From NCBI GenBank assembly GCA_965197855.1, contig OZ240230.1, positions 1,089,266 to 1,153,265 of the forward strand: a stretch of 64,000 nucleotides of DNA, written 5' to 3'. The notes beneath the pieces are model-generated. The model was not told where the DNA came from, searched no databases, and saw only the letters and a list, made by a program, of their open reading frames with translations. Shown one piece after another: positions 1 through 64,000 of the stretch. Made by a program: the position numbers and the translations under genes. Position 1 is the first letter of the stretch, and the number at the start of each line of letters is the position of its first letter. The stretch comes from Bdellovibrionales bacterium. GTDB taxonomy: Bacteria; Bdellovibrionota; Bdellovibrionia; Bdellovibrionales; UBA1609.

Positions 1-995
1 GCTAAAGGCAGGCTCCATTTTTGAAATATTTTTTGTAATTGAGGATAGTTTTCGGGAGAGCAAATCAAAAGCATTCTTTCCTGGCTTTCTGAGAGTAGAA
101 TTTCTTCCGGTTTCATACTGCAGTCTCTAAGGGGGACTTTATCAAGATGTAGATTCATTCCAATATGACCTTTGTCAGCCATTTCAAACGAAGAGCTGAT
201 CAGCCCTGCCGCTCCCATATCTTGTGCGGCTAAAACGTCTTTTTTCATAGCCTCTAAACAGGCTTCCATTAGCAATTTTCCGTAAAAAGGATCTCCAACT
301 TGTACGGTAGATTGTTTTTTTTCTTTTTGATTGGAAAAAGATTCACTGGCCATAGAGGCTCCGTGGATACCGTCTCTTCCAGTTCTAGCTCCTGCATAAA
401 CAATATAAGCTCCACTCTGGCTAGTTTGAGATCTCATAATTTGATCTTCAGGTCCATAGATTCCAAGAGCTAAAGCATTGACCAAAATGTTTTCATTGTA
501 GGATGAATGAAATGTTGTATGTCCTGTAATCGTCGGTATTCCAATAGAGTTTCCATAATTGCCAATGCCTCGAACCACTCCATCCACGAGATGTTTTGTA
601 ATGGGATAATCAGGCTGGCCAAAGCAAAGATAGTTGGCCAGAGCAATGGGGCGTGCGTTCATTGCAAATATGTCTCTGAGGATGCCTCCCACTCCTGTCA
701 TGGCTCCATGAAGGGGTTCAATACGTGAGGGGTGATTATGACTTTCCATTTTAAAAGCAACTTTTTCACCTTCTCCCAGATCAATCACACCTGCATTTTC
801 TCCGAAACTTGCCACTACTCGAGAAGACTGAATTTGAGAAAATTTTTTCAGATGAATTTTAGAACTTTTATAAGAACAGTGTTCACTCCACATGGCAGAA
901 AACAAAGCCAGCTCCACTTCATTAGGTTCTTTACCGAGAAGAGAAACTATTTGTTGATATTCCTCTTTGGGAAAACTTTCTTTGAGAGATATCAT
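1..995 (-). CDS. purL: Phosphoribosylformylglycinamidine synthase subunit PurL, N-terminal part (runs off the window at position 1)
   Basis: Absent from the ORF track because it has no stop in the window. The minus-strand ATG at 995 translates MISLKESFPKEEYQQIVSLLGKEPNEVELALFSAMWSEHCSYKSSKIHLKKF..., a PurL N-terminal signature. The frame stays open to position 3 (...KIFQKWSLPL). It lies directly downstream of purS-purQ. Confidence 0.85.
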   Translation of the reverse strand, partial: MISLKESFPKEEYQQIVSLLGKEPNEVELALFSAMWSEHCSYKSSKIHLKKFSQIQSSRVVASFGENAGVIDLGEGEKVAFKMESHNHPSRIEPLHGAMTGVGGILRDIFAMNARPIALANYLCFGQPDYPITKHLVDGVVRGIGNYGNSIGIPTITGHTTFHSSYNENILVNALALGIYGPEDQIMRSQTSQSGAYIVYAGARTGRDGIHGASMASESFSNQKEKKQSTVQVGDPFYGKLLMEACLEAMKKDVLAAQDMGAAGLISSSFEMADKGHIGMNLHLDKVPLRDCSMKPEEILLSESQERMLLICSPENYPQLQKIFQKWSLPL

Positions 996-999
996 TAAG

Positions 1000-1644
1000 C
1001 TAGCTCCAAGGTTTAAAAAAATAACAACCATCTGTAGAACCCATCCATTTTTCAATAGCCCTTTCCGGGTGGGGCATCAATCCGGCAATATTTTTTTTCT
1101 TATTTAAAATACCGGCAATATTTTGGATGGATCCATTAGGATTTTCTTTATAACTGAGCCATATTTGATTGTTTTGTTGTAGATCTTCTATTGTTTCAGA
1201 TGGAGCTATATAGCGGCCCTCACTATGGGCAATAGGGAGTCGGAAATTTTTCATATTTGAAGCAAAAAAAGGAGAAGGGTTTTGACACTCCAGTTGAACC
1301 CATTGATCTATAAATCGAAGCTTTGTATTTTGAACTAAAGACCCTGAGAGTAGTCCGGCTTCGCAGAGTATTTGAAAACCGTTGCATATACCTAGTATGG
1401 GATAGCCTTTTTGATTTGCTTGAATAAGGCTCCTGACAGCAGGGGAGCGGGCGGCTAAAGCTCCTGCTCGAAGATAGTCCCCATAGCTGAAGCCTCCAGG
1501 TAATATAAAGGCTGAAAAGTTTTTACAAGCAAAGGAATCTCTATACCAAATAAATTGAACCGACATTCCGGAATGCTTGCAAGCTTTTGCTGTATCTTGA
1601 TCACATTGTGTACCTGGGAAAACAATAATACCTATAGGTTTCAA
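1000..1644 (-). CDS. purQ: Phosphoribosylformylglycinamidine synthase, glutaminase subunit PurQ
   Basis: 214 aa. Class-I amidotransferase motifs GICNGFQ (nucleophile Cys) and MPHPER are present. Sits between purS and purL. Confidence 0.9.
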   Translation of the reverse strand: MKPIGIIVFPGTQCDQDTAKACKHSGMSVQFIWYRDSFACKNFSAFILPGGFSYGDYLRAGALAARSPAVRSLIQANQKGYPILGICNGFQILCEAGLLSGSLVQNTKLRFIDQWVQLECQNPSPFFASNMKNFRLPIAHSEGRYIAPSETIEDLQQNNQIWLSYKENPNGSIQNIAGILNKKKNIAGLMPHPERAIEKWMGSTDGCYFFKPWS

Positions 1645-1652
1645 CTTCGCAC

Positions 1653-1898
1653 CTATGAGATCACGTTTAATTCATAAGTTTCAGTCAGTGGATTGTAGAG
1701 GATGAATTCAGCTATCTTTTTAATTTTTTCTTTGGCCTTTTCCTCGTTTTCAGCATCCACTGAAAGCTGAATGCATTTGCCATAACGACAATCTTTTACC
1801 GATTGATCATTTTGATCCAAAGTTTGCATAATAGCCCGTCCTTGAACATCTAAAATTTCAGGGCGGGGGAGTACTTTGACTTCTATAAGCACATTCAT
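1653..1898 (-). CDS. purS: Phosphoribosylformylglycinamidine synthase subunit PurS
   Basis: The track ORF is 1653..1964. The PurS-like core starts at an internal Met (MNVLIEVKVLPRPEILDVQGRAI...) at 1898, with GAGGA a few nt upstream. This gives 81 aa, a typical PurS size, immediately upstream of purQ. Confidence 0.75.
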   Translation of the reverse strand: MNVLIEVKVLPRPEILDVQGRAIMQTLDQNDQSVKDCRYGKCIQLSVDAENEEKAKEKIKKIAEFILYNPLTETYELNVIS

Positions 1899-1978
1899 GT
1901 TATCCTCTGTGATACGAAGATTTATCATACATTGAATTGTGTTGATCTTATTTTTGCTTTGCATTACATATAAAAGTC

Positions 1979-3274
1979 ATGATTAAAAGATATACGAGAA
2001 AAGAAATGGGCCATGTATGGTCCAATGAAAATCGTTTTGCACAAATGTTAAACGTAGAAAAAGCAATGGCTTTTGTCCAAGGCTCTAAAAAAATTATTCC
2101 ACTAAAGGCGGCTCAAGCAATCCAGTCCAAGGCGCGCTTTTCCCTTCAATCCATTCAGAAATTAGAGGAAAAAACCCGCCATGATGTGTCGGCTTTTGTT
2201 CAAAATGTCTCTTCTTTTGTAGGAAAACCTTGGGGAGCTTATGTTCATTATGGTCTGACTTCTTCGGACGTGTTGGATACTGCTCTGAGCTTACAAATAA
2301 AAGAAGGAGCTTTGCTGATTCAAAAAGAACTAACACAATTAAAAAAAGTTTTAAAATCTGTAATTAATAAACATAAAAGTACTTTATGTGCCGGTAGAAC
2401 TCATGGAATGCATGCAGAGCCAACGACTTTTGCTTTTAAACTATTGGGTTTTTTATCTGAATTAGTGCGTGCGGAAAATTCTTTTAAACAAGCTGTTTCA
2501 GATGGGGCTTTAGGTATGATGAGTGGTCCGGTGGGGAATTATTCAAGCTCTTCTTCTGAGTTGGAGAAAGCAGTTTGTCGTCGATTGGGTCTTACTCCTG
2601 AAGTAGTGTCCACTCAAGTCTTGCCTAGAGATCGTCATGCTCGAATTATTTTTTCTATTTCTTTAATTTTAACAAACTTAGAGCGCTTGGCAGTGGAATT
2701 AAGACATTTGCAAAGGACGGAAGTATCAGAGGTCTTTGAAGGTTTTTCTAAAAATCAACAAGGCTCCAGCTCTATGCCGCATAAAAAAAATCCTATTTCT
2801 TCAGAAAATATTACAGGTCTTTCACGGTTGCTCAGATCTTATTTACAGGCTTCTTTGGAGAATATTACTTTATGGCATGAGAGAGATATCAGCCATTCTT
2901 CTGTGGAACGTGTGATCTTTCCAGATTCTTTTATTTTATGTGATTATGCATTGTTTCGAATGATTCATCTTTTGAAGAATTTAAAAGTCGATGCGAAACG
3001 TATGAAAGAAAATTTATTATCTTCAAGCGGTGAGGTCTTTTCTTCTCATATTTTACTGACTCTCATTCAAAAGGGAGTGGATCGTCAGAAAGCTTATTCT
3101 TGGATACAAGAGGCTGCTCATGGGAGTGGTTCTTTTGAGGAAGGTTTGAAAAAAACTCCAGCGAGAAAACATATTAATTCTAAATTGTTGAAAGAGATTT
3201 TTTCCGGTCAAACAGTGTTGGGCAAATTAGAAAAAACTTTTCAACAAAAGAAAATAAAAGAGCTGTGCAAGTGA
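1979..3274 (+). CDS. purB: Adenylosuccinate lyase
   Basis: 431 aa. Carries the fumarate-lyase family signature GSSSMPHKKNP and the N-terminus MIKRYTRKEMGHVWSNENRF typical of PurB. Divergent from purS. Confidence 0.9.
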   Translation: MIKRYTRKEMGHVWSNENRFAQMLNVEKAMAFVQGSKKIIPLKAAQAIQSKARFSLQSIQKLEEKTRHDVSAFVQNVSSFVGKPWGAYVHYGLTSSDVLDTALSLQIKEGALLIQKELTQLKKVLKSVINKHKSTLCAGRTHGMHAEPTTFAFKLLGFLSELVRAENSFKQAVSDGALGMMSGPVGNYSSSSSELEKAVCRRLGLTPEVVSTQVLPRDRHARIIFSISLILTNLERLAVELRHLQRTEVSEVFEGFSKNQQGSSSMPHKKNPISSENITGLSRLLRSYLQASLENITLWHERDISHSSVERVIFPDSFILCDYALFRMIHLLKNLKVDAKRMKENLLSSSGEVFSSHILLTLIQKGVDRQKAYSWIQEAAHGSGSFEEGLKKTPARKHINSKLLKEIFSGQTVLGKLEKTFQQKKIKELCK

Positions 3275-3276
3275 GA

Positions 3277-4509
3277 ATGATACTTCTTTATTTTTGTTTT
3301 ATAAGTATGGCTTGTACGTCCCTTCCTTCTGTTGAAAATAAAACAGGAAATGTTATTTTTATTCATCCGGATGGAATGTCTCTCACTCATTGGGATGCTA
3401 TTCGTTTGATTCACTCAGGCTATGAAGGGAATTTGAACTTTGATCGATTTTCACATACAGCTGTTTATCGGGGGACTATTCGAAAACAAGTGACAGCGAC
3501 TTCCAATGCGGGGGCCACTATTCATGCCTTTGGAATTAAAACAGGTGCGGATAGTTTTGGAATGGATGAGGGAAAAACTATTTTATCCAAGTCAGGGGAT
3601 CCTTATTCTATTTTAGTTTCTGCTCAGAAAGAAGGGATTAAGACAGCTCTTTGTCAGTCAGGAGTTTTGGTGGAGCCGGGGACAGCCGCTTTTGTCGCGC
3701 AGGTAAAAAGTCGTAAATATAAAGATGAAATTGCCAGGCAAATTATTGAGTCAGGAGTAGATTTAATTTTTGGAGGAGGAGAAAAGTATTTATTGCCGGA
3801 AGGTGTTCAAGGGCATTTTGGTATAGGGGAAAGAAAAGATCAGATTAATTTAATCGAAAAAGCCAAAAGCTTGGGGTATACAGTTATCTACGATTTAAAA
3901 AACTTTGAAAAACTAAGTTCCAGTTCTAAAATTCTTGGAGTGTTTGCTCACGATGATACTTACAATGATGAAGATCCTGTAGAAGTTATAAAAAAGAAGG
4001 GTTTGTATCAAAAGTCTGCTCCAACTATTGCTCAGATGACTCGATCAGCTTTGGATTTTTTAAAACAGAAAAATCAACAATTTTTACTTATTGTGGAGGA
4101 AGAAGGTACAGATAATTTTTCCAATAGAAAAAATATTGAAGGGTTTTTAATCGCTGGAAAAAGAGCGGATGAGGCACTTGGAGTTGCTTTTGATTTTCTT
4201 AAGAAGAGTCCTGATACTTTATTATTGACTACTTCGGACAGCAATGCGGGTGGCCTGGTTATATCGGAAGTTTTAAGTGAAAAAGATTCTGTTTTTCAAA
4301 CTTATCCCAACACAGTTAAAGATTCCAAAGAGCTTTCTTTTTCAATGAAGTGGGGCTCAGGAGGCTTTGATTCTCATGGAGGTATTGTGGTGAAGGCTCA
4401 GGGACTCAATGCTCATCATGTAACAGGTTTGTTGGACAATACAAAAATTTACGATTTAATGTATCTGACTTTATTTGGACGTCCGGTTGGTTCGTCTCAA
4501 GAATTATGA
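3277..4509 (+). CDS. Alkaline phosphatase family protein (secreted, possible lipoprotein)
   Basis: The track frame starts at GTG 3265, overlapping the purB stop. ATG 3277 gives a signal peptide (MILLYFCFISMAC...). Motifs IHPDGMS and TATSNAGAT resemble alkaline-phosphatase metal-site and nucleophile regions. Confidence 0.65.
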   Translation: MILLYFCFISMACTSLPSVENKTGNVIFIHPDGMSLTHWDAIRLIHSGYEGNLNFDRFSHTAVYRGTIRKQVTATSNAGATIHAFGIKTGADSFGMDEGKTILSKSGDPYSILVSAQKEGIKTALCQSGVLVEPGTAAFVAQVKSRKYKDEIARQIIESGVDLIFGGGEKYLLPEGVQGHFGIGERKDQINLIEKAKSLGYTVIYDLKNFEKLSSSSKILGVFAHDDTYNDEDPVEVIKKKGLYQKSAPTIAQMTRSALDFLKQKNQQFLLIVEEEGTDNFSNRKNIEGFLIAGKRADEALGVAFDFLKKSPDTLLLTTSDSNAGGLVISEVLSEKDSVFQTYPNTVKDSKELSFSMKWGSGGFDSHGGIVVKAQGLNAHHVTGLLDNTKIYDLMYLTLFGRPVGSSQEL

Positions 4510-5762
4510 AAATATTTCTATCTTTTTTTTTCAAATATATTTTATCACCTAGAGTAAGTTCACTTATTCGTCCTGTTTCTATTGTTTGTATTTTTGGTTT
4601 AATAGTCAGTATTGCCAGTTTAGTTGTAGTCATTAGTGTGATGTCTGGTTTTGGATCTTCTTTAAAAGATCGTTTGTTAAGTCATGAACCTCATTTGGTT
4701 GTTTATAAGGATTCTTCACAAAACATGAATTTGTTGGATCAGGTGCAAAAAATTCTAGCTCAAAGTCGTTTGGATAACGATATTCAATCGATTCGTTCTT
4801 TTGAAACACAGGATATAATTTTAAAAAATTCTGAAGGACATTTTGCGGGAGCTATTGCACGCGGTTATGGTTCAAAGGATCTTAGAGCTCTCACTCAAGG
4901 TAGTGATGAAAAATATTTCGAGGATGTGAATTCTAAGGTGGAATGGGATTCTTCAAATATTATAAGTATAAAAAAGGATAAAGTACGTATTCATATTGGA
5001 GTGGAGCTGGCGGATCAGTTATCTGCTTACGAAGGAGATTTTGTATTTATCATGCCTGCAGAAAGTTTACTCACTCCTCCCACAGACATGGCACCCCCGG
5101 AAGAGGTTCAGATTGACTCTCTTATTTTTTCTGTACATTCGTATATCAATAATAAGAAAATTCTTTATGAAAAGGGTTCTATAGTTTCTCTTCAAGAAAC
5201 AGCTTCTTTGTCTCAGGGTGTGGAGATTTTTTTAAAGGATCCTGCAAAGTATAAACCTTATAAAGAGATATTAAAAACAAAAGGCTTTGATGTGCAGTCC
5301 TGGAGTGATCAAAATTCTTCTTTGTTTTTTGCTTTAAAAATTGAAAAAATTATTATGACAGTGTTTTTGGCTTTGGCGGCTTTGATTGCCGGTTTTTCTA
5401 TTGCTTCGATGATTCAACTTTTAATGACTCAGCAAAGGCAGGACATCGGGATTCTTATGGTGATGGGATATCCTGTGAGGCAGGTTCGAAAGCTTTTTGT
5501 TCATTTGGCTTTTATGATGTCGTTTTTAGGTGTGTCTAGTGGAGTGCTTTTAGGGTATTTGATTTGTATTTTTTTAAAATTTGTTCCTATAGATCTGTTA
5601 CCTTCTATTTATGTGGATCGAAAAATTCCTGTGATTATGCAAACAGAAGTTTTTGTGGGAGTATTTATTTTAGCTGGTTTGCTGGCTTATATAATATCTT
5701 TAGTATCTGTTCGTTTTTATACTTTGTCCTCTATTGTGAATTTACTACTAAAGAAGGCTTAA
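4506..5762 (+). CDS. LolC/LolE-family lipoprotein-releasing system permease (FtsX-type)
   Basis: 418 aa. It has an N-terminal TM segment, a large periplasmic domain and three C-terminal TM segments. The N-terminus (...VSIASLVVVISVMSGFGSSLKDRLLSHEPHLVV) is typical of LolC/E. ATGA overlap with the upstream gene. Confidence 0.7.
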   Translation: MKIFLSFFFKYILSPRVSSLIRPVSIVCIFGLIVSIASLVVVISVMSGFGSSLKDRLLSHEPHLVVYKDSSQNMNLLDQVQKILAQSRLDNDIQSIRSFETQDIILKNSEGHFAGAIARGYGSKDLRALTQGSDEKYFEDVNSKVEWDSSNIISIKKDKVRIHIGVELADQLSAYEGDFVFIMPAESLLTPPTDMAPPEEVQIDSLIFSVHSYINNKKILYEKGSIVSLQETASLSQGVEIFLKDPAKYKPYKEILKTKGFDVQSWSDQNSSLFFALKIEKIIMTVFLALAALIAGFSIASMIQLLMTQQRQDIGILMVMGYPVRQVRKLFVHLAFMMSFLGVSSGVLLGYLICIFLKFVPIDLLPSIYVDRKIPVIMQTEVFVGVFILAGLLAYIISLVSVRFYTLSSIVNLLLKKA

Positions 5763-5788
5763 TAACTTGATAAACAGTATGCACTTTT

Positions 5789-5813
5789 CGTCACCCCTGC
5801 GAAGGCAGGAATG
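5789..5813 (+). repeat. Single-hairpin member of the GATGAC-hairpin repeat family
   Basis: CGTCACCCCTGCGAAGGCAGGAATG. The stem CCTGC/GCAGG with the flanking GGAAT matches hairpin A of the copies at 21.6 kb and 15.1 kb. Confidence 0.6.
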
Positions 5814-5946
5814 TTCCCGTCTCTTTCCTGTCCACAAGCCTATCTATGTGGGAGTTGGAGAGCAGAATGCGTAAATTCTATCTGCAAAACTGTTGGTAAT
5901 ACCGTGTCTTTTAGAGATTAAAGATGTACCCCTGCTGTCAAAATAC

Positions 5947-5980
5947 GTCATCCCTGCGGAGGAGGGACTTGGTCACTACA
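5947..5980 (+). repeat. Left direct repeat of the Lol-like cassette (GTCATCC hairpin plus AGGGACTTGGTCACTACA)
   Basis: CGTCATCCCTGCGGAGGAGGGACTTGGTCACTACA. The 18-mer at 5963..5980 is identical to 11113..11130. Confidence 0.7.
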
Positions 5981-6015
5981 CTGTAATGGTTAGAGATTTT
6001 AATTCACTACTGTAG

Positions 6016-6762
6016 TTATCGTCTCAAAGCGGCTTTAGTAAATTTTTGTTTGGGAATTTTTGTTGTAATATCAATATCTTCAACATGATATTCTGTTCCG
6101 TTTCCTTTGGAAAGGATATCCTTAAAATGAACTTGTTTTGGATACCATCTATTTTCCACTTGCATGACTTCTTTGATCATCGTTCTCTTTACAGTTTTTC
6201 CGCTTTTTGCCATTAAATCAGCTTTAAGAACGACCCAACGTATAGAGTCCACCCATATTTTTTGTCTCGCGTAGGGAACGTCTTTTCTTTTTGCTGTCAA
6301 TTCTAATACAAAACAGGAACGGCCTTCTATGGTTTTACGCCCTATGACTTGAGCTTTGTAGTCTTCTATCATGGAGCTGTTGCCCATATAATCTTCATAA
6401 GATAAATCTGAACCAAAAACAGATTGTTTCAGAAGATGACCGGAAATAGTAATAATTCTATCATGAGGTTCTGGAGAATAAGTCCAAAGTTTGTTGGATA
6501 ATTTTAACATTTTTTTACCTTTTTCTCGTGCGGGACTAAGGTACTCAGAGAAAGCTTCATCTTTTCCGTTGACCCAGGATTTCAGTGTCATGGTTCGTGT
6601 GCCTGAGCGGCCGTGAATCACTATTTTAATAGTCATAATGGCGTGGTCTAATAGCTGATTTTCATCTACCTTTTTTAAAATGTCTTTTCCAGATGGCAAT
6701 GAATTTGAATAAGCTGTGGTCCATATACATAGTATGGATAAAATAATAACAACTTGTTTCAA
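6016..6762 (-). CDS. LolA_like outer-membrane lipoprotein-sorting family protein (periplasmic)
   Basis: 248 aa with a signal peptide (MKQVVIILSILCIWTTAYS). The motif LWTYSPEPHDRIITISGHLLKQSVFGSDLSYEDY matches my recollection of the LolA_like family core (mW.Y.P...rv.rIs....qsfmGSDFsYeD). Last gene of the ABC cassette. Confidence 0.6.
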   Translation of the reverse strand: MKQVVIILSILCIWTTAYSNSLPSGKDILKKVDENQLLDHAIMTIKIVIHGRSGTRTMTLKSWVNGKDEAFSEYLSPAREKGKKMLKLSNKLWTYSPEPHDRIITISGHLLKQSVFGSDLSYEDYMGNSSMIEDYKAQVIGRKTIEGRSCFVLELTAKRKDVPYARQKIWVDSIRWVVLKADLMAKSGKTVKRTMIKEVMQVENRWYPKQVHFKDILSKGNGTEYHVEDIDITTKIPKQKFTKAALRR

Positions 6763-6784
6763 ATTAAACCTCCTTTAATTTTTA

Positions 6785-8059
6785 TTACACTTCTAACTCT
6801 TTAAATAACGAAGCTGTATTTCTTCTATAGATTCCCATGCCAGCCATTGCGGTTCCAATAATACAAGAAAGGACGCCAGGAATCAGTCCAATAAAAAAAC
6901 CTTCGATGGTGACTCGTGCTCTCATAACAGGAGACATCAACACAGTGGATTTTTGCATCGTTTCTGATACGTCAAATCCAACAACCTGAAGGTAATAGCA
7001 AAAGGCCATTCCCAAGGAGGCTCCCAGTGTAGCTCCAATGAGACCAATAAGTGCAGATTCATAAAGCATATAGTGCAGGAGTTCTTTTTTGGATTCTCCC
7101 ATGGCCAGTCTCACCCCCATTTCACCGTATCTTCTTAATCCGGACATCAAGCTTGAATTCCAAACTATAATGCTCATTAATAAAAGTAAAACACCGATTA
7201 TGATAACCATTGAAGTGCTCATCATTTTAAAATATTCTCCCAATCCTTCTGCCTCTTCAATGGAGGAAATGGTTAACTCATTACCATTTAATTTCTTGTC
7301 CATAGATAAAGAAGAAAATTCCTGTTTGAGCTGTTCAGCCATTTTTTTTGAATAATATCCCTGTTTGAAAAAGCCTAAAATTTCTGCCACAGAATTTTCC
7401 ATATCCAAAGCATATTGAATATCAGTAATATCAGCCAACATCATGTTTCTATCAAGCATAGGGATACCAATATTAATAAAGCCAACAACTTTAAAATTGT
7501 AAATAGCCATACTTCCTGTGGCAGTGGAGCCAATCAAGGTGGCTGTATCTCCAAGTTTAATATCTAAGTTTTCACCAAGTTTTTTGGAGACAAGGACTTC
7601 TCCTTGTTGGGAGGGCAATTGACCTTCAATAATAGCCGCTTTTATGTCAAGTCTTTCTACTTCAGTGGAATTTGAGGAAATCAAATCAATCCCTATTCCT
7701 CTGACGGGTCCCTGTGACCTGGTTTCACCGAATTGGTTTGGAATATCCAAAAGTCCTCCAAATTTTATTCGGGAAACCCAATCAACATGATCAAGAGTCT
7801 TTAATTTTTTTAAAACTTGATCCGCATGAACGATAGCAAGGTCATTAGGCATTTGATGAGCGATCTTTGCATATTCCTTTGTCATCACTTTCATATGGCC
7901 ATGCTCAAGTTTTGCACTTGTGGATAACATATCATCCTTTACACCTTTCATATATCCGTCAAAAGCTGTCATTAACATAACACCTGTTCCAATGGTGATG
8001 ATCGGAAGTAAACTTCTATGGTGATCTCTTAAGAGTCCTTTTAAAATAAAACCAAGCAT
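6785..8059 (-). CDS. ABC transporter permease, FtsX/MacB-type (large periplasmic domain)
   Basis: 424 aa. Topology is TM1, then a periplasmic domain of about 250 aa, then three TM segments. The N-terminus LKGLLRDHHRSLLPIITIGTGVMLM is typical of LolC/E and MacB permeases. Confidence 0.7.
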   Translation of the reverse strand: MLGFILKGLLRDHHRSLLPIITIGTGVMLMTAFDGYMKGVKDDMLSTSAKLEHGHMKVMTKEYAKIAHQMPNDLAIVHADQVLKKLKTLDHVDWVSRIKFGGLLDIPNQFGETRSQGPVRGIGIDLISSNSTEVERLDIKAAIIEGQLPSQQGEVLVSKKLGENLDIKLGDTATLIGSTATGSMAIYNFKVVGFINIGIPMLDRNMMLADITDIQYALDMENSVAEILGFFKQGYYSKKMAEQLKQEFSSLSMDKKLNGNELTISSIEEAEGLGEYFKMMSTSMVIIIGVLLLLMSIIVWNSSLMSGLRRYGEMGVRLAMGESKKELLHYMLYESALIGLIGATLGASLGMAFCYYLQVVGFDVSETMQKSTVLMSPVMRARVTIEGFFIGLIPGVLSCIIGTAMAGMGIYRRNTASLFKELEV

Positions 8060-9234
8060 TAAGCTTTCCCTCTCAGGGCATCTGTGGTTTTCATATGTGA
8101 AATTTTGTTTGATGGTAAAAAACTTACAATCACAACACTTAAAAGCAGTATTAATAAAGTAATGATCAGAACACCAGGGGCATAAGAAGCATAGAGGCGT
8201 GATCCTATGGCAAACCCATAACTATCTGTCAGTTTCAGAATAGGGAGACCTATCACAGCTGTGTAAACTATTAATGGAATTCCCCAAACGGCGCCAAGTA
8301 GCATAGCCAAAATCCCATTCAGACTGCCTTCGATGGTAAATAACCATACCACTTGCAATCTGTTCATTCCGAGCGCCATGAGTGTGCCGATTTCTTTTCT
8401 TCTTCTAAAAATAGCTAACACTTGAGTATCAAAAATAGCTAACAGCCCCATTCCCATTAAAAATGCATATAAAATATAACGAGGAGTTTTTTTTGTTTCA
8501 AACAATGCTTGTATATCTTTTAAAAGGAATTTTTGGCTTTTAAGTTGAAAGGATGGATCATTGACGAATGATTCTGTGTCTTTTTTAGCTATGAAAAGAG
8601 TGGCTGAATTTGGCAAGTTTGTCATTTTTCTGAGAGATTCCAGAGACAGCCAAACTTGTCCTGTATCCAATCCCGGTACAGGCATATTCATAATATGTGC
8701 AATTGTAATATCTATGGCATCAAAAATACCATGAGTATCTCTCCATCTTAAGGTGACTGTATCTCCCATCTTGAGATTTGTGTGTTTAGCCATTCTTGTT
8801 CCTATTAAGGCTGGTATTTGATCATCATTTTCATTTTTTAAAACATGTGAGGGTATTGAAATAATTTGTTGGGTGGGATTGATGCCTCTGAGCAAAACGG
8901 ATTGTCCGCGCCCATCAGGGTAGAGAGAACCCACAGCTAATAAAATAGGAGTCACATGACCTGTTTCAACTAAATTCTGTAAGGCTGTATCTGGCTGGCT
9001 GTGAGCGTCCTGTATAGTGAGTGGATCAAGAGGGTCATATTCTTTATGCCAGTACTGCCCGCCTGCATATTCATTGTCAATTTGAGCGGATTCCATTTGT
9101 TGGATGAGTCCATTCATGAGTCCCTGCATCCATATAACAAAAACAAAACCAACAGAGAGTGTAAGTACATTAAGCCATGTGCGCAGACCTGTGGATCGAA
9201 TGTTTTTTATTGCCAGGTTAAATAATATATTCAC
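8059..9234 (-). CDS. ABC transporter permease, FtsX/MacB-type (second paralogue)
   Basis: 391 aa. N-terminus LAIKNIRSTGLRTWLNVLTLSVGFVFVI, with the same topology as its neighbour. Abuts the downstream permease; its stop codon shares 1 nt (8059) with that gene's ATG. Confidence 0.7.
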   Translation of the reverse strand: MNILFNLAIKNIRSTGLRTWLNVLTLSVGFVFVIWMQGLMNGLIQQMESAQIDNEYAGGQYWHKEYDPLDPLTIQDAHSQPDTALQNLVETGHVTPILLAVGSLYPDGRGQSVLLRGINPTQQIISIPSHVLKNENDDQIPALIGTRMAKHTNLKMGDTVTLRWRDTHGIFDAIDITIAHIMNMPVPGLDTGQVWLSLESLRKMTNLPNSATLFIAKKDTESFVNDPSFQLKSQKFLLKDIQALFETKKTPRYILYAFLMGMGLLAIFDTQVLAIFRRRKEIGTLMALGMNRLQVVWLFTIEGSLNGILAMLLGAVWGIPLIVYTAVIGLPILKLTDSYGFAIGSRLYASYAPGVLIITLLILLLSVVIVSFLPSNKISHMKTTDALRGKA

Positions 9235-9239
9235 TTAAT

Positions 9240-9953
9240 TTACTCTCCATTTCTTGTGGGTTTCAGTGTTTCGTCTCTTGAGATAGTGCCGTCAATGAGA
9301 GTCACCTTTCTTCTTAAATAGTCGATGACTTTTTGATCGTGAGTAGAAAATAAAAATGTAACACCCAGGGTTTTATTTAGTTCGACCATTGTATTTAGAA
9401 TGTTATGTGAGTTTTTAGCATCTAAGTTGGCTGTCGGCTCATCTGCAATAACAATCTGTGGTTTTTTAACAATAGCTCTAGCTACAGCCACTCTTTGACT
9501 CTCTCCTCCGGAAAGTTGAGAGAAACGAGAATTAGCTTTATCTGATAACCCGACCCACTTAAGGGCTTCATCCACAGCTTGTTTTCTATATGCTGGCGGT
9601 TTTTTCAAAATCAATAATGGAAATTCAACATTTTCAAAGACAGTGTAAACTGGAAGAAGATTATAGCTTTGGAAAATAAAACCTATTGTTGTTTTTCGAA
9701 GGTTTGCCGCTTCGAAATGACTAAGGTTTGCAGTATTATTATTTAACACTTTGATACTTCCCTCTGTTGGCACATCTAAAGCTCCAACAAGATTAAGTAG
9801 AGTTGTTTTTCCGGATCCGCTGGGGCCCACCAAGCCCATGAAATCTTGTGTTCGAATTTTCAAATTGATATCTTTTAAAGCAGTAAAATCGCTACCTCCA
9901 GTAAGAAATTTTTTTGTCACTCCTTTTATTTCTATAATGATTTCTTTATCCAT
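9240..9953 (-). CDS. ABC transporter ATP-binding protein (LolD/MacB-type)
   Basis: 237 aa. Walker A GPSGSGKTT, signature LSGGESQRVAVARA and Walker B IVIADEPT are all present. Confidence 0.85.
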   Translation of the reverse strand: MDKEIIIEIKGVTKKFLTGGSDFTALKDINLKIRTQDFMGLVGPSGSGKTTLLNLVGALDVPTEGSIKVLNNNTANLSHFEAANLRKTTIGFIFQSYNLLPVYTVFENVEFPLLILKKPPAYRKQAVDEALKWVGLSDKANSRFSQLSGGESQRVAVARAIVKKPQIVIADEPTANLDAKNSHNILNTMVELNKTLGVTFLFSTHDQKVIDYLRRKVTLIDGTISRDETLKPTRNGE

Positions 9954-9971
9954 AAATTCTTACCTGCCCTT

Positions 9972-11096
9972 CTAATAATTAAAGATGATCATAGCGTAAA
10001 GTCCATGACCTGAAAAATGAATATTATTATTTTGGACTTCTTTTGGAGCAGAAAATACTCCAAAATTGAACATCCAATCGTTGTAAGATCTATTCCAGCT
10101 TAGATAGTGAATACTTTGTTTTTGTTCCCATAAATACATTTCAAGGAAGGAAATTGAATCCAGGACACTTATAGGATAACTAAGTTGAATGGCGCTCGTG
10201 TGCGATACTCTATTCCATTTTAAAATGCTCTTTTTGAAGTTTGTTATCAGATGCTCCACAGTTATATGTAATCCATTGCCAATTCCAAAGGTGTAGTCAG
10301 CGCCTACAGTGCAGGATTCAAACCATTTGCTTTGAAGTTCTGGGTTGGCGCCCTGATTAATAAGAACATATTCGTACCAAAGCCCAATATCCAAATCAAA
10401 TTTTCCATCAATAGCATATCTCGTTTCTATAGGACTTGCTGTACTTGATTTTTGTTTTAATTTTATATTTTCTGTTTTACGTCCATGCATACTGAATCCC
10501 AATTCTCCATTTTTTAATGGATATTGTATTCTTGCCCCAAATTCCGGTGTGTCTTCTTGAGTCGCAATCCATTCATATCCTTTAGGGTCTTTATTTCCAT
10601 ATAGACTCCAAATCCAAATATTCGCATTATTCATAAAAAAATACCGATATCTGATTCCAATAACTCCTTCAGTGAGTTGGAGTGGATCCGTTGGGTTTAT
10701 TTGATCAAACCACATGAGTGACCGTAATATAATGGCAGGCCCGAAGTTTATTTTTTGAAGTCCAACTCTCAGATCACTATGTGCAGTTTTTAGCTGTGTA
10801 TTGAGTCTATATATGTTTGTTTTTGCACAATAATTATTAGAAGTACAATCCTCCATCTTTCCATAAAAAATATTAGCGGAAGCATTTATATCCCAGAGAT
10901 AATTTTCTAAAAATTTATATTTTAGTGTTAACTCAGGGATATATTGCAGAGACGGTTGATGGTTCCATTGTTTTGAGACTTGATTTCCGATGTATGAAAG
11001 AGAAAGTTGTCCTTTACTTTCTTTAACAAGTTCAGCTGTTCCTGTTATGGGCATTACAATAATAAGGGATATGGCCAGAGGGATTATTGCTTTCAT
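9972..11096 (-). CDS. Putative outer-membrane beta-barrel protein (first gene of the cassette)
   Basis: The track ORF extends to 11162, but that extension reads through the repeat. Met at 11096 gives a signal peptide (MKAIIPLAISLIIVMPITGTAEL). The body has alternating amphipathic strands and ends ...YAMIIFNY (aromatic C-terminus). Confidence 0.5.
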   Translation of the reverse strand: MKAIIPLAISLIIVMPITGTAELVKESKGQLSLSYIGNQVSKQWNHQPSLQYIPELTLKYKFLENYLWDINASANIFYGKMEDCTSNNYCAKTNIYRLNTQLKTAHSDLRVGLQKINFGPAIILRSLMWFDQINPTDPLQLTEGVIGIRYRYFFMNNANIWIWSLYGNKDPKGYEWIATQEDTPEFGARIQYPLKNGELGFSMHGRKTENIKLKQKSSTASPIETRYAIDGKFDLDIGLWYEYVLINQGANPELQSKWFESCTVGADYTFGIGNGLHITVEHLITNFKKSILKWNRVSHTSAIQLSYPISVLDSISFLEMYLWEQKQSIHYLSWNRSYNDWMFNFGVFSAPKEVQNNNIHFSGHGLYAMIIFNY

Positions 11097-11103
11097 CTTT
11101 ACA

Positions 11104-11130
11104 TGCCCGCGGAGGGACTTGGTCACTACA
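11104..11130 (+). repeat. Right direct repeat of the cassette, containing an exact 18-nt duplicate of the tRNA-Leu 3' end
   Basis: TGCCCGCGGAGGGACTTG at 11104..11121 is identical to 11308..11325, the tRNA T-loop to discriminator read on the plus strand. AGGGACTTGGTCACTACA at 11113..11130 is identical to 5963..5980. Confidence 0.8.
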
Positions 11131-11177
11131 GTTGTTCGCTTCACGCTCACTCCTTGCGTCACCTCACTTCGCTCGCT

Positions 11178-11200
11178 CAGAAAATCATCCGGATTTTCTG
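11178..11200. repeat. Perfect 9-bp hairpin inside a partial repeat-family copy
   Basis: CAGAAAATC-ATCCG-GATTTTCTG. It is preceded by TCACCTCACTTCGCTCGCTCAG, which resembles GCACCTCAACCACTTCGCTCCTGCG of the 21.6-kb copy. Confidence 0.45.
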
Positions 11201-11307
11201 CTTTGTATTGAGTGTTTTCACACTTAACACAAATCGTTCGCTCATTTCAAGTCCCAGGTAATGAAAAAATAAAAAATCACTTTTGCAGGTAGTCTTTTAT
11301 TTTTTAT

Positions 11308-11389
11308 TGCCCGCGGAGGGACTTGAACCCCCACACCTTGCGGTACTAGATCCTAAGTCTAGCGCGTCTGCCAATTCCGCCACGCGGGC
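11308..11389 (-). tRNA. tRNA-Leu (anticodon UAG)
   Basis: Reverse complement: GCCCGCGTGGCGGAATTGGCAGACGCGCTAGACTTAGGATCTAGTACCGCAAGGTGTGGGGGTTCAAGTCCCTCCGCGGGCA. It has a 7-bp acceptor stem, an anticodon stem CTAGA/TCTAG with loop CTTAGGA, a long variable arm and a TTCAAGT T-loop. CCA is not encoded. Confidence 0.9.
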
Positions 11390-11397
11390 TTTAATTT

Positions 11398-11847
11398 TCA
11401 AGATAAGGCTTCCAATTCTTTCTCAATAAATTTCTTATAACTAGCAGGGTCCATTAATTGAGCTAGATCATTTTCGCGACTCATCTCAATTCGAATGAGC
11501 CAACCTTCACTCATAGGGTGATCACTAATTAAACCAGGAGAGAGACTGCTATTAACTTCCACAACTTCTCCAGAAACCGGAACATATAAATCACTGACAT
11601 GTTTGTTGCTTTCCACTAATCCAAACACTTGCGTTCTTTCTAAAATTTGACCTTTTTGCGGCAATTTCCAACTGACAAGTTCACCCAGTTGATCTTGAGC
11701 AAAATATGTAATGCCCACAGTCACTACATTTTTATCTTCCAAAGACACCCATTCATGAGTGTTGGTATAATAAAAACTGTCTGTAGGAACAATCAACCTT
11801 CTTGGCATATCCAAATCATTATCATTCATAAAAAGAGCCTCCTTCAT
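11398..11847 (-). CDS. gcvH: Glycine cleavage system protein H
   Basis: Motifs YYTNTHEWV, GITYFAQDQLGELV and VESNKHVSDLYVPVSGEVVEVN (lipoyl-Lys region) are present. The true start may be an internal Met (MPRRLIVP...) near 11808. Confidence 0.85.
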   Translation of the reverse strand: MKEALFMNDNDLDMPRRLIVPTDSFYYTNTHEWVSLEDKNVVTVGITYFAQDQLGELVSWKLPQKGQILERTQVFGLVESNKHVSDLYVPVSGEVVEVNSSLSPGLISDHPMSEGWLIRIEMSRENDLAQLMDPASYKKFIEKELEALS

Positions 11848-11917
11848 ATTAAAGTAGAAGTTTTAGCAAAGAAATTTCACTTATTCAAAACATAAAAAGA
11901 CAGTTTAAAAAACAAAG

Positions 11918-12979
11918 TTAATTTTTTGTATAAAAAGGGGTGGGGACCACTTGAGAGGGAACTAAATTTCCATGAATTTGCACAAAAAAACGGCTTCCCG
12001 ACTGAGAGAAATCTTTTTCAATTAAAGTAAGCCCTATCATTTTCTCCAAGGAAGGGGACAAAGCTCCGCTGGTTACATGCCCTATCAACTCTTTATTTTT
12101 GGAAAAGAGAGAATAAGAGTGTCTAGGAATTCCCGATTTTTCTAAAACTTCAAAACCCACCCACTTTCTTTGAGTTTCTTTGAGACAAGCTGTTTTTCCA
12201 ATAAAAGCAGATTTGTTTTTACAAGCCCAGCTTAAACCCATTTCATATGGAGACACTGTTTCATCCATGTCAGGGCCGTAAAGAGGATATTTCATTTCTA
12301 AACGCAAGGTGTCTCTCGCGGCTAAGCCTATCGGTTTTACTTTTAAATTAAGAAGTTCTTCCCAAAGATTTGAAACTTGATCATAAGGAGATAAAATTTC
12401 AAATCCATCCTCTCCAGTGTAACCGGTGCGGGAAATAAGGTGCATGCCTCCAAGGAAATTGAAAAATTGAAATTGAAATCTTTTTAAGTTTACTGATTGA
12501 AAAATTTTTTCTATCAATATTTTTGCATCAGGCCCTTGTATGGCAATTTGTCCCCACTTTTTACTCACATCCTCTATAGAAATACTTGTAAATGCCTTCA
12601 TCCATTTTAATATTTTACTCATATTACCAGCGTTTACACATATAAGATAATCTGAAGGTTTTTTGAGACAATAAAGAATCATATCATCCAAAATACCCCC
12701 TTGTTCATTGCACATAAGTGTATATTGACAATGATTTTCTCTTAAATCCTGAATGTTATTAGTTACAATAGAGGAGAGAAACTCCAGAGCTTGAGGGTCT
12801 TGGACACGGATTTCTCCCATATGGGAGACATCAAAAATTCCTGCGGTTTTTCTAACAGATAAATGTTCTTCTCTTGCATTTGAAAATTCCAGAGGCATTT
12901 TCCAGCCCGCAAAGGGAACTATTTTAGCTCCAAGCTTTTTATGACTTTCAAAAAGAGGCGTGGTTTTCAGTTCATTCAT
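11918..12979 (-). CDS. gcvT: Glycine cleavage system aminomethyltransferase T
   Basis: 353 aa. MNELKTTPLFESHKKLGAKIVPFAGWKMPLEF... and GIFDVSHMGEIRV are classic GcvT motifs. Confidence 0.9.
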   Translation of the reverse strand: MNELKTTPLFESHKKLGAKIVPFAGWKMPLEFSNAREEHLSVRKTAGIFDVSHMGEIRVQDPQALEFLSSIVTNNIQDLRENHCQYTLMCNEQGGILDDMILYCLKKPSDYLICVNAGNMSKILKWMKAFTSISIEDVSKKWGQIAIQGPDAKILIEKIFQSVNLKRFQFQFFNFLGGMHLISRTGYTGEDGFEILSPYDQVSNLWEELLNLKVKPIGLAARDTLRLEMKYPLYGPDMDETVSPYEMGLSWACKNKSAFIGKTACLKETQRKWVGFEVLEKSGIPRHSYSLFSKNKELIGHVTSGALSPSLEKMIGLTLIEKDFSQSGSRFFVQIHGNLVPSQVVPTPFYTKN

Positions 12980-12989
12980 AATTGGAGTA

Positions 12990-13169
12990 TTATGCGTCTT
13001 TCTTTTTCTTTTTTAGATGCACGTATGTTTCTAAAGCGACTGCATAAGCTTCTTCTCGAAGAGAATATGTGTTAATAGTTTTATATAATTCCACTAACTT
13101 TGGAATTCTTCGAATTTGTGATTTTGTCAGCTTGACTGATTGAGGTTTTTCGGTTTTCTTCTTTTTCAT
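12990..13169 (-). CDS. Small basic protein (59 aa), possible ribbon-helix-helix-like; not in the ORF track
   Basis: Translates MKKKKTEKPQSVKLTKSQIRRIPKLVELYKTINTYSLREEAYAVALETYVHLKKKKKDA*. Its stop lies 10 nt upstream of the gcvT ATG on the same strand. No clear SD. Confidence 0.3.
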   Translation of the reverse strand: MKKKKTEKPQSVKLTKSQIRRIPKLVELYKTINTYSLREEAYAVALETYVHLKKKKKDA

Positions 13170-13238
13170 ATCTAAGACTTAATCAGTTTTATGTAAAGGG
13201 TCAAGAAATCAGAGAAAATTGTTTGATAGGGATTTAAA

Positions 13239-14105
13239 ATGAAGAGAATGGATGGCAAGATAGTTGCTCAAACTTTGAAAGATCAAGTTACACAAGAAGT
13301 GCAGGGATTGAAAAAACAAGGGATTCATCCTAGCTTATGTGTGCTTTTGGCAGGGGACAATCCCGCAAGCGAAATTTATGTGAAACGTAAAATGATGGCT
13401 TGTGACGAAGTGGGTATTCGTTCAAAACTTTTAAAGTTTCCAAAAGATGTGCCGCAGGAAGAGTTAGAGCAAACATTAGATTCATTAAACCAGGATGAGC
13501 AAGTGCATGGTATTTTAGTTCAACTCCCTCTACCGAAACATTTAGATCAAAAGACTGTGCTTTCTTATTTATCTTCAAAAAAAGATGTGGATGCATTGAC
13601 CACTGAAAGTGTGGGAGCTTTATGGTCCTCCTCCTCTCTTGTACATCCCTGCCCCTGTACTCCTAAAGGTATTATGGCAATGCTTGAATATTATCAGATT
13701 CCCCTCGAAGGCCGTCATGTGGTGGTGGTGGGTCGTAGTTTGATTGTGGGTCTTCCTATGGTTCAGCTGTTATTGAAAAAAAATGCCACAGTGACTGTTT
13801 GTCATTCCAAAACACCTTCTTTAAAAGAGCATACAAAGATGGCTGATGTGGTGATTGCAGCTTGTGGAAAACATCATTTGTTGAAAGCTCAGGATTTTAA
13901 AAAAGGTGCTGTGGTGATAGATGTGGGGATTCATAGAATTTCCAAAGAGGGTAAGACCATTCTGCAAGGAGATGTTTGTCCGGATGGCTTGGAAAATGTT
14001 TTGGATTATTTCAGTCCTGTGCCAGGGGGAGTAGGCCCGATGACCATTGCTGTCTTACTTCAAAATACAGTTCAGCTCGCTCGCCATTTTTTTGATTCAA
14101 AGTAG
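13239..14105 (+). CDS. folD: Bifunctional methylenetetrahydrofolate dehydrogenase/cyclohydrolase
   Basis: 288 aa. Motifs GDNPASEIYVKRK, GILVQLPLP, VVVVGRSLIVGLP and PVPGGVGPMTIA are present. Confidence 0.9.
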   Translation: MKRMDGKIVAQTLKDQVTQEVQGLKKQGIHPSLCVLLAGDNPASEIYVKRKMMACDEVGIRSKLLKFPKDVPQEELEQTLDSLNQDEQVHGILVQLPLPKHLDQKTVLSYLSSKKDVDALTTESVGALWSSSSLVHPCPCTPKGIMAMLEYYQIPLEGRHVVVVGRSLIVGLPMVQLLLKKNATVTVCHSKTPSLKEHTKMADVVIAACGKHHLLKAQDFKKGAVVIDVGIHRISKEGKTILQGDVCPDGLENVLDYFSPVPGGVGPMTIAVLLQNTVQLARHFFDSK

Positions 14106-14264
14106 GTTAACTCTTTTCAAAGTCAACTTAAGTCATTATGAACTTTTTTTTGTGTCGCGGCCCCCTCAAAGACAATCGGGAGTGAACAAAAACTTGAAGA
14201 AATATGGGGGTATAATAAATTCTATTCAAGTGATCTTGAACCTTAGAAAAAAAGGAGCTTTCTA

Positions 14265-15090
14265 ATGAAAAAAATTATTTTTGGTTTTAAAGTATTACTG
14301 CTTTCAGTTTTTGTATCGTCTCTATTCGGTTGTGTATCTTTTTATTTTTCCCGTCTTACAAAACCTCATACAGCTTGAACTCTTGGTGAAGGCAATAATG
14401 AGGTAGTTGTGTCAGTAGGTACTCTTGGTAAAGTAAAGAGTGTAAAAAAAGAAGAGACATTTTTTGTACGTCCATTCTCTCAATCACTGGAATAGAATAT
14501 ACAAGAGGACTTTCTGATCATTTTGATTTAGGAGTATTTGCCGAAATGCAATGGTGGGGAGAAATGCTTCCTCTTATTGGTTTGGAAGGAAAATATCAGT
14601 TCATTCAAAGTGAGCAACATACACTGTCTTTATTATTTGGTGCTGGATTTAATAAGGGGGATAATGAATATGGGGATGAGAAAGTCACTGATGATTCTCT
14701 GCTTGGTTATTTTAGTTATATCGGTCCTGTGTATAGTTTTAAGCCCAATGAAAAATATGAGCTGGCATTAAATGTTCGAATCAATCAAAGTTATTCAAAA
14801 TCAGCTAACCTTACATCAGTAGCTGTGGGAGAATTTGTAAATGCATTCAGGAATCATCCAAAAGAAATAGATGACGATGTAGATGTACGTTCTATTTCTC
14901 TTTTATATGGCTCGGCAAATATGTCTCATACATGGTGGATTGTACCTCGTTTTGGAACAACCCTCTAATACTATCTCCACTTTATGTCTTGGGTGAGAAT
15001 GGTGAATCCGATACAGATGAAGACGATTCCACAGAAAACTTAGGAGATCGTCTGGGTAAACTTGGTTTGAATTTTCATTTTAACTTTTAA
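14265..15090 (+). pseudogene. Disrupted outer-membrane lipoprotein/beta-barrel gene (two in-frame stops and at least two frameshifts)
   Basis: SD AAAGGAG (14251..14257) precedes ATG 14265, giving MKKIIFGFKVLLLSVFVSSLFGC (lipobox). There is an in-frame TGA at 14376..14378 and an in-frame TAG at 14493..14495. The body continues in a second frame (...TGIEYTRGLSDHFDLGVFAEMQWW..., track ORF 14546..14968). The C-terminal piece ...LGDRLGKLGLNFHFNF* (stop 15088..15090) is in a third frame and keeps a beta-signal-like aromatic terminus. Confidence 0.55.
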
Positions 15091-15124
15091 AAAGTGTGTG
15101 TGATTTACGTTACCTCTTTAACAA

Positions 15125-15224
15125 TGTCATCCTGACGAAAGTCAGGATCTCCCTCGTATACAACTGGATTCCGGCTTTCGCCGGAGCAAAGTGATGAGGT
15201 GCCAGCCGAAATCACTGAGCAAAA
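15125..15224 (-). repeat. Full two-hairpin GATGAC repeat element (inverted orientation)
   Basis: The reverse complement aligns along about 100 nt with 21590..21693. Hairpins are ATCCTGAC-GAAA-GTCAGGAT (15129..15148) and TCCGG-CTTTCG-CCGGA (15170..15185). Confidence 0.7.
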
Positions 15225-15582
15225 GTATACCTGAATTGTAAATGTTCACTAAGTTGCTGACAGAACAGCAGGTATGATTTTTATTGAAGATTGAGTTGAA
15301 AGGCTGTGTGAATAAGACTTCAAGTGAGTTCGGCTTTGAGGCTGAGCGACAGGAAGTCCGCTCTGCTGCAAAACGCATGTTTGAAATTTGCATGGCTTGT
15401 TCGCACAGCCTTTCTTCATAATTTTGTCAGTATAAGATCTAAAATGACCATTATTGGTCGCTTATGATCAAAAGTGGTTCTAATCACTGCTCAAAATCAT
15501 CATTTTGTCTCTTTATAGGTGCCCCTGATTTTGCATGTATGTTTTTCAGAAACATATGAACAAATTCAAAAGGGGGCATCTT

Positions 15583-15834
15583 ATGAAGAAAAAAAGAGGA
15601 CAGGGGTTGATCGAATACCTGATCTTAGTGACTTTAATGGCTGTGGCTACCATTAGCATTGTACGGGTTTTAAATCAAACAGTGAAATCTCGTTTTGCCA
15701 ATGCCATTCACGCTCTGCAAGGCACTAATAAAAGAGTCAAGACAGACTCAGTGAAAAGTTCAGACTATCAAAAAAGTGATTTGAGTGATTTTATGAATGG
15801 AGCGGCCAGTGAACCCAAAACTAAGAAAAAATAA
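15583..15834 (+). CDS. flp: Flp-family type IVb pilin (long C-terminal tail)
   Basis: The track ORF starts at 15535. ATG 15583 has AAGGGGG 6 nt upstream. The N-terminus MKKKRG/QGLIEYLILVTLMAVATISIV fits the Flp G/XXXXEY processing motif followed by a hydrophobic helix. Confidence 0.7.
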   Translation: MKKKRGQGLIEYLILVTLMAVATISIVRVLNQTVKSRFANAIHALQGTNKRVKTDSVKSSDYQKSDLSDFMNGAASEPKTKKK

Positions 15835-16168
15835 TAAAAAAGGACAAGCTATTTTGGAATTTATTGTTCTGCTTTCTATTTATGTATTTGTTATTTTTTC
15901 TGTTTTTCAAATCTCATGGCTTTTGGGAGTTCGCTCCTATTTCAATCAGCAACTTTATGAATCTCTTTTTTGCATGGCTAAAGGTAATGCAGAGGCTCAC
16001 TGCGAAAAAGAGATAAGGAGGAAAAGTAGTTTTGTTTTATTTTGGGGAGAGATTAAAAATATTCATCTGAAAGGAGATAAGAGGAAATGGACAGGTTCTG
16101 TGGAAATTCAGCCTTGGAATATAAAGTTAAAAAGAATACTTCAAATCCCAGAGGATTTATTACAATGA
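15797..16168 (+). CDS. TadE-like pseudopilin (G/XXXXEF class-III signal)
   Basis: ...KNNKKG/QAILEFIVLLSIYVFVIF. An alternative start at GTG 15809 has GGAG 6 nt upstream. The gene overlaps the flp 3' end. Confidence 0.55.
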   Translation: MERPVNPKLRKNNKKGQAILEFIVLLSIYVFVIFSVFQISWLLGVRSYFNQQLYESLFCMAKGNAEAHCEKEIRRKSSFVLFWGEIKNIHLKGDKRKWTGSVEIQPWNIKLKRILQIPEDLLQ

Positions 16169-16818
16169 CATTATTAATACTATCTCCTTTATTTATTTCT
16201 ATATTTCTTTTGTCATTTTCATTTTTATTGGTGCTAAAGAGGCATAATCAAGCTTATTTTCTATGTTATAAAACAGGTGCAAAAATACAAAAGTCTCTTC
16301 AAGGTTCTTTGAAAAAATTAATCCGTATGAATATACAAGCGAAACTCTTACGAATCAGAAGAAATATTGCAGAGCTTAGATATAAATCTGCTGTCATGTC
16401 TTTAGAGCCGATAAATATATCAAAGGCCTGGAAGAATTTACAGGAAGTTAAGCTTTCACAAAAATCTTTTTCCAAAAAACAAGAGGGTATTTTACAACAG
16501 GCAAAAATCAGCCTTCAAGCTCAATGGCAGGTTTTTAAATTAAAATCCAAAAAATATATGCATCGAGTGAGAAAAACATTTACTTTGCCACCGCTGGCTG
16601 TTCGTAAAGAACCTACTTCCAGTGATTCTCCTGACTATGTGCCAGTTCAAAATTTTTCTAAAAATCAGAATATAAAAATTTCATGGAGTATGAATGGGTT
16701 TGCTTTAGTTCCTCAGTCATTACAAAAATACTTAGGGTTAAAGGGGAGTTCTCATCATCATTGTTCTGTGAGTTTAGATGATTTAAAAGACAGTTTTCAA
16801 ATTAAATTGATAAAGTAA
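16165..16818 (+). CDS. Membrane-anchored hypothetical protein of the Flp cluster (possible TadG-like)
   Basis: ATG 16165 forms an ATGA overlap with the upstream stop. N-terminal TM segment MTLLILSPLFISIFLLSFSFLLVL. The rest is Lys/Gln-rich with no recognisable motif. Confidence 0.4.
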   Translation: MTLLILSPLFISIFLLSFSFLLVLKRHNQAYFLCYKTGAKIQKSLQGSLKKLIRMNIQAKLLRIRRNIAELRYKSAVMSLEPINISKAWKNLQEVKLSQKSFSKKQEGILQQAKISLQAQWQVFKLKSKKYMHRVRKTFTLPPLAVRKEPTSSDSPDYVPVQNFSKNQNIKISWSMNGFALVPQSLQKYLGLKGSSHHHCSVSLDDLKDSFQIKLIK

Positions 16819-16840
16819 TTTTTTTTTAAAAGGAGGTCGT

Positions 16841-17020
16841 ATGAATAATAATAGAAAAAAAAGAGGCCAGGTAGTTATCGAGTTTATATGGATGATTATT
16901 TTTATCTTTGGTTTTCTCTCTTCGATTTTTTACTTGTATGATAAATCCGGAAAAGAAATTAAAAAGTATGAAATGGGTCGAAATGTGAATTATGGTTCAA
17001 CCAGCATTTTCTCTCATTAA
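16841..17020 (+). CDS. Second TadE-like mini-pseudopilin (59 aa; below the ORF-track cutoff)
   Basis: AGGAGG at 16831..16836 lies 4 nt upstream of ATG 16841. Translates MNNNRKKRG/QVVIEFIWMIIFIFGFLSSIFYLYDKSGKEIKKYEMGRNVNYGSTSIFSH*, with stop TAA at 17018..17020. Confidence 0.6.
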   Translation: MNNNRKKRGQVVIEFIWMIIFIFGFLSSIFYLYDKSGKEIKKYEMGRNVNYGSTSIFSH

Positions 17021-17462
17021 AAGTTATAAACAATATTTTGTTGTTTTTAGTGTGTTGGCTTTATTTTCATTGTTTTTTGCCTGGATTCACTATACAAGTA
17101 ACAAGGAAGAACCGGCACCTCTTGTTTTTCAAGTGTCGGATAATATTCCTCTGGGTTTTGTTATGGTGCCGATTGAGCTGGAAAATCATGAAGCAGTTAG
17201 TGACCTTATTTCATCTCATGGAGTGGTGGATCTTTATTATAAACCGGAGTACTTATCCACTCCTCATAAATTTGCAGAAGCTGTGCGTGCTGTACGTCTT
17301 CAAACAGGTCGTTTTTCAGTTTTAATTCCGGAAGATCAAGTTTCTCTCTTTTTAAAATCTTCGTTGATGTTTCATGCTGTGGTTCAAAATCCAAGTGCCA
17401 GCGGCTCCCGTATCCTGCGCCCGCGAAGAAAAAGATCCATTATTGTTGAGGCAGGTTCTTAA
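16992..17462 (+). CDS. Membrane-anchored protein, possibly a short CpaB/RcpC-like pilus assembly protein
   Basis: 156 aa with an N-terminal TM segment (YFVVFSVLALFSLFFAWI). IPLGFVMVPIELENHEAVSDLISSHGVVDLYY weakly resembles the CpaB C-terminal (RcpC) pattern. No SAF domain is seen. Confidence 0.3.
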   Translation: MVQPAFSLIKSYKQYFVVFSVLALFSLFFAWIHYTSNKEEPAPLVFQVSDNIPLGFVMVPIELENHEAVSDLISSHGVVDLYYKPEYLSTPHKFAEAVRAVRLQTGRFSVLIPEDQVSLFLKSSLMFHAVVQNPSASGSRILRPRRKRSIIVEAGS

Positions 17463-17463
17463 A

Positions 17464-18471
17464 ATGTTTCGATCTTTTTTTCTGCCTTTTATTTTACTGG
17501 TGACAATACCCTCCCACTCTATGCCAGTTATTTTAAAAGCTCCTCAAACTCCTGTGGAGGAATTTTTTGCGTATGTACAAACAGAAGATATCACCCCCTA
17601 TTCACAGAGACAGCTTGAAAAAATTCAAGAACAATCAGATTCCATTAAACATTTAAGGGTATTACTGGAGCAGGCACAAAAATCTTTTTTAAAAGATCAT
17701 TTGAATCAATCGGGAAATTACTTTCGCTCTGTTGTTAAAATGGCACATGAAAAAGATTGGGTGGATGAAGCTAAGAAAGTTATTTTTTATTCTTTTCTTC
17801 GGCTTGCTCAAATTGAATGGAAGGGTTTGGAATCAGAAGCTCTCTTGTATTCCGCTGTTGTTTTTGCTCCTCACTTGGATCCAGACACTCATTTATTTCC
17901 TCCGCCTTTAATTCAAAAATTTAACTCTATTAAGAAAAAACAAACTAAACTTTCTGTGTCTTTCCGGCAGGTTTTTCCTTTCCATGAGATTGTGTTGATC
18001 AATGGACGTCGTGTTTCTATGCAAGATATCGTTGAACTTTCTTATGGGGAATATAGAGTGACGGCTTTAAGTTCTTCTCATAAGAAATGGAGCCGTATTA
18101 TTTCTTTATCTAAGCTTGTGCAAAAAAGAATTATTACAACTCCATTAGTGAGTGGAAGCTGTCAGCATCCTATATTCTCTAAAGGTATAGATCAGAACCA
18201 AGTTCTTTTTCCAAACTTTTGTTTATGGGCGAATCATTTAAAAGAGAGTCCTTCCACAATGAATTCTTCACAACTTTATACTTCAAATAAAATTCAAAAA
18301 AATGTTGAGGATTTGCAGAGTACATCCCAAAAATTGAAAATTCAAAAGTGGGGAGCTTTAGTTTTAATTGCAGTAGGGGTCACAGCAGTTGCAATTGTCT
18401 TATGGAATGCGAAAGAATCTTCTAAAAAAGATTCTGCAAAAAGACCTCCAAAACTAAAGAAAGGTTTTTAA
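17464..18471 (+). CDS. Secreted, C-terminally anchored hypothetical protein (PEGA-like segment)
   Basis: The track ORF starts at 17374. ATG 17464, 1 nt after the upstream stop, gives a signal peptide (MFRSFFLPFILLVTIPSHS). EIVLINGRRVSMQDIVELSYGEYRVTALS is PEGA-like. It has a C-terminal TM segment (WGALVLIAVGVTAVAIVLW) and a basic tail. Confidence 0.4.
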   Translation: MFRSFFLPFILLVTIPSHSMPVILKAPQTPVEEFFAYVQTEDITPYSQRQLEKIQEQSDSIKHLRVLLEQAQKSFLKDHLNQSGNYFRSVVKMAHEKDWVDEAKKVIFYSFLRLAQIEWKGLESEALLYSAVVFAPHLDPDTHLFPPPLIQKFNSIKKKQTKLSVSFRQVFPFHEIVLINGRRVSMQDIVELSYGEYRVTALSSSHKKWSRIISLSKLVQKRIITTPLVSGSCQHPIFSKGIDQNQVLFPNFCLWANHLKESPSTMNSSQLYTSNKIQKNVEDLQSTSQKLKIQKWGALVLIAVGVTAVAIVLWNAKESSKKDSAKRPPKLKKGF

Positions 18472-19112
18472 TTTCCCTCTGTTTGAAGGTGATGAAGGTA
18501 TTGTTTTTCCAGTAAAGTATTTAATGTATCCCATTGTTTTTCTCTAGAATCGAGTTGTTCGGTTAAATCTTTAAAACGTTCTTTTAAATACGAGGGTAGA
18601 ACAGGCTGTCTTTCTGGTATTTTTTTTGAAGGGTAAGCTTCTGTAAACATCTTATTCCAGTTAAATTGTGTGCCTGGATCCACTTTGCCTCGAAACCCCG
18701 CAATATGCTCATGTCCCAGGATTCGATCCGGAGATTGAAGAGTTGGATAGATTTTTTGTAAATGCAGGATCAATTGAGCTAGAGAGCTGTATTGTTCCTC
18801 AGTATAATCAAATAAATTTCCATTGAAATTAACTAGTTCTACACCAATGGAGAAGTTATTAAGATTTTCCCATGTTTTCCAAACACTGTTTCCAGCATGG
18901 AAGGCTTTAAGAGGTTTTTTTAAACAAGGAACAATTTCGTAAATAATACCTTTTTGATCAATGACAATATGAGAAGATACCTTTTTGTCGGGGTTTTTAA
19001 AAATTTCAAAAGTTTTTTTCAAAGAACAGCCTGTATAGTGGAGAATTAAAAATTGTACATCGATAAAGGTATTGTCTGTGTTGGGGGAATGAAAGGGAGC
19101 TTTATATTTCAT
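18468..19112 (-). CDS. N-acetylmuramoyl-L-alanine amidase, AmpD-like (amidase_2 family)
   Basis: Motifs FLILHYTG, SSHIVIDQKGIIYEIV, AFHAGNSVW and NNFSIGVELVN are present. 214 aa. Confidence 0.75.
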   Translation of the reverse strand: MKYKAPFHSPNTDNTFIDVQFLILHYTGCSLKKTFEIFKNPDKKVSSHIVIDQKGIIYEIVPCLKKPLKAFHAGNSVWKTWENLNNFSIGVELVNFNGNLFDYTEEQYSSLAQLILHLQKIYPTLQSPDRILGHEHIAGFRGKVDPGTQFNWNKMFTEAYPSKKIPERQPVLPSYLKERFKDLTEQLDSREKQWDTLNTLLEKQYLHHLQTEGN

Positions 19113-19313
19113 TTGGATCGCCTTTAGTGTGATTTTTTTTCAAAGCTTACTTGAAAGTGGATTTATTGTCTAATCAGGGTCCAAAAAGAAAATTCCATTA
19201 AAATTTGATTTTTTCATATCTTAAAACACCATTTTCTATAGGAATGAGAAAATGTTGAATATTACTTAAAAAAACTAATATTTCTTAAGAATTTTGCCGT
19301 TTATAAGCTTGAG

Positions 19314-20678
19314 ATGTCTATACAAAAGGTTTGGGAAAATTTCTTAAAATGGCTCAAAGAATACCGAGAAGAGCTTCTATTCCTGCTGATTACAGTAGGC
19401 TTGACTTTATCTGTGCAGTTAATTGGCTGTAACGATCAGATAGCTTTTAACTATAAACCTCCTATGAGCTGTGATGACTTTGATATGTCTGATTTGGATG
19501 ATGCCAACTGTGAGACGATTCCACCAACAACTGATGGTAGAGATGATGGATCTCTTGAATTTGTATCTGCAGACAGTGGAGGCCCGGGTGCTATCAGGCC
19601 AGTAGATCCAAATTTACCTGGTACAGGTTCTTTAACCCCAGTTCAAAATCCTTCCGGCCCTGATGTTATTAGGTTTTCCAATACATATAATATGGGAGTG
19701 GTGGATATTATTTTTGTGATAGATAATTCCAGATCTATGTATGTAGAACAGCAAAATATTGCCAACCAATTTGATCAATTTTTGGATAGTATAAAGTATT
19801 TAGACTATCGAATTGCTATGATAACTGTTGATACATCTGATTCTCCAAATAATGAAGATCGCACCTATCAGGATGGTCATTTTATTAAGTTTAGCAATGG
19901 CCGCAAATATCTTTCCAATGAAGAGGAGAGTCAGTCTCAGCATGAAGAGAATATTAGAATGTTTAAGAATGCAGTTCAGAGGTCTGAGTCGATCGAATGC
20001 ATGCAAGCAGGAAAGGCGGATTTGTGTCCGGATGATGAAAGAGCGATCTGTGCTTTAAACAAATCTTTGGATATTTCTTCTCAAAGGGATTTCTTTAGAA
20101 CCACGTCTCATTTAATGGTGATTATTCTTTCTGATGAAGATGAGAGGTCCTCTCAGGAATATCGTGAACAACAGTGGGCTTTGAATAGAACTGATTACAG
20201 ATTAAGATCTTGTGATGATCCTCGTAATTTTTACAGTAGAGTGGCTCAAAGAATTGGTGTGCATACAGGAATCAGTGTGCATGCTATTATTATTCCCCCT
20301 GGAGATGACGATTGTTTGGAAGAGCAGGATGAATCATTGGGTAAGGGTTACTATGGGGAAATATATGCAGATTTTGCTGAACCTTCAGGAAGTATTTTAA
20401 GAGAATACCCTTATATAACACCTGGGCAAGTTTTATCTATTTGTGATAGGAACTATGGAGCTCAATTAGGTCGTCTTTCTGAGTATTTGCAAGAGCCTTT
20501 GCCTATTACACTGCCTTGTGAGCCTTATCGGGTTCAGAATGTTCGCTTAGTGGATGATGGTGATAGTCAAAATATCAGATATGAATTAGAAGGGAAAAAT
20601 CTGACTATTCTGGAAGATCGAGTGTCCTTGTCTTCCCAGATCCGTGTAAATATTCTTTGTCCTGCAAGGACTGATTAA
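19314..20678 (+). CDS. VWA-domain protein, membrane-anchored or lipoprotein
   Basis: 454 aa. LTLSVQLIGCNDQ is a lipobox-like LIGC after a hydrophobic segment. VVDIIFVIDNSRSM carries a MIDAS DxSxS motif. Several Cys pairs are present. Confidence 0.55.
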   Translation: MSIQKVWENFLKWLKEYREELLFLLITVGLTLSVQLIGCNDQIAFNYKPPMSCDDFDMSDLDDANCETIPPTTDGRDDGSLEFVSADSGGPGAIRPVDPNLPGTGSLTPVQNPSGPDVIRFSNTYNMGVVDIIFVIDNSRSMYVEQQNIANQFDQFLDSIKYLDYRIAMITVDTSDSPNNEDRTYQDGHFIKFSNGRKYLSNEEESQSQHEENIRMFKNAVQRSESIECMQAGKADLCPDDERAICALNKSLDISSQRDFFRTTSHLMVIILSDEDERSSQEYREQQWALNRTDYRLRSCDDPRNFYSRVAQRIGVHTGISVHAIIIPPGDDDCLEEQDESLGKGYYGEIYADFAEPSGSILREYPYITPGQVLSICDRNYGAQLGRLSEYLQEPLPITLPCEPYRVQNVRLVDDGDSQNIRYELEGKNLTILEDRVSLSSQIRVNILCPARTD

Positions 20679-20732
20679 TGCTTTAGCCCTGTCACCTTAT
20701 TTGCACGTTATTTAACAAGGGAGGTGATTGTT

Positions 20733-20927
20733 ATGGAAAAAACTCAAAGAATTATTGAAGATAGTGGGGAAAAGACTCAGTTCTTAGATGAGCAAAATAA
20801 ATGCCCTCTTTGTTGTGGTGATTTAGATATTTATGTTGAATCCATTTCAAAGAGTTCTTTAAGAGAAGAAGCTCGTTGCACAGCTTGTATGGCTTTATCA
20901 CGTGTAGAAAATCATATTGTGCATTAA
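20733..20927 (+). CDS. Small zinc-ribbon protein (CxxC...CxxC)
   Basis: GGGAGG ends at 20724 and the ATG is at 20733. Translates MEKTQRIIEDSGEKTQFLDEQNKCPLCCGDLDIYVESISKSSLREEARCTACMALSRVENHIVH. Confidence 0.45.
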   Translation: MEKTQRIIEDSGEKTQFLDEQNKCPLCCGDLDIYVESISKSSLREEARCTACMALSRVENHIVH

Positions 20928-21199
20928 CTTTTTAATGCTGAAATATATTCTATTGTGTCAAAAAATAGACATTCGTCATTTTAAAAATCCACTTTTGGTT
21001 GATTTTAAGGTCTTTTGATAATTTTTTATAAACACTATGAGTCAAGTTATTGACGTACCATTGTATTGGCTGTTAATTAAATTGCTGAGATAGTGGGGTA
21101 TTAGCGCAGTAAGATTGAATGTATTTTGTGAAATTTAGGGAGCCGTCCATTCAGAAGTATTTTTTTATGTAAATCAGTGGGCGAAGTAAGGTGGTAATT

Positions 21200-21532
21200 A
21201 TGTTAGATCCGTGTTTACTTGATGAAGATAATTTCATTTTTAAAGGTTTTAACCCTACGTCAGTCTTAAAGTCTTATTGCAAACAGATTTACTCTTCTGT
21301 TGAAGATAAATCTCCCAGTGAAGCTATCAAAGTGGCTTGGGTTTTAAGAACTGAAGATGGAAAATACACAGGTGTTATCCGGGTGGTTTCTGCTTCAGTA
21401 AGCTTTTTTATCACATCTACAAATAGAGAACCTCGACATCTTATTGATGATCTTTACTCTCAATTTTCAAATAAGATTACTGTGTGGAATCGCAATCGTG
21501 AGTTTCCTTCTTATCATACTTCCACTCTTTAA
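21200..21532 (+). CDS. Hypothetical protein, possibly HPF/RaiA (S30EA)-like
   Basis: AAGGTGG precedes ATG 21200. The pattern FIFKGFNPTSVLKSYCKQ...IKVAWVLRTEDGKYTGVIRVVSASVSFFITSTNREPRHLIDDLYSQFSNKI resembles the short HPF beta-alpha-beta-beta-beta-alpha layout. This is recognition by eye only. Confidence 0.3.
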   Translation: MLDPCLLDEDNFIFKGFNPTSVLKSYCKQIYSSVEDKSPSEAIKVAWVLRTEDGKYTGVIRVVSASVSFFITSTNREPRHLIDDLYSQFSNKITVWNRNREFPSYHTSTL

Positions 21533-21557
21533 AAATTAGTTTCATAATAATGTACAG

Positions 21558-21693
21558 GGAGATTTCTGTCTTCGCGAGGATGACGTTTACTTTTGGCTCA
21601 GCGGTTTTCGGTTGGCACCTCAACCACTTCGCTCCTGCGAAAGCAGGAATCCAGATGAATATGAAGGAGATCCCCGCTTTCGCGGGGATGACG
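21558..21693 (+). repeat. Full two-hairpin GATGAC repeat element preceded by an extra degenerate hairpin module
   Basis: GGAGATTTCTGTCTTCGCGAGGATGACG (21558..21585) is a degenerate copy of GGAGATCCCCGCTTTCGCGGGGATGACG (21666..21693). Hairpin A is CCTGC-GAAA-GCAGG (21634..21647). Hairpin B is ATCCCCGC-TTTC-GCGGGGAT. Confidence 0.7.
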
Positions 21694-21886
21694 TGGTTTT
21701 GTGGGATTAACGGAAGTGGATGATGGAATATGGAAAGTAACCTTTATGGATTATGACATAGGTTGCTTTGATGAAGACAGTTGTAAGTTTGTTCCTTTGG
21801 ACAATCCTTTGGATAAACTGTCAATGATGTGTCCGGTATAAAGTGTCAGCGATGTTTCAGGTTGCACAAGTGTAAAACATGACTGA
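21692..21886 (+). pseudogene. C-terminal relic of an rve-superfamily (IS481-like) transposase
   Basis: Translates RGFVGLTEVDDGIWKVTFMDYDIGCFDEDSCKFVPLDNPLDKLSMMCPV*SVSDVSGCTSVKHD*. This matches the conserved ...VGL.EVDDGIW.V.FM.YDLGYFD......P..NPF..KV.PMSPV tail I recall from IS481-type transposases. There is no upstream catalytic domain, and an internal stop lies at 21839..21841. Confidence 0.5.
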
Positions 21887-21953
21887 AGTATGAGAATATG
21901 TAGAAAATAGAATTATACTAGGTGCCAGAATGAAACAACAATAGTATAAGCAG

Positions 21954-22700
21954 ATGATGAATAAGAATGAAAATCCATTAATTAGTTTAGCTTTTAACAT
22001 AGCTCTTCCTGTAGTTATTTTAAATTACAGCTCCCGTTTGTTTCCTAGCTTAAATCCTATTATTTCTTTATGTGTAGCTTTAAGCTTTCCGGTGGTTTAC
22101 GGAATTATAGATTACATTAAAAATAATAAGCATAAAAACGTTTTATCTATTGTAGGCACTGTCAATATTTTGCTGACGGGTGGTTTTGCTTTATTTACTT
22201 TGGAAGGGATTTGGTTTGCAGTCAAAGAAGCGGCTATCCCTTGTTTGATTGGGTTTTGGGTTTTATTTTCAAGTTTTACAGATAAATCCTTGATGAAATG
22301 GGTGGTTAACAAATCTTCTATCTTTCGGACAGAAGCCATTGCTTTTCACATTGATTCACTATCGAAAAAAAATCATTATGAAAAACTTTTAAGAAAATCC
22401 ACGCTTTACCTGTCTTATTGCTTTTTTTTTAGCGCTGTTTTGAATTTTATTTTGGGGATAAGGATTTTCGAGGATAAGAGTGTGCTCTTTGGTGTAGATA
22501 AACAAAACATGTTAAATGAGCAAATTGCAGATATGACATGGATTAGTTTTTTAGTTATTGGTTTGCCTTTGACTGTCATATCCGGATGGACATTGTGGTG
22601 GTTTGTCAGCCGCTTACAAAAGTTAACAGGACTTGCTTTGGAGCAGATACTATTTACGGGTGAGAAGATATCCTCATCAAAAGGGAAAGCTTTGCATTGA
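21954..22700 (+). CDS. Inner-membrane protein (VC0807-like family, by recollection)
   Basis: 248 aa and polytopic. NPLISLAFNIALPVVILNYSS..., NILLTGGFALFTLEGIWFAVKEAAIPCLIGFWVL. Confidence 0.4.
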   Translation: MMNKNENPLISLAFNIALPVVILNYSSRLFPSLNPIISLCVALSFPVVYGIIDYIKNNKHKNVLSIVGTVNILLTGGFALFTLEGIWFAVKEAAIPCLIGFWVLFSSFTDKSLMKWVVNKSSIFRTEAIAFHIDSLSKKNHYEKLLRKSTLYLSYCFFFSAVLNFILGIRIFEDKSVLFGVDKQNMLNEQIADMTWISFLVIGLPLTVISGWTLWWFVSRLQKLTGLALEQILFTGEKISSSKGKALH

Positions 22701-22713
22701 TTTGAGACGGCTT

Positions 22714-23100
22714 TTATAAGAAAAGCTGTTCTTCTAAGGGAATTTTATATTTTTCTTTTAATTTCTTACTTTTGTTTTTATTTTCTATAAATTTTCTTTT
22801 TAAATGTTCTTTATTATTTTTCTTTGGATTTATAAAAAAGTTAAGTAATTTTTGAGCTTTGTCTTTGTTATCTCTTTGCAGTCGGTTTTCAAGAAAAGCC
22901 CACTTTAATTTGGATTTATTTAATTTTAATTTTTGTTTATATTGGCTGTGTTTCTTTTTGGATTTTAATTTATTTGCTTTTCTTTGGTAAGCTTCTTGAA
23001 TATGTTGCTCAAAGTTTGTTTTTTTCTTTGCCCAATGATTGTCAGCCCAAACTGATGAACTTAGAAAAATAATAACAAAGTATTTTATAATATCGTGCAT
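22714..23100 (-). CDS. Secreted, extremely Lys-rich hypothetical protein
   Basis: 128 aa. Signal peptide MHDIIKYFVIIFLSSSVWA, then a low-complexity K/N/Q-rich sequence. Confidence 0.35.
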   Translation of the reverse strand: MHDIIKYFVIIFLSSSVWADNHWAKKKTNFEQHIQEAYQRKANKLKSKKKHSQYKQKLKLNKSKLKWAFLENRLQRDNKDKAQKLLNFFINPKKNNKEHLKRKFIENKNKSKKLKEKYKIPLEEQLFL

Positions 23101-23187
23101 ACTTTATTCAGGGTAAAAGAAGAACAGTAGGAAGGCAATACCAGAAAAAAGCCATTCCTGTGCATTTACAGGAGCCTACATAGAGGC

Positions 23188-23279
23188 GAAAACAAGTTGT
23201 GTGTTTGCAGTTTGAGTCTCTATGTAGAGCATTTCATCATATCATAAGTACTAATTTTGCTTCTTTTTTTAAAAGAAGA
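23188..23279 (+). repeat. Intergenic repeat family 2, copy 1
   Basis: The 30-mer at 23189..23218, AAAACAAGTTGTGTGTTTGCAGTTTGAGTC, matches 27452..27481 at 25 of 30 positions. TTTTGCTTCTTTTTTTAAAAGAAGA (23255..23279) is identical to 27563..27587. A 10-bp inverted repeat, CTACATAGAG/CTCTATGTAG (23176..23227), encloses the first motif. Confidence 0.6.
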
Positions 23280-23429
23280 AAGAATGGATCCTTGCTTCCG
23301 CTGGAAGATGACAGAGAACCAAGCTTGACAGTGCTTGATGGATTTTATATGAGTTTGATCTGCAAAGTGTAAGGTCTCCTATGTTTAATTCCTTTATTTT
23401 GCATTCGACCATTTAAAGGCAGTGTGTTT

Positions 23430-24533
23430 ATGAATATGGGTGATGTTTTTAATTTTTTAATGGTGTTAGGCCAAACTTTTATGACGGCTTTAACTTGGGT
23501 TGCGAAAGTTCTAGTTATTGCTTTAGCTGTGACTATGGTTCTTGGGTTTTTAGTTCGTTTGATTAAAAAATCTGAAAAAAAACAAAAGAAACACATCAAA
23601 GTGGAAGACTTAAGCAAACAGCTGGAATCTTATTATTTACAGGTGAAAAAGGTAACAACTGGTAAAAAAACTTTTGGAAATCTGGTTAAAAAACTCAAAA
23701 AGAAAAGACAAGATCAGGAGAAGAAAAATATCTATGGTCCTGTTGCTTTTCTCTTGGATTTCAAAGGGGATATAAAAGCTTCCCAAGTTGAAATGCTCAG
23801 AGATGAGGTTTCCACTATTTTAAAAGTGGCAGATCCAAAAAAAGATGAAGTGATTGTACGCATCGAAAGTCCTGGCGGAATTGTTCATGGCTATGGCTTG
23901 GCGGCCAGCCAGCTTAAAAGAATCAAAGATAACAAACTTCCTTTAACAGTTTGTATAGATAAAGTGGCGGCCAGCGGAGGTTATATGATGGCTTGTGTGG
24001 CAGATACAATTTTGGCGGCTCCTTTTGCTATTGTAGGCTCTATTGGTGTTGTCTTTCAATTGCCTAATCTACATAGATTTTTGAAAAGCAAGGATATTGA
24101 TTACATTCAATTAACAGCTGGTGAGTACAAAAGAACAGTGAGTATGTTTGGTGAAATTTCAGAGAAAGGAAAAGCCAAACAACTTCAAGACATTGAAGAT
24201 ATGCATAAATTGTTTAAAGAGCATGTTTATTCCAATAGACCTTCTTTGGATATCAGCAAAGTTGCTACAGGGGAGTATTGGTATGGCATTCGAGCTAAAG
24301 AATTAAATCTTGTGGATCGGATTTTAACCAGTGATGATTATATTGCTCACTTATTAAGTGATAATAAGAGAGTCTTTAAGGTGAAACTGTTTATTCAGAA
24401 AAATTGGGCAGATAAATTTGGCGGTAAACTGGAAAGTGTTTTCAAAAATTCTTTTTTATCTCGAAAGCTCTTTCCAAAAGAATGGGATGCACCTATGGAA
24501 GCTCCTTCTCATGTTCCTGAGCATCTTATTTGA
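23430..24533 (+). CDS. sohB: S49-family peptidase SohB (SppA 36K type)
   Basis: N-terminal TM segment, then ESPGGIVHGYGLAASQLKRIK...VCIDKVAASGGYMMACVAD (catalytic Ser region). The track start GTG 23424 was replaced by ATG 23430. Confidence 0.75.
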   Translation: MNMGDVFNFLMVLGQTFMTALTWVAKVLVIALAVTMVLGFLVRLIKKSEKKQKKHIKVEDLSKQLESYYLQVKKVTTGKKTFGNLVKKLKKKRQDQEKKNIYGPVAFLLDFKGDIKASQVEMLRDEVSTILKVADPKKDEVIVRIESPGGIVHGYGLAASQLKRIKDNKLPLTVCIDKVAASGGYMMACVADTILAAPFAIVGSIGVVFQLPNLHRFLKSKDIDYIQLTAGEYKRTVSMFGEISEKGKAKQLQDIEDMHKLFKEHVYSNRPSLDISKVATGEYWYGIRAKELNLVDRILTSDDYIAHLLSDNKRVFKVKLFIQKNWADKFGGKLESVFKNSFLSRKLFPKEWDAPMEAPSHVPEHLI

Positions 24534-24999
24534 AATCAAAATCAGTGATGGTGTAAGATTGTTCTCCTTTAGGGCTTCGAAATTCAAAGCTTTCATCCTT
24601 TCTTTTTCCAATGAGATTTCGAGCTAGAGGGGAATTGATTGAGATTTTTTTCTGACTAATATCCGATTCATCTTCACCAACAATTTGATAATTGCTTTTG
24701 TTGCCATTTTCATCCTCTAAGGAGACATGGGCTCCAAAGATAATTTTATCTGATTTGAGTTTGGAAGGATCCACGACTTCAGCATTGGCGATTTTATCTG
24801 AGATTTCTGCAATACGGGCTTCTGTTAGAGCCTGTTGTTCTTTTGCGGCGTCATAGTCAGCATTTTCACTTAAATCACCATGACCGCGAGCTTCCTCGAT
24901 GGCCTTTATGACCTGTGGTCTTTTGATCTCAATTAAGTGTTTGAGTTCTTTTTCGAGCTGAGCTTTGCCATGCACAGTCATAGGTCTTCTGGACGTCAA
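24526..24999 (-). CDS. greA: Transcription elongation factor GreA
   Basis: 157 aa. PMTVHGKAQLEKELKHLIEIKRPQVIKAIEEARGHGDLSENADYDAAKEQQ matches the GreA coiled-coil. Confidence 0.9.
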   Translation of the reverse strand: MTSRRPMTVHGKAQLEKELKHLIEIKRPQVIKAIEEARGHGDLSENADYDAAKEQQALTEARIAEISDKIANAEVVDPSKLKSDKIIFGAHVSLEDENGNKSNYQIVGEDESDISQKKISINSPLARNLIGKRKDESFEFRSPKGEQSYTITDFDFK

Positions 25000-25120
25000 T
25001 TTCCATTTCTCCGAAAAAAAGACTATTTAAAAATTTTCTTTCATGCAACCATAAAAGTATTTTGTAGATATGGTAACACACATTATCTAACATCCAATAG
25101 AATACACGAAGTAATATAAA

Positions 25121-26473
25121 ATGAAAAATATAAATAGAGTAAAAAGACAATTTTTTGATCTGGAACAGACTTTAAAAAATCAAATAAGCCCTAAGTCCCT
25201 ATTGGAGAAAATGGAGTCGGCAGATATAGCCTCCTTTTTGTCTTATGAAGATCAGTATATGTCTCAAATTATTTCTGTTTTGATTGAGATACAAAAGTTA
25301 GGTTCGGTTTTAGAAGAAATGCCCTCTGACAAATTGATTCCTCTATTAAGAGATATGCCAAAAAAACAGATGGATGGTCTCTTCGCTTCTGCTCAAATGG
25401 ATGATCTTATTTATCTGCTTCAATTTATAGAGCCTGAAAAGCAGGATGAGATTTTAGCTCTATCTTCCCGCAGGGAGCAGATTCAAAAGTTTTTGAAATA
25501 TTCTGAAAATCAGGCGGGGCGTATTATGCGCATTCCTGTATTTGCTTTGCCGGTTCAAATGAGTGCTTTTGACAGTATTAAAAAATTAAGAGAAAGGTCT
25601 CTCGAAGAGTTTATCTTTTATACTTATTGTGTAGACGATCAAGGCCGGCTGATTGGTGTTGTATCCATGAGACAGGTGGCCACAGCACCGGCAGATACAC
25701 CTTTGGAAAAACTGATTAAGCGAGAAGTGATTTATGTGCATGATACTGTTTCAACGAGAGACGTGGCTAAGGTAGCCGCTCATTATGATTTTTTAGCTTT
25801 GCCTGTAGTGGATAAAGATCAAAAACTTTTAGGGCTTATTACTATGGATGATATTATTGATATTATACAGGAGCAAAATACAGCCAATATTTATGCTAGG
25901 GCAGGTCTTCATACAGAAGAAAGAGTTCATTCCAGTCCATGGATGAGTATTAAAAATCGTCTTCCTTGGATGTTTTTGAATCTTATTCTAGCTGTCTTGG
26001 CCAGTTCTGTTATTTCACTGTTTGAAGAAACCATGAGTCGCTTGATTATTTTAGCAAGTTTAAAAAATATTGTAGCCAGTATGGGAGGAAATACAGCGAT
26101 ACAAACTTTGACAGTGACCACTCGCGGGATGGCCACAGGGGATTTTCGCTTTACTCCTTTTACTGCTTCTTTGTTCAAAGAACTTATCGTTGGTTTAGTA
26201 ATGGGAGTGGTTATGGGTATTAGTGCTGGAGTGATTACTTATTTATGGAAAGGAAGTCTATTGGTGTCTGGGGTGATTTGTATTGCTATGGCTTTGAATT
26301 GTTTAATGGCTGTTTTTATGGGTTCTGTAATTCCTATTTTACTGAGTTTATTTAAAAGAGATCCTGCGGCTGGGAGTGGGGTGTTAGTCACAATGATTAC
26401 AGATATTTTTGGTTTCTTTACTTTTTTAGCAATAGCTCAGTTAGGACTTTATTTATTTGGTGTACAATTATAA
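25121..26473 (+). CDS. mgtE: Magnesium transporter MgtE
   Basis: 450 aa with an MgtE N-domain, a CBS pair (YCVDDQGRLIGVVSMRQV, LPVVDKDQKLLGLITMDDIIDI) and a C-terminal TM domain ending ...TDIFGFFTFLAIA. Confidence 0.9.
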   Translation: MKNINRVKRQFFDLEQTLKNQISPKSLLEKMESADIASFLSYEDQYMSQIISVLIEIQKLGSVLEEMPSDKLIPLLRDMPKKQMDGLFASAQMDDLIYLLQFIEPEKQDEILALSSRREQIQKFLKYSENQAGRIMRIPVFALPVQMSAFDSIKKLRERSLEEFIFYTYCVDDQGRLIGVVSMRQVATAPADTPLEKLIKREVIYVHDTVSTRDVAKVAAHYDFLALPVVDKDQKLLGLITMDDIIDIIQEQNTANIYARAGLHTEERVHSSPWMSIKNRLPWMFLNLILAVLASSVISLFEETMSRLIILASLKNIVASMGGNTAIQTLTVTTRGMATGDFRFTPFTASLFKELIVGLVMGVVMGISAGVITYLWKGSLLVSGVICIAMALNCLMAVFMGSVIPILLSLFKRDPAAGSGVLVTMITDIFGFFTFLAIAQLGLYLFGVQL

Positions 26474-26482
26474 AGGGGTCTA

Positions 26483-27445
26483 ATGAGTTTTAATACTGCC
26501 TTGTTATCTGAGAAAATTCTTGAATCTCAGTCTTTTGTTTTAACCACTCATAAAAATTGTGATGCGGATGGCTTGGGTTCTATTCTAGCTTTTCACCATG
26601 TTTTAAAAAATTTAGGAAAAAAGGTGCAGTCTTTAGCTGTGGATGAAATTGCCAAACGTTATGATTTCATAAATTATCAGGATTACATCTCTGTCTATCA
26701 AAAAGACCAAGTACACTCGGCAGATTTAGCCCTTATTTTTGATACTAATGATCCGAGGTTGGTTGAGCCTTTGTATTCTGAATTAAAACAAAAAACAAAG
26801 ACACAAATTTTTATTGATCATCATTCGCCTCTGTCTTTCACAGAAGGTTTGAATATGTTTTTAGATGAAAATGCGGCCAGTACCGGGGAGCTTTGTCATG
26901 CTTTATTTGAAGAGATGAAAGTGCCTATCACTCAGGAGGTGGCTCGGGCTCTTTACATTAGTATTATTTTTGATACGGGGATGTTTCGCAGTTCAAAGAA
27001 TTTATCGGGTGCTTTTTACACATGTTCAAAATTGTGCCATCAAGTGGATGTGAATCAAATTTATGAAGAGCTTTTCTGTCGTTATGATCAACAGGCCTGG
27101 AAAGGGATGGTTCAACTACTTAATCAGGTTCAATATAATAAAGATCAGACTGTGGCTTTTATAGAATGTGATTATGAGTCTTTTCAAAAACTAAGTATCA
27201 GTGTTTTTCATATTTTAGATGCTTTGGATTTGGTGATGAAGAGAAAATCTGTGCTTGTAGGTTTTGTAAGTATTGAGAAAAATCCAGGGCAATATAAATT
27301 AAGTTTTAGAAGCAAGCAGTCTGTTTCTATTTCCAAGTTGGCGGAAGATTTAGGTGGGGGAGGACATGAACATTCCGCCGGAGCAACGGTAAAAGAATAT
27401 TCAAAAGAAAATATCTTAAGATTGATACAAAACCACCTTTCTTAA
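26483..27445 (+). CDS. DHH-family phosphoesterase (NrnA-like oligoribonuclease/pAp phosphatase)
   Basis: Motifs HKNCDADGLGS, FIDHHSP (DHH) and GGGGHEHSAG (DHHA1 GGGH) are present. Confidence 0.8.
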   Translation: MSFNTALLSEKILESQSFVLTTHKNCDADGLGSILAFHHVLKNLGKKVQSLAVDEIAKRYDFINYQDYISVYQKDQVHSADLALIFDTNDPRLVEPLYSELKQKTKTQIFIDHHSPLSFTEGLNMFLDENAASTGELCHALFEEMKVPITQEVARALYISIIFDTGMFRSSKNLSGAFYTCSKLCHQVDVNQIYEELFCRYDQQAWKGMVQLLNQVQYNKDQTVAFIECDYESFQKLSISVFHILDALDLVMKRKSVLVGFVSIEKNPGQYKLSFRSKQSVSISKLAEDLGGGGHEHSAGATVKEYSKENILRLIQNHLS

Positions 27446-27451
27446 ATGGCT

Positions 27452-27587
27452 CAAACGAGTTGTGTGTCTGAGCTTTGAGTCACTTATACAAAGTATTTCC
27501 TACCCACTATGATTTCTATCAAAATATAGATGTGAAACCCTACAAACGAAGAGAAGCTAAGGTTTTGCTTCTTTTTTTAAAAGAAGA
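27452..27587 (+). repeat. Intergenic repeat family 2, copy 2 (includes an AT-rich hairpin abutting the phoR stop)
   Basis: CAAACGAGTTGTGTGTCTGAGCTTTGAGTC (27452..27481) and the hairpin CTTCTTTT-TTT-AAAAGAAG (27568..27586). It lies between the convergent nrnA-like and phoR genes. Confidence 0.6.
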
Positions 27588-27588
27588 T

Positions 27589-29019
27589 CTATCGAGGGAA
27601 AGTACAGGTGAGTTTAGCGCCTTTGCCGCGTCTTCGGCTGGTCAAATAAACATGGCCTCCATGTTTTTCCATCACTTGTTTTACAATTGCCAATCCAATA
27701 CCTGTTCCGCCTTTTTCACGTGAGCGATCTTCATCCACACGGTAAAATCTTTCAAAAATACGGTGCTGGTGACGTAAAGGGATGCCTTCTCCATTATCTT
27801 TGACTGTGAGTAAAATAAAGTGTGGATGTTTTTCCCAAATAACATCAATTTCAGAATCTGCTGGTGTGTACTTAACAGCATTATGAACCAGATTGTAAAG
27901 CACTTGCTCCAGCCATTGACGGGAAGCTAATACCGTATCTGCTTTGAAAATATAGTTCATCTTGTGGTTACTCATTGGAATCGTTTCACAAGCCACTGCA
28001 GTGATTTCTCTGGTGTTCACTTCTTGTTTGTTTAAATGAGAAATAGAATCAATATGAGAGAGGCTTAAAAGGTCATCAATCAGTTCAATCAATCGAGCCA
28101 CATTCTTACTGACAATATTTAAAAAATTATTGATTTGGTCATACTTTTTTTCCTCTAAATCAGCGTACATTGTTTCTAAGAAACCTTTGATAGAAGTTAG
28201 AGGAGTTTTTAACTCATGTGAAACATTGGACACAAAATCAATATGACTTTTCTCTGTATTTTTAATTTCAGTTTTATCAAAAAACACAATCACAGCTCCA
28301 TTCACTTGGCTTTGAATGTGCACAAGAGGTGAAATAGAAATATTAAATATACGTGGAGCTTGGTATTCTCCTATATTTAATGTGAGATCCCAGTTAAATG
28401 TGGATCCTAATGTCAGACATTTTTCTAAATTTTCTAAAATTTCTTTATTATTGACAACCTCTTGGATGGGGTTTTGAGGCTCTATCATAGGAAATAAGTT
28501 TTTACTTTGTGGATTGGAAAAGATAATTGTCTTATGAGAATCAATAGCAATAATGGCATCAGAAACAGATGCGGCAATAGCTTCCAGTTCTGCTTTTTCA
28601 CGTATCAGGTGTACACTAGTTTGTTTAATATTCTTATAAATCAAATCCAGGTTTTTATTTAAGTCGTAAAACTCTCCGGGAGTTTGACTTGTCTCTATAT
28701 GTTTAAAGAGAGTTGACTGGCTTGTTGAAGTATTGTCTGGATTGGAAATATGGGCAATGCGTTCTATTTTTTGTATCACTGTCATTAAAGGCTTTAGATA
28801 TAAAAATGTTGCTAAAATACCTAAAGATAAACACAGGATAAATCCTAATAGCAGTAATAATATTGTGAAATAAAACAAAAATTCTTTAGGAATGACTGGA
28901 AAGATTGTTTTTGTCACAAACCATAGAAATAGAGAATAAACGATGAAGCCGGCTAAAGATATAAGAGAGTATTTTTTTAAAACCCATATCAATAAAGAAA
29001 AAGGAAATTTTTTATTCAT
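27589..29019 (-). CDS. phoR: Phosphate regulon sensor histidine kinase PhoR
   Basis: 476 aa with two N-terminal TM segments, a PAS-like region, an H-box FVSNVSHELKTPLTSI, an N-box LVHNAVKYT and G-boxes VKDNGEGIP and GTGIGLAIV. Last gene of the pst-pho operon. Confidence 0.85.
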   Translation of the reverse strand: MNKKFPFSLLIWVLKKYSLISLAGFIVYSLFLWFVTKTIFPVIPKEFLFYFTILLLLLGFILCLSLGILATFLYLKPLMTVIQKIERIAHISNPDNTSTSQSTLFKHIETSQTPGEFYDLNKNLDLIYKNIKQTSVHLIREKAELEAIAASVSDAIIAIDSHKTIIFSNPQSKNLFPMIEPQNPIQEVVNNKEILENLEKCLTLGSTFNWDLTLNIGEYQAPRIFNISISPLVHIQSQVNGAVIVFFDKTEIKNTEKSHIDFVSNVSHELKTPLTSIKGFLETMYADLEEKKYDQINNFLNIVSKNVARLIELIDDLLSLSHIDSISHLNKQEVNTREITAVACETIPMSNHKMNYIFKADTVLASRQWLEQVLYNLVHNAVKYTPADSEIDVIWEKHPHFILLTVKDNGEGIPLRHQHRIFERFYRVDEDRSREKGGTGIGLAIVKQVMEKHGGHVYLTSRRRGKGAKLTCTFPR

Positions 29020-29026
29020 ACTTTTG

Positions 29027-29737
29027 TTACTTCAGGTAACCAATACGATACCCGACACCTCTCACTGTTTCAATAAGCTTTCCATAATGACCTATTTTTT
29101 TTCTTAAAATAGACGTATGAGTGTCAATAGTACGGCTGGTAACATTTGTTTCTTCCCCTTGTATGTAAGAAGCTAATTGTTGTCTGGAAAGAACTTTTCC
29201 CTGGTTTTTAAGTAAAGTTTCCAGAAGCAAAAACTCTGATAAAGTTAAAGTCACCTCTTGATTTTGTATAAATACTTTATGGGCTTCTCGATCTAAAGTT
29301 AAATCTCCAATAGTTAGTTTGGACGAGGCATTCGACTTTTCTAAATACTTAATTTCATGACGGCGGAGCAAACTGGAAACCCTGGCCATCAGTACACGTA
29401 AATCAAAAGGCTTTATCAGGTAATCATCTGCTCCTGTTTGCAAAGCTTTAACAATATTTTCCGGTTCAGATTTGGCTGTGACAAACAAAATGGGAGTGGC
29501 TCCTAAAGGAAGAGGTTTATTTCGAATCCATGATAAAAGCTCCAGACCGCTCATCCCCGGCAACATCCAATCCAGAATAATCAGGTCAAAAGAGTTTTGT
29601 TCTAACATTTCGTAAGCTTTGCTTCCATTGATAGCTTCTTGAGTGTTGTGACCTTTGCGGTTTAAGTGCAAACACATCAATTGACGAATGTCTTGTTCAT
29701 CTTCGATAACAAGTATTTTTGATGGATCAACTGCCAT
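29027..29737 (-). CDS. phoB: Phosphate regulon response regulator PhoB (OmpR family)
   Basis: The track ORF runs to 29827, but the receiver domain begins MAVDPSKILVIEDEQDI at ATG 29737 (alternative 29749). DLIILDWMLPGMSG is present, and the winged helix ends TVRGVGYRIG. Overlaps the phoU stop by 11 nt. Confidence 0.85.
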   Translation of the reverse strand: MAVDPSKILVIEDEQDIRQLMCLHLNRKGHNTQEAINGSKAYEMLEQNSFDLIILDWMLPGMSGLELLSWIRNKPLPLGATPILFVTAKSEPENIVKALQTGADDYLIKPFDLRVLMARVSSLLRRHEIKYLEKSNASSKLTIGDLTLDREAHKVFIQNQEVTLTLSEFLLLETLLKNQGKVLSRQQLASYIQGEETNVTSRTIDTHTSILRKKIGHYGKLIETVRGVGYRIGYLK

Positions 29738-30455
29738 GGCGAATATCATACCCTGTTTGCAGGAAGATAATCTCTTCTGCAATGTTAGTGGAATGATCTG
29801 CAATTCTTTCCAAACCATTGCTGACAATAATAAATTCTACTCCAGTTGGGATCAGATGAGGATGATCTTTCATAATTTGTTTAGATTTTTTTTTAATTTG
29901 TGTTTGGCAGGAATCCACCATATCGTCCATTTCCAATACATTTTTAGCAATGCTTATATCTTCTTTCATAAAAGATTGCAGGGAGAGGCGAACCATTTGG
30001 ATAGTGGATTGAAACATTTTCTCTAAAGTAGAATAACAAGGCTTCAGGGAGGGGTCTTCATCCATCTTTTGTGTTCTGTGAGCAATATTGATAGCTAAAT
30101 CTCCCATTCTTTCTAAATCCGTGTTGGCATAAAGACAGGTTAAAATGAGTCGAAGATCTTTTGCCACAGGAGCTTGCCTTGCCAAGGCTCGAAAACAAGA
30201 TTTAGACAGTTTTAGTTGAAGGGCATTTATTTTGTCCTCTCTTTTTTTAATGGAAATGAGTTTTTGCTCAATGGCGGCTTTGCTAAAAACAATCTCCTGA
30301 GTGTCAGAAATAGTTTGCTCCACACATTCTCCCATAGCACAGGCCAGAGATTTCATGTAATGCAGTCGCTCATCCAAACGGCTTCGAAAACGAGTGATAT
30401 TTTGTTTTTTTAATTTCATATTCTCCATTGTGACATTATGGGTTTTTAACTTCAA
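29727..30455 (-). CDS. phoU: Phosphate signalling regulator PhoU
   Basis: 242 aa with duplicated PhoU repeats (DLERMGDLAINIA and GLERIADHSTNIAEE). Confidence 0.9.
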   Translation of the reverse strand: MKLKTHNVTMENMKLKKQNITRFRSRLDERLHYMKSLACAMGECVEQTISDTQEIVFSKAAIEQKLISIKKREDKINALQLKLSKSCFRALARQAPVAKDLRLILTCLYANTDLERMGDLAINIAHRTQKMDEDPSLKPCYSTLEKMFQSTIQMVRLSLQSFMKEDISIAKNVLEMDDMVDSCQTQIKKKSKQIMKDHPHLIPTGVEFIIVSNGLERIADHSTNIAEEIIFLQTGYDIRHGS

Positions 30456-30461
30456 GTCTAT

Positions 30462-31229
30462 TTAACCGAAGCGTCCTGTAATGTATTGTTCTGTTCGTGG
30501 GTCGGACGGATTGGTAAATAGTCTGGACGTTTTTTTATATTCTACTAACTCTCCATTAAGTAAAAAAGCGGTGTTATCAGAAATTCTTGAAGCTTGTTGC
30601 ATATTATGAGTGACGATGATTACTGTCACAGTTTGTGCTAGATGACGAATCAATTCTTCAATACGCATAGTAGAAATCGGATCTAAGGCAGAAGTTGGTT
30701 CATCCATTAAAATAACAGAAGGGGTTGTAGCAAGGGTGCGGGCCATACACAGTCTTTGTTGTTGTCCCCCGGATAAACTGGTGCCAGGTCTTTTCAAAAT
30801 ATTTTTCACTTCATTCCAAAGAGCGGCTTGAGTCAAAGAACTATGAACTTTTTCCTCTAAAAGAGATTTTTTTTTAATTCCTAGAAGTCGGAGACCTAAA
30901 GCTACATTATCAAAAATACTCATTCCAGGAAAGGGGTTGGGTTTTTGAAATACCATACCCACTTTTCTTCTGATGAGCACAGGGTCTGCAGAAGGATCAT
31001 AAATATTCTGTTTATTTAAAATCACTTCCCCTTCTACATGAGCCTCAGGTGTTTCTTCATGCATGCGGTTGAGGCAACGAATGAAAGTGGATTTTCCACA
31101 ACCAGAGGGTCCAATTAAAGCCACCACTTTGTTGGTTGAGACATCCAAGTTGATATTTTTTAAAACAAGTGTGGAAGAAAAATAAGCTTTTAAATTTTTT
31201 ATTTCAAGTAAAACAGTATCTGTATTCAT
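30462..31229 (-). CDS. pstB: Phosphate ABC transporter ATP-binding protein PstB
   Basis: Walker [10 protein letters not shown], signature [13 protein letters not shown] and the C-terminus YITGRFG typical of PstB. Confidence 0.92.
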
Positions 31230-32089
31230 CTTTCCAACCTTTTTTTATAAAGAAATAACATAGATCGAACTGTTAAATTAACCAAGAATACAAATACAAT
31301 TAACACTAAAGCTCCACTCCAGGCCAGATCTTCTAGTGTTTGAAAACCGCTTTTTGCAAATTCATAAATTTGTACAGGTAGAGTAGATGTTGGTTCACTC
31401 AGGCTTTGTGCGTAAAATTGGTTGCCCAAAGAAGTAAATAGAAGGGGTGCAGTTTCACCGGAGATACGGGCAATAGCTAAAATCACCCCAGTAATCAACA
31501 TGGAATAGGTGCCTGGGATCAGAATGTTCATAATCATTCTCCATCTTGGCAGTCCTAGGGCCAGACCAGCTTCACGAATATGATTAGGCACCAATCTTAA
31601 AATTTCTTCTGTGCTTTTAGCAACAATAGGAAGCATAATAACAGATAAAGCTAAAGCTCCTGCAAATGCGGAAAATCCATAGTGAATCACAACCAGGTGA
31701 TAGATAAAAATTCCTACTACGATGGAGGGGACAGTGATGAGAAGATCTATTGTAAAGCGTAAAAGACGCCCTAGCCTTTGACTTGGATATTCGCTCATAA
31801 ATATCCCAGCGCCCAGCCCCCAAGGTATTCCAATTAAAGAAGCTATGCCAACAATCACTGCACTTCCCAGGAGGGCATTGCCCATTCCACCGCCTCCTTC
31901 TAATGGAGGAGCTGGAATGTCAGTGAAAAAATGAAAGCTGAGGCCATGCCAGCCTTTTTGTACAATAAAAAAAGAAATAGCAATAAAAGGAACCAAAGCT
32001 ATAAAAGATAAGAGGGTTAAAACACCCATCATAAAATGACTGAAGTATTTTCTATAGTAGTCTCTGTTAGTGGGGGTTAAGTAATTCAA
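31226..32089 (-). CDS. pstA: Phosphate ABC transporter permease PstA
   Basis: 287 aa. Contains the EAA-like loop [15 protein letters not shown]. Position between pstC and pstB. Confidence 0.88.
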
Positions 32090-32092
32090 TTT

Positions 32093-33049
32093 TCAACCTC
32101 TGGAAATTTTTTTTTGAGTGTTCCATACAAGAAGAAAAGATGAAGAATTGACAATAAGAGAAATAATAAACAATGCCAAAGCCACAGCTGTGAGCGAAGA
32201 AAGATGTAAAGCTGAATCTGCTTCAGCATATTGATTAGCTAAAATACTAGCCATGGTTTGAGCAGGTTCAAATAAGGACAAACTTAAGGAAGGTTTATTG
32301 CCAATGACCATAGTGACAGCCATTGTTTCACCTAAGGCTCTGCCCAGGCCCATGATACAAGCTCCAATAATGCCATTTCTCCCTCCTTTAAGCACAGCCG
32401 TTTTTAACATTTCCCATTTTGTGGCTCCAATACCCAGGACAGCTTCTTTATGAGAGTTGGGGATAGAACGAAACACTTCCTTACAGAGAGATGAAATGGT
32501 GGGAATAATCATGATGGCTAAAATGACTGCGGCAGAAAGCATGCCAATACCATATTGAGGACCTTTGAAAAATGGCAGGAAAGAAAAATATTGACCTAGA
32601 AATTCTTGAACAGGGCTTCGTAAAATAGGGGCTAATACAAAAACCCCCCACAATCCATAGACAATAGATGGGATAGCGGCCAGCATTTCCAAACAAAAAT
32701 TAAGAGGTGTAGCTAGCCATGACGGAGCCAACTCATTTATAAATAAAGCCACCCCCATGCTAATAGGGACAGCAATCAATAAAGCTAGAATAGAGGAAAA
32801 GAAAGTTCCCCAGATCATAGATAAAGCACCGAAACTTTCTTTTGGGCTATCCCATTCAGAGTTAAAGAAAAAAGATATTCCAAATTGTTTCAAAGCTGGT
32901 AGAGATTCCAGAAAAACCAAGAAGACTAAAGCGGCAAAAGTAACTAGAACCAATAGAGCTAGAATTTGCAGTATATGAAAAAACAAACGATCACTGATAT
33001 GGATATCTTTTATTGTTTGATGTGAATGAAATAACTTAGGAAGAGGCAT
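32093..33049 (-). CDS. pstC: Phosphate ABC transporter permease PstC
   Basis: 318 aa. Contains HKEAVLGIGATKWEML. Overlaps the pstS stop by 14 nt. Confidence 0.88.
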   Translation of the reverse strand: MPLPKLFHSHQTIKDIHISDRLFFHILQILALLVLVTFAALVFLVFLESLPALKQFGISFFFNSEWDSPKESFGALSMIWGTFFSSILALLIAVPISMGVALFINELAPSWLATPLNFCLEMLAAIPSIVYGLWGVFVLAPILRSPVQEFLGQYFSFLPFFKGPQYGIGMLSAAVILAIMIIPTISSLCKEVFRSIPNSHKEAVLGIGATKWEMLKTAVLKGGRNGIIGACIMGLGRALGETMAVTMVIGNKPSLSLSLFEPAQTMASILANQYAEADSALHLSSLTAVALALFIISLIVNSSSFLLVWNTQKKISRG

Positions 33050-34049
33050 TTTTATACAGTTGAATATTTTTGGCGGCTTTTTGTGCTTGTGTGATCACAT
33101 TTTCCGGTAAAGGTACATAGTATAGTGGAGAGGAAAGTTTTTGTCCGTCTGTTAAAGCCCATTGGATAAAATCAACTATTACAGTTCCTACAGATTCTTC
33201 CATTTTTTTATATATGAGTAAATAAGAAAAAGATGAAATAGGATAAGCTTTTTTTCTCTTAGAATTTACAATAGATTCCATGTAAGATTTCTGAGGTCCC
33301 ACATCTTTTGCGGCTTCTTGTACAGAAGACAGAGTAGGGGGGATGAACTGTCCTGCTTGATTTCTTACGTGAGCTGTAGGAAGTTCTTGATTAAGGGCGT
33401 ATCCCATGCCCATGTAAGCAAAAGCTCCAGGTGTTTTTTGCACTAAACCTAGAACACCTTCATTGCCTTTTCCCCCAATGCCTACAGGCCAGTTTACAGA
33501 TTTACCATGTCCTACCTGCCAGTCTTGTTGTGTCTTTTCTAGATATTCTGTAAATACAGCAGTAGTGCCGCTTCCATCTGCACGATAAACCACCACGATA
33601 TCTTTGGAAGGTAATGGAAGGTCTTTGTTTAAAGCTATGAGCTGGGGATCATTCCATTTCTTGATACTTCCATCAAATATCTGGGCAATAACTGAAGAGG
33701 TTAAATAGAGGGGTTTTGTAATATTTTTTAGATTGTAAGTCAGAACGACTGCACTCAGTGTTGAGGGAATATGTACAATAGACTTTTTACTTTTTTTTAT
33801 TTCCTGTTCTTTCATAGGAACATCAGAAGCTCCAAAATCCAATGTGCCTCTGATTAGTTGTTGAATTCCTCCTCCGCTTCCAATGGATCGATAGTTGATT
33901 TTTGTTGTGGTATTGATTTTGGAATATTCGCTAAACCATTTGGAGTATAAGATATAAGGAAATGTGGCTCCAGCTCCATTAATCAGATGAGGTGTATCAG
34001 CGGCAAAGGTAAAAGGAATAGAAAGCAACAACAGTATGATATATTTCAT
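33036..34049 (-). CDS. pstS: Phosphate-binding protein PstS
   Basis: 337 aa with a signal peptide. Motifs INGAGATFPYILYSKW, YRSIGSGGGIQQL and GASD are present. Confidence 0.9.
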   Translation of the reverse strand: MKYIILLLLSIPFTFAADTPHLINGAGATFPYILYSKWFSEYSKINTTTKINYRSIGSGGGIQQLIRGTLDFGASDVPMKEQEIKKSKKSIVHIPSTLSAVVLTYNLKNITKPLYLTSSVIAQIFDGSIKKWNDPQLIALNKDLPLPSKDIVVVYRADGSGTTAVFTEYLEKTQQDWQVGHGKSVNWPVGIGGKGNEGVLGLVQKTPGAFAYMGMGYALNQELPTAHVRNQAGQFIPPTLSSVQEAAKDVGPQKSYMESIVNSKRKKAYPISSFSYLLIYKKMEESVGTVIVDFIQWALTDGQKLSSPLYYVPLPENVITQAQKAAKNIQLYKNASS

Positions 34050-34193
34050 GAAAAAATTCCTTTTTTAAACCTTTTTATAAAAGTACTATCTTTTTTTTCT
34101 GTTACACATTGCTTCTCTGTTGTGTATGGTTAAGCTGGATTTGAAAGTCAATAGACATTATTGTTTTTTTGAAAAAAGGAGTTTTGTTAAATT

Positions 34194-34991
34194 GTGGTAA
34201 AATTAAGTGTGAATGTTAACAAAATGGCTACTTTAAGAAATTCCCGTGGTGGGAATGAACCTTGTCTCATTCAAGTGGTTGAAGATTTGGTTCAATTTGG
34301 AGTTTGGGGGATTACATTGCACCCTCGTCCGGATGCTCGTCATATTTTATACCAAGATGTGCGGGACATTGCTCAGTGTGTCCAAAAATATCCATCTGTT
34401 GAGTTAAATGTAGAAGGATACCCCAGTGAAACTTTTTTAACTTTAATTAAAGAAACAAGCCCGCATCAGTGTACGCTTGTTCCGGATCCTCCATCAGCTT
34501 TAACATCTGATCAAGGCTGGGACTTGGAAAAACAATTTTCTTTTTTAAAAAAAGTATTGAATTTTCTGCAGGAGCAGAAAGTGAGATCTTCGCTTTTTAT
34601 AGATCCTTTATGTTTTAGCTTGGATTTTTTACAAAAATTAAATCCAGATCGTGTGGAATTTTATACAGGAAATTGGGCTCGAGCTTTTGACTGTGTTAGT
34701 CAAAGAGAAACCTTTCAGTTTGGTAATAAAATCGCACATACGGATAAATTTCTCAATGAAGAGTGCTTGGAAATTTTGAACACTTATAGAATAGCTTCTG
34801 ACAAAATACATAAAATAGGAATAGGAATCAATGCAGGGCATGATTTGAATCAAAGGAATCTGAAAATACTCCTTGAAAAGGTTCCACTTATTAAGGAAAT
34901 TTCTATTGGCCATGCTTTTATTGCTGAAGCTTTATATGATGGTTTGAAATTGACCTTAGATAATTATCATCGTCTTCTGAAATCGTTATAA
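34194..34991 (+). CDS. pdxJ: Pyridoxine 5'-phosphate synthase
   Basis: LSVNVNKMATLRNSRGGNEP, ITLHPRPDARHI and NAGHDLN are PdxJ motifs. GTG start. Confidence 0.85.
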   Translation: MVKLSVNVNKMATLRNSRGGNEPCLIQVVEDLVQFGVWGITLHPRPDARHILYQDVRDIAQCVQKYPSVELNVEGYPSETFLTLIKETSPHQCTLVPDPPSALTSDQGWDLEKQFSFLKKVLNFLQEQKVRSSLFIDPLCFSLDFLQKLNPDRVEFYTGNWARAFDCVSQRETFQFGNKIAHTDKFLNEECLEILNTYRIASDKIHKIGIGINAGHDLNQRNLKILLEKVPLIKEISIGHAFIAEALYDGLKLTLDNYHRLLKSL

Positions 34992-35011
34992 AAAATGAAC
35001 CTATTTGATTG

Positions 35012-35078
35012 GGATTCATGCTTACGCAAGAATCCATTTGTATACGTAAAGTGGATCCCCGCTTTCACGGGGATGACG
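35012..35078 (+). repeat. Two-hairpin GATGAC repeat element (third full hairpin-A/spacer/hairpin-B copy)
   Basis: GGATTCATGC-TTAC-GCAAGAATCC, then the spacer ATTTGTATACGTAAAGT, then GGATCCCCGCTTTCACGGGGATGACG. It is colinear with 21631..21693 and starts 20 nt after the pdxJ stop. Confidence 0.65.
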
Positions 35079-35357
35079 AGTGTTGTGGAGATGACGTGAG
35101 TACAGGAATGATGAAAAAGTACGTTGGAACGACGTGTGCAAAAGAGATAATAGTGTTTGAGAGAATGACAGTGCATGCAAAGATGACAGTATGAGAAATG
35201 ACAGTCTGGGATTTGTGGTATTTTTTCTTTAAAAATAGTGGAAAAGGTCTAAAATATATTGTTATAGATCAATTTTTGTTTTTCATTAGGCTTGTTTATT
35301 TGTTTTAATTACATGATCATATAAAATTACCGATAGAAGGAATATATTCCGTAGGAA

Positions 35358-36866
35358 ATGGGTATGAGAAATTATTTCATTTTTTTGATTTTCTGTACTG
35401 CTTGTCAGCACATAACTCCAAGTCAGTTGAATTCTGAGCCAGATGGGGGAATACGTTCTCCGAATTCTTCTATAAGTATTCAGATGCTTTCAAAAAAGAA
35501 AGTAGAAAAAACAAAGGGTTTAAAAGAAGAATCTTCTATTCCTTATGATCATCAAAGGTCTTATGAAGATGTTGCTATTGAGGAAAGGTCTGAAGTGGAT
35601 GTTTGGATTCAATATTTTACAGGCCGCGGCCGGGATAATATGAAGTTGTATCTGGAACGTTCCACACGCTATATGAAATTAATGCGTTCTGTTTTAAAAG
35701 AATCAGGACTTCCGGATAAGTTGATTTATGTGGCTATGATTGAGTCGGGTTTTAGTCCTAGAGCACGCAGTCGGGCTCAAGCTGTGGGTTATTGGCAATT
35801 CATTGAACCTACAGGACGTCGCTATGGTTTAAAAGTGGACAATTTTGTAGATGAAAGAAGGGACCCTTTACTCTCTACAAAGGCGGCGGGTGAATACTTA
35901 AAAGATTTATACTCTTTATTTGGTTCCTGGTATTTGGCTATGGCTTCTTACAATGCCGGGGAGTATCGTGTGAATCGTGCTATGATGAAGCACTACACTC
36001 GTGATTTTTGGAGTTTGAGAAAAAACAGGAGTATTCCTAGGGAAACTCGAGAGTATGTGCCCAAATTTATGGCGGCTTATTTAATTGCACAAAATCCAAA
36101 AAAATATGGTTTCCATGATTTAAATTATCAAGATCCTATCCAATTTGAATCTGTGGCTATACATCAGCCTATTAGCTTAAAAAAGTTAGCTAACAGTTTG
36201 TCGCTAAAATATGAAGATTTACGAATGCTCAATCCAAAATACGTGACTGAGTATGTTCCTATAGAGCAAACAGGAACAACAGTGATTCGTGTGCCTTCAG
36301 GTCTGTCTGAAAAGGTGACCAAAGTAGTGCTTACAGCTTCTACAATGAGTCGTCCAAAACATTCTAAAACTTATGTGTATTATAAAGTAAGGTGGGGCGA
36401 TAACTTATTTAAGCTAGCGAGGAGGAATCGCACCACAGTCAATACTATTGCACGTATGAATGGTTTTTCTTCCAAGAAAATGCTCAGAGCTGGACAAGTT
36501 ATTAAGCTACCACACCGCTATGCCTCTCGTACCCTTGCAAAAGTTAATAAGTCTACAAATTATCATAAGGTGAGAAGAGGAGAAAATTTAGGGCGAATTG
36601 CCCGGCGCTATGGTGTGACTGCTGCTAATATTAGAGTGTGGAATAATCTATCCAGCTCTGTGATTTATCCCAGACAAGTTTTGTTGGTTAAAGCTCCTGC
36701 TGTAAATAATGCAAAAGATAGTAAAGTTCATGTTGTGAGGCGAGGAGATACTCTCATTACTATTGCAAAAAAATATAAAGTTCCTTTGGTAGCTCTAATG
36801 AAAAAGAACTCTTTGACTTTTAAATCTATATTAAGAGTCGGTCGAAAAATAAGCATCCCTGAATAA
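35358..36866 (+). CDS. Membrane-bound lytic murein transglycosylase (MltD-like) with three LysM domains
   Basis: SLT core VAMIESGFSPRARSRAQAVGYWQF...YNAG. Three LysM repeats are present (YKVRWGDNLFKLARR, HKVRRGENLGRIARRYGV, HVVRRGDTLITIAKKYKV). Confidence 0.8.
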   Translation: MGMRNYFIFLIFCTACQHITPSQLNSEPDGGIRSPNSSISIQMLSKKKVEKTKGLKEESSIPYDHQRSYEDVAIEERSEVDVWIQYFTGRGRDNMKLYLERSTRYMKLMRSVLKESGLPDKLIYVAMIESGFSPRARSRAQAVGYWQFIEPTGRRYGLKVDNFVDERRDPLLSTKAAGEYLKDLYSLFGSWYLAMASYNAGEYRVNRAMMKHYTRDFWSLRKNRSIPRETREYVPKFMAAYLIAQNPKKYGFHDLNYQDPIQFESVAIHQPISLKKLANSLSLKYEDLRMLNPKYVTEYVPIEQTGTTVIRVPSGLSEKVTKVVLTASTMSRPKHSKTYVYYKVRWGDNLFKLARRNRTTVNTIARMNGFSSKKMLRAGQVIKLPHRYASRTLAKVNKSTNYHKVRRGENLGRIARRYGVTAANIRVWNNLSSSVIYPRQVLLVKAPAVNNAKDSKVHVVRRGDTLITIAKKYKVPLVALMKKNSLTFKSILRVGRKISIPE

Positions 36867-36991
36867 AACTATTTTCTTACAATATGGATTTATTGGTTTT
36901 TGTTAAGGATCCAAATATCTACTTGCATAGTTAGGAGACAATTAGGTAGGATGGTCGTCCTTAATCAAGATTTAAAAACGAGTTAAAAAAA

Positions 36992-37924
36992 ATGATTAGA
37001 GTTCAGAATTTAACCAAAAAATACGGAGACAGGCTAGCTTTGGATCAGGTTAGTTTTTCTGTGGGCTCTGGTGAAGTGGTTGGTTTTCTAGGTCCTAATG
37101 GAGCTGGCAAGACAACAACCATGCGTATTTTGACAGGCTGTCTGGCTCCTACCTCGGGATTGGCTGAAATTGATGGAAAAGACGTTTTTGATTATCCTAT
37201 TCAGACTAAGGCAAAATTAGGTTACTTGCCGGAAGTGCCGCCTCTTTATGGGGATATGTATGTAGAGGATTACCTTAGATATGTGGGGCATATTAAAAGG
37301 TGTCCAGCTCATCAATTAAAAGAACAAATCAATTCTTGTATCAAGAAAACCGGTTTGAGCCAGGTTCGATCCCGTCTGATTCAAAATCTTTCTAAAGGAT
37401 ACCAGCAAAGAGTGGGGATTGCTCAGGCTTTGATGAATAATCCGGAAGTTCTGATTTTAGATGAGCCGACAGTGGGTTTGGATCCTGCTCAGGTGATAGA
37501 AATCAGAGGGCTGATCAATGATCTTAAACATCATCATACAGTGATTTTATCCACTCATATTTTGCCAGAGGTGGAAGCAAACTGTGAGAGAGTTATTATT
37601 ATTCATCAGGGAAAGGTGGCTGTAACAGGTAAACTGTCTGAACTGAGACAGCAAATGCATCAGAAAAGCTTGTCTGTTCGAGTGGAAAGATCTTCATCCA
37701 ATTTGTTAAGCCAACTGAGATCACTCAATGGGGTTCAACAAGTTCAAGAGGAAAAAAATGGGATTTATAATATCTTTGTGGATTCCGGTTCAGTGGATGT
37801 AAATGATTCCGTAGCTCGTACAGTGATAGATTGTGGAGCTGGCTTCTTGGAGCTTAAAGAAAATAAATTCAAGTTAGAAGATATATTTATTCATATTACT
37901 CGTTCCCAAGATGGAGGTTCGTAG
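36992..37924 (+). CDS. ABC-2 type transporter ATP-binding protein (GldA-like)
   Basis: Walker A GPNGAGKTTT, signature LSKGYQQRVGIAQAL and Walker B LILDEPT. Confidence 0.8.
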   Translation: MIRVQNLTKKYGDRLALDQVSFSVGSGEVVGFLGPNGAGKTTTMRILTGCLAPTSGLAEIDGKDVFDYPIQTKAKLGYLPEVPPLYGDMYVEDYLRYVGHIKRCPAHQLKEQINSCIKKTGLSQVRSRLIQNLSKGYQQRVGIAQALMNNPEVLILDEPTVGLDPAQVIEIRGLINDLKHHHTVILSTHILPEVEANCERVIIIHQGKVAVTGKLSELRQQMHQKSLSVRVERSSSNLLSQLRSLNGVQQVQEEKNGIYNIFVDSGSVDVNDSVARTVIDCGAGFLELKENKFKLEDIFIHITRSQDGGS

Positions 37925-38733
37925 TGCCATCTATTTTTGAAAATCTATGGGTGCAGATGCGGCAGATAATAGCTATTACAAAAAAGGATTTTTTTCAAAT
38001 TGTAGTAAGCCCTATGTTCTTTATTATTTTAGGTGTGAGCTGTTTTTTTTGGAGTTTTGTTTATGTTCGTTCTTTAATTGCTTTTGCCAGTCAAAGCATG
38101 TCCATGCCTATTCAAATGGCTCAAGAAGGTGGAGGGGCGAATATTCATTACCATCTATTTTTTCCATTATTGGCACAGGTGAATCTTCTATTGTTGTTTA
38201 TTGTTCCTGCTTTAACAATGAGGCTTTTTGCAGAAGAAAAAAAATTAAAGACATTTGATTTGTTGATGTCTGCCCCTTTAACATCCACTCAAATTGTTGT
38301 GGGTAAGTTCTGTGCGGCTTATAAATGTTCTTTAATTATTGTTTTTACTTCTTTTTTCTATATTGTGCTGACTTCATTTTTTGCTGATTTCAATTGGGTG
38401 ATGCCTTTTCTTTCTTATTTGGGATTGATGCTGTTAACTGCTGTCTATGTGGCTATGGGGGTTTTTGCTTCTTCTTTAAGTTCCTCTGTAGTTTTAAGTA
38501 CGATTTTAGGTGTGGTGTTTAATGTGTCTATATGGGTTATTATCAATCAGCTAAAAGATATTACTGATAATCCTATTTTTGTGTCTGTCATGGATTACTT
38601 GATTGTTCCTACACATTTTGAACAATTTCTAATGGGTAAATTCGTGATAAGTTCTTTTTGTTTCTTTATTATTATTGTTACTTTTTTAATTTTTTTAACT
38701 ATAAAAGTAGTTGATGTTTTAAGATGGAGATAG
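37924..38733 (+). CDS. ABC-2 type transporter permease (GldF-like)
   Basis: 269 aa with six predicted TM segments. Its GTG start shares 1 nt (37924) with the upstream TAG stop. Confidence 0.6.
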   Translation: MPSIFENLWVQMRQIIAITKKDFFQIVVSPMFFIILGVSCFFWSFVYVRSLIAFASQSMSMPIQMAQEGGGANIHYHLFFPLLAQVNLLLLFIVPALTMRLFAEEKKLKTFDLLMSAPLTSTQIVVGKFCAAYKCSLIIVFTSFFYIVLTSFFADFNWVMPFLSYLGLMLLTAVYVAMGVFASSLSSSVVLSTILGVVFNVSIWVIINQLKDITDNPIFVSVMDYLIVPTHFEQFLMGKFVISSFCFFIIIVTFLIFLTIKVVDVLRWR

Positions 38734-38737
38734 GTTT

Positions 38738-40339
38738 GTGTCTATAAAGTGGATGTCTAGAAGCGCCTTAATCATTAGCGCTGTTTCTTTATTGGTTCTT
38801 TTAGTGGCTCGCGCTTTCTTGGGCGGCTGGCTTCCTTTTTTATGGTGGCCTCTTGGGACTTTTCTATTGAGCTTGCTGGCAGGTTTGATTTTGGATATTC
38901 GAACTTATTGGTCTTTGTTTACATTGAAAACAACTAAAAATGGACTGGGTGTAGGTTTTACCCTTTTAATTTTAATAACTATACTTGCTTCTTTAGCTTA
39001 TTTGACCATGCGCTTTGATAAGACTTTTGATTTAACAGAAGAAAAACTTCATTCTTTATCAGATCAGACTTTAAGTGTTTTACAGTCTATGGAGGAACTT
39101 AAAATAACTGTCTTTTATAAAGGCAAACAAAATTTATCTGTCAAAAATGACTTAGATAGATATTTTAAAATTTATAAACAAAATGCTTCTCATATACAAT
39201 TTCAGTACATTGACGCTCATTTAAACAATAAGTTGGCTAGGGAATATCTGGATTCTTTATCGGATAAAAACAATAAAAATGCCTTTGTGTTTGTGGAACA
39301 TCAATCAAAGAGGGTGCGTATTGAGGAGCCTATTGATGAACGTACTATTTTATCTGCTTTGATTCGGGTTTCCAGCAGGGTTAATCAAAATATTTATTTC
39401 ACATCCGGACATGGTGAAAGAAATATGTTTGCTGACCATGCTCAGGGATTGTCTGCTTTTACTTCTGCTTTGGAGGATACTTCTTTTAATGTTGTGGAGT
39501 GGAATTTTATTGAGAAACGAGGAGGGGTGCCTGAAGATGCTTCGGCTCTTATGATTTTAGGGCCGACAAAGCCTTTTTTTGAACAGGAAATAAAGTGGAT
39601 TAAAGAATATATTCAAAAAAATGGCAGAGTGTTTATAGCTTTGGATCCAGGAGTGAATCAGAACTTAACTCCTTTCCTAAAAGAAACGCTCCATGTGGAT
39701 TTCAAAAATAATTTTATTATTAGTCCGATTTCATCATTGGTGGGTAAAAGTAATACTTCAGTAATGGGAATGGATTATAATGCGAATCATTTAATCACAA
39801 AAGATTTCGTTCAAATCATGGGTGGTTTTACCTCTATTTTTGATGAAGTCAGCCAAATTACTTTTGAAGAGCATCCACAGATGAAAATCTCTCCGTTAAT
39901 TCATTCGGTTAATGGATTTACTATTTCTTCTTTGGATATTGCGCCTGCTCAAGAGAAACAACAATCTTTTATATTGGCAGTTGCCGTTGAAGAAGAACAG
40001 AAAAAAGATTTGGAAAAAAGTAAAAAGGAAAATAAAAATGAAACTGACAGTCAAAATAAAGAAAAAGAAAATCGTTTTATTTCTGTTATTTTTGGAGATA
40101 GCAATTTTTTGACTAATAGTTCACTGAATATGGGTGTTCATAAAGATATTGCTTTAAATGTCATATCTTATCTTGCAGATCGGGAAAATTTGTTAAATAT
40201 TCGTCCGAAACAGCCTAAAGGAACTCGTATGATATTAACTCAAAGCCATAAACTAGTGCTTGTCATTGTAGCAATTTTATTGCCTTTGATTTGCTTTATT
40301 TGCGCTGTATTTATATGGGTTCGCAGGAATTGGGCGTGA
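38738..40339 (+). CDS. GldG-like ABC-transporter auxiliary protein
   Basis: 533 aa with N-terminal TM segments, a large extracytoplasmic region and a C-terminal TM segment (LVLVIVAILLPLICFICAVFIWV). Its position after the ABC-2 pair is typical of the GldG family. Confidence 0.55.
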   Translation: MSIKWMSRSALIISAVSLLVLLVARAFLGGWLPFLWWPLGTFLLSLLAGLILDIRTYWSLFTLKTTKNGLGVGFTLLILITILASLAYLTMRFDKTFDLTEEKLHSLSDQTLSVLQSMEELKITVFYKGKQNLSVKNDLDRYFKIYKQNASHIQFQYIDAHLNNKLAREYLDSLSDKNNKNAFVFVEHQSKRVRIEEPIDERTILSALIRVSSRVNQNIYFTSGHGERNMFADHAQGLSAFTSALEDTSFNVVEWNFIEKRGGVPEDASALMILGPTKPFFEQEIKWIKEYIQKNGRVFIALDPGVNQNLTPFLKETLHVDFKNNFIISPISSLVGKSNTSVMGMDYNANHLITKDFVQIMGGFTSIFDEVSQITFEEHPQMKISPLIHSVNGFTISSLDIAPAQEKQQSFILAVAVEEEQKKDLEKSKKENKNETDSQNKEKENRFISVIFGDSNFLTNSSLNMGVHKDIALNVISYLADRENLLNIRPKQPKGTRMILTQSHKLVLVIVAILLPLICFICAVFIWVRRNWA

Positions 40340-41280
40340 GATCATCTCTTTACATACGTCTATTTTTTTTATGTATAGCCGGATTGCTGGCGGCCTTTGC
40401 TGTTTTTGAACATCGTAAAAGTAAAGAAAAAAAAGAAGTTCAAAGACAAGAAACTCTTATCTTTAAGAATGAGATACGCAGGAGTATTGTAAAATTGTCT
40501 TTAATCAAGCAAGATGGTTCTCAATTTATTTTGGAAAAGAAGAATCTAGGGTGGCAACTCATTCAGCCAGTCAATGATTTGGCTTCTTCCAGTGCAGTAG
40601 AAGGTTTGATAGATGATTTATTCAATGAGGAAGCCCAAGTTTTATCAGAAGAAGATTTGAAGTGGTCTGATTATGATTTGGATCCTCCTTTTTCTACTTT
40701 AAGTTTGTATAGTGCAAACGAGCAATGGAACATAGGAATTAGCGGAGAGCCCAGTTTTGATGGGAAGTTTTATATTAAAAAAGATCAAAAGTTGTTGCTT
40801 GCTTCTGCCAGATGGAGCAGTTTATCGAGGCCTTGGACAGATACCTATCGCAGTAAAGCTTTGTATTCAAAGAAAGGGAGTGTTTCAAAATTATATTACA
40901 AGAAACCAAATGAAAGTTATGAATTGATTCAAAAAGAGGGAAAGTGGCAATGGAGTTTAAAGATATCTCTTTCTCAAAGAGCAGTAGAGGATCTTATAGA
41001 CTTATTGAAAGGGGATATGATCTCTGCTTTTTTAAATAAAACAAAAGTTCCCTTTTCAAAAGTTGATTTAGAAATAAAAATTTTCAGCGAAGATCAGGAA
41101 GATCCATGGGTATTAAAATTAAAAAAGATCAGTGAGGAGAAGTCTCATGTGATTTTATCAGATCGTGATTTTATTTATGAGTTAAATATGGTTGAACCTC
41201 TTTTAACAGTGGGTTTTAAGGAGAAAGAGCCAGATTCTTCAGAAAATCAATCTAAAGAACCATTGTCTGAAACAAAATAA
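40315..41280 (+). CDS. DUF4340-like protein (usual partner of GldG-like genes)
   Basis: N-terminal TM segment (LYIRLFFLCIAGLLAAFAVF). The start is ambiguous among ATG 40315, TTG 40330 and GTG 40336, the last forming a GTGA overlap with the gldG-like stop. Confidence 0.45.
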   Translation: MGSQELGVRSSLYIRLFFLCIAGLLAAFAVFEHRKSKEKKEVQRQETLIFKNEIRRSIVKLSLIKQDGSQFILEKKNLGWQLIQPVNDLASSSAVEGLIDDLFNEEAQVLSEEDLKWSDYDLDPPFSTLSLYSANEQWNIGISGEPSFDGKFYIKKDQKLLLASARWSSLSRPWTDTYRSKALYSKKGSVSKLYYKKPNESYELIQKEGKWQWSLKISLSQRAVEDLIDLLKGDMISAFLNKTKVPFSKVDLEIKIFSEDQEDPWVLKLKKISEEKSHVILSDRDFIYELNMVEPLLTVGFKEKEPDSSENQSKEPLSETK

Positions 41281-41299
41281 TTTTATAAAAGAGTCTCTT

Positions 41300-41968
41300 A
41301 TGCATTTATTAAAAGCTGTGTCAATATATAAAGAATTTGGTCAAGGTAAAGATGCTTTAAAAGTATTGAAGGGTTTGGATATTAAAGTGAATAAAGGAGA
41401 AGCTCTTTGTATAGTAGGGCCTTCTGGGGCTGGTAAAAGTACATTCTTACATATTTTAGGGACTCTGGATCGATCCACTTCAGGTGAAATTTTTTACCAA
41501 AATAAAAGTTTATCACATGCTACAGAAGAAGAAAGAGCGGAGTTTCGATCTCAAAAACTAGGTTTTGTCTTTCAATTTCATTATTTACTGAATGAGTTTA
41601 ACATGATAGAAAATATTATGATTGCCGGTCAGGTGGCTGGCATGAGCGCTGGCAAATCTAAAGAAAGCGCTGAATATTTAATGAATCTTTTAAATTTAAG
41701 TCATAGATGGAGGCATTTTCCTAGTGAATTAAGTGGAGGAGAAAGGCAAAGAGTGGCGATAGCCAGAGCTTTAATGAATCAGCCGGAAATTCTATTGGTA
41801 GATGAACCCACAGGAGCTTTGGATACTGATAATTCAATGAAAATTCTGGATATTCTTTTTGAAATGAGGGAGCGTTTGGGTCTGACATTGATTGCTGTTA
41901 GTCATGATCCATTGTTTTCTAATCCTTTTCCAACAGTATTAACTATGAAAGATGGCCAGTGGGTGTAA
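41300..41968 (+). CDS. lolD: Lipoprotein-releasing system ATP-binding protein LolD-like
   Basis: 222 aa. Walker A GPSGAGKST, signature LSGGERQRVAIARAL and Walker B LLVDEPT. FVFQFHYLLNEFNMIENI is typical of LolD. Confidence 0.65.
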   Translation: MHLLKAVSIYKEFGQGKDALKVLKGLDIKVNKGEALCIVGPSGAGKSTFLHILGTLDRSTSGEIFYQNKSLSHATEEERAEFRSQKLGFVFQFHYLLNEFNMIENIMIAGQVAGMSAGKSKESAEYLMNLLNLSHRWRHFPSELSGGERQRVAIARALMNQPEILLVDEPTGALDTDNSMKILDILFEMRERLGLTLIAVSHDPLFSNPFPTVLTMKDGQWV

Positions 41969-41971
41969 CTG

Positions 41972-44500
41972 ATGAAGTACTTTTTTTTATTACTGAGTGT
42001 GTGTTTTATAATATTTCCTTCTTACGCAGTATCCAAAACTGTGCAGAGGGTGGATATTGTAGGAAATCAAACGATCAGTAAAGAAGCTATTAAAGCTCAA
42101 TTAAAAACAAAAAAAGGTTTTCGACTTCGAAATTCCACAGTGATTCAAGATGTGCGGCGTTTGTATGATATGGGTTACTTTGATCGTATTTCAGTTCTTT
42201 CAAAAACTCACAAGGGACGTTTGACTATTGTGTTTGAAGTGAAAGAAAAACCTCGAATTAATTCTATTGTATACAAAGGGCATTCTGCTTTATCCAAGAA
42301 AAAGTTGGAAGAGTTATCTGAGTTGAAAATATATGAGTTTCTAAGTATTAAGAAATTACAACAAGGAATTGCAAATATTAAAAAAGGATATGAAGAGAAA
42401 GGTTATTTTCTTCCTCTTATATCTTATCAAATAAAGAATCAGAAAGGTACAAACAAAATAGATTTGATTCTTGATATTCAAGAAGGTAAAAAAGCTCTTA
42501 TTCGGCGGATACTTTTTATTGGTAATAAAAGTATTTCGGGCAAAGTTATTAAATCTTTTTTATCAAGTAAAGAAAAGAATATTTTGAGCTTTATTACTAA
42601 TTCTGGTGTGTATAAAGAGGAAAACTTAAGCCGTGATCAACAGTTGATACGCTTTCTCTATATGGATAGAGGATATATGGAAGTCAAGGTGGAAGATCCT
42701 CAAGTCACTCTTTCTCCCTCCAAAGATGGTATTTATATTTCATTTTATATTTCTGAAGGAGAAAAGTTTAAAGTTGGCCAGGTAGATTTTGCTGGGGATT
42801 TGGTTTTTTCAAAATTGGAATTGAGGAAATTATTATCTCTTAAGACAGGCAATGTTTTTAAATATTCTTTTCTTCAAAAGGATTTGATGGCTGTTCAAAC
42901 CAAATATGGAGATGAGGGCTATGCATTTGCAAATGTGATTCCTCGCTTTGCTTCTCAAGGTCAAAATGAAATCCATCTTTTATTTGATATACAAAAGGGA
43001 GAAAAAGTTTATATCAATCATATTAATATTTCTGGGAACACAGTGACACGGGATCGGGTGTTAAGAAGAGAAATGGAATTTTTTGAAGGTGATTTGTACA
43101 ATGCTTCAAGTATCTTAGAATCTCAACAGTCCATACAAAGACTGGGGTATATTGAAAATGTTAATATCTTAAATGATCCAGTAAATTCTAATACAGTGAA
43201 CTTGGAAGTGGAGATTCAGGAACGTGAGTTGCTAGGTGAGCTGCAAGGTGGAGCAGGGTATTCGACTGCTACGGGTCTGACATTAAGCGGTCAGTTTAGC
43301 AGGGAAAATATTTTCGGCTTGGGTGTGACTGCAAGTCTGCAAGCAAATATTATTACCACTCTTTGGGCCAGTGAAGAATCACGATATGTTTATAAGCCTT
43401 CCGTGTTTTTGAATTTGCAATATATAGAGCCTCGTTTAATGGATTCAGATTGGTATCTGGGTTGGAATGTTTTTATTGAGGATACAAGGGCGACTCAATG
43501 TCTTATAGATCCTAAGTTTAGAGGAGAGCCAGAATCTGTTTCATGGTCATCGAAGTTTCAATACATATGGAATTGTATTAAAAGTTCTGGAATTTCTAAA
43601 ACCAACAGTGGTTCTGCGGACAGAGGTCTGTTGAGTGCTTCTTATATTAGACCGTATTTTACTGAAAAAACAGGAACCCATTTAACTTTTGGACGCTGGC
43701 TTACAAATACTAGTAGGGTGGTTTCTAAATTAGGGATAGAGTATCAACTGTTGAGTGCTTTTGAAGATAATATTATTGAGGGTTTTCAATTACGAGAGCA
43801 TTCCGGAGTGCGAAATATTCTGGGAGGATCCTTCGAATATGATGATCGAGATGATAGATTATTTCCGACAAATGGATTCTTTTCAAATATTTCTTTGGAT
43901 CATATTTATAAGTGGAATGATTCCAATCATCTAGCTCGTATCAATTGGATGGGTAGTCATTATATTAGCACTCAGGCATTGCTGTCTTTGTTACCTCTTT
44001 CTCAATCTATTGCCTATTCATCTACGATGGATTTTTTAAAGCGGGTGGTATGGAAAAATAAATTACAATATGGCCGGATTCATTCTTTTAATCGAGATTC
44101 AGTACCTGTAGATTTACTTTATTTATTAGGAGGTCCACATTCTTTAAGAGGGTATCAATATTACTCTGTTGGCAAGAAGGTTGCCATTGAAGGGATGGCG
44201 GGGAGAGTTCCTTACGGAGGAACTCAAAAGTTTTTATACAATTTAGAGTTGCAATTTCCTATATTGCATAAAGCTCGACTTTATGGATTGTTTTTCTTCG
44301 ATATGGGGTATGCTGATGATCAGCTCTTTACAGGTTGGCAGACTTTTTGGGGTCATTTAAAAAAAGATGTGGGTGTAGGTGTTATGTTTATCACTCCTAT
44401 GGGGCCTATTAACTTGAAGTGGGGTGTGCCTATTTCTGAAAATTATAGGCTGAAAATAGATCAAGCTGAGTTTCATTTTAGTATAGGAGCTGATTTTTAG
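41972..44500 (+). CDS. bamA: Outer membrane protein assembly factor BamA
   Basis: 842 aa with a signal peptide, repeated POTRA-like modules (VQRVDIVGNQTISKEAI..., IRRILFIGNKSISGKVI, INHINISGNTVTRDRVLRREM) and a C-terminal barrel ending ...EFHFSIGADF. Confidence 0.9.
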   Translation: MKYFFLLLSVCFIIFPSYAVSKTVQRVDIVGNQTISKEAIKAQLKTKKGFRLRNSTVIQDVRRLYDMGYFDRISVLSKTHKGRLTIVFEVKEKPRINSIVYKGHSALSKKKLEELSELKIYEFLSIKKLQQGIANIKKGYEEKGYFLPLISYQIKNQKGTNKIDLILDIQEGKKALIRRILFIGNKSISGKVIKSFLSSKEKNILSFITNSGVYKEENLSRDQQLIRFLYMDRGYMEVKVEDPQVTLSPSKDGIYISFYISEGEKFKVGQVDFAGDLVFSKLELRKLLSLKTGNVFKYSFLQKDLMAVQTKYGDEGYAFANVIPRFASQGQNEIHLLFDIQKGEKVYINHINISGNTVTRDRVLRREMEFFEGDLYNASSILESQQSIQRLGYIENVNILNDPVNSNTVNLEVEIQERELLGELQGGAGYSTATGLTLSGQFSRENIFGLGVTASLQANIITTLWASEESRYVYKPSVFLNLQYIEPRLMDSDWYLGWNVFIEDTRATQCLIDPKFRGEPESVSWSSKFQYIWNCIKSSGISKTNSGSADRGLLSASYIRPYFTEKTGTHLTFGRWLTNTSRVVSKLGIEYQLLSAFEDNIIEGFQLREHSGVRNILGGSFEYDDRDDRLFPTNGFFSNISLDHIYKWNDSNHLARINWMGSHYISTQALLSLLPLSQSIAYSSTMDFLKRVVWKNKLQYGRIHSFNRDSVPVDLLYLLGGPHSLRGYQYYSVGKKVAIEGMAGRVPYGGTQKFLYNLELQFPILHKARLYGLFFFDMGYADDQLFTGWQTFWGHLKKDVGVGVMFITPMGPINLKWGVPISENYRLKIDQAEFHFSIGADF

Positions 44501-44552
44501 TTGATTTGTTTCTTTTTTTAAGATACTCAGGTATGTGTCGGAGGTTACCGCT

Positions 44553-45047
44553 ATGAGATTTTTGTCATTTTTTCTTATTTTTATTTATTGTTTTCCAGTT
44601 TTTTCAAAAGTGGGGTATGTGGATTTTGATCAAGTATTACAAAAAACAAAAGAAGGGCAATCTTTGAAAAAAAAGCTTGAAAAAGAATTTTCTTCCAGGC
44701 AGGGGCAACTGCAAAAAACAGAGAAAAAGTTACAAGAAGAGAGACAACAGTTTGAGTCAGAATCCAGTTTATTATCTGATTCTGAGAAGAGAAAAAGAGC
44801 ACAGAAATTACAAATGCAGTTTGTTGAGTTTCAGAAAAAGTTGGAGATCTCTCAGAAGGAATTACAAGAATATCAAATGAGGCTGGTCAATAATATTGTG
44901 GAAAAAATGAAACCTGTTTTAAAAAAAATAGCTAAGGATAAGGGCTATACACGTGTTGATAAACTCTCTTCAGATGTTTTATGGGTTTCTGATGATGTGA
45001 ATGTTACAGATAGTGTGATTAAAACCTATAACAAAAAGTATAAATAA
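44553..45047 (+). CDS. skp: Periplasmic chaperone Skp (OmpH family)
   Basis: GGAGG lies 7 nt before ATG 44553. It has a signal peptide and then a coiled-coil K/E/Q-rich body. Position directly after bamA. Confidence 0.75.
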   Translation: MRFLSFFLIFIYCFPVFSKVGYVDFDQVLQKTKEGQSLKKKLEKEFSSRQGQLQKTEKKLQEERQQFESESSLLSDSEKRKRAQKLQMQFVEFQKKLEISQKELQEYQMRLVNNIVEKMKPVLKKIAKDKGYTRVDKLSSDVLWVSDDVNVTDSVIKTYNKKYK

Positions 45048-45061
45048 TTTAAGCTTTCTCT

Positions 45062-46009
45062 ATGAAAGTTTACTATAGTCATTTAGATTATAAAGGGAAT
45101 TTGTCTGGAGTTTTGACTCTTGGTATTTTTGATGGATTTCATTTAGGTCATCAAAAAATTGTACAGCAAGTGGTGTCTCGAGCTCAAAACAATAGTTGTC
45201 CTTCCATTTTGATGACTTTTGACCCTCATCCGTTACAACTGCTCAAACCCTCCTTAGGTGTGGAGAGGTTGTTTCCCTTAGAGGATCTGATTCGGCAGGC
45301 CTCTTCTTTGGGGTTGGAATATTTAATCATAGAGAAATTTTCTCAAAGTTTTTCACAAATAACAGCTCAGGTTTTTTTTGAGCAATATATTTATAAAACA
45401 TTTCGCCCTTCATGTCTGGCTGTGGGTTATGATTTGAGATTTGGTTTCAATCGTGAAGGCAGTATTCAAAATTTACAGGAGTGGGCTTTAAAATACTCAT
45501 TTGATGTAGAAAAAATCAGTCCGTTTAAAACAAACGGCAAGATTATATCCACTTCAATGCTCAGGGAAGCTTTTGAAGCCAATGATCTTTTAAAAATGCG
45601 TTGTTTGATGGGTCGTCCTTTTTCTATTCGAGGAGATATTGTGACAGGGGAAGGAAGAGGAAAAAAACTAGGGTTTCCGACAATCAATATTAAAACATCG
45701 TCTCGTTTGCCGAAAAAAAAAGGAGTTTATATCTGTTTACTGCATTTGGGGCAAGAAGTATTTTCAGGAGTTATGAATATTGGTGTGAATCCTACTTTTT
45801 CCGATTTGAATCAAAAGGTAAAAGTGGAAGTTTACCTTATTGAGGCTTGTCCACAGGATTTCAAGTATAAAGAGGCTCAAGTAGATATCCTGATGTATGT
45901 GCGGGATGAAAAACAATTTGACAGTATAGATTCTCTTAAGAGGGAAATAAGGTTTGATGTAGTGAAAGCAAAGGCTTATTTTAATAGTGGAGAGTTTAAA
46001 AATATTTAA
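45062..46009 (+). CDS. ribF: Bifunctional riboflavin kinase / FAD synthetase
   Basis: Motifs GIFDGFHLGHQKI, GEGRGKKLGFPTINI and GVMNIGVNPTF are present. Confidence 0.9.
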   Translation: MKVYYSHLDYKGNLSGVLTLGIFDGFHLGHQKIVQQVVSRAQNNSCPSILMTFDPHPLQLLKPSLGVERLFPLEDLIRQASSLGLEYLIIEKFSQSFSQITAQVFFEQYIYKTFRPSCLAVGYDLRFGFNREGSIQNLQEWALKYSFDVEKISPFKTNGKIISTSMLREAFEANDLLKMRCLMGRPFSIRGDIVTGEGRGKKLGFPTINIKTSSRLPKKKGVYICLLHLGQEVFSGVMNIGVNPTFSDLNQKVKVEVYLIEACPQDFKYKEAQVDILMYVRDEKQFDSIDSLKREIRFDVVKAKAYFNSGEFKNI

Positions 46010-46053
46010 ATAATGCTTATAAATATTCCGATTAAGCCTGTGATAGGTGTACT

Positions 46054-47823
46054 ATGTCGCAGACTACAAGAAAACAATCACAACATAAAACTGCTTCCAT
46101 GGGTGAGCTTCTTGTTCAAAAGAAAATCATGAGCAAACAGCAGTTGGTAGAACTACAACAAAAGACAGGAGATAATGATAGAAAATTTTTATCTGTTCTA
46201 ACAGATATGGGTTATCTTTCTGAAACAGAAGTTGTATCATTTTTATCTGAACAGTATGGGTATCAAAGCATTGATATTGAAAATTTTGATATTTCTGAAA
46301 ATGTTCTAAAATTAGTACCTCAAAAATTTTGTGAGAAATATACAGTTATTCCTATATCTCGATTAGGAGACACCCTGGTGGTGGCTGTTGCAGATCCTGT
46401 AGATAGTATTTTAAAAGAACAGCTTTTATTTACCACAAAGTGTAAAATAGAATTTGTTTTATCGACGTCTACTGCTATTCGAAATGCGATTAATGCTTTT
46501 TATGCACAAAAGGAAGAGGGGATTCATAAGCTCTTTGCTGAGATTGAAGAATCCAGCATGAAGTTTCAAAAACGTTTAAATGCAGAGGCTGATACTGAAG
46601 ATGAGGAGGAGGCGGCTATTATCCATTTGGATGCCAACGATTCAGAGCCTGTCGTTCGTTTTGTGAATCATGTTATTATCAGTGCTCAAAATAAAAGAGC
46701 TTCTGATATTCACATTGAATCTTATGAGAAAAAATGTCGTGTACGTTTTCGTATTGATGGAAAACTTCATGAAATGTTTCATCCTCCTAAAACAATATCT
46801 CCATATATCATTAGCCGTATGAAAGTGATGTCTAACTTAGATATTGGAGAGCGCCGAAAACCCCAGGATGGACGTTTAAAAGTTAAAATGCAGCAAGGTA
46901 AAGAGTTGGATTTTCGTGTGTCTATTGCTCCTACAGTGAGCGGCGAAAAAATTGTGATGAGGGTTTTGGATGATTCAGCTATTTCTGTTGGTTTTCATGA
47001 TTTGGGTATGACTAAAATAGAGGCTTCTACCTTTCAAGAGGCATTGAATCAGCCTCAAGGTCTTATTCTTATTACAGGCCCTACAGGAAGTGGTAAAACT
47101 ACAACTATTTACTCAGGTTTGAATTTGTTAAATATTCCCGAGAGAAATATTTCAACAGCGGAAGATCCGGTAGAATATAAAATTGAAGGTTTAAATCAAG
47201 TGCAAATGCATGCAAAAATTGGATTAACTTTTGCTTCTGCTTTACGTGCTTTTTTAAGGCAAGATCCGGATGTGATTCTGGTGGGTGAGATTAGGGACTA
47301 TGAGACAGCTGAGATAGCTTTTAAAGCGGCGTCCACAGGGCACTTGGTGGTGAGTACTATTCATACGAATGATACACCATCCACTGTTACCAGGCTGTTG
47401 GATATCGGGATACCAGACTACAGTATAGCTGAAAATATCAGTTTAATTGTTGGGCAAAGGCTATTACGTAGAATATGTTCTCGGTGTATTATGTTAGACA
47501 ATGTCTCAAAGGATTCCTTAAAACAACTCGGATTCTCTGATAGTCAGATGGAAAAAGCTCAAGGAAAGATTAAAAAAGGTAAAGGGTGTCGTGTTTGCTC
47601 TAATATCGGATATAAAGGGAGAGTGGCTGTTTATGAAATGCTTAAAATCACCGATAATATAAAAAAGGGTATATTTGATAAAATGGTTCCTCTGGATTTG
47701 AAAAAACATGCGATAAAATCTGGGGAACTCAAAACACTTAGACGAAGTGGAATAGAGAAAATGATTCAAGGAGTAACAACTTTTGAAGAAGTTTTATATG
47801 GAACAGTAGGAGATTTTCGATGA
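46054..47823 (+). CDS. pilB: Type IV pilus assembly ATPase PilB (GspE family)
   Basis: 589 aa. The N-terminus SMGELLVQKKIMSKQQLVELQQK is MshEN-like, a possible c-di-GMP motif. It has a T2SSE_N domain, Walker A GPTGSGKTTT, the Asp and His boxes, and a tetracysteine motif CSRC...CRVC. Confidence 0.9.
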   Translation: MSQTTRKQSQHKTASMGELLVQKKIMSKQQLVELQQKTGDNDRKFLSVLTDMGYLSETEVVSFLSEQYGYQSIDIENFDISENVLKLVPQKFCEKYTVIPISRLGDTLVVAVADPVDSILKEQLLFTTKCKIEFVLSTSTAIRNAINAFYAQKEEGIHKLFAEIEESSMKFQKRLNAEADTEDEEEAAIIHLDANDSEPVVRFVNHVIISAQNKRASDIHIESYEKKCRVRFRIDGKLHEMFHPPKTISPYIISRMKVMSNLDIGERRKPQDGRLKVKMQQGKELDFRVSIAPTVSGEKIVMRVLDDSAISVGFHDLGMTKIEASTFQEALNQPQGLILITGPTGSGKTTTIYSGLNLLNIPERNISTAEDPVEYKIEGLNQVQMHAKIGLTFASALRAFLRQDPDVILVGEIRDYETAEIAFKAASTGHLVVSTIHTNDTPSTVTRLLDIGIPDYSIAENISLIVGQRLLRRICSRCIMLDNVSKDSLKQLGFSDSQMEKAQGKIKKGKGCRVCSNIGYKGRVAVYEMLKITDNIKKGIFDKMVPLDLKKHAIKSGELKTLRRSGIEKMIQGVTTFEEVLYGTVGDFR

Positions 47824-48896
47824 TTACTATGCTTCAATTATTTAAAACTGCGGTTTCTCAGGGAGCTTCTGATTTACACGTTTTGGCAGACAGCCCTCCT
47901 GTGTTGCGAGTCAATAGTCGTATCTCCAGAATTGATCATTCTTCTTTAACACCGGAACAAACTAAAGAGCTTTGTTTTTCTATCTTAAATGAAAATCAAA
48001 AAGCGGAATTTGAAAATAAAAGAGTTCTCGATTTTAGCTTTGCGGTGGGAGATCAATATCGTTTTAGGGGTCACCTGTATTTTCAAAAAGGAAGTATTGG
48101 GGGTGCTTTTCGATGTATTCCTACAGACATTCCTCAGCTAAAGACTTTAGGGCTTCCGAGTTCTGTGTTTGATATGCCTCGATACCCTCATGGCTTGGTG
48201 TTGGTAACAGGGCCTACGGGTTCAGGGAAAAGTACAACATTAGCCGCAATGGTTAAAGAAGTGAATCATATTAAAAGAGGACTCATTGTGACTGTTGAAG
48301 ATCCTATTGAGTATGTACATACACATGATAAATGTGTGATTTTGCAAAAAGAGTTAGGCACAGATATTTATACTTTTGGAGATGGGCTGAGGGCGGCCTT
48401 AAGGGAAGATCCTGATGTGTGTTTAGTGGGTGAGATGCGGGATAAAGAGACCATTACAACAGCCCTTCATACAGCAGAGACAGGTCACTTGGTTTTGTCT
48501 ACACTCCATACAAATACTGCTTTCGATGCTGTCGAAAGGGTGATTGGTGTATTTGGCGGTGAGGAAAAAGCTCTCATTCGAAATCAATTGAGTAACTCTT
48601 TAAGGGCTGTTCTTTGCCAAAGACTTTTGCCGACAATGGATGGACGCGGTCGTGTCTTATGTTATGAATTAATGTATGCAACAGTAGGTGTAAGAAATTT
48701 AATTCGTGAAGGAAAACAACACCAGCTTTATTCTCTAATGTTGACACAACAGCAGGAAGGTATGGTGACTTTTAATCAATGTTTGGCAAGGCTTGTGAAA
48801 TCCAATAAAATTTCTATTGAAACAGCTTTGGAATCAACTTCGATGCCTAAGGAATTGGAAACTTTAATTAAACGTTCTATCACAGAAGTAGCTTAG
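47820..48896 (+). CDS. pilT: Twitching motility ATPase PilT
   Basis: 358 aa. ASDLHV, GPTGSGKSTT, EDPIEY and GHLVLSTLHTN are present. ATGA overlap with pilB. Confidence 0.9.
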   Translation: MITMLQLFKTAVSQGASDLHVLADSPPVLRVNSRISRIDHSSLTPEQTKELCFSILNENQKAEFENKRVLDFSFAVGDQYRFRGHLYFQKGSIGGAFRCIPTDIPQLKTLGLPSSVFDMPRYPHGLVLVTGPTGSGKSTTLAAMVKEVNHIKRGLIVTVEDPIEYVHTHDKCVILQKELGTDIYTFGDGLRAALREDPDVCLVGEMRDKETITTALHTAETGHLVLSTLHTNTAFDAVERVIGVFGGEEKALIRNQLSNSLRAVLCQRLLPTMDGRGRVLCYELMYATVGVRNLIREGKQHQLYSLMLTQQQEGMVTFNQCLARLVKSNKISIETALESTSMPKELETLIKRSITEVA

Positions 48897-48909
48897 GGGG
48901 GAGTGAGAC

Positions 48910-50127
48910 ATGCCTGTATATCAATTTAGAGCCAAAGACCCCAGTAGACGTGTTGTACAAGGTCGCGTTAAGGCAAATTCAAAAGATGAAGTCGAACGTA
49001 AATTAATGTCCAGACAATTGGTGTTAATTAGTGCATCTGTTCAAGATACAAAGAAGTCCTTTAATTTGTTAGAAATAAATATTGGGGGGATTAGTCATAA
49101 AAAAGTTGTTTTGGCCACCCGACAGCTGGCTTTCCTTGTCAAAGCCAGTGTTCCTATTGCTCAAGCTTTGGATATCGTAGGAAAGAATACAGATGATGCT
49201 CCTTTAAGGAAAATTTTTGAAGAGCTTGCTCAAGGTATTATAGCAGGAAAATCTTTTTCTGGTTCATTATCAGCATACCCAAATGTGTTTGATGAATTGT
49301 ATGTGAATATGGTTCGTGCGGGTGAAGAAGGGGGAAGTTTGGATGTTATGTTGAACCAATTAGCTACTTACATTGAGAAAACAGAGAGTATTAAAGGTCG
49401 AGTGAAGTCTTCAATGATGTATCCTGTGTTTGTGGGTATTGTGGCTATTCTTATTGTGATTGGGATGATTGTATATTTGGTTCCAAAGTTTGAAGAAATA
49501 TTTGCAGAAGCGGATCAAGAGCTTCCAGCCGTTACTCAATTGCTTGTGGATGCGAGCGATTTTATGAGAAATAACTCAGTACTGCTCATCATACTAGTGC
49601 TTGGTTTGGGTATTTCTTTTATGATGTTTATTAAGTCAGAATATGGTTGCAGAGTATGGGAAAGATTTTTAACGCACATTCCGGGTCTTGGAAATTTATT
49701 CGTCAAAAATAATGTAGCTCGATTTTCCCGTACTTTATCTTGTTTGTTATCTGCTGGGGGCAATATTGTCGAATCTATTAAAATTGCAGGTAAATCATCC
49801 GGAAGTGTGTTGATGAAAGATGCTTCAGTAAGGGTTTCTGATTCTGTAGAGAGGGGATTTAGACTGGGAAAGTCTCTGGCCAGTGAAAGTATCTTTCCTA
49901 GCTTGATGAGGAATATGATTGTTTCCGGAGAACAGACGGGTAATGTAGATGATATACTTATGAAAATTGCTGAATTTTGTGAAGAGCAAGTGGATGCCGC
50001 TGTCAATGGTATTATTAAGATGATTGAGCCAGTGATGATTGTGGGGGTGGCCTTGGTGATAGGATTTATAATTATTGCTCTTTATTTACCTATTTTCAAA
50101 ATGAGTGGAGCTTTGGCAGCAGGTTAG
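48910..50127 (+). CDS. pilC: Type IV pilus platform protein PilC (T2SSF family)
   Basis: 405 aa with duplicated T2SSF domains. Starts MPVYQFRAKD and ends ...ALYLPIFKMSGALAAG. Confidence 0.9.
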   Translation: MPVYQFRAKDPSRRVVQGRVKANSKDEVERKLMSRQLVLISASVQDTKKSFNLLEINIGGISHKKVVLATRQLAFLVKASVPIAQALDIVGKNTDDAPLRKIFEELAQGIIAGKSFSGSLSAYPNVFDELYVNMVRAGEEGGSLDVMLNQLATYIEKTESIKGRVKSSMMYPVFVGIVAILIVIGMIVYLVPKFEEIFAEADQELPAVTQLLVDASDFMRNNSVLLIILVLGLGISFMMFIKSEYGCRVWERFLTHIPGLGNLFVKNNVARFSRTLSCLLSAGGNIVESIKIAGKSSGSVLMKDASVRVSDSVERGFRLGKSLASESIFPSLMRNMIVSGEQTGNVDDILMKIAEFCEEQVDAAVNGIIKMIEPVMIVGVALVIGFIIIALYLPIFKMSGALAAG

Positions 50128-50128
50128 T

Positions 50129-51160
50129 ATGATGGTAGAGACACTGATTCCTTCTTGGGTTAACATTTTTCGTTCATTATTTCATGTTTCTTTATTTGTT
50201 ATGGGCTTGGCTTATGCTTTTGCTCAACCGTCGTTTTTAAATGCTGAGGTATGGGTGTTTATTTATTCCCTGGCTGGAGTGGCTTTAATTTTTGATGCTC
50301 TTATTTTTATTTTTCAAAAAGAGTTTAAAGCTTGGCCTATTATTTATTGTTTTGATGCTTTGTTTGTTGCTTTAATTATGTACCGCACGGGTTATGTGTT
50401 TTTTGGAGCTTTGTCTTTTATATGGCTTATCCATATTTTATTTGCTGGTTTGCAATTTCAATACAAGGGCTCTCTTTTGCAGGGGCTTTGGACTTCTTGT
50501 GTATTTACTTGGGTTCATTTTATTTCTCCTCACTTTTCATCTATTGATGGAGTCTTTTTTGCCTTCAACAATTTCCTTTTTCTTTTAATGGCTTTTTCAG
50601 CTGGATTTATGGGAACATATTTTTATCAGTGGATTTCTTCATTTCAAAATCTTTATTGGAAGATGCGACGTTCTTTCACTCACCCTCTCCGTCATTTTCA
50701 CTGGGATGCTTTCCTAGATGATGAAGAAGGATCTTCTTCTCATCAGGAAAAATTGAATGTCAATGAGTTAGTGCAAGAGGTGGTAGAGCATATCCATTCA
50801 CAAACAAAATTTCAGTCTGTTCAACATCATCTCTCTGATGTTTCTATTATTTTTGGAGATAGAAGTAAGTTGAAGAGGGTGATTATTAGTTTGATTCAAT
50901 GGTTTTTTCATACTTATAGTGATTTTCAAAAATTGAAAATAAAAACTTATAGTGATGGGTTATGGACTGTTATTCAATTGGAAAAATTAGGAGTGGCTCA
51001 AGCCAAAGAGCCTCTCCAAATTTTTAATTGGCTTAAGGGATTTAATTTAATCCAGAAAGTGATTGAGGAGCATGGGGGTCAGATTGAGGTTTCTAATAAA
51101 ATGAATTCTTTGTATATCCGACTTCCAAGTGGTGAAGATACAACACAACAGGTCAGTTAA
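50129..51160 (+). CDS. PilS-like polytopic membrane sensor with a degenerate kinase core
   Basis: ATG 50129 lies 1 nt after the pilC stop. About six TM segments are followed by a short cytoplasmic part. SFTHPLRHF is a weak H-box-like string. No clear N-box or DxGxG G1 box was seen, although the C-terminus IEEHGGQIEVSNKMNSLYIRLP resembles the end of an HATPase_c domain. Confidence 0.45.
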   Translation: MMVETLIPSWVNIFRSLFHVSLFVMGLAYAFAQPSFLNAEVWVFIYSLAGVALIFDALIFIFQKEFKAWPIIYCFDALFVALIMYRTGYVFFGALSFIWLIHILFAGLQFQYKGSLLQGLWTSCVFTWVHFISPHFSSIDGVFFAFNNFLFLLMAFSAGFMGTYFYQWISSFQNLYWKMRRSFTHPLRHFHWDAFLDDEEGSSSHQEKLNVNELVQEVVEHIHSQTKFQSVQHHLSDVSIIFGDRSKLKRVIISLIQWFFHTYSDFQKLKIKTYSDGLWTVIQLEKLGVAQAKEPLQIFNWLKGFNLIQKVIEEHGGQIEVSNKMNSLYIRLPSGEDTTQQVS

Positions 51161-51161
51161 A

Positions 51162-52433
51162 ATGAAGAATGTGGATGCAACAAAAATGGTTTTGGTTATT
51201 GATGCTGACCCACATATTCACTCTTTGTTTAAAGCCTTATGTCATCAAATATCTATTCCAATCGAATTAACTCTTGCAGATCATTTTGATCGTGCTAAAA
51301 GTTTGTTAAATAACAAAAGTTTTCACGTTGTCATTGCTGATTCAGCTTTGGTTTCTCAAAAGGACTGGGTTTTTTCTATCCCTATTTTGTGGATGGGTGA
51401 TAGATATGGCAAGGATGAGAACTATATTAGAAAGCCTTTTTCCATAACAGATGTTAAAATGAGAATTGAGAAACTTCTTTGTAGTTTCAATAATATAGAA
51501 ATTATAGGGTCATCGATACAACAACTTTTAGATCAAATGGTACAAGTTGCTTCTTACGATACTTCGATTCTTCTGACAGGGGAGAGTGGTACGGGTAAAG
51601 AGTTATTTGCTCGTTTTATCCATCAGAATAGCAAGAGATCTTTAAATAATTTTATAACTGTTCATTGTGGGGCTATTTCAGAAAATTTAATGGAATCAGA
51701 ATTTTTCGGACATAAAAAAGGCAGTTTTACAGGAGCTGTTTCTGATAAAAAAGGTTTTTTTGAGATCTCTCATAAGGGAACTTTGTTTTTAGATGAACTG
51801 GGAGATTTGCCTTTGCATTTACAGGCTAAATTACTTCGTGTTGTTCAAGATAAAAAGGTGCGACCTGTGGGATCATTGGAGGAGTATGAGGTAGACGTAC
51901 GAATTATTTCTGCTACTAATCAAAATTTGGAGCAAATGATTCAAAAACAAATATTTCGTGAAGATTTATTTCATCGTTTAGCGGTCATTTATTTGAATCT
52001 GCCTCCATTAAGAGAAAGAAGAGAGGATATTCCTCTTTTAGCTCAATATTTTTTAGAAAAAAATAAGAAAAATTATAAGAAAAAAAATCTAAAATTTTCC
52101 AAAGAGGCTTTTGAGTATTTACAAGAGTATAAATATCCTGGAAATATTAGAGAGTTGGAAAATATGATTGAAAAAGCTGTTTTGTTTTCTACAGGGGATC
52201 TCATTGATAAGAAAGATTTATCTCTCCGAGAGAACAAAGAGGCAAGCAATGTACTTAATTTTGCATTTCCTTCAGAGGGGATGGACTTAATTCATGTTAT
52301 GCGTCAAGCAGAAAAACAAATCCTTTCGGAAGCTATTCATCGATCCAAGGGGAATCGAGAGGAAGCCGCTCAACTATTGAAAATCACTCCCAGATCCTTG
52401 AAACATCGGATTCATAAATATAAACTAGCTTAA
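51162..52433 (+). CDS. Sigma-54-dependent response regulator (PilR-like)
   Basis: The track start GTG 51129 was replaced by ATG 51162. Receiver (VLVIDADP..., VVIADSAL, IRKPF), AAA+ domain GESGTGKELFARFIH, the GAFTGA variant GSFTGA, and a C-terminal Fis-type HTH (NREEAAQLLKITPRSLKHRIHKY). Confidence 0.8.
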   Translation: MKNVDATKMVLVIDADPHIHSLFKALCHQISIPIELTLADHFDRAKSLLNNKSFHVVIADSALVSQKDWVFSIPILWMGDRYGKDENYIRKPFSITDVKMRIEKLLCSFNNIEIIGSSIQQLLDQMVQVASYDTSILLTGESGTGKELFARFIHQNSKRSLNNFITVHCGAISENLMESEFFGHKKGSFTGAVSDKKGFFEISHKGTLFLDELGDLPLHLQAKLLRVVQDKKVRPVGSLEEYEVDVRIISATNQNLEQMIQKQIFREDLFHRLAVIYLNLPPLRERREDIPLLAQYFLEKNKKNYKKKNLKFSKEAFEYLQEYKYPGNIRELENMIEKAVLFSTGDLIDKKDLSLRENKEASNVLNFAFPSEGMDLIHVMRQAEKQILSEAIHRSKGNREEAAQLLKITPRSLKHRIHKYKLA

Positions 52434-52441
52434 ATAAGCTT

Positions 52442-53713
52442 ATGTTTACTTATTTAAGATATTCATGCTGTCTTTTCTTATTATTTGGCTCATTTTGTGT
52501 CTTATCTGAAAAGCCATTATCCAGAGAGCAGGTTCTTCAAGAACTTTCAAAGGCTTACACACAATCTAAGTATATCAGTAAAGCCAGACTCTATTCCTTA
52601 GAGGTGCGATTAGCTGAAGTTACTTTAGAGAAGGTAAAGGGTATGGAGTTTATTCGAGCTTCTTCTCAGGACTATAGGTTAAAAGATGAGATTATGCAGT
52701 CTATTTATCTTTATAAGAAAGCTTTAAATCGAGTAGACGATGGCGAAGAAAAATCCAAAATTTTATTCCGTATTGGTTATTTATATGAAGTGCTTGCCTC
52801 TTATTCGCAAGCTTTAGATTCTTACAAACAGGTTTTATCTGCTAGTAAAAATCGTAAAAGAATATCGAAAGCTCGTTACTTATCTCGTCAAATGCAAAAA
52901 AATTTGAAAACCAAAGACAAGAAAATAAATGCTATGTATCAGCAGACATCTTCGGAAAAAAAGAGTCCTTTAGAGGATGCTTTATCTAAGACGAGGCACT
53001 ACTTAAGTATTCATCATTGGGACAAAGTTGTACATTATTTTGATAAAGCTTGTCAGCTTTATTTACAAAATCAATCTTGTAATCATAGTTCATGTAAGCA
53101 TTCTCCAGAGGTTATTAAGAGTTTAATTTATACGGCTCATAATGAGAAAGTGAACAAAAATGTTATTCAATTATATAACATTTACCTTTCTTATTTTCCC
53201 ATGGACTCAATTATGGTGTTGTCTGCCGCTGAATGGGCGGCCAGAATGGGTCAATATGATCAATCTTTAAGTTTTTATCAACGTCATATCTTATTTGAAC
53301 AAAGATTTATTAGATTTTATTTAAAAGAAAGTGAAAGAAAGGAGAAATTTATTCATCTTGAGAATTTATTTCATTTATACCACTCTTTAGCTCAGCTTTC
53401 TCAAGATCCACGTTTAGAAATTCAAGCTTATAATTTTTATTTAAAACATAGTGTATTGAGAAAATCGGTCTTTGAAATTCGATACTTAAAAAACAAGGCA
53501 TTATTTCGTATGGGTGAGTATAATCAAACAGCTCCTATATTTCGTGAGATTGCTTTATCCGCTTATCCAGATGAACGTCTGAAAAGTGAAGCCGCTGTTT
53601 TTGCTTTAAGGGCTTTGTTGAAACTTAATCGCGATGTGACTGCTAAAAAATGGGCAGATGAATTTTCTACTTCTTTTCCCGATAAGAGATCTAAGTTTCA
53701 AAAAATTATTTAA
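52442..53713 (+). CDS. Secreted TPR-like repeat protein
   Basis: 423 aa with a signal peptide (CCLFLLFGSFCVLS). Helical repeat segments are present, e.g. LFRIGYLYEVLASYSQALDSYKQVL. Occupies the slot after the pilR-like gene. Confidence 0.4.
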   Translation: MFTYLRYSCCLFLLFGSFCVLSEKPLSREQVLQELSKAYTQSKYISKARLYSLEVRLAEVTLEKVKGMEFIRASSQDYRLKDEIMQSIYLYKKALNRVDDGEEKSKILFRIGYLYEVLASYSQALDSYKQVLSASKNRKRISKARYLSRQMQKNLKTKDKKINAMYQQTSSEKKSPLEDALSKTRHYLSIHHWDKVVHYFDKACQLYLQNQSCNHSSCKHSPEVIKSLIYTAHNEKVNKNVIQLYNIYLSYFPMDSIMVLSAAEWAARMGQYDQSLSFYQRHILFEQRFIRFYLKESERKEKFIHLENLFHLYHSLAQLSQDPRLEIQAYNFYLKHSVLRKSVFEIRYLKNKALFRMGEYNQTAPIFREIALSAYPDERLKSEAAVFALRALLKLNRDVTAKKWADEFSTSFPDKRSKFQKII

Positions 53714-53720
53714 TCATTTA

Positions 53721-55493
53721 TTAAGATACTTTTTTCAATAAACTACCATCTTCATAATAAGAAGATAAAGATTGAACTATTTGTTCAATGGCATGTAGGC
53801 ATTTAATAGGAAGTATACGTGTTTTAGAGATGCCTAAATAAACTCCCAACATATTTTGTTTATTGGTGTCCAAGAAAGGGATAAGCACGACATGTTTAGG
53901 TAGTGTTTCAAAACCCCATTGATTAAAGAAAGAATTATTAGCCAATACTGGAGCTAAGTGTCCAAAATAAGCCTGTTTACTTACATGAACAATACGGAAA
54001 ATAGAGGGTTTTTGGATAGTGCCTTGTGCTTTCTTTTGATCTTGTAAATTAGAACTCCATTTATAAGGTATGTATGCATCTTTTTTGAATACAAAAAGTA
54101 TATAAGAATTTACATAATGCTTTGTTTCTTCTAAAGCTCGCCTGAGAGGGTTGAGTTGATCTAATGAAGTTACTTTCTTTTGGTCCAATATAAGAAAAGA
54201 TCTTGATGTGTTTTGTGTAGAATCCTTTAATTCGTTTTCCACGATCTCTTCTTTTAAGGATGGAGTTGCAGTTGTTGAGGGGATGTTATTTATTTTATCG
54301 TCTTCAGTGTTTAAAGTGATGGGTGCTGGGGCTTCTTCTTTTTCTGAAGAGAAGTCAGAGGAAGTCTTTGGTGGTGGGTTAGTGCCTTCACTTTTTGAAG
54401 CGATAGGTGTTGGGGGTTCTTCTTCTTCTGAAGAAGATGGAGAAAGTTTCTGGGTGGTGGGCGGAGTATTGTCAGATGCATTGTTACTCTCTGTTTCCAA
54501 AGCAATAGGTTTTGGCATGTCGTCTTTTTTATGTTTGTCATGTTTACTTTCTTCACTTTCGTCATTTCCAAGAAAGTTGAGGTCTTCCTTTACTTTGCTA
54601 AGTTTTTCATTATCTTCAGTTGTAAGAGCAATGGGTTTTGGAATTCCATCTGTTTCTGGAAGTGTTTTTTGTGAAACAGAAGGAGTGTTTAATGGTGGCT
54701 TATCATCTTCTGTTTTTAAAGTGATAGGTGTTGGAATTTCATTTTTTTCATTATGTTTTTTTTCTTCTTCTCTACTTTCGTCACTCTCGAGAGAGTGCTG
54801 TACAGATTTCCCTGTACTTTCAATATCTACGATGTTTTGTTTATTATTTCCTATTTTTTTACCTTGTAAATGACGCTTTGTTTTTGAGGAAAGTTTTTTT
54901 TCCGGAGCGATGAAATGGATAAAAGACTTGATGAGGTCACTAAGGAACAACACTATAGATTTCGAGGGATTCATATATTCAAACTCAATACCATCATTAT
55001 CCATTTTTTTTAGGACAGGGTTTTTTGGTGTATTGAGAGTTTTCTCGTTTTGGAGAGGAGGTTGTGGTGTTATTGAGGTCACTTGTTTTTTTTGATGTGA
55101 CTCTTCTTCAGAGGGTTGTATGTTTTGCCATAAGGATTCCATATTCTTAAGCGATGTAATAAAGAAAACTGCTTGTTGACTAGTGTTGATTTGTTGTGGC
55201 TCCAGACAGGCAATATATAGAGTATTATTCCATTCGAAGCAGGGAATAGCTGATGAGGTGGCGATATTTAGTTTTTTAATTTTATCCAAGAAATTTGTCT
55301 CTGATGGATGTTCTGTAAAAAATGCATCTTCCATTATGGGAAGTCTATAATACTTGGAAGCCCATTCCTGATACTCTATCTCGTTAATAAGCTGATTTTT
55401 TAACGCTTCTTTAAGTGTACAGGAAGTTGAGAGTTGAAATTTTTCTTTCCATGCTTCTACAGGGCTCATATACTTAGAATCCTTGTTGATCAT
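53721..55493 (-). CDS. Hypothetical protein: GspE/PilB N-terminal-like domain, P-x-P-I repeat linker and GAF-like C-terminal domain
   Basis: 590 aa. The N-terminal segment LINEIEYQEWASKYYRLPIMEDAFF...SSAIPCFEWNNTLYIACLEPQQ parallels the in-window PilB segment YLSETEVVSFLSEQYGYQSIDIENF...YTVIPISRLGDTLVVAVADPVD. The middle has five PTPITLKTE, PKPIALTTE, PKPIALETE, PTPIASKSE and PAPITLNTE motifs. The C-terminal roughly 150 aa look GAF-like. Confidence 0.45.
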   Translation of the reverse strand: MINKDSKYMSPVEAWKEKFQLSTSCTLKEALKNQLINEIEYQEWASKYYRLPIMEDAFFTEHPSETNFLDKIKKLNIATSSAIPCFEWNNTLYIACLEPQQINTSQQAVFFITSLKNMESLWQNIQPSEEESHQKKQVTSITPQPPLQNEKTLNTPKNPVLKKMDNDGIEFEYMNPSKSIVLFLSDLIKSFIHFIAPEKKLSSKTKRHLQGKKIGNNKQNIVDIESTGKSVQHSLESDESREEEKKHNEKNEIPTPITLKTEDDKPPLNTPSVSQKTLPETDGIPKPIALTTEDNEKLSKVKEDLNFLGNDESEESKHDKHKKDDMPKPIALETESNNASDNTPPTTQKLSPSSSEEEEPPTPIASKSEGTNPPPKTSSDFSSEKEEAPAPITLNTEDDKINNIPSTTATPSLKEEIVENELKDSTQNTSRSFLILDQKKVTSLDQLNPLRRALEETKHYVNSYILFVFKKDAYIPYKWSSNLQDQKKAQGTIQKPSIFRIVHVSKQAYFGHLAPVLANNSFFNQWGFETLPKHVVLIPFLDTNKQNMLGVYLGISKTRILPIKCLHAIEQIVQSLSSYYEDGSLLKKVS

Positions 55494-55568
55494 TTTTGAT
55501 TCTTCTTCTATTTTACAAACGGACTATTTAAACTTGATCTTAAGTAAAATAACATAAGGATAGGATAT

Positions 55569-56741
55569 ATGAGCTTAGAAGTATTCAAAGAATTAAATAG
55601 AGTGTATTTAGATTACAATTCGACGACTCCTATAGCGGGTTTTTTGAACACTGAAATACAAAAATGGCTTCAGTGCTGGGGGAATCCTAGTGCAACCTAT
55701 CAAAAAGCCCGTGAGGCTCGAAGCCTTATTTGGGCGGCACGAGAACAATTAGCAGGGTTTATCCACGTTCGTCCCCTAGAAATCGTTTTTACCAGTGGAG
55801 GGAGTGAATCAAACAATCAGGCTATTAAAGGGCTGGCAGAAAAATTTAAAGATTCATCGAGAAAAAAAATTATTATTTCTTCAGTGGAGCATCCTAGTGT
55901 CACAGGTGTTTGTGAATGGGTCAGAGATTATTATGGTTTTCAATTGGAAGTGATTCCTGTACTAAAGTCAGGACATTTGGATTTGGAAAAATATGAAAAA
56001 GCTTTGGATGATCAAACAGCTTTTGTGTCTATTATGTATGTTAATAATGAAACCGGATGTATATTTCCGATTCAAAAACTGGCTGAGTTGAGTCATAAAG
56101 CAGGAGCTTTATTTCATTCAGATGCGGTTCAAGCTTTAGGAAAAATCCCTTTGGACGTGGAAAGTTTGAATGTTGATTTGCTTAGTTTATCAGGGCATAA
56201 ATTTTATTCTTTGAAAGGATCAGGAGCTTTGTATGTGAGAAGAGGGTTATCTTTGGAAAGTTTGATTCATGGGGGCCCTCAGGAAAGAAAACGAAGAGCT
56301 GGTACAGAAAATATTTTGGCTCTTTGCTCTTTAGGGGCTATGGCCAAAAGGGGTGAAGAGATTTTGAAACAAAACCAAAAAATAGCTCAGTGGCGTGATA
56401 AATTGGAGTCTGTTATTGAAAAATCTTTGAGTGGTGTGAGTTTTATTGGAAAAAATCATCCTCGAGTGGGGACTTGCTCATCTGTTATGATTGAAGGAGT
56501 TTTTGCAGAAACAGTTATGATGAATTTAGATCTTAAGGGGTATTCAGTGAGTGTCAGCTCCGCTTGTCATTCTGGGAGTATTGCCCCTAGTGTGGTTTTA
56601 TTGGGTATGGGGTATTCTCCTGATGAAGCTAAATGTGTTCTTCGGGTCAGTTTTGGTGTAGGAATAGAATGGGAGTCTTTAAAAAAGTTCTCAGATGTTT
56701 TAAAAGAAATTGTAGATAGATTAAGGAATTTAAAGGAATAA
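55569..56741 (+). CDS. Cysteine desulfurase (NifS/IscS family)
   Basis: 390 aa. PLP-Lys region LSLSGHKFY and catalytic Cys region SSACHSG. Directly upstream of mnmA. Confidence 0.85.
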   Translation: MSLEVFKELNRVYLDYNSTTPIAGFLNTEIQKWLQCWGNPSATYQKAREARSLIWAAREQLAGFIHVRPLEIVFTSGGSESNNQAIKGLAEKFKDSSRKKIIISSVEHPSVTGVCEWVRDYYGFQLEVIPVLKSGHLDLEKYEKALDDQTAFVSIMYVNNETGCIFPIQKLAELSHKAGALFHSDAVQALGKIPLDVESLNVDLLSLSGHKFYSLKGSGALYVRRGLSLESLIHGGPQERKRRAGTENILALCSLGAMAKRGEEILKQNQKIAQWRDKLESVIEKSLSGVSFIGKNHPRVGTCSSVMIEGVFAETVMMNLDLKGYSVSVSSACHSGSIAPSVVLLGMGYSPDEAKCVLRVSFGVGIEWESLKKFSDVLKEIVDRLRNLKE

Positions 56742-56745
56742 AATT

Positions 56746-57816
56746 ATGAAGCGTGTACTTGTTGCAATGAGTGGAGGGGTGGATAGTTCTGTTGCTGCGG
56801 CTTTACTTTTAGATCAGGGGTATGAAGTGATTGGTGTGACCATGCAGGTGTGGGACTATTCTGATAAAGATTGTGAAGAAGGCTTTGGAACCTGTTGTTC
56901 GAGTGTTGATGTAGAAGATGCCAGAAGAGTTGCTCAGATATTGAATATTCCATTTTATGTGATTAATTGTGAGTCAGAATTTAAGGAAAAAGTCATTGAT
57001 CCTTTTATGGATTCTTATCAAAAAGGGGAGACCCCTATTCCTTGTTTAAATTGTAATACACATCTTAAATTTCATTATTTAGTTCAAAAAATGAAAGAGT
57101 TGGAATGTGATTTTCTGGCGACGGGACACTATGCAAAAGTGGAAAATCAAGAGGGGAAATGGAAAATTTATCAAAGTGAGGATAGCTGGAAAGATCAAAC
57201 TTATTTTCTTTTTACCACTCCTTTACGCTTATTGCCGCAATTGCTTTTTCCTGTGGGGGGCATGGATAAGTCGGTCATTAGACGTATTGCAAAAGAAAAA
57301 AAACTTCCTGTCTTTGATAAGAAAGATTCAACAGGGCTTTGCTTTATTGGTAAAAGTGGCTATGTTAAATTTATAGATCGTCATCAGGAAGAAGAAGTTA
57401 AAGGAGAGTTAAAATTATACCCATCTGGAGAAACCTTAGGTGTTCACAGCGGTATTCATCAATTTACATATGGTCAAAGAAAAAGATTGGGCGTGTCTTA
57501 TAAGCATCCCCTTTATGTTATTAAAATAGATTCTGCTAATAAATCTGTGTGGTTGGGTGAAGAACATTTCTTATATAAAAATCAGGCAGAAGTTGAAAAC
57601 TTACACTGGCTGGATACTGTTTTACCTGGAGAAAGGTTAAAAGTTAAAATTCGCTTTGGCCATCAAGCTCAATGGGCTCGTGTTTATCCTAAAAGTTCTC
57701 GGTGTTTTATTGAATTTGAAGAGCCGCAAAGGGCTGTAACACCAGGGCAGTCTGCAGTCATTTATAGAACGAAACAACTGATTGGAGGAGGAATTATTTG
57801 TGGGTTACACGATTAA
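56746..57816 (+). CDS. mnmA: tRNA 2-thiouridine(34) synthase MnmA
   Basis: PP-loop VAMSGGVDSSVAA, and ATGHYA and DQTYFL are present. Confidence 0.9.
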   Translation: MKRVLVAMSGGVDSSVAAALLLDQGYEVIGVTMQVWDYSDKDCEEGFGTCCSSVDVEDARRVAQILNIPFYVINCESEFKEKVIDPFMDSYQKGETPIPCLNCNTHLKFHYLVQKMKELECDFLATGHYAKVENQEGKWKIYQSEDSWKDQTYFLFTTPLRLLPQLLFPVGGMDKSVIRRIAKEKKLPVFDKKDSTGLCFIGKSGYVKFIDRHQEEEVKGELKLYPSGETLGVHSGIHQFTYGQRKRLGVSYKHPLYVIKIDSANKSVWLGEEHFLYKNQAEVENLHWLDTVLPGERLKVKIRFGHQAQWARVYPKSSRCFIEFEEPQRAVTPGQSAVIYRTKQLIGGGIICGLHD

Positions 57817-59062
57817 AACTTTTGGATGTAAAGTAAATACATATGATACTTCTCTTTTGCAAAAAGGTTTATCTCCCATAAAAAGCTCTTTGCGATATCA
57901 TATTATTAACACATGTGCAGTGACTGAAAATGCTATACTAGATTCCCTTAGATGGATTCGAAGCTATAGGAGAAAGAATCCACAGGATGTTATTGTTGTG
58001 ACAGGCTGTGGGAGTCAGGTGGAATTGGATCGCTATAGTCAAAGTCCGGACGTTCATTTAATTATAGGTAATTCTCATAAACATCAGCTCCCGGATATTT
58101 TAAAACAATATGAAGACGGTTCTTTGAAAGAACGTATTTTTCATTCCAACATTTTTAAAAATGCCCCATTAGGCGAGGGAGGTCAGGTTGAAAAGGATCA
58201 TACTAGGTTTTTCCTGAAGATTCAGGATGGATGTTCACAATTTTGCACTTTTTGTATTATCCCATTTGCACGCGGTAAGAGTCGTAGTTTAAGTATTTCC
58301 CATTTGGTGGATCAAATTAATGATAAGCATTCTCAGGGCGTTTCTGAGGTGGTTCTAACAGGGGTGCATATTGGGGATTATCAGGATCAACAAAGGAATT
58401 TATATGATTTAGTTTCTGAAATTTTAAAAAAAACAAAAATACCTCGTATTCGCTTAAGTAGTTTGGAGCCTATTGAATTGAGTGATTTACTGCTATCTCT
58501 CTATCAAGATGAGAGGGTGTGCCGACATTTTCATTTAAGTATTCAAAGTGGCTCTACAAAAATTCTTAGAAATATGAAAAGAAATTACACTCGTACAGAT
58601 GTTCAAAAATGTTTAGATAAGATTTATAAAAACACACCGAATGCTTTTGTGGGTATGGATCTTATTGCGGGGTTTCCAGGTGAAACTCAAAAAGACTTTG
58701 AGGATACCTATGAATTATTTAAGGACAATTATTGGACTCAGATGCATGTCTTTCCTTATAGTGCCAGACCTAAAACTTATGCTCTCCGAATGGATCATCA
58801 TTGTTCACATAGTGATAAGACAAAAAGAGCATTACTCCTTAGAAATTTAAGTCATCAAAGATTTCATGAGCAAGCTCAATTACAAATTGGAAAAATTAAA
58901 AAAATCCTTCCTTTACACAAAGGAGGTATCAGTCGTGATTATTGGAATGTGTATTTTGAGGAAGAACAACCTGTTTCGAATCACGAAGTATTTGTCAAAC
59001 TTCTCTCGTGGAATTCACATAAGAACCAATTTCAAGGAATAATGAGTGATGCGTTGGCTTAG
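57800..59062 (+). CDS. mtaB: Radical-SAM methylthiotransferase, MtaB-like (MiaB/RimO family)
   Basis: GGAGGAGG (57785..57792) lies 7 nt before GTG 57800. TFGCKVNTYDT (UPF0004 Cys), a radical-SAM CSQFCTFC motif and a size of about 420 aa fit MtaB. Overlaps the mnmA 3' end. Confidence 0.7.
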   Translation: MGYTIKTFGCKVNTYDTSLLQKGLSPIKSSLRYHIINTCAVTENAILDSLRWIRSYRRKNPQDVIVVTGCGSQVELDRYSQSPDVHLIIGNSHKHQLPDILKQYEDGSLKERIFHSNIFKNAPLGEGGQVEKDHTRFFLKIQDGCSQFCTFCIIPFARGKSRSLSISHLVDQINDKHSQGVSEVVLTGVHIGDYQDQQRNLYDLVSEILKKTKIPRIRLSSLEPIELSDLLLSLYQDERVCRHFHLSIQSGSTKILRNMKRNYTRTDVQKCLDKIYKNTPNAFVGMDLIAGFPGETQKDFEDTYELFKDNYWTQMHVFPYSARPKTYALRMDHHCSHSDKTKRALLLRNLSHQRFHEQAQLQIGKIKKILPLHKGGISRDYWNVYFEEEQPVSNHEVFVKLLSWNSHKNQFQGIMSDALA

Positions 59063-59774
59063 AAAATTTGGTTTTTTTTCTATTCCTACAAAGTTAGAAA
59101 AAAAAATTAAATATAAATTTAAGAATTCTTTATTACTTGATCAGGCTTTAAGTCATAAAAGTTATACACATTTATCTGAGCACATTGAAAATAATGAAAG
59201 GTTGGAATATTTAGGGGATGCTGTTCTTAATTTAGTTCTTGGAGACTTGTTGATGAGTACACACCAGGAAGCGGATGAAGGTCAACTTTCAAAAATGAGA
59301 TCTTCATTGGTGAGTACTAAGGGGCTTTATAAAAAGGCTCAGGAATTAGGTTTTGGTCAGGAACTTAAGCTTTCTCGCGCCGAGAAGATGAATCGTGGAG
59401 CTTCTAATCCTCGTTTATTGGCTTCAGCATTTGAAGCCATTGTAGGGGCCATTTATTTGGATGGAGGATATGATGCTGTTAAAAAAATTGTATTTACAAT
59501 ATTTCAAAAAAATTTATTAAAAGATTGGGTGGATGAAGACTATAAAACTATTTTACAAGGCCGAAGTCAGAAAATATTGCAGAAAATACCTCACTATCAA
59601 TTAGTTGGAGAACAAGGCCCTGCACATAGAAAAACTTTTTTTGTACAAGTCATCTTAAACAGTAAAGTGTATGGCCAAGGTCAGGGATCCACTAAAAAAG
59701 AAGCGGAACAGGAAGCCGCCAGAAAAACTTTGGATTTTGAAGACTTTGAAGATTTAGAAGACTCTGGTGAATAA
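59049..59774 (+). CDS. rnc: Ribonuclease III
   Basis: Signature NERLEYLGDAVL, and a dsRBD at the C-terminus (GPAHRKTFFVQV...GSTKKEAEQEAA). Confidence 0.9.
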   Translation: MRWLRKFGFFSIPTKLEKKIKYKFKNSLLLDQALSHKSYTHLSEHIENNERLEYLGDAVLNLVLGDLLMSTHQEADEGQLSKMRSSLVSTKGLYKKAQELGFGQELKLSRAEKMNRGASNPRLLASAFEAIVGAIYLDGGYDAVKKIVFTIFQKNLLKDWVDEDYKTILQGRSQKILQKIPHYQLVGEQGPAHRKTFFVQVILNSKVYGQGQGSTKKEAEQEAARKTLDFEDFEDLEDSGE

Positions 59775-59775
59775 A

Positions 59776-61065
59776 ATGACAAAAGTTTTGATTGTAGGGC
59801 GTCCTAATGTAGGAAAATCTTCTTTATTCAATCGTTTGGTTAAGCAAAGGAGGGCTTTGGTTTTAGATCAACCTGGAGTGACTCGTGATATTATTAAAGG
59901 TTTAGCTCATTGGTGGGGGCATTCCTTTGAAGTGTGGGACTCCGGTGGATTGATGTGGGGTACTTCTTCAATTATCTTTTCTGCTGTTCAAGATCAAGTT
60001 CAAGGGGCCTGTGAGGAGGCTGATTTAATTATTTTTGTTATGGATGCACACCTGGGGCTTCATGATGAAGATAAAAAAATTTTTAAGTGGATTAAAGATA
60101 AAAAACATTTGTTGGTAGTGAATAAAGTAGATCATCCTCACTCCTTTGAAAGTCAGTTAAGTGAGTTTTATGTTTTAGGGTCTAATTTTATTCAAACTTC
60201 TTTTGAAAAAGATGACAATATTGCATTAATTGTGGACTGGATTATCGAAAACTCCAAAAAAATTTCTTCACCTAAAAAAGAAGATAAAACTTCTATATTA
60301 ATTACAGGTCAGAGCAATGTGGGTAAAAGCTCTCTTTGCAACTTGATTTTAAGGAAGAATCGTATGGTGATCTCATCTGAGATGCACACAACGGTGGATG
60401 TAGTGGATGAGATCTTTCAATATAATAAGAAAAAGTATGAGATTTTAGACACTGCTGGTATTCGTAAAAAAAGCAAGAGACTTGAAGATTTGGAAAAAAT
60501 TTCATCCGCAAAAAGTCTTAGCTATTTTGAAAAAGCCAATATTATTCTTTTAGTTATTGATGGGCAGAAGAACTTTTCTCGACAGGATGCTCGTTTATTT
60601 TCTTATTGTATGGAAAAGCACAAAACAACTATTTTGGTTATTAATAAGTGGGATATCTCTCAAATTTCAAAAATAGAGATGAAAAAAAGAGTTCAACAAG
60701 AGTTGAGATATTTCCCTGATATTCCATGTGTGTTTATAAGTGCTAAAACAGGTGTGGGTTTAGGTGGGCTAATGAAGACCATTTCTGAATGTATAAAAAA
60801 GAATTGTTTTCATGTTTCTACCTCAGAGCTGAATAAGTTCTTTGCAGAAATTATTCAGCAGGCGCCGGCACCTGTTTATGGGACTAGGAATGTTAAATTT
60901 TATTATTTAACACAAACAAAAAAGACACCTCCCAGTTTTATTATTTTTACTAATGAACCAAGAGGTGTAAATGCTTCGTATCAGAAATTTCTAGTAAAGA
61001 AAATTCAAGAAAAATACTCTCTTAAAGGTATTCCTATTTGGACGACTTTTCGCAAGAAGTCTTAG
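59776..61065 (+). CDS. der: Ribosome-associated GTPase Der (EngA)
   Basis: Two G domains, GRPNVGKSSLFN/DSGG/NKVD and GQSNVGKSSLCN/DTAG/NKWD, plus a KH-like C-terminus. The ATG at 59776 is preferred over GTG 59767. Confidence 0.9.
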   Translation: MTKVLIVGRPNVGKSSLFNRLVKQRRALVLDQPGVTRDIIKGLAHWWGHSFEVWDSGGLMWGTSSIIFSAVQDQVQGACEEADLIIFVMDAHLGLHDEDKKIFKWIKDKKHLLVVNKVDHPHSFESQLSEFYVLGSNFIQTSFEKDDNIALIVDWIIENSKKISSPKKEDKTSILITGQSNVGKSSLCNLILRKNRMVISSEMHTTVDVVDEIFQYNKKKYEILDTAGIRKKSKRLEDLEKISSAKSLSYFEKANIILLVIDGQKNFSRQDARLFSYCMEKHKTTILVINKWDISQISKIEMKKRVQQELRYFPDIPCVFISAKTGVGLGGLMKTISECIKKNCFHVSTSELNKFFAEIIQQAPAPVYGTRNVKFYYLTQTKKTPPSFIIFTNEPRGVNASYQKFLVKKIQEKYSLKGIPIWTTFRKKS

Positions 61066-61613
61066 TGGAAATAATAAGCGTAAGCCCCAAGTATCTTAAA
61101 TCCTTGAACAAGGTTTTCCCCTGGGCTACCCCATTCCCAAACTTGTAAAGGATATTCTAATTCTATATTGATAGAAGTACGACTGCTAATAAAGTGCTTG
61201 GAACTAAGAAAAGGGTTCACATAAAACTCATTATCTCTTCTCTTAGTATAGATTAATTTGAACCCTCCAGATGGAATCCAATTATTTCTTCTTTTATTTT
61301 CTATAAAGTTTCCTTCAAGAATAATTCCTATTTGTAAACCTAGGTCTTTGAACTCTTCTCCAGATTCGCCTGTAATAAAATGCCATATATTTATATCCGG
61401 ATTTAAGCCTAATAAACCTCCTACTTCAAAGTAACCAAAATTTCTGGCATAGCTCACGTATACACTGCCGCTCATGTCGAATTCATTACTGAACATAAGG
61501 TTACCTGCAGTAATTTGCACTTTATTATGTCTTTTTTTGTAAAGTCTTTTTTGCATAGTTTCAGCTTGTACACTAAAGACAAACAAGGCGAGTAAGATAT
61601 AAATAAATTTCAT
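61062..61613 (-). CDS. Small outer-membrane beta-barrel protein (paralogue of 61759..62673)
   Basis: 183 aa with signal peptide MKFIYILLALFVFSVQA. Shares NF(I/M).N....N.IPS.G.K..Y.(K)R and WEWG with its neighbour. Ends ...GAYAYYFH. Confidence 0.5.
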   Translation of the reverse strand: MKFIYILLALFVFSVQAETMQKRLYKKRHNKVQITAGNLMFSNEFDMSGSVYVSYARNFGYFEVGGLLGLNPDINIWHFITGESGEEFKDLGLQIGIILEGNFIENKRRNNWIPSGGFKLIYTKRRDNEFYVNPFLSSKHFISSRTSINIELEYPLQVWEWGSPGENLVQGFKILGAYAYYFH

Positions 61614-61692
61614 TTTTAATTCTCCTTTTAAATCTCCTACTTAGGAGGATTATCCATAAGAATAATTAAGGAATCAAATCAAATATCAACAT

Positions 61693-61720
61693 CAAGGATA
61701 TTTGGATACAAATATCCTTG
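61693..61720 (-). terminator. Putative intrinsic terminator hairpin downstream of 61759..62673
   Basis: A perfect 11-bp stem, CAAGGATATTT-GGATAC-AAATATCCTTG, lies 39 nt past the stop. On the minus strand it is followed by a moderately T-rich tract. Confidence 0.4.
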
Positions 61721-61758
61721 AACTGTTCAAAAAGTAATCAACTTATAAAGGTTTTGGT

Positions 61759-62673
61759 TTAATAAAAATAAAACCTAAGTCCTGCAGGCACTTCTACACC
61801 CCACTCCCAGTTTTGGCCTTCTAATTTGTATTGAAAGTAAGGAGCTAAAGAGGCAAAAAAAGCTGTTTGGGGATTCAGAAAAAATTTCATTGTCACATAT
61901 GGCTGTCCAACAAGGTAATTCATATTTTGTTTCCTCTTATAACCTGCTTTTAGCCCTATTGAAGGTATATTTTTTGCATTATTTGCATTGGCCATAAAAT
62001 TGACTTCAAAAAAGGCACCAATGTCTAACATAAACTTGTCTTGAAATCGATCTGAATCAACATCAAAATCATGTACCTCCATAGAGGCATAAGGCCCCAC
62101 TTCAAAGTATTTTCTGGAATAACCGTAGTCTACTAAAGCATTTATATTAATCTCTTTTTGATCCCCTTGAACATGGTAATCAAAAAGTTTTCCACCAATA
62201 GAAAATCGATGCTTACGATTTTTTGAAGCTGTCATGTCAGAGAAACCTTTACTTGGGAGGTCTCCTTCTTGATAGGTGGATGAAGATTGAGGATGCAAAG
62301 GATTGTAGTAAGGAATAGGCTCTTCAGGAGGAGCTTCCATAGGTTGTGGAGGCACTGCGACAGTTTGTGGGTTATTTATAAGTTTTGTTGCGGAACTTTT
62401 AGATTCTTTAGCTGTATCTTTATTGTTTTCGGCAGGTGTTTGTTCTTTAGCAGAGTCAGATTTTTGATCTTTTTGAGGTGACTCTTGAGTAGCTTCTGGA
62501 TCTTGTTTTGGCTTTTTTTCTTGCATTTCTTGAGAAGTGTCGGGAGCTGTACTTTTGGGAGGAGTTTGAACCTCTCCCTGGGTGTTATCTTGTTGGGTAG
62601 AGTTATCAGCATTGCTGTTTGGCTCTTGAGCATATAAAAAACTAGAAAAAAACAATAAAACAAAAATTTTCAT
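61759..62673 (-). CDS. Outer-membrane beta-barrel protein with a long low-complexity N-terminal region
   Basis: 304 aa. Signal peptide, then about 120 aa rich in Q/P/K/E/T/S, then a barrel homologous to 61062..61613. Ends ...GLRFYFY. Confidence 0.5.
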   Translation of the reverse strand: MKIFVLLFFSSFLYAQEPNSNADNSTQQDNTQGEVQTPPKSTAPDTSQEMQEKKPKQDPEATQESPQKDQKSDSAKEQTPAENNKDTAKESKSSATKLINNPQTVAVPPQPMEAPPEEPIPYYNPLHPQSSSTYQEGDLPSKGFSDMTASKNRKHRFSIGGKLFDYHVQGDQKEININALVDYGYSRKYFEVGPYASMEVHDFDVDSDRFQDKFMLDIGAFFEVNFMANANNAKNIPSIGLKAGYKRKQNMNYLVGQPYVTMKFFLNPQTAFFASLAPYFQYKLEGQNWEWGVEVPAGLRFYFY

Positions 62674-62739
62674 AGAATACTCCTTTCAAAAAATATCCCT
62701 AAGACTAACATTAATGCAAAGCTCAAGGCTATAAAAAGA

Positions 62740-63492
62740 TTAAAAATTACGTCCCAATACAAACATGGCATTTAGCATATTTTCGGGAGGGCAGATATAT
62801 TGATTTGAGGAGCTGACGCAGTCTTCTTGTGGTTTTATAAAAATAAAATTATACTCTGCATGCAAACCCAGGTAAAAACGGGTGGACATGTGAAATTCCA
62901 AGCCTAACCCTCCTTTTAATCCTCCAGTATGGCTGGAGTAAGAAACAGTGTTATTTGCTACCAGTTTTTGAGAGGTGCGTCTGGCCAACAAAAATCCTCC
63001 TGCAACATAAGGGTTTAAACGAGCTAAAGTTCGAACCAATTGGCTTCTATTCCAATAGTAGCGAAATTCTAGTCCCAAATCATGATAAAGAGTTCTAAGT
63101 TGGGGAGTGGTATTTTGGTGTTTGTAATAAAAAATATTAGCACTGCCAGTATAAGAAAACTGTGTAGCAATGTGTAAATTTGCAAAACTTTTAATAAAGA
63201 AACCATAGTTTATGGAATTGGTGGTATTTCTTGTGTCTTCAGGGATAAATATGAAGTGTCTGTAGCCTACATAACCTCCTACGGATAAAAACCGTCCTGT
63301 TTGAAAAAAAGTCATATCCTCTTCTTCACTTTCAGTATCTTGAAAATCAATGTAGTCTGTGAATGGATCATAAGCATTGAGTTCGTCTACTTCTTCTACT
63401 GCTTCATCATTTTCATTTTGGCTAATCAGAATGGGGTCAGCAAAAAGTAGAAATGGGTGGAAAATTAATAGTAGAAAAATCTTTTTAGGCAT
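62740..63492 (-). CDS. Outer-membrane beta-barrel protein (OmpA-like barrel type)
   Basis: 250 aa. Signal peptide MPKKIFLLLIFHPFLLFA, an acidic N-terminal stretch and alternating strands. Ends ...FVLGRNF. Confidence 0.45.
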   Translation of the reverse strand: MPKKIFLLLIFHPFLLFADPILISQNENDEAVEEVDELNAYDPFTDYIDFQDTESEEEDMTFFQTGRFLSVGGYVGYRHFIFIPEDTRNTTNSINYGFFIKSFANLHIATQFSYTGSANIFYYKHQNTTPQLRTLYHDLGLEFRYYWNRSQLVRTLARLNPYVAGGFLLARRTSQKLVANNTVSYSSHTGGLKGGLGLEFHMSTRFYLGLHAEYNFIFIKPQEDCVSSSNQYICPPENMLNAMFVLGRNF

Positions 63493-63550
63493 TTCATCCT
63501 CCGAGTAATTAGATTATAACTTGAAATTGTGACAATGTGTGGAGTTTTAA

Positions 63551-64000
63551 ATGGATTACCGTAAATCAGGTGTGGACATACGTCGGGCTGAAGAACTTGT
63601 GGATTGGATGAAGGAGTTCAAATCTACCCATCACCAGGAGAGAGTGATTTCCGGCGTGGGCGGCTATGCCTCTATTTTTCAGATGTTTTCCGATATGAAA
63701 GAACCTTGTTTGGTGAGTTGTACAGATGGAGTTGGAACAAAATTACAGCTTGCTTTGAAATATCAGGCTCTTAGAGGTTTGGGGCAGGATTTAGTTGCTA
63801 TGTGTGTAAATGACTTGATTTGTACAGGAGCCAAACCTTTGTTTTTTTTGGATTATTATGCCTGTGGCCAATTAAATAAAAAAAACTTTAAGGAATTTTT
63901 AATGGGGATTCAGACAGCCTGTCACGAAAGTGAATGTGCTTTGGTGGGAGGGGAGACTGCTGAGATGCCGGGTGTCTATCAAAAAAATGATTTTGATTGT
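63551..64000 (+). CDS. purM: Phosphoribosylformylglycinamidine cyclo-ligase PurM, N-terminal part (runs off the window)
   Basis: Absent from the ORF track because it has no stop in the window. ATG 63551 translates MDYRKSGVDIRRAEELVDWMK...GGYASIF...SCTDGVGTKL...DLVAMCVNDLICTGAKPLFFLDY...GGETAEMPGVY, matching classic PurM motifs. Confidence 0.9.
   Translation, partial: MDYRKSGVDIRRAEELVDWMKEFKSTHHQERVISGVGGYASIFQMFSDMKEPCLVSCTDGVGTKLQLALKYQALRGLGQDLVAMCVNDLICTGAKPLFFLDYYACGQLNKKNFKEFLMGIQTACHESECALVGGETAEMPGVYQKNDFDC

What the first reader, a model, noticed from the sequence alone, without database searches (positions are those of the whole stretch)
5947..11325. An exact tRNA-Leu 3'-end duplicate and ~30-nt direct repeats bracket a 5.1-kb five-gene cassette
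tRNA-Leu(UAG) lies at 11308..11389 on the minus strand. Its 3'-terminal 18 nt, from the T-loop to the discriminator (plus strand TGCCCGCGGAGGGACTTG, 11308..11325), recur exactly at 11104..11121. That copy is 186 nt downstream of the tRNA and only 7 nt upstream of the ATG (11096) of the first gene of the barrel/ABC/LolA_like operon.

The copy continues as AGGGACTTGGTCACTACA (11113..11130). This 18-mer recurs exactly at 5963..5980, 35 nt beyond the stop of the last cassette gene (6016). Same-orientation repeats of the form CC(T)GCGG(AGG)AGGGACTTGGTCACTACA therefore flank 5981..11103.

Duplication of a tRNA 3' end is the classical att scar of integrase-mediated island insertion. No integrase or transposase is present, so this would be a decayed or trans-mobilised cassette. 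An alternative is that the left copy is fused to a GTCATCC hairpin of the local repeat family and the similarity is repeat-driven.
Basis: partly seen in the sequence, partly recalled or inferred. Interest (0 to 1): 0.6.

Follow-up and report, generated by a model that had tools for sequence, protein, structure and literature searches.

The report
Repeat-bounded gene cassette beside tRNA-Leu hotspot
A five-gene transporter operon lies between two copies of a short recombination-type site derived partly from the end of a tRNA-Leu gene, at a spot where related bacteria carry other cargo or nothing, so it is probably an integrase-less insertion cassette of a broadly known kind.

Summary
tRNA-Leu(UAG) is at 11308..11389 (-). 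Its last 18 nt recur exactly at 11104..11121. The 18-mer AGGGACTTGGTCACTACA occurs only at 5963 and 11113.

The exact tRNA duplicate bounds only a 186-nt gene-less module. The five-gene cassette lies between two copies of a hybrid site, TGTAGTGACC plus AAGTCCCT.

In ten related loci the tRNA-Leu..lolCE interval is hypervariable.
- It is empty in L028 and L035, where lolCE sits next to tRNA-Leu.
- It holds IetAS defence genes and a toxin-antitoxin pair in L027.
- It holds paralogous secreted proteins in L029, L030 and L031.
- It holds the same cassette in L001 and L003.

In near-identical genomes L030 and L031, a 756-nt toxin-antitoxin module is present or absent exactly between two copies of the same site. 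The site and a 25-nt upstream box are invariant across species whose proteins are about 80% identical.

The site is not REP-like and was found only at this locus. The cassette has native composition, and no integrase was found anywhere examined.

Verdict: a tRNA-anchored, att-flanked, integrase-less cassette, moved in trans or now fixed. This is a new member of a known kind, with a modest chance of being an integron-like capture platform.

The parts
11398..11847 (-). gcvH, a conserved core gene that flanks the hotspot on the tRNA side
   Evidence: Pfam GCV_H, E = 2.3e-36. It is adjacent to tRNA-Leu in all related loci.
11308..11389 (-). tRNA-Leu(UAG). Its last 18 nt (11308..11325, T-loop to discriminator) form repeat copy 1.
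   Evidence: ARAGORN, Rfam 57.6 bits and the exact 18-mer.
11122..11307 (-). Gene-less 186-nt module between tRNA copy 1 and copy 2. It contains a tRNA terminator-like hairpin (11264..11305), an inverted copy of the T-loop GGGACTTGAA (11246..11255), stem-loop 1 (11202..11233), stem-loop 2 (11178..11200) and conserved box A (11145..11170).
   Evidence: Coordinates. Stem-loops are supported by 11 pairs with changes on both sides, and 0 of 500 shuffles reach the observed values. The module is present, absent or tandemly repeated in relatives. Box A is 25/25 identical across six species.
11104..11139 (-). DR2. It comprises box B (GCGAACAAC), the core TGTAGTG-ACCAAGT-CCCTCCG and an exact copy of the tRNA 3' end. 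It lies 7 nt upstream of the cassette's first ATG.
   Evidence: The junction TGTAGTGACC|AAGTCCCTCCGCGGGCA is identical in L001, L003, L029, L031 and L033.
9972..11096 (-).
   Evidence: No Pfam, NCBIfam or PDB sequence match. There are 948 homologues. In all seven homologous operons examined it is the first gene. The database annotation starts at GTG 11162 and would run through DR2.
9240..9953 (-). Cassette gene 2: ABC ATPase (LolD/MacB-like)
   Evidence: Pfam ABC_tran, E = 1.5e-34. TIGR02211 scores 225 bits, below its cut-off.
8059..9234 (-). Cassette gene 3: FtsX/MacB_PCD permease
6785..8059 (-). Cassette gene 4: FtsX/MacB_PCD permease
6016..6762 (-). Cassette gene 5: LolA_like (PF17131) periplasmic protein
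   Evidence: Pfam E = 8.3e-49.
5946..5980 (-). DR3. The core TGTAGTG-ACCAAGT-CCCTCCT (5963..5980 is an exact copy of DR2) runs into a REP-like, terminator-like hairpin GTCCCTCCTCCGCAGGGAT-GACG (5950..5968).
   Evidence: REP family copies lie at 21556, 21664 and 35049.
5817..5909 (+). Remnant of a 123-aa cysteine-rich gene that is intact in L027. It belongs to the resident, pre-cassette content of the interval.
   Evidence: tblastn gives 58% identity over 31 aa, E = 7.8e-10.
4506..5762 (+). lolC/E-like FtsX permease, a conserved core gene that flanks the hotspot on the far side
   Evidence: It is the far boundary in L001 and L027-L031 and L035.

Best explanation
The interval between tRNA-Leu(UAG) and the lolC/E-like gene is a lineage-specific recombination hotspot. 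About 190 nt downstream of the tRNA sits a docking site with three parts:
- box A, a 25-nt invariant stretch carrying reiterated AGTGAS motifs;
- a short variable linker;
- box B plus a partly palindromic 21-bp core, TGTAGTG-ACYAAGT-CCCTnnn. Its right half is the T-loop-to-3' part of the tRNA.

Cargo segments enter, and can leave, by site-specific recombination at this core. Each ends up between the docking site and a second, arm-less copy of the core. The barrel/ABC/FtsX/FtsX/LolA_like operon of the window (5981..11103) is one such cargo, bounded by DR2 and DR3.

It carries no recombinase. Any movement must depend on an enzyme encoded elsewhere, as for a cis- or trans-mobilised att-flanked element. 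Alternatively it is now simply fixed.

Shown:
- the repeats and their conservation;
- the presence/absence polymorphism and alternative cargo;
- a clean repeat-bounded indel of a toxin-antitoxin module.

Inferred:
- that a site-specific, probably tyrosine-type, recombinase acts on the core;
- whether the cassette was gained or precisely lost in particular lineages.
For: 1. The repeats are exact and unique.

2. The same interval has at least six states in relatives oriented gcvT-gcvH-tRNA-Leu ... lolCE-AlkP:
- empty in L028 and L035;
- three 460-aa paralogues in L029;
- toxin-antitoxin plus 503-aa plus 415-aa genes in L030, and 466-aa plus 415-aa genes in L031;
- toxin-antitoxin, GyrI-like protein and the IetA/IetS defence pair in L027;
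- the cassette in L001 and L003.

3. L030 and L031 have gcvT 98% and AlkP 100% identical. They differ by a 756-nt toxin-antitoxin module lying exactly between ACGACTGTA[A/G]TGACTAAGTCCCT copies. L031 has one copy with the identical right flank.

4. Partner sites within one genome share the central 7-mer: ACCAAGT twice in the window and ACTAAGT twice in L030.

5. The core is self-complementary at 16 of 21 positions in L030/L031 (random P about 0.0008) and at 12 of 21 in the window (P about 0.03).

6. Box A is 25/25 identical, and the core junction invariant, in species whose flanking proteins are about 80% identical. Both are shared by two module types that are otherwise non-homologous. This argues for selection on the site.

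7. The cassette is patchy on the flanking-gene tree: window+L030 100% bootstrap, L001+L034 82%.

8. Cassette-less relatives show no cassette remnants.

9. The five-gene unit travels as an intact operon in unrelated contexts elsewhere.

10. The motif occurs nowhere else in about 340 kb examined. Collection scans gave only chance-level hits, apart from L010, which is the same relative contig as L029.
Against: - No integrase, transposase or other recombinase was found in 40 window ORFs. None is recorded among the called genes of any related locus.
- The cassette's GC (0.366 against 0.359), GC3 and tetranucleotide usage (92nd percentile) are native.
- DR3 is present only in the window. L001 and L003 carry the cassette without a distal core copy within 4 mismatches.
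- Cassette proteins differ between species about as much as flanking proteins do (80-92% against 82-83% for window and L001). This fits long vertical residence.
- Repeats of 18-23 bp can also drive recombinase-independent deletion.
- The whole 1.4-Mb genome could not be searched, so the copy number of the site outside this locus is unknown.
Confidence: 0.55

Rival explanations
1. The operon is ancestral and the repeats are bystanders. The operon has always sat next to tRNA-Leu. The repeats arose by local tandem duplication and unequal crossing-over of the tRNA 3' region, plus REP-like hairpins. Differences between relatives reflect ordinary deletions and replacement through homologous recombination in the conserved flanks (gcvH/tRNA and lolCE). 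No dedicated site-specific system is involved.
For: - Composition is native.
- The cassette is shared by three species, with divergence similar to that of the flanks.
- The module-cassette junction is shared by the window and L003, and in degenerate form by L001.
- Modules occur as 100% identical tandem copies in L029 and L033, as unequal crossing-over would give.
- No recombinase was found.
- DR3 is missing in L001 and L003.
Against: - It needs at least three or four independent, scar-free losses on the flank tree.
- It does not explain why an arm-less copy of the non-tRNA half of the core sits at the far end of two unrelated cargos, the ABC operon in the window and the toxin-antitoxin module in L030.
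- It does not explain the invariance of box A and the core across about 20% protein divergence.
- An 18/18 match between DR2 and DR3 is unlikely to survive as neutral intergenic DNA since the split from L001 and L003 (inference).
Confidence: 0.27
2. Box A, box B and the tRNA-like end are conserved because they act in RNA rather than as a recombination site. Candidate roles are a processing or termination signal, or a small RNA downstream of tRNA-Leu. The copies at cargo ends would then be terminators or processing sites co-opted by the operons.
For: - The module carries two stem-loops with strong covariation.
- The module folds better than its shuffles, z = -2.96.
- The DR3 hairpin followed by a T-rich tail matches a terminator pattern directly after the last cassette gene.
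Against: - No Rfam family matches.
- The conserved box A and core lie outside the covarying hairpins.
- The tRNA-like 3' piece has no 5' acceptor partner in the module (sequence).
- The terminator scan is at chance level, 4 found against 3.6 expected.
- An RNA role does not explain the repeat-bounded indel between L030 and L031.
Confidence: 0.1
3. The similarity of the left copy is a chance or REP-driven resemblance. DR3 is just a member of the local ...GGGGATGACG palindromic repeat family that happens to look like the tRNA end.
For: - The distal half of DR3 (CCTCCGCAGGGATGACG) does resemble the REP family at 21556, 21664 and 35049.
- Similar REP clusters occupy the same intergenic position in L001.
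Against: - The exact 18-mer includes 9-10 nt (TGTAGTGACC) absent from every other REP copy.
- No other match exists within 3 mismatches in 64 kb, with 0.04 expected.
- The same core without any REP part occurs in L030 and L031.
Confidence: 0.03

Closest known systems
tRNA-anchored genomic islands built by tandem accretion, as modelled for Prochlorococcus tycheposon islands (bioRxiv 10.1101/2020.12.28.424599)
   Same: - An intact tRNA lies at the proximal end.
- Partial tRNA copies are scattered further in.
- Cargo without an integrase sits between them.
- Heterogeneity between close strains is highest next to the tRNA.
- Cargo includes transport and defence functions.
   Different: - No tyrosine recombinase or other tycheposon hallmark gene was seen in any of the loci.
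- The repeated site is a hybrid: 10 nt of non-tRNA sequence plus 8-17 nt of tRNA, with a conserved 25-nt upstream box.
- The element nearest the tRNA is a gene-less module of 190-300 nt.
CIMEs (cis-mobilisable elements) and other att-flanked, integrase-less islets derived from ICEs or IMEs (own knowledge, described for Streptococcus thermophilus ICESt1/ICESt3; not checked in a paper here)
   Same: - A cargo segment is bounded by direct att-type repeats at a tRNA or gene 3' end.
- It lacks its own recombination module.
- It is expected to move only with help from an element of the same att specificity.
   Different: - No cognate autonomous element is known for this lineage.
- The cargo is a compositionally native housekeeping-type operon shared by several species.
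Integron cassette arrays and CALINs (own knowledge)
   Same: Functional resemblance only.
- There is a fixed docking site with reiterated motifs on one side of a simple core, as in attI.
- Cargo is inserted immediately downstream of it.
- A shorter site lies at the distal end of each cargo.
- A toxin-antitoxin module is among the cargos.
   Different: - No IntI.
- No attC architecture or GTTRRRY core.
- At most one or two cargos lie between sites per genome.
- Cargo orientation is not uniform: the toxin-antitoxin module in L030 is inverted relative to the ABC operon.
- One cargo is a five-gene operon.
Core-gene-flanked horizontal-transfer and defence hotspots next to tRNA genes (own knowledge)
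   Same: - Conserved flanking core genes (gcvH/tRNA-Leu and lolCE).
- Alternative cargos, including IetAS and toxin-antitoxin genes.
- Empty states in some relatives.
- No mobility genes.
   Different: Here short conserved direct repeats delimit at least two of the cargos exactly. Generic hotspots turned over by flanking homology do not require this.

Membership tests
tRNA-targeting integrative island (tyrosine-integrase type) | An intact tRNA gene at one boundary | tested here: met
   tRNA-Leu(UAG) 11308..11389, ARAGORN and Rfam 57.6 bits.
tRNA-targeting integrative island (tyrosine-integrase type) | A direct repeat of the tRNA 3' segment at the distal boundary of the inserted DNA | tested here: inconclusive
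   The exact 18-nt repeat (DR2) bounds only the 186-nt module. The cassette's distal repeat (DR3) keeps 9 nt of tRNA sequence exactly, then a 3-nt indel and a diverged rest.
tRNA-targeting integrative island (tyrosine-integrase type) | An integrase gene inside the element, usually next to the tRNA | tested here: not met
   No Phage_integrase, recombinase or transposase hit in 40 window ORFs. None is recorded in the related loci.
tRNA-targeting integrative island (tyrosine-integrase type) | Presence/absence polymorphism, with an empty site in relatives | tested here: met
   L028 and L035 have tRNA-Leu, a 92-aa ORF and then lolCE, with no cassette. There are no remnants. The distribution on the flank tree is patchy.
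tRNA-targeting integrative island (tyrosine-integrase type) | Composition or codon usage deviating from the host genome | tested here: not met
   GC 0.366 against 0.359. Tetranucleotide distance at the 92nd percentile of same-size windows. GC3 0.27-0.33, as in the flanks.
tRNA-targeting integrative island (tyrosine-integrase type) | Excision to a circle with regeneration of the empty site | not testable with these tools
   This needs reads or PCR from the source sample.
CIME-like att-flanked non-autonomous element | Flanked by two att-type direct repeats and lacking its own recombination genes | tested here: met
   DR2 and DR3 share 18/18 nt, and none of the five cassette genes is recombination-related.
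CIME-like att-flanked non-autonomous element | A cognate autonomous element with the same att specificity exists in the lineage | tested here: inconclusive
   None was found in about 340 kb of window plus relatives, or in viral contigs. Whole genomes were not available.
Integron / CALIN | IntI integrase adjacent to attI | tested here: not met
   The genes next to the docking site are gcvH, gcvT and folD.
Integron / CALIN | attC sites, meaning imperfect palindromes with R''/L''-L'/R' boxes and a GTTRRRY core, after each cassette | tested here: not met
   The distal sites are 18-23-nt cores, TGTAGTGACYAAGTCCCT, with no GTTRRRY. This was judged by reading the sequences against remembered consensus. 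No attC model was run.
REP-like dispersed palindromic repeats (...CCCCGCGAAAGCGGGGATGACG family of this genome) | The repeated sequence occurs at many dispersed intergenic places | tested here: not met
   The core 18-mer has 2 copies in 64 kb, both at this locus. REP copies at 21556, 21664 and 35049 lack it. The genome-wide count was not possible.
LolCDE lipoprotein-release system (identity of the cargo) | Scores above the curated NCBIfam cut-offs for LolC/E and LolD | tested here: not met
   lolCE model: 37-58 bits against a cut-off of 362. LolD model: 225 against 308. The cargo is a MacB/Lol-type ABC system with a LolA_like partner, not canonical LolCDE.

The most novel reading that the evidence does not exclude
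The tRNA-Leu-proximal box A/box B/core is the docking site of a previously undescribed cassette-capture system. It would work like an integron attI. A recombinase encoded elsewhere in these small genomes would insert and excise promoter-less or self-contained cargos that each carry only a roughly 20-bp arm-less core. Cargos seen so far are an ABC/LolA_like operon and a toxin-antitoxin module. The covarying two-hairpin module would act as an accessory element, either folded DNA or a guide or regulatory RNA whose GGGACTTGAA stretch is complementary to the T-loop core.
Probability: 0.15. Interest if true: 0.75.

Novelty: new member of a known kind. Interest (0 to 1): 0.42.

Why it matters
It shows how an uncultured lineage with a small genome swaps whole functional modules at one tRNA-linked address without any visible mobility gene. 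The window comes from a 1.4-Mb contig, and one relative is deposited as a Bdellovibrionales MAG. The swapped modules include an envelope ABC transporter, a toxin-antitoxin pair and an IetAS defence system.

The invariant 25-nt box and the partly palindromic core give a concrete, testable recombination site. The exact junction sequences make excision testable in existing read sets.

If a dedicated enzyme reads this site, it would be a new site/recombinase pair. If none does, this is a clean example of repeat-bounded turnover at a tRNA hotspot.

Tried and rejected
- **Genome-wide count of the 18-mer.** The window's genome is not in the GTDB representative collection. The scan gave 23 single hits, which I estimate to be about the chance number, plus one true relative, L010, the same contig as L029. 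The metagenome scan gave one chance hit inside a coding region. The viral scan gave none.
- **Search for a phage or element attP carrying the tRNA-Leu 3' end.** There were only two hits, both full tRNA-Leu genes inside phage tRNA arrays. The 16-mer of box A gave five scattered viral hits that were not inspected.
- **Exact look-up of the window's own protein P0001.** It returned no contig.
- **Rfam at permissive thresholds on both repeat regions.** Nothing but the tRNA.
- **Promoter and terminator scan.** Counts are at chance level, and no convincing promoter for the cassette lies in the module.
- **Pfam, PADLOC and PDB searches for cassette gene 1 and for the 411/415-aa and 460-aa cargo families.** No hits, so none could be called a recombinase.
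- **MITE or transposon reading of the module.** The terminal inverted repeat is only 8 bp (GGGACTTG/CAAGTCCC). An 18-bp target duplication would be atypical. Rejected.
- **Retroelement primer-binding-site reading of the 18-mer complement.** There is no CCA complement and no retroelement genes. Rejected.
- **Xer/dif-type site.** By eye there is no 11-6-11 architecture or resemblance to dif as I recall it. Not pursued.
- **Last contig look-up (L050).** The contig ended right after gcvH and added nothing.
- **First tree script.** It timed out and a second failed on a file name.

Full report
**1. The observation**

- ARAGORN and Rfam place a single tRNA in the window, tRNA-Leu(UAG), at 11308..11389 on the minus strand.
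- The plus-strand 18-mer TGCCCGCGGAGGGACTTG is the tRNA from the T-loop to the discriminator. It occurs exactly twice, at 11308 and 11104. No further match exists within three mismatches, and none is expected by chance.
- AGGGACTTGGTCACTACA occurs exactly twice, at 11113 and 5963, again with no near matches.
- The genes in between, all on the minus strand, are:
  - a 374-aa protein without any family match;
  - an ABC ATPase;
  - two FtsX/MacB_PCD permeases;
  - a LolA_like protein.
- The distances to the first ATG (7 nt) and to the last stop (35 nt) are as stated.

**2. Anatomy, read in the direction of the tRNA**

The order is: tRNA, a 186-nt gene-less module, DR2, the five-gene cassette, DR3, a remnant of a small gene, then the convergent lolC/E-like gene.

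DR2 is ...GAAGTGAGGTGACGCAAGGAGTGAGC (box A), an 8-nt linker, GCGAACAAC-TGTAGTGACC-AAGTCCCTCCGCGGGCA. DR3 is ...ACAG-TGTAGTGACC-AAGTCCCTCCTCCGCAGGGATGACG.

- The exact tRNA-end duplicate delimits only the 186-nt module.
- The cassette's two repeats share TGTAGTGACC, which is not tRNA sequence, plus only the first 8-9 nt of the tRNA piece. The repeated unit is therefore a hybrid core and not the tRNA end as such.

The distal half of DR3 is a hairpin of the local ...GGGGATGACG palindromic repeat family. Other copies lie at 21556, 21664 and 35049, and those copies lack TGTAGTGACC.

**3. Relatives**

The window's proteins are on record from a 1,397,683-bp contig. The 90% cluster of its GcvH, and close homologues of cassette gene 1, led to related loci from other assemblies. 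One of these is deposited as 'MAG: Bdellovibrionales bacterium'.

All are collinear on the outside: folD, gcvT, gcvH and tRNA-Leu on one side, and lolCE, alkaline phosphatase and adenylosuccinate lyase on the other. Flanking proteins are about 80-90% identical between species, and gcvH 94-100%.

The interval between tRNA-Leu and lolCE differs in almost every one.

| Locus | Content of the tRNA-Leu..lolCE interval |
|---|---|
| L029 | 1.5 identical copies of the module, the 92-aa ORF and three paralogous 460-aa secreted proteins |
| L030 | A module, a HigBA-like toxin-antitoxin pair, a 503-aa and a 415-aa protein |
| L031 | Two modules, then 466-aa and 415-aa proteins |
| L027 (a 2.07-Mb contig) | A truncated module, the same toxin-antitoxin pair, a GyrI-like protein and an IetA/IetS defence pair |
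| L001 | The cassette, plus extra small ORFs and a degenerate second module directly upstream of the cassette |
| L003 | gcvH, module and cassette, but different outer flanks on both sides |

A neighbour-joining tree of four flanking proteins (1,155 ungapped columns) gives these groupings:

- window with cassette-less L030, 100% bootstrap;
- L028 with L029, 100%;
- L001 with cassette-less L034/35, 82%.

The cassette is thus patchy. Cassette-less relatives contain no remnant of any cassette gene, at protein or DNA level.

**4. The site behaves like a recombination site**

The clearest case is not in the window. L030 and L031 have gcvT 98%, lolCE 99% and AlkP 100% identical. They differ by a 756-nt toxin-antitoxin module.

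- In L030 the module lies exactly between ...GCGAACGAC-TGTAATGACTAAGTCCCT and ...AAATAAACGAC-TGTAGTGACTAAGTCCCT.
- In L031 there is one site with the same left arm and the same right flank, ATAAAATTTTT.

This arrangement, with a full arm at the tRNA-proximal copy and a bare core at the far end of the cargo, is the same as for the ABC cassette in the window.

Further properties of the site:

- Partner sites in a genome share the central heptamer: ACCAAGT in the window and ACTAAGT in L030.
- The 21-bp core is self-complementary at 16 of 21 positions in L030/L031 (P about 0.0008 for random 21-mers) and at 12 of 21 in the window.
- It can be written as 7+7+7. The middle heptamer occupies the place of the T-loop. 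That is the layout expected for a tyrosine recombinase acting on a T-arm (inference from general knowledge of tRNA att sites).
- Box A is 25/25 identical in six species. It is shared by two module types that are otherwise unalignable.
- The junction TGTAGTGACC|AAGTCCCTCCGCGGGCA is identical wherever it occurs.

Such invariance in intergenic DNA between genomes with about 20% protein divergence indicates selection on the site. Box A contains reiterated AGTGAG/GGTGAC/AGTGAC motifs that resemble the core half-site. This would fit accessory binding sites, but that reading is inference.

**5. What argues for caution**

- No integrase, transposase or other recombinase was found in 40 window ORFs. 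None is on record for any gene of the related loci.
- The cargo families without Pfam hits (411/415 aa and 460 aa) are secreted or repeat proteins, not obvious enzymes.
- The cassette is compositionally native: GC 0.366 against 0.359, GC3 within the range of the flanks, and tetranucleotide distance at the 92nd percentile.
- Its proteins have diverged between species about as much as the flanks have.
- L001 and L003 have no distal core copy.

Long residence with several precise losses therefore cannot be separated from repeated gain. Repeats of 18-23 bp could also mediate recombinase-independent deletion.

What that rival does not explain is why bare copies of the non-tRNA half of the core sit at the far ends of two unrelated cargos in the first place. 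It also does not explain why DR3 still matches DR2 at 18 of 18 positions.

**6. The cargo**

The same five-gene order recurs at about 50% identity in unrelated genomic contexts without tRNA-Leu (L039-L042). Cassette gene 1 has 948 homologues, named examples being from Desulfobacterota-like, Zixibacteria and Latescibacteria MAGs. It is a self-contained MacB/Lol-type envelope ABC system.

It does not meet the NCBIfam cut-offs for LolCDE. The 'barrel' label for gene 1 was not verified, as there is no Pfam or PDB sequence match.

**7. Comparison with known systems**

In kind this is a tRNA-anchored variable island with partial-tRNA repeats and integrase-less cargo. That corresponds to two known cases:

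- the model given for tycheposon islands, in which elements integrate at the proximal tRNA and degenerate material with partial tRNAs accumulates;
- CIME-type att-flanked non-autonomous elements (own knowledge).

It fails the membership test for a classical integrase island, having no integrase and no compositional signal. It also fails the test for an integron, having no IntI and no attC. It nevertheless works somewhat like an integron: a docking site with one-sided accessory repeats, cargo inserted right behind it, and a short site at the cargo's far end.

I therefore file it as a new member of a known kind. I put the probability at about 15% that the box A/core site defines a distinct cassette-capture system.

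**8. Verdict**

- Observation: confirmed.
- Interpretation: partly supported. This is a repeat-bounded, integrase-less cassette at a tRNA-Leu hotspot. The mechanism is inferred, the direction of change is unresolved, and the site is not simply the tRNA end.
- Interest: 0.42.

Noticed in passing
window 11178..11233 (minus strand); L001 9850..9910; L027 10590..10640; L029 and L033 about 10590..10660: Two adjacent stem-loops in the gene-less module keep their pairing through many double substitutions. 11 of 23 pairs changed on both sides, 97% of cells are paired, and 0 of 500 shuffles reach this. The structure could be in RNA or in DNA. No Rfam family matches.
   Followed up: partly
L003 8768..8870: In this relative the tRNA-Leu(UAG) gene is disrupted. 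From the shared heptamer CGCAAGG onward, the 5' T-arm is replaced by box A/box B sequence, and ARAGORN finds no tRNA-Leu. This is either a real deletion between the tRNA and a downstream arm, or a long-read assembly or polishing artefact. The same contig has split clpX and a truncated cassette gene 1.
   Followed up: partly
L027 14710..18218: In a relative, the hotspot holds an IetA/IetS (AAA ATPase plus subtilase) anti-phage defence pair (PADLOC IetA E = 4e-73, IetS E = 8.6e-38). Next to it is a HigBA-like toxin-antitoxin module 89% identical to the repeat-bounded one in L030.
   Followed up: yes
window 11097..11162: The database protein for cassette gene 1 (P0001, 396 aa) starts at GTG 11162. 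It would be translated through box A and DR2. Most homologues (about 360-390 aa) and the L003 orthologue support the ATG at 11096, so the deposited start is probably over-extended.
   Followed up: partly
window 21556..21693, 35049..35078, 5766..5800; L001 15960..16130; L028 10545..10600: A dispersed family of REP-like palindromes of the CGTCATCCCCGCGAAAGCGGGGATC type. In one frame it translates to the 'IPAFAGMT' peptide seen as spurious ORFs in many genomes. A second unit, GGTTTTCGGTTGGCACC..CTCCTGCGAAAGCAGGAATCCAG, also recurs. Both cluster in variable intergenic regions.
   Followed up: partly
window 21701..21841 (+): A short ORF ending ...GIWKVTFMDYDIGCFDEDSCKFVPL looks like the C-terminal tail of a DDE transposase (IS481-like, from memory). 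It sits among REP copies and is possibly a transposase remnant. It was not tested against any library.
   Followed up: no
L002 1..18; L033 10711..10869; L034, L036 and L050 contig ends; L001 8736..8834 (N gap): Several independent assemblies break or gap exactly at the tRNA-Leu/module/DR position. This is consistent with repeats and strain heterogeneity at this locus within the sampled populations.
   Followed up: no
L027 5630..7282; L028 6802..7611 and 13871..15598; window about 14106..15500: Two further variable spots exist in the same neighbourhood. One lies between an 83-aa gene and folD; its content ranges from none in L034 through 269-312-aa proteins to a 550-aa AAA_14/DUF4143 protein. 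The other lies between the alkaline phosphatase and ADSL, where L028 has a 575-aa cysteine-rich protein.
   Followed up: no
window 5817..5909 (+): A 31-aa stretch is 58% identical to a 123-aa cysteine-rich protein that is intact in L027. This is a decayed remnant of resident hotspot content. The 92-aa ORF conserved in L001, L027, L028, L029 and L035 is absent from the window.
   Followed up: yes

Follow-up and report, generated by a model that had tools for sequence, protein, structure and literature searches.

A conserved five-gene cassette of a Bdellovibrionales bacterium, a probable accessory type VII ABC exporter with a LolA-like carrier and a dedicated outer-membrane barrel

Type VII ABC systems act in the periplasm, where their function is defined by their partner proteins (PMC12646458). 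[quoted passage not shown] Examples, in which DUF1302 and DUF1329/PF17131 proteins accompany RND or MMPL transporters, are AmeABCD of Castellaniella, Sama_1588-1591, PG1175-81 of P. gingivalis, a Prevotella locus (L090) and TOL_3187/3188 of Thalassolituus. In the case of the Borrelia cluster BBJ23-BBJ29, it has been predicted computationally that a non-polar ligand is extracted and delivered to the outer membrane (Nixon et al. 2026, PMC13078400).

The locus described here combines a transporter core that belongs to the type VII (MacB/FtsX-type) ABC superfamily with a LolA-like protein and a barrel. It is located in a 64,000-nucleotide stretch of DNA, hereafter the window, from a Bdellovibrionales bacterium (GCA_965197855.1 OZ240230.1:1089266-1153265), and the features of the region are as follows.

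11308..11389, minus strand: tRNA-Leu(tag) gene, one edge of the variable site (ARAGORN, Rfam)
11111..11130, minus strand: upstream copy of a perfect 20-nt direct repeat, TGTAGTGACCAAGTCCCTCC
9972..11096, minus strand: outer-membrane beta-barrel, 374 aa (signal peptide, about 18 strands, no curated family)
9240..9953, minus strand: ABC ATPase of the LolD/MacB/FtsE type (Pfam, NCBIfam, motifs)
8059..9234, minus strand: type VII ABC permease A, four TM helices and a periplasmic MacB_PCD domain (Pfam, AlphaFold2, Foldseek)
6785..8059, minus strand: type VII ABC permease B, a distant paralogue of A (Pfam, BLASTP)
6016..6762, minus strand: secreted periplasmic protein of the LolA superfamily, PF17131 (LolA_like, TP_0789-like), 248 aa (Pfam, PDB relatives)
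5961..5980, minus strand: downstream copy of the 20-nt direct repeat, 36 nt past the stop codon of the last gene
5760..11290, no strand: 5.5-kb segment missing from the close relative L093, comprising spacer, five genes and upstream element (blastn)

ORF and Pfam analysis found the five co-directional, tightly packed minus-strand genes (6016-11096) at exactly the coordinates given in an earlier note on this DNA, with gaps of 18, 5 and 22 nt and a 1-nt overlap between the permease genes. The order barrel, ATPase, permease A, permease B, PF17131 protein, which that note took for a self-contained module, is co-linear in 59 of 62 assessable loci harbouring a barrel homologue, these being 54 loci with enough flank from species-representative (GTDB) genomes, 51 of which retain it, and 8 context loci, which correspond to 6 distinct places and retain it in all of them. 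The conserved loci come from Bdellovibrionota, Desulfobacterota, Bacteroidota, Ignavibacteriota, Calditrichota, Acidobacteriota, Marinimicrobia, Latescibacterota and others; their cassettes span a median of 5056 bp, with barrel identities of 35-45%, and the PF17131 protein of the cassette is 42-63% identical across phyla. Both permease paralogues are present in every complete locus. The cultured species Persicobacter psychrovividus is among the carriers. Exceptions are a barrel accompanied by a PF17131 protein and a fused FtsX permease (L081) and a locus in which all five genes occur in a rearranged order (L027). This arrangement is far beyond chance, and the five genes are a conserved unit, found in a small fraction of species only. 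The gene directly upstream encodes a TetR regulator in 18 of the 54 loci and a MarR regulator in 2; the window copy has no TetR gene. Among the same 54 loci the downstream neighbours are not conserved, and no cargo or biosynthetic gene was found linked to the cassette.

The 248-aa protein has the LolA fold that had been claimed for it. It matches PF17131 over the entire profile (positions 1-184 of 184; E 8e-49, 166.2 bits against a cutoff of 30), contains the motif SVFGSDLSYEDY and has as PDB relatives 3buu, 3bk5 and 4z48, of the LolA superfamily (E ~1e-11), as well as 9tp6. It carries a type I signal peptide with no lipobox, its single hydrophobic segment being N-terminal (residues 4-22), and is presumed to be a carrier. 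An identity as LolA proper was rejected, since the sole LolA match in NCBIfam, LolA1_Flavo, scored 15.5 bits where the cutoff is 100. On plasmids, three PF17131 matches of nearly full length and with known surroundings are only 22-25% identical to the window protein; those of Haliovirga and Prevotella adjoin an MMPL transporter, and that of Burkholderia belongs to a rearranged ABC variant.

The 374-aa product, likewise, is a barrel, as proposed earlier: its AlphaFold2 model (pLDDT 86.9, pTM 0.83) contains 18 beta-strands according to DSSP, and its best Foldseek matches are the general porins OmpC, OmpF and Omp36 (E ~1e-10, TM 0.52-0.55, 10-12% identity). As compared with general diffusion porins, it has 18 strands rather than 16 and the TM scores are moderate; no Pfam match, to a porin family or otherwise, and no NCBIfam match was obtained, even at E<=1, across 52 family members. 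The turns on the periplasmic side of the model are short and there is no periplasmic domain, while strands 5 and 6 are joined by a 30-residue loop, highly conserved in the alignment (GLQKINFGPA..WFD..DPTDP), that resembles porin loop L3. The family comprises 917 clusters at 50% identity among 1.84 billion representatives. A distant homologue (hhalign probability 92.8%) occurs in a Burkholderia plasmid operon together with PF17131, an ATPase and a fused permease in rearranged order. Two other identities were rejected for the barrel, namely Omp85, given that there is no PF01103 match and that porins, and not BamA/TamA, make up the 50 best structural matches, and sequence-profile membership of DUF1302, given the lack of a PF06980 match at E<=1 among the 52 family members. 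In hhalign comparisons with DUF1302, probabilities were 3.9% and 7.7% (E 0.011 and 0.0045) and the alignment was confined to the conserved RxGxQ...WG...D.P.D stretch.

The earlier assignment of the ATPase to the LolD/MacB type agrees with its ABC_tran match (Pfam, E 1.5e-34) and with LolD TIGR02211 as best NCBIfam match (225 bits, under the cutoff of 307.75); Walker A, signature, Walker B and H-loop are intact (GPSGSGKT, LSGGESQR, IVIADEPT and STHD in the translation). The two permeases, described as paralogous four-TM FtsX/MacB proteins, are indeed so: both contain FtsX (PF02687) and MacB_PCD (PF12704) above the gathering score, BLASTP aligns them with each other at E 4e-15 and 20% identity, and hydrophobic segments and DSSP agree on four TM helices with the periplasmic domain between TM1 and TM2. 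Against lolCE TIGR02212, permeases A and B score 58.3 and 37.2 bits, as compared with a cutoff of 362.45. The top Foldseek match of the permease A model (AlphaFold2, pLDDT 83.4) is LolE in lipoprotein-bound LolCDE (9rld_E, E 1.6e-18, TM 0.71), followed by LolC, MacB (5gko, E 9e-16), HrtB, YtrF and YbbP. Permeases A and B presumably form a heterodimer.

The cassette occupies a variable site between tRNA-Leu and lolF, and the same tRNA-Leu adjoins gcvH in relatives, whether or not they carry the cassette. In L093 the site is empty: window positions 14198 to 11291 align by blastn with L093 7684-10539 and positions 5759 to 3287 with L093 11104-13586, leaving only 564 bp between the two aligned stretches. 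According to this comparison, all five genes behave as a single indel. Among the other close relatives, L092 and L094 have different cargo at the site, while L086 and L088 have the cassette, the barrel gene of L088 appearing to be frameshifted owing to either assembly error or decay. Positions 11104-11120, at the upstream copy of the repeat, are identical to the 3' end of tRNA-Leu (17 nt); neither the repeat nor the tRNA match is expected by chance. The downstream repeat copy overlaps a terminator-like hairpin at 5950-5968. At the other end, the barrel gene starts with an ATG followed by the signal peptide, a longer GTG reading frame to 11162 entering the tRNA-derived repeat. No integrase or recombinase was found in the insert, which is filled by the five genes, none of them a recombinase. 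The site displays the features of a tRNA-targeted islet, that is, bracketing repeats derived from a tRNA and a presence/absence polymorphism. It is rather probable that the cassette is an accessory, horizontally acquired export module.

Among the described systems, LolCDE-LolA-LolB and the LolF variants also employ a soluble LolA-superfamily protein in the periplasm, and it is on LolE that the permease A model superposes best. The cassette differs in that its permeases and ATPase fall under the lolCE and LolD equivalog cutoffs, its carrier is PF17131 and not LolA, and its partner in the outer membrane is an integral barrel, with about 18 strands, where Lol has the lipoprotein LolB; moreover, it is accessory, strain-variable and not conserved within the lineage, and lies beside a genuine LolF gene. 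MacAB-TolC shares the type VII permease fold and, presumably, mechanotransmission. The cassette, however, contains no membrane-fusion adaptor or TolC-family gene (no HlyD or OEP domain was found by Pfam in the five products, nor among the common neighbours of the 54 loci), its ATPase is a separate polypeptide and its permeases are presumably heterodimeric. YbbAP-TesA (PMC12646458) is another type VII system that is defined by its partner in the periplasm, and it removes hydrophobic compounds from the inner membrane. That partner, however, is an esterase instead of a LolA-fold carrier, the permease is a fused protein with 10 TM helices and an outer-membrane component is lacking.

The Borrelia cluster BBJ23-29 resembles the cassette in being encoded on variable elements, yet its barrel (BBJ25) is described as Omp85-like and its permease as homodimeric, and it carries two extra chaperone-like genes. 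A tblastn search of 72,556 plasmids with the cassette barrel and carrier gave no Borrelia match, so that homology of these two proteins is not detectable. The DUF1302/DUF1329 systems also combine a LolA-superfamily periplasmic protein with a barrel of their own and a transporter in the inner membrane, have neither adaptor nor TolC, and often show a TetR gene upstream; a motif shared with the cassette barrel, R-x-G-x-Q-x-I/V-x-W/F-G ... D..P.D, lies after the same barrel strand. Their engine, in contrast, is a proton-driven RND or MMPL protein instead of an ABC ATPase, the cassette barrel does not match PF06980 (profile-profile probability only 4-8%), and the MMPL-linked PF17131 proteins of Prevotella and Haliovirga are only ~25% identical to that of the window. 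The statement in the earlier note that cargo and function of LolA_like-linked ABC cassettes are not established agrees with our literature searches.

The best-scoring NCBIfam names of the ATPase and permease A, LolD and lolCE, may hint that the cassette is the housekeeping Lol system of the organism. This is effectively refuted already: all cassette scores are under the NCBIfam cutoffs, whereas the permease at 4506-5762 matches the solved LolF and LolC structures over its full length (E 9e-21 and 2e-20), far better than the cassette permeases match LolE and LolC (E 2e-5 and 9e-3 only). In addition, an orphan LolD-like ATPase, 33% identical to that of the cassette, is encoded at 41300-41968, and L092, L093 and L094 keep lolF with no cassette at the syntenic site. 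The cassette is separate from the housekeeping LolF/LolD, and the suggestion that it is a second system beside other Lol genes has held. None of the three conditions under which the claim of the earlier note would fail was borne out. Alternatively, the five genes could be mere neighbours, the barrel being an unrelated general porin and the ABC transporter working alone or with components encoded elsewhere. This would account for the restriction of the Foldseek matches to general porins at moderate TM and for a barrel homologue (L047) that adjoins TamB/TamA with no ABC genes nearby. It is nevertheless very improbable in view of the co-linearity in 51 of 54 loci from many phyla, maintained despite 35-45% barrel identity, the tight intergenic gaps and the displacement of the five genes as one indel.

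A specialised second lipoprotein-sorting pathway would be a more serious contender, although still unlikely. In such a pathway the permeases would extract a particular subset of acylated lipoproteins, for which the PF17131 protein would serve as chaperone, with the barrel as a receptor or insertase replacing LolB, or as a translocon exposing them on the surface. Surface lipoproteins are abundant in many of the phyla carrying the cassette. The proximity of the permease A model to lipoprotein-bound LolE, the heterodimer presumed from paralogy as in LolC plus LolE, the LolA-superfamily carrier and the lack of an encoded LolB-like lipoprotein would all be consistent with sorting, and the same idea has been put forward for the analogous BBJ23-29 cluster (PMC13078400). 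On the other hand, the scores are far under the Lol equivalog cutoffs, the carrier is not LolA proper, the cassette is dispensable in close relatives and confined to a small fraction of species, its neighbours in the 54 loci include no conserved lipoprotein gene, and frequent TetR control is typical of small-molecule efflux. The latter also speaks against an uptake or retrograde system, in which hydrophobic nutrients or lipids would enter through the barrel, be ferried inward by the PF17131 protein and be inserted or imported by the ABC transporter. The joint operation of an ABC transporter, a soluble carrier and an outer-membrane component associated with a porin has a precedent in Mla. Furthermore, a fused MMPL-LolA-like protein and the adjacent porin of Thalassolituus are induced on n-C28 alkane (PMC6304351), and a mutant in a DUF1329 gene shows poor growth on monoterpenes (PMC6394551). 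However, the characterised type VII ABC systems are all outward or intra-periplasmic and none is known to import (PMC12646458), and no catabolic genes were linked in the 54 loci examined, which makes uptake quite improbable.

We favour the interpretation, probable in our judgement, that the cassette is a type VII ABC exporter of the 'extract and hand over' kind, passing a hydrophobic cargo via a soluble carrier to a dedicated outer-membrane channel. An ATPase dimer would power the heterodimer of two four-TM permeases with large periplasmic domains, which, by mechanotransmission, would extract a hydrophobic or lipid-anchored substrate from the outer leaflet of the inner membrane and hand it to the soluble PF17131 protein. 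In Lol, the feature that binds LolA is the Hook of LolC. The PF17131 protein would then carry or bridge the substrate to the porin-like barrel, whose strongly conserved, presumably inward-folding loop may be the specific site for outer-membrane insertion or passage, so that the cargo would be delivered to or through the outer membrane. Against this interpretation count the short periplasmic turns of the barrel model, which has no periplasmic domain for a soluble carrier to dock on, the lack of a linked cargo gene, the missing TetR gene of the window copy, the apparent frameshift in L088 and the fact that some type VII systems, such as FtsEX, transport nothing. We infer the physical contacts among the components, the nature of the cargo and the outward direction, the last because no other is known among type VII ABC systems. 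An inducible exporter of a lipid or hydrophobic compound resident in the membrane is favoured over housekeeping biogenesis by two observations, namely that TetR control is frequent and that no biosynthetic genes are linked. For analogous modules (Borrelia BBJ23-29, DUF1302/DUF1329 with RND or MMPL), the descriptions so far are confined to computational work or correlation. In the cassette, the pair of carrier and barrel would stand in for LolB, the receptor in the Lol pathway, as well as for the adaptor and TolC of MacAB-type pumps.

Five co-directional ORFs on the minus strand of the window, as read from the six-frame ORF list, make up the cassette:

9972-11162, minus strand, 374-aa outer-membrane protein (the barrel; start at 11096, see text)
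9240-9953, minus strand, ABC ATPase
8059-9234, minus strand, permease A
6785-8059, minus strand, permease B
6016-6762, minus strand, secreted 248-aa LolA-superfamily PF17131 protein (the carrier)

Starting the barrel gene at ATG 11096 yields an N-terminal signal peptide, MKAIIPLAISLIIVMPITGTA/E, and because this fits the starts of the homologues, the bounds 9972-11096 proposed in the earlier note are the sensible ones. The tight packing described there was likewise found, with intergenic gaps of 18, 5 and 22 nt and one base in common between the two permease genes. Profile searches with Pfam bore out the assignment of the other four products: the 248-aa protein matched PF17131 LolA_like (E 8e-49), both permeases matched FtsX and MacB_PCD, and the ATPase matched ABC_tran. 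LolD and lolCE top the NCBIfam ranking for the cassette proteins, yet far under the curated cutoffs. The carrier is a secreted, non-lipidated member of the LolA superfamily, whose PF17131 family is now annotated, by analogy, as "outer membrane lipoprotein-sorting protein". A literature search for TP0789, PF17131 and LolA-like plus FtsX found no functional work, which agrees with the statement of the earlier note that the cargo and function of LolA_like-linked ABC cassettes are not established.

No Pfam or NCBIfam model matched the 374-aa protein, and no relevant Pfam model matched the 52 members of its family even at E<=1. Its assignment as a putative outer-membrane beta-barrel is nevertheless upheld by a confident AlphaFold2 model (pLDDT 86.9, pTM 0.83; alignment of 52 sequences), which has 18 strands, joined by short turns at one end of the barrel and by long loops at the opposite end, and by Foldseek matches in the PDB to the general porins Omp36, OmpC, OmpF and OmpK36 as well as the 18-stranded Campylobacter MOMP (E 1e-10 to 1e-8, TM 0.52-0.55, 10-12% identity). 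The highest conservation in the family lies in the segment of 30 non-strand residues that separates strands 5 and 6, with Q114, N117, F118, G119, P120, R125, L127, W129, F130, D131 and D137 invariant. Judging from the strand order, this segment would occupy the position of the porin constriction loop L3, and its conservation speaks for a specific site and against a passive pore. The possibility that the barrel is a divergent DUF1302 protein was considered; there was no Pfam hit, and because the similarity in two profile comparisons stops at the level of a motif, homology is not claimed. The family is compact (917 clusters at 50% identity, all unnamed, at E<=1e-3 among 1.84 billion representatives) and is without a curated description; an exact look-up of the annotated 396-aa barrel returned no record. 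Four homologous barrel proteins (P0093, P0102, P0234 and P0277) are about 620-646 aa long, the first two being extended at the N-terminus by a peptidoglycan-binding SPOR domain (PF05036), as would fit an outer-membrane protein with an anchor in the cell wall. The records of eight barrel-encoding loci (L025, L027, L032, L043, L044, L058, L061 and L081) bear the title 'uncultured Eubacteriales' or 'Patescibacteria group', which probably reflects mislabelled taxonomy of the assemblies and not the presence of the barrel in monoderm bacteria.

The earlier note had set the cassette apart from the housekeeping Lol pathway, on the grounds that a LolC/E-type permease and a LolD-like ATPase are encoded elsewhere in the window, and both of these assignments are supported. 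The permease at 4506-5762 (lolF) matches solved LolF (E 9e-21) and LolC (E 2e-20) over its entire length and scores 156 bits on the NCBIfam model lolCE, whereas the cassette permeases reach merely E 2e-5 and 9e-3 against LolE and LolC, YtrF and MacB being equally close. The ATPase at 41300-41968 (plus strand) is a better match to LolD (251 bits) than the cassette ATPase. It is an orphan, located in the plus-strand stretch 36992-44500 immediately 5' of bamA-skp and preceded by an ABC-2 set of the GldA/GldF/GldG kind together with a DUF4340 protein, and since that set has its own ATPase, the orphan is plausibly the partner of the equally orphan LolF. The two genes lie 36 kb apart, an unusual split arrangement. 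The start of lolF is overlapped by 4 nt by an alkaline-phosphatase-family gene (3265-4509, plus strand) whose product has a lipoprotein-type signal peptide (…ISMAC); this pair is kept in all relatives examined. The better LolF and LolD matches elsewhere in the window, together with the lack of the cassette at the corresponding site of the close relatives L092-L094, argue that the cassette is not the housekeeping Lol system.

Co-occurrence of the five genes, which the earlier note had suggested checking, extends well beyond the window. On contigs of barrel homologues with 36-50% identity, the order barrel, ABC ATPase, FtsX, FtsX, PF17131 is kept without exception, in some of them with a TetR gene ahead. 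A GTDB scan with one genome per species found at least 560 stretches encoding a barrel relative, and gene order was surveyed in the best 80 of these. All five genes are co-linear in 51 (median span 5.06 kb), or 51 of the 54 assessable loci; 26 contigs are too short to judge, most having at least the ATPase directly 3' of the barrel. The three departures are L027, where all five genes are present and the other four run towards that of the barrel; L081, with barrel and PF17131 genes and a fused double FtsX permease upstream; and L047 (4325-11497), where the barrel homologue has no linked ABC or PF17131 genes and lies immediately upstream of genes for TamB and a TamA-like Omp85 protein. Compared with the window proteins, the median identities are 38% (barrel), 60% (ATPase), 47% and 44% (the two permeases) and 50% (carrier). 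Among the 54 loci, the upstream gene encodes a TetR regulator in 18 and a MarR regulator in two; no downstream neighbour is conserved, and no biosynthetic or catabolic neighbour gene recurs. L001 and L004 are examples of loci with the TetR gene. By record title, the loci belong to Desulfobacterota, Bdellovibrionota, Bacteroidota, Ignavibacteriota, Calditrichota, Aminicenantes/Acidobacteriota, Marinimicrobia, Latescibacterota, KSB1, Zixibacteria, Poribacteria and one Reinekea genome; a tblastn search against plasmids added two Persicobacter replicons as cultured hosts. On replicon pPP1 of Persicobacter psychrovividus NBRC 101262, the barrel is encoded at about 15884-17020 and the carrier at 11972-12694. 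Eight loci (L011, L029, L063, L064, L065, L068, L080 and L082), from several phyla, have small ORFs of about 120-160 aa interposed between genes of the cassette. They were rejected as a sixth component because those of different phyla have no homology to one another and at least some, from pooled Pfam counts, appear to be 23S-rRNA-IVS-protein or PD-(D/E)XK (PD-(D/E)XK_3) fillers.

Contigs with flanks about 80% identical in DNA allowed the insertion site to be compared, with gcvT-gcvH-tRNA-Leu on one flank and lolF-phosphatase-purB on the other. Its content in the window and five close relatives is as follows:

Window, L086 and L088: the cassette
L093: 564 bp only, with one 92-aa ORF
L094: three ORFs, each about 460 aa
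L092: about 8 kb of unrelated cargo (HI1420-type antitoxin-like, GyrI-like, peptidase S8 and AAA/nSTAND3)

The L092 cargo is defence-like. The interval between tRNA-Leu(tag) and lolF (window 5760-11390) is a variable hotspot in this Bdellovibrionales clade, and presence and absence at this site directly demonstrate that the cassette is accessory. The clade takes its name here from the cluster mates of GcvH, with which the closest named permease homologue is in accord. A perfect 20-nt direct repeat (11111-11130 and 5961-5980) is found on both sides of the window insert (about 5760-11290), the upstream copy leading into a 17-nt stretch that matches the 3' end of tRNA-Leu(tag) exactly, and such repeats with tRNA 3'-end identity carry the sequence signature of integration at a tRNA gene. 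Since the insert holds no integrase and its GC content is not distinguishable from that of the flanks, the event was probably old, or catalysed in trans.

Downstream of tRNA-Leu and upstream of the barrel lies an element of about 160-180 nt (window 11097-11275, minus strand; L094 10560-10830; L092 10560-10640; L088 8915-9088; L086 9800-10002). It forms two hairpins whose pairing is kept via compensatory changes and terminates in a copy of the tRNA 3' end; in L094 it makes up a tandem repeat of about 1.4 copies. A cassette-specific riboswitch was rejected: the element has no Rfam match and, because it follows tRNA-Leu in cassette-free relatives also, it belongs to the hotspot and not to the cassette. 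Candidate identities are a remnant of an island end or att site and a small RNA that lacks annotation. In L088, 31 nt of the repeat element stand in place of the 5' half of the tRNA-Leu T-arm (8770-8866; no ARAGORN call) and the barrel gene is broken into two frames (9087-10209), reflecting gene conversion with decay, or else errors in the assembly of long reads. In L086, a 149-nt duplicate of the lolF 3' end (9669-9814, upstream of the barrel; 84% identical to window 5613-5761) accompanies a full lolF downstream and is a rearrangement scar at the hotspot.

The interpretation of the cassette in the earlier note holds, with function and cargo inferred. Type VII ABC transporters do not transfer substrate across the inner membrane; ATP-driven motion of their periplasmic domains extracts or pushes molecules on the periplasmic side, and their role is set by the partner, LolA, MacA-TolC, EnvC or TesA (PMC12646458). 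In the simplest mechanism, the permease-ATPase complex would extract a hydrophobic or lipid-anchored molecule and hand it over to the carrier, which would deliver it to the private barrel. Permeases A and B are only 20% identical and both are kept in every case, which suggests a LolC/LolE-like division of labour. The predicted model of permease A (pLDDT 83.4) superposes best, in Foldseek, on LolE in lipoprotein-bound LolCDE (TM 0.71), followed by LolC, MacB, HrtB, YtrF and YbbP. The main rival explanation is that the cassette constitutes a specialised lipoprotein route. More likely is an inducible exporter whose substrate is a lipid or hydrophobic compound resident in the membrane, because TetR genes accompany one third of the loci, synthesis genes are not linked and the cassette is dispensable.

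In Borrelia, the BBJ23-29 system was proposed from computation in 2026 (PMC13078400) to join an Omp85-like barrel to a MacB-like ABC transporter and a LolA-like protein, a logic in common with the cassette; tblastn against plasmids gave no sequence link. In RND/MMPL-driven analogues, DUF1329 or PF17131 proteins are paired with DUF1302 barrels, whereas the engine here is an ABC transporter, and those barrels have just one short motif in common with ours. One such analogue is a co-fit cluster of four genes in Shewanella and Pseudomonas (bioRxiv 10.1101/072470). AmeABCD is associated with monoterpene tolerance (PMC6394551), TOL_3187/3188 is induced on n-C28 (PMC6304351), and limitation of iron or haem raises the expression of the TetR-controlled PG1175-81 and Prevotella operons 13- to 200-fold (PMC10434189, PMC13096392), the Prevotella gene content being read in L090. 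On a Burkholderia plasmid there is an ABC variant in rearranged order, which includes a distant homologue of the cassette barrel. No cargo or mechanism has been defined for any of the Borrelia, RND/MMPL-driven or Burkholderia analogues. The cassette is a conserved variant of a recurring design, in which an inner-membrane engine is combined with a LolA-fold protein and a private barrel. It is a more doubtful proposition that it represents a widespread type VII ABC class defined by a soluble LolA-fold carrier that is coupled with a dedicated channel in the outer membrane. In that view the carrier-barrel pair may be an ancient outer-membrane module, mobile as a unit and joined to an ABC engine in the cassette and to RND/MMPL engines in other systems.

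To our knowledge, the periplasmic crossing of hydrophobic molecules in diderms is known for few cargoes, namely lipoproteins (Lol), LPS (Lpt) and phospholipids (Mla, AsmA-like proteins). In the cassette, an extractor of the Lol type, a soluble carrier and a dedicated channel in the outer membrane make up a fixed unit, found in at least 560 stretches of the one-genome-per-species collection and in many phyla. Its presence or absence at one tRNA-linked site offers natural isogenic-like comparisons, and knowledge of its cargo would supply a further transport route as well as a defined function for PF17131.

Follow-up and report, generated by a model that had tools for sequence, protein, structure and literature searches.

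A conserved six-gene operon, probably for Tad-type (Flp) pilus filament subunits and accessory proteins, in a 'Bdellovibrionales' lineage

Canonical Tad/Cpa pili are part of the type IV filament superfamily and are encoded by a single locus with a dedicated prepilin peptidase, TadV/CpaA, as in Aggregatibacter (flp-tadV-rcpCAB-tadZABCDEFG) and Caulobacter (pilA-cpaA-L). Their Flp pilin and TadE/F-type pseudopilins have a common G/xxxxE[YF] leader (the slash marks the cleavage site), which is cut by an A24 peptidase. Scattered Tad genes are already known in predatory bacteria. In Bdellovibrio bacteriovorus, the tad genes are distributed among at least five loci, TadV is absent and Flp1 is cleaved by PilD. 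In strain HD100, tad locus 1 (bd0109-bd0119) runs from flp1 and flp2 to rcpC, rcpA, tadZA and tadB, tad locus 2 is an rcpA-tadA module, and tadC, tadG, flp3 and flp4 lie separately. Every one of the Bdellovibrio-and-like organisms (BALOs) carries flp genes beyond the tad locus, and flp4 is indispensable for predation. The Kil system of Myxococcus xanthus has KilP as its major pilin and four tip clusters of TadE/F/G-like proteins (KilL/M/N), along with the Flp-like adapters KilK and KilO, the latter of 59 aa; its major-pilin and tip clusters are encoded apart from the machine genes.

We analysed a 64-kb window, less than 5% of a 1.4-Mb genome, in which a six-gene cluster forms a real, conserved operon that probably encodes Tad-type (Flp) pilus filament subunits together with accessory proteins:

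G1, 15583..15834, plus strand: Flp-type major prepilin, 83 aa; leader MKKKRG, predicted cleavage G/QGLIEY, one hydrophobic helix, polar tail
G2, 15797..16168, plus strand: TadE-like minor pilin (pseudopilin), 123 aa; leader ends KKG/QAILEF; two conserved Cys
G3, 16087..16818 (revised start), plus strand: pilin-like protein without Glu5, 243 aa; leader ends NPRG/FITMTLLIL
G4, 16841..17020, plus strand: 59-aa Flp-like mini-pilin, candidate tip adapter; leader ends KKRG/QVVIEF, one helix, short basic tail
G5, 16992..17462, plus strand: bitopic inner-membrane protein, 156 aa; N-terminal TM helix and periplasmic domain of ~110 aa
G6, 17464..18471, plus strand: periplasmic protein, 335 aa; signal peptide, TPR-like domain, beta domain, linker, C-terminal TM anchor

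All six open reading frames of the initial annotation are present on the plus strand at the coordinates given there, G3 with the start revised below. The genes are co-oriented and overlap or abut, G1, G3 and G4 have good Shine-Dalgarno sequences upstream (for G1, AAGGGGG at 7 nt 5' of the gene), and the order G1-G6 is kept across 28 related loci. This arrangement bears out the proposal of a single operon that joins class-III-signal proteins with membrane-anchored partners. Within the clade to which the window belongs, all six genes are under purifying selection, with dN/dS of 0.02-0.30 in a comparison in which synonymous sites are saturated.

A six-frame scan of the 64-kb window with a strict motif (K or R, G, any four residues, E and a run of 16 residues that are hydrophobic and uncharged) matched only G1, G2 and G4, giving three matches inside 1.3 kb and zero in the remaining 62 kb. 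Each carries [KR]G/QxxxE followed by a hydrophobic helix. The G/QxxxE motif is invariant among orthologues of G1 (10/10), G2 (11/11) and G4 (12/12), and its G, Q and E residues are unchanged even across loci in which G6 is just ~25-35% identical. The three class-III-signal proteins of the initial annotation thus stand: loss of the motif in orthologues had been named beforehand as grounds for giving them up, and every orthologue examined keeps it. The Pfam labels in the window are all below gathering threshold, at 17.2 versus 32.2 bits for Flp_Fap (PF04964, G1), 18.1 versus 23.7 for Class_IIIsignal and 18.8 versus 22.9 for TadE (PF07811, G2).

G1 is Flp-like and is predicted to be cleaved and assembled into a fibre. 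It has the Flp/Fap prepilin layout of a basic leader ending in Gly, xxxxE[YF] and ~20 hydrophobic residues, and 10/10 orthologues give sub-threshold matches to both Pfam models, at best with E = 3e-5 for Flp_Fap and 7e-5 for Class_IIIsignal. Profile searches of the PDB gave weak matches to Caulobacter PilA and Flp pilins. By BLASTP, G1 matches the pilins that head two Tad loci, L014 (Paraburkholderia saeva; E = 7e-12) and L016 (an Atribacterota MAG; E = 9e-6). Both loci also encode RcpC, a secretin of the CpaC type and an FHA-T2SSE ATPase, and each has two T2SSF genes. Conservation within the cluster is highest for G1, at 63-92% identity where G6 has 33-67%. Residues G6 through L15 are invariant across 10 orthologues, pN is 0.044-0.05 against a pS of 0.69-0.76, and the gene is under tighter constraint than folD or gcvT. 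The polar tail, which had been called unusually long for a Flp, is itself conserved (ALQG..K.KT..D[YF]QKSDLSxFMNGAAS and a Lys-rich end) and recurs as a long polar tail in the 92-96-aa pilins of the complete L014 and L016 loci. A long tail is thus not unusual for this pilin subtype.

In G2, the Flp-like leader and G/xxxxE processing site are present, and the 11 orthologues all share its G, Q and E. The Pfam TadE match (E = 1.8e-3) is shared by 4/11 orthologues, and 1/11 matches TadF (PF16964). Hhalign aligned G2 with the TadE proteins of L014/L016 at P = 1e-4 over the N-terminal 31 columns only. G4 gave no Pfam Flp match; hhalign places it close to the G1 family (P = 2.4e-5, probability 75%), and all 12 orthologues keep its G, Q and E.

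G3 had been described as an unknown membrane protein starting at 16165. A start at 16087 is most likely, because it follows an AGGAG ribosome-binding site and opens a conserved leader, and with it a fourth pilin-like protein that was overlooked comes into view. The revised gene overlaps G2 by 82 nt; in L005, L010 and L012 the leader sits in an open reading frame that does not overlap. A prepilin-like N-terminus, [RKQS]G/F with a hydrophobic helix and no Glu5, is conserved in 11/12 orthologues; G23 and F24 are invariant in the 11 aligned, and L004, outside the alignment, has G/L. The leader is followed by a helical middle and a C-terminal beta region, with two conserved Cys. The RG/F N-terminus resembles the G/Q, Glu5-less N-termini of the PF13400 (Tad) proteins in L014/L016. 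G3 itself has no Pfam match, to PF13400 or any other family, and no PDB match, and hhalign against TadG-like proteins was not significant (E = 0.14, TM segment only).

The two remaining genes encode putative partners of the filament. G5 is conserved in 28/28 loci compared, and its periplasmic domain carries the motif IPEGFVLVPIE..N...GVVDLY...FYAVIQNP. In relatives it occupies the position of RcpC/CpaB, between the minor pilins and the secretin: the order of a small pilin-like gene, G5, G6 and others, secretin and ATPase parallels that of a 62-67-aa pilin-like gene, RcpC, secretin and ATPase in L014/L016. Its likeness to CpaB/RcpC, described as weak at the outset, stays weak, with an hhalign P of 0.0077 against the L014/L016 RcpC proteins over 40 columns at the RcpC domain start (probability just 5%) and no Pfam match at E <= 10 in 12 orthologues; the PDB likewise gave none. 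A single-sequence AF2 model (pLDDT 57) was too poor for use. For G6, an AF2 model from a 39-sequence alignment reached a pLDDT of 82.5, and above 90 at residues 21-255. It predicts a TPR-like helical domain (~31-134) and a beta domain (~160-255, two conserved Cys), then a disordered linker; the C-terminus is conserved as P..KKGF. Foldseek against the PDB returned TPR-like matches only, all weak (E >= 0.05). A PEGA (PF08308) segment, suggested for G6 in the initial annotation, has no HMM support; G6 has no Pfam match.

The cluster can be set against each of the described systems. With canonical Tad/Cpa loci it shares the Flp pilin and TadE/F-type pseudopilin leaders, for which the Pfam models were matched; unlike them, its pilin module stands separately, with no TadV, TadZ or TadD seen. 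The Tad system of HD100, from the same phylum-level group, is similar in its Flp pilin with G/xxxxEY, in its dispersed genes, its stand-alone rcpA-tadA pair and the lack of a nearby TadV, and its order of genes is mirrored by the window's relatives (pilin, minor pilins, RcpC-position gene, secretin, TadA). It differs in that the relatives' ATPase is a plain 384-aa TadA-type protein rather than a TadZA fusion, and in that TadB adjoins none of the loci seen. Moreover, comparisons with Pfam, PDB, Foldseek and hhalign detected no homology of G3, G5 and G6 to TadF/G, RcpC or TadD, and no described protein corresponds to G6, which combines TPR, a beta domain and a C-terminal anchor. Kil, compared by description, likewise keeps its major pilin and minor-pilin clusters away from the machine genes, has a 59-aa Flp-like protein beside larger minor pilins and a charged C-terminal segment on the major pilin that is a proposed fibre coat, and has some pilins that are probably processed by a peptidase encoded elsewhere. 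In the window, however, the larger minor pilin-like proteins number two rather than three, the major pilin shares an operon with the minor ones, and two non-pilin membrane proteins, G5 and G6, are added. G1 matches in subtype the pilins of the FHA-TadA ATPase loci L014 and L016 (RG/QG(M/L)xEY, one helix, ~45-aa polar tail), where minor pilins begin G/Q...E, the TadG-like protein has G/Q and no Glu5, and a 62-67-aa pilin-like gene lies directly 5' of the RcpC gene, followed by secretin and ATPase. Those loci, in contrast, are complete and contiguous, with RcpC, CpaC carrying PF13629, FHA-T2SSE and a pair of T2SSF genes, but no G6-like gene. At 273-531 aa, the minor pilins there are far larger and pass the Pfam thresholds for TadE and Tad.

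Pfam searches of open reading frames of at least 120 aa, together with tblastn, found no Tad ATPase, non-PilC T2SSF platform protein, secretin or A24 peptidase in the window; frames at ~31-40 kb were covered only by tblastn with secretin and TadA probes. The claim that the window lacks cognate machinery is thus upheld. Among relatives the picture is different: 20/28 loci encode a CpaC-like secretin together with a TadA-type ATPase at 1-9 kb downstream of G6. The nearest outside relatives of this secretin are CpaC proteins with PF13629, and the top match of the ATPase is to the TadA family (TIGR03819, E = 5e-53), not to PilB/PilT. A REC-histidine kinase gene is linked to the pair, and TadB/C was not found adjoining the cluster in any relative. 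In the window's clade (the window, L002-L004 and L097), the secretin-ATPase block is missing and an amidase and a VWA-like lipoprotein follow G6 instead. The cluster is therefore an orphan within the window, as first described, but its orphan state is derived and clade-specific. L008-L010 likewise lack the linkage. A TadA/CpaF-type ATPase gene lies beside aspS in L011-L013.

The reading that best fits these observations, to which we give a probability of roughly 0.7, is that this 'Bdellovibrionales' lineage, with its reduced genome, has a Tad-type (type IVc, Flp) pilus for which G1-G6 supply the module for filament, tip and alignment, the machine being encoded elsewhere on the chromosome. G1, G2, G3 and G4, with their class-III leaders, would insert into the inner membrane and be cut after the conserved Gly. 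The A24 prepilin peptidase for this step would come from another locus and is most likely PilD of the type IVa pilus, in parallel with B. bacteriovorus. The minor pilins G2 and G3, with G4 as a possible adapter, may prime and cap a G1 filament, whose surface would be coated by the polar, Lys-rich tail. From its RcpC position, G5 could join the inner-membrane platform to the secretin together with the periplasmic, C-terminally anchored G6. Polymerisation would depend on an ATPase of the TadA type, platform proteins of the TadB/C type and a secretin of the CpaC/RcpA type. In the window's clade, the linkage to secretin and ATPase is presumed to have been broken by a rearrangement immediately downstream of G6, and these genes therefore most likely lie elsewhere on the 1.4-Mb chromosome. 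Since TadV is missing and tad and flp genes are scattered in Bdellovibrio, the absence of machinery from so small a part of the genome is unsurprising, and a machine encoded elsewhere is the best of the options first put forward.

Alternatively, the window's clade may have lost its Tad motor and secretin, its Flp-type pilins being processed and assembled by type IVa PilD, PilB/PilT/PilC and PilQ. The clade as a whole would then have dropped the Tad ATPase and secretin, leaving either a type IVc filament built by PilB/PilC/PilQ or 'pilins' with a filament-independent role. A complete PilB-PilT-PilC set lies in the window at 46-50 kb, PilD is common to the type IVa and Tad systems of B. bacteriovorus, and the cluster is under strong purifying selection even where the rcpA-tadA block is missing after G6. 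No Tad ATPase, secretin, TadB/C, TadZ or A24 peptidase was seen in the clade (the window, L002-L004 and L097), and none of its ~10 large contigs is among the listed TadA-like or secretin matches. This is weak evidence of absence, because the same searches missed the L011 secretin and the L005 ATPase; recall of the secretin database search was incomplete, with 2/4 query secretins unrecovered. The window is moreover a small fraction of the genome, and the unlinked state of L008-L010 indicates that adjacency is often lost, which does not have to mean that the genes are gone. The precedent extends to peptidase sharing only, and Flp pilins are not known to be polymerised by PilB/PilC. We consider this alternative unlikely.

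It is similarly doubtful that the module builds a short periplasmic or contact-dependent pseudopilus (T2SS- or Kil-like) that delivers effectors to prey or host rather than an adhesive fibre, a reading that differs from the preferred one in output, not in kind. In line with it, the Tad systems of predatory relatives serve prey invasion or killing rather than adhesion, genomes of the lineage are small (1.0-2.3 Mb) and encode Ank and LRR proteins, suggesting dependence on a host or prey, and relatives tie the REC-histidine kinase gene to the secretin-ATPase pair. However, no effector-like genes were identified in the operon, and the G1 tail resembles the surface-exposed tail of a fibre pilin. 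A cluster in decay, or ordinary small membrane proteins whose N-termini resemble class-III signals by chance, might be suggested by the sub-threshold Pfam scores and the lack of family assignments for G3, G5 and G6, but this very improbable reading is already contradicted by the conservation data (low dN/dS at saturated synonymous sites; G, Q and E invariant where G6 has diverged), by the linked secretin and TadA-type ATPase in 20 loci and by the absence of the motif from the rest of the window.

The operon is a lineage-specific variant of an already known, dispersed type of Tad system, and the finding would gain importance only if the clade truly has no Tad motor. If the module with a distant machine is the correct reading, it provides a compact, highly conserved six-gene Tad 'filament module' for a large uncultured branch of Bdellovibrionota, and the scattered, peptidase-sharing Tad systems of predators such as Bdellovibrio and Myxococcus would extend to reduced genomes. 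In practice, motor-less pilin clusters in these lineages should not be taken as orphans. Three unannotated families (G3, G5 and G6) could also join the models used for Tad-system detection; that of G6 alone comprises 623 clusters at 50% identity, zero of them with an informative name.

The cluster lies in chromosomal DNA (~36% G+C) of a Gram-negative bacterium. The genomes closest to it in the collection searched are MAGs that carry the label ‘Bdellovibrionales bacterium’ and whose chromosomes measure 1.0-2.3 Mb; a literature search on this reduced-genome lineage found nothing specific. Six co-oriented ORFs, here called G1 to G6, overlap or abut one another between folD and a convergent Amidase_2 gene, behind which lies a lipoprotein gene, G8:

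13239-14105: folD, upstream flank of the cluster
15583-15834, + strand: G1, with a clear Shine-Dalgarno sequence
15797-16168, + strand: G2
16087-16818, + strand: G3, with an AGGAG site before 16087 (start placed at 16165 in the initial annotation)
16841-17020, + strand: G4, with a clear Shine-Dalgarno sequence
16992-17462, + strand: G5
17464-18471, + strand: G6
18468-19112, - strand: Amidase_2 gene, convergent, downstream flank
19314-20678, + strand: G8, 454 aa, with the lipobox LIGC

G6 has a 100%-identical copy on a contig of 1,397,683 bp. A scan for promoters and terminators performed no better than on shuffled sequence, and an Rfam search of 14-22 kb of the window returned no match. The folD-G1 intergenic region holds a perfect palindromic element, GTCATCCTGACGAAAGTCAGGATC (15126-15149), that occurs once in the window. 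Translation of 21550-21723, a spurious ORF, gives ...IPAFAGMT..., a type of peptide typical of translated repeat elements. Both may be small mobile or repetitive elements.

G1-G6 are a module encoding the pilins and accessory proteins of a Tad-type pilus. We scanned all six frames of the window for a class-III signal (K/R, G, four residues, E, then 16 uncharged hydrophobic residues) and matched G1, G2 and G4, with no other match in 64 kb. The order of the six genes is kept in seven genome loci, in five more reached via homologues and in the longer metagenome contigs, and no orthologue of G1, G2 or G4 departs from the Gly-Gln at the predicted cleavage site or from Glu5. The three motifs first noticed in the window are thus genuine, and a fourth pilin-like N-terminus joins them. 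In its orthologues, G3 has a leader ending in [RKQS]G/F (/ marks predicted cleavage), followed by a hydrophobic helix without Glu5. The Gly and Phe at this site are invariant in 11 aligned sequences; the L004 orthologue, outside that alignment, has G/L. Three relatives (L005, L010 and L012) have the leader in an ORF free of any overlap with G2. Given this conservation and the AGGAG site at 16087, we count four pilin-like proteins rather than three. In the window, G2 and G3 share 82 nt (16087-16168) in two reading frames, and the peptides of both frames are conserved in L002 and L003; L005 and L010, which lack the overlap, are more distant relatives.

All ten G1 orthologues match the Pfam families Flp_Fap (best E = 3e-5) and Class_IIIsignal below the gathering score, and a PDB search with the G1 family profile gave weak matches to geopilin N-termini and to Caulobacter and Flp type IVb pilins. 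Stronger evidence than either comes from two complete Tad-type loci reached through CpaC matches, L014 from Paraburkholderia saeva and L016 from an Atribacterota MAG. Each encodes RcpC, a PF13629 secretin, an FHA-T2SSE ATPase, two T2SSF genes, and TadE and Tad-domain proteins, and each begins with a pilin gene (96 and 92 aa, respectively) whose product has RG/QGMTEY, one helix and a long polar tail. G1 matches these two pilins with E = 7e-12 and 9e-6. The long tail of G1 had been called unusual; its presence in both of these pilins makes it a feature of this pilin subtype, and within the window’s own lineage it is conserved as ALQG..K.KT..D[YF]QKSDLSxFMNGAAS. In both complete loci the ATPase is fused to an FHA domain and tadC is followed by a DUF192 gene; neither shows a gene for an A24 prepilin peptidase up to 10 kb from the secretin.

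G2 scores 18.8 bits against the Pfam TadE cutoff of 22.9, and hhalign gives P = 1e-4 over 31 columns; it is TadE-like in its N-terminus only. G4 has no Pfam Flp match, aligns with the G1 profile across leader and helix (P = 2.4e-5) and occupies the position of a 62-67-aa pilin-like gene directly before RcpC in L014 and L016. Searches of Pfam, NCBIfam and PDB sequences with G3, G5, G6 and G8 gave nothing meaningful. G5 consists of a TM helix and a conserved domain of ~110 aa without a match in Pfam or PDB sequence searches. Its suggested likeness to CpaB/RcpC stays weak: it occupies the position of RcpC, its alignment to the start of the RcpC domain is weak (P = 0.0077, 40 columns, probability 5%), and an AF2 model from the single sequence was unusable (pLDDT 57). 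The label ‘RcpC-like’ comes chiefly from gene position. G6 gave a confident AF2 model (pLDDT 82.5): the signal peptide leads into a TPR-like helical domain and then a beta domain that has two conserved Cys, and a disordered linker connects these to a C-terminal TM helix. G6 has no significant PDB fold match and no Pfam family. The G6 family comprises 623 clusters at 50% identity, none informatively named, and the cluster-member names of 10 distant relatives were all ‘hypothetical protein’ or missing. Its members are nearly all 320-400 aa long and share a C-terminal P..KKGF after the membrane anchor. Having neither a Pfam model nor an informative name, the family is a candidate for a new domain family linked to Tad loci. 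The module includes three unannotated accessory families (G3, G5 and G6).

In many related loci the module is not alone. A 430-aa secretin and a 384-aa ATPase are encoded 2 kb downstream of the G6 homologue in L011; the best matches of the ATPase are to the TadA family (TIGR03819, E = 5e-53) and to VirB11/TrbB rather than to PilB or PilT, and the nearest relatives of the secretin outside the lineage are CpaC proteins. The pair is also found downstream of the cluster in L005, L006, L007 and L012, and in 15 of the 15 metagenome loci that reach at least 6 kb past G5/G6. Its neighbour in L011-L013 is aspS. These metagenome loci read folD, G1-G6, one or two large opposite-strand genes, a REC-histidine kinase, secretin, ATPase. 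Altogether the pair is linked in 20 loci and unlinked in eight (L008-L010 and the window’s own clade, which comprises the window, L002-L004 and L097), and so the orphan state is derived. The initial annotation described an orphan cluster: the observation held and is slightly extended, while its interpretation is supported only in part; the cluster is unlinked in the window and linked in most relatives. The secretin, the TadA-type ATPase and the intervening families have no homologue anywhere in the 64 kb, and in no locus compared did TadB/C, TadZ or an A24 peptidase adjoin the cluster. A tblastn search of 80 metagenome loci with TadB, TadC, RcpC, TadG and TadE of L014 and L016, probably too distant to inform, found none. 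Database searches with the TadA-like ATPase and the secretin profile had no contig of the window’s clade among the matches listed, an uninformative result, as they failed to recover the L005 ATPase and two of their own queries, the secretins of L011 and L007.

The only related genes in the window are those of type IVa PilB, PilT and PilC (46-50 kb). That the clade of the window, L002-L004 and L097 has lost its Tad motor and uses this type IVa machine instead strikes us as improbable. The separation from the motor is a clade-specific rearrangement in a group already known to have dispersed Tad genes and to share a peptidase, and our confidence is 0.7 that this genome encodes the motor, platform, secretin and peptidase outside the window. 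B. bacteriovorus has its tad genes at no fewer than five loci, one of them a stand-alone rcpA-tadA module, and lacks TadV; in E. coli, its Flp1 is cleaved by the type IVa peptidase PilD (bioRxiv 10.64898/2026.07.08.737194). All BALOs examined have flp genes away from the tad locus, and predation requires flp4 (PMC5430801). The Kil system of M. xanthus keeps its major pilin and four ‘tip’ clusters apart from the machine genes; the tips are TadE/F/G-like minor pilins with Flp-like adapters, one of 59 aa, and the charged C-terminal part of KilP is a proposed fibre coat (PMC12075869). The window’s operon fits this scheme, with G1 as major pilin, G2 and G3 as minor pilins and G4 as mini-pilin, and has in addition two predicted envelope-spanning accessories, G5 and G6.

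In the unlinked clade the cluster is still alive. When the window is compared with L002 or L003, synonymous sites approach saturation while dN/dS stays at 0.02-0.30 in each of the six genes, and G1 (pN 0.044-0.05) is under tighter constraint than folD or gcvT. Throughout this clade the amidase gene and G8 directly follow G6, in the place of the secretin-ATPase block of other relatives. G8 has a weak VWA match (E = 0.11) that opens with DxSxS (MIDAS-like). VWA proteins are often pilus-tip adhesins, but G8 shows neither a pilin-like N-terminus nor a PDB sequence match.

The type IVa genes of the window (46054-52433) run pilB, pilT, pilC, a gene for a 351-aa protein without a Pfam match, and a sigma-54 activator (PilR-like); a type IVa major pilin with G/FTLIE is absent from the whole window. 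In most metagenome loci (L030, L033, L036, L040, L041, L056-L058, L062, L066-L068 and L076), the secretin/TadA-type ATPase pair is directly preceded, ~1 kb before the secretin, by a gene for a REC-HisKA-HATPase hybrid kinase, which suggests two-component control of this Tad module. A kinase of a similar family in the window (27589-29019) is PhoR-like, belongs to a pst/phoU cluster and by context is not an orthologue. The large opposite-strand genes between G6 and the secretin, absent from the window, encode proteins of 590-880 aa without a Pfam family:

L006, 11017-15724, - strand
L005, 11947-14355, - strand
L007, 10960-13446, - strand
L012, 3040-7559, - strand
L058, 14041-16296, - strand

Some of these proteins contain long low-complexity regions rich in Gly/Met/Asn/Gln.
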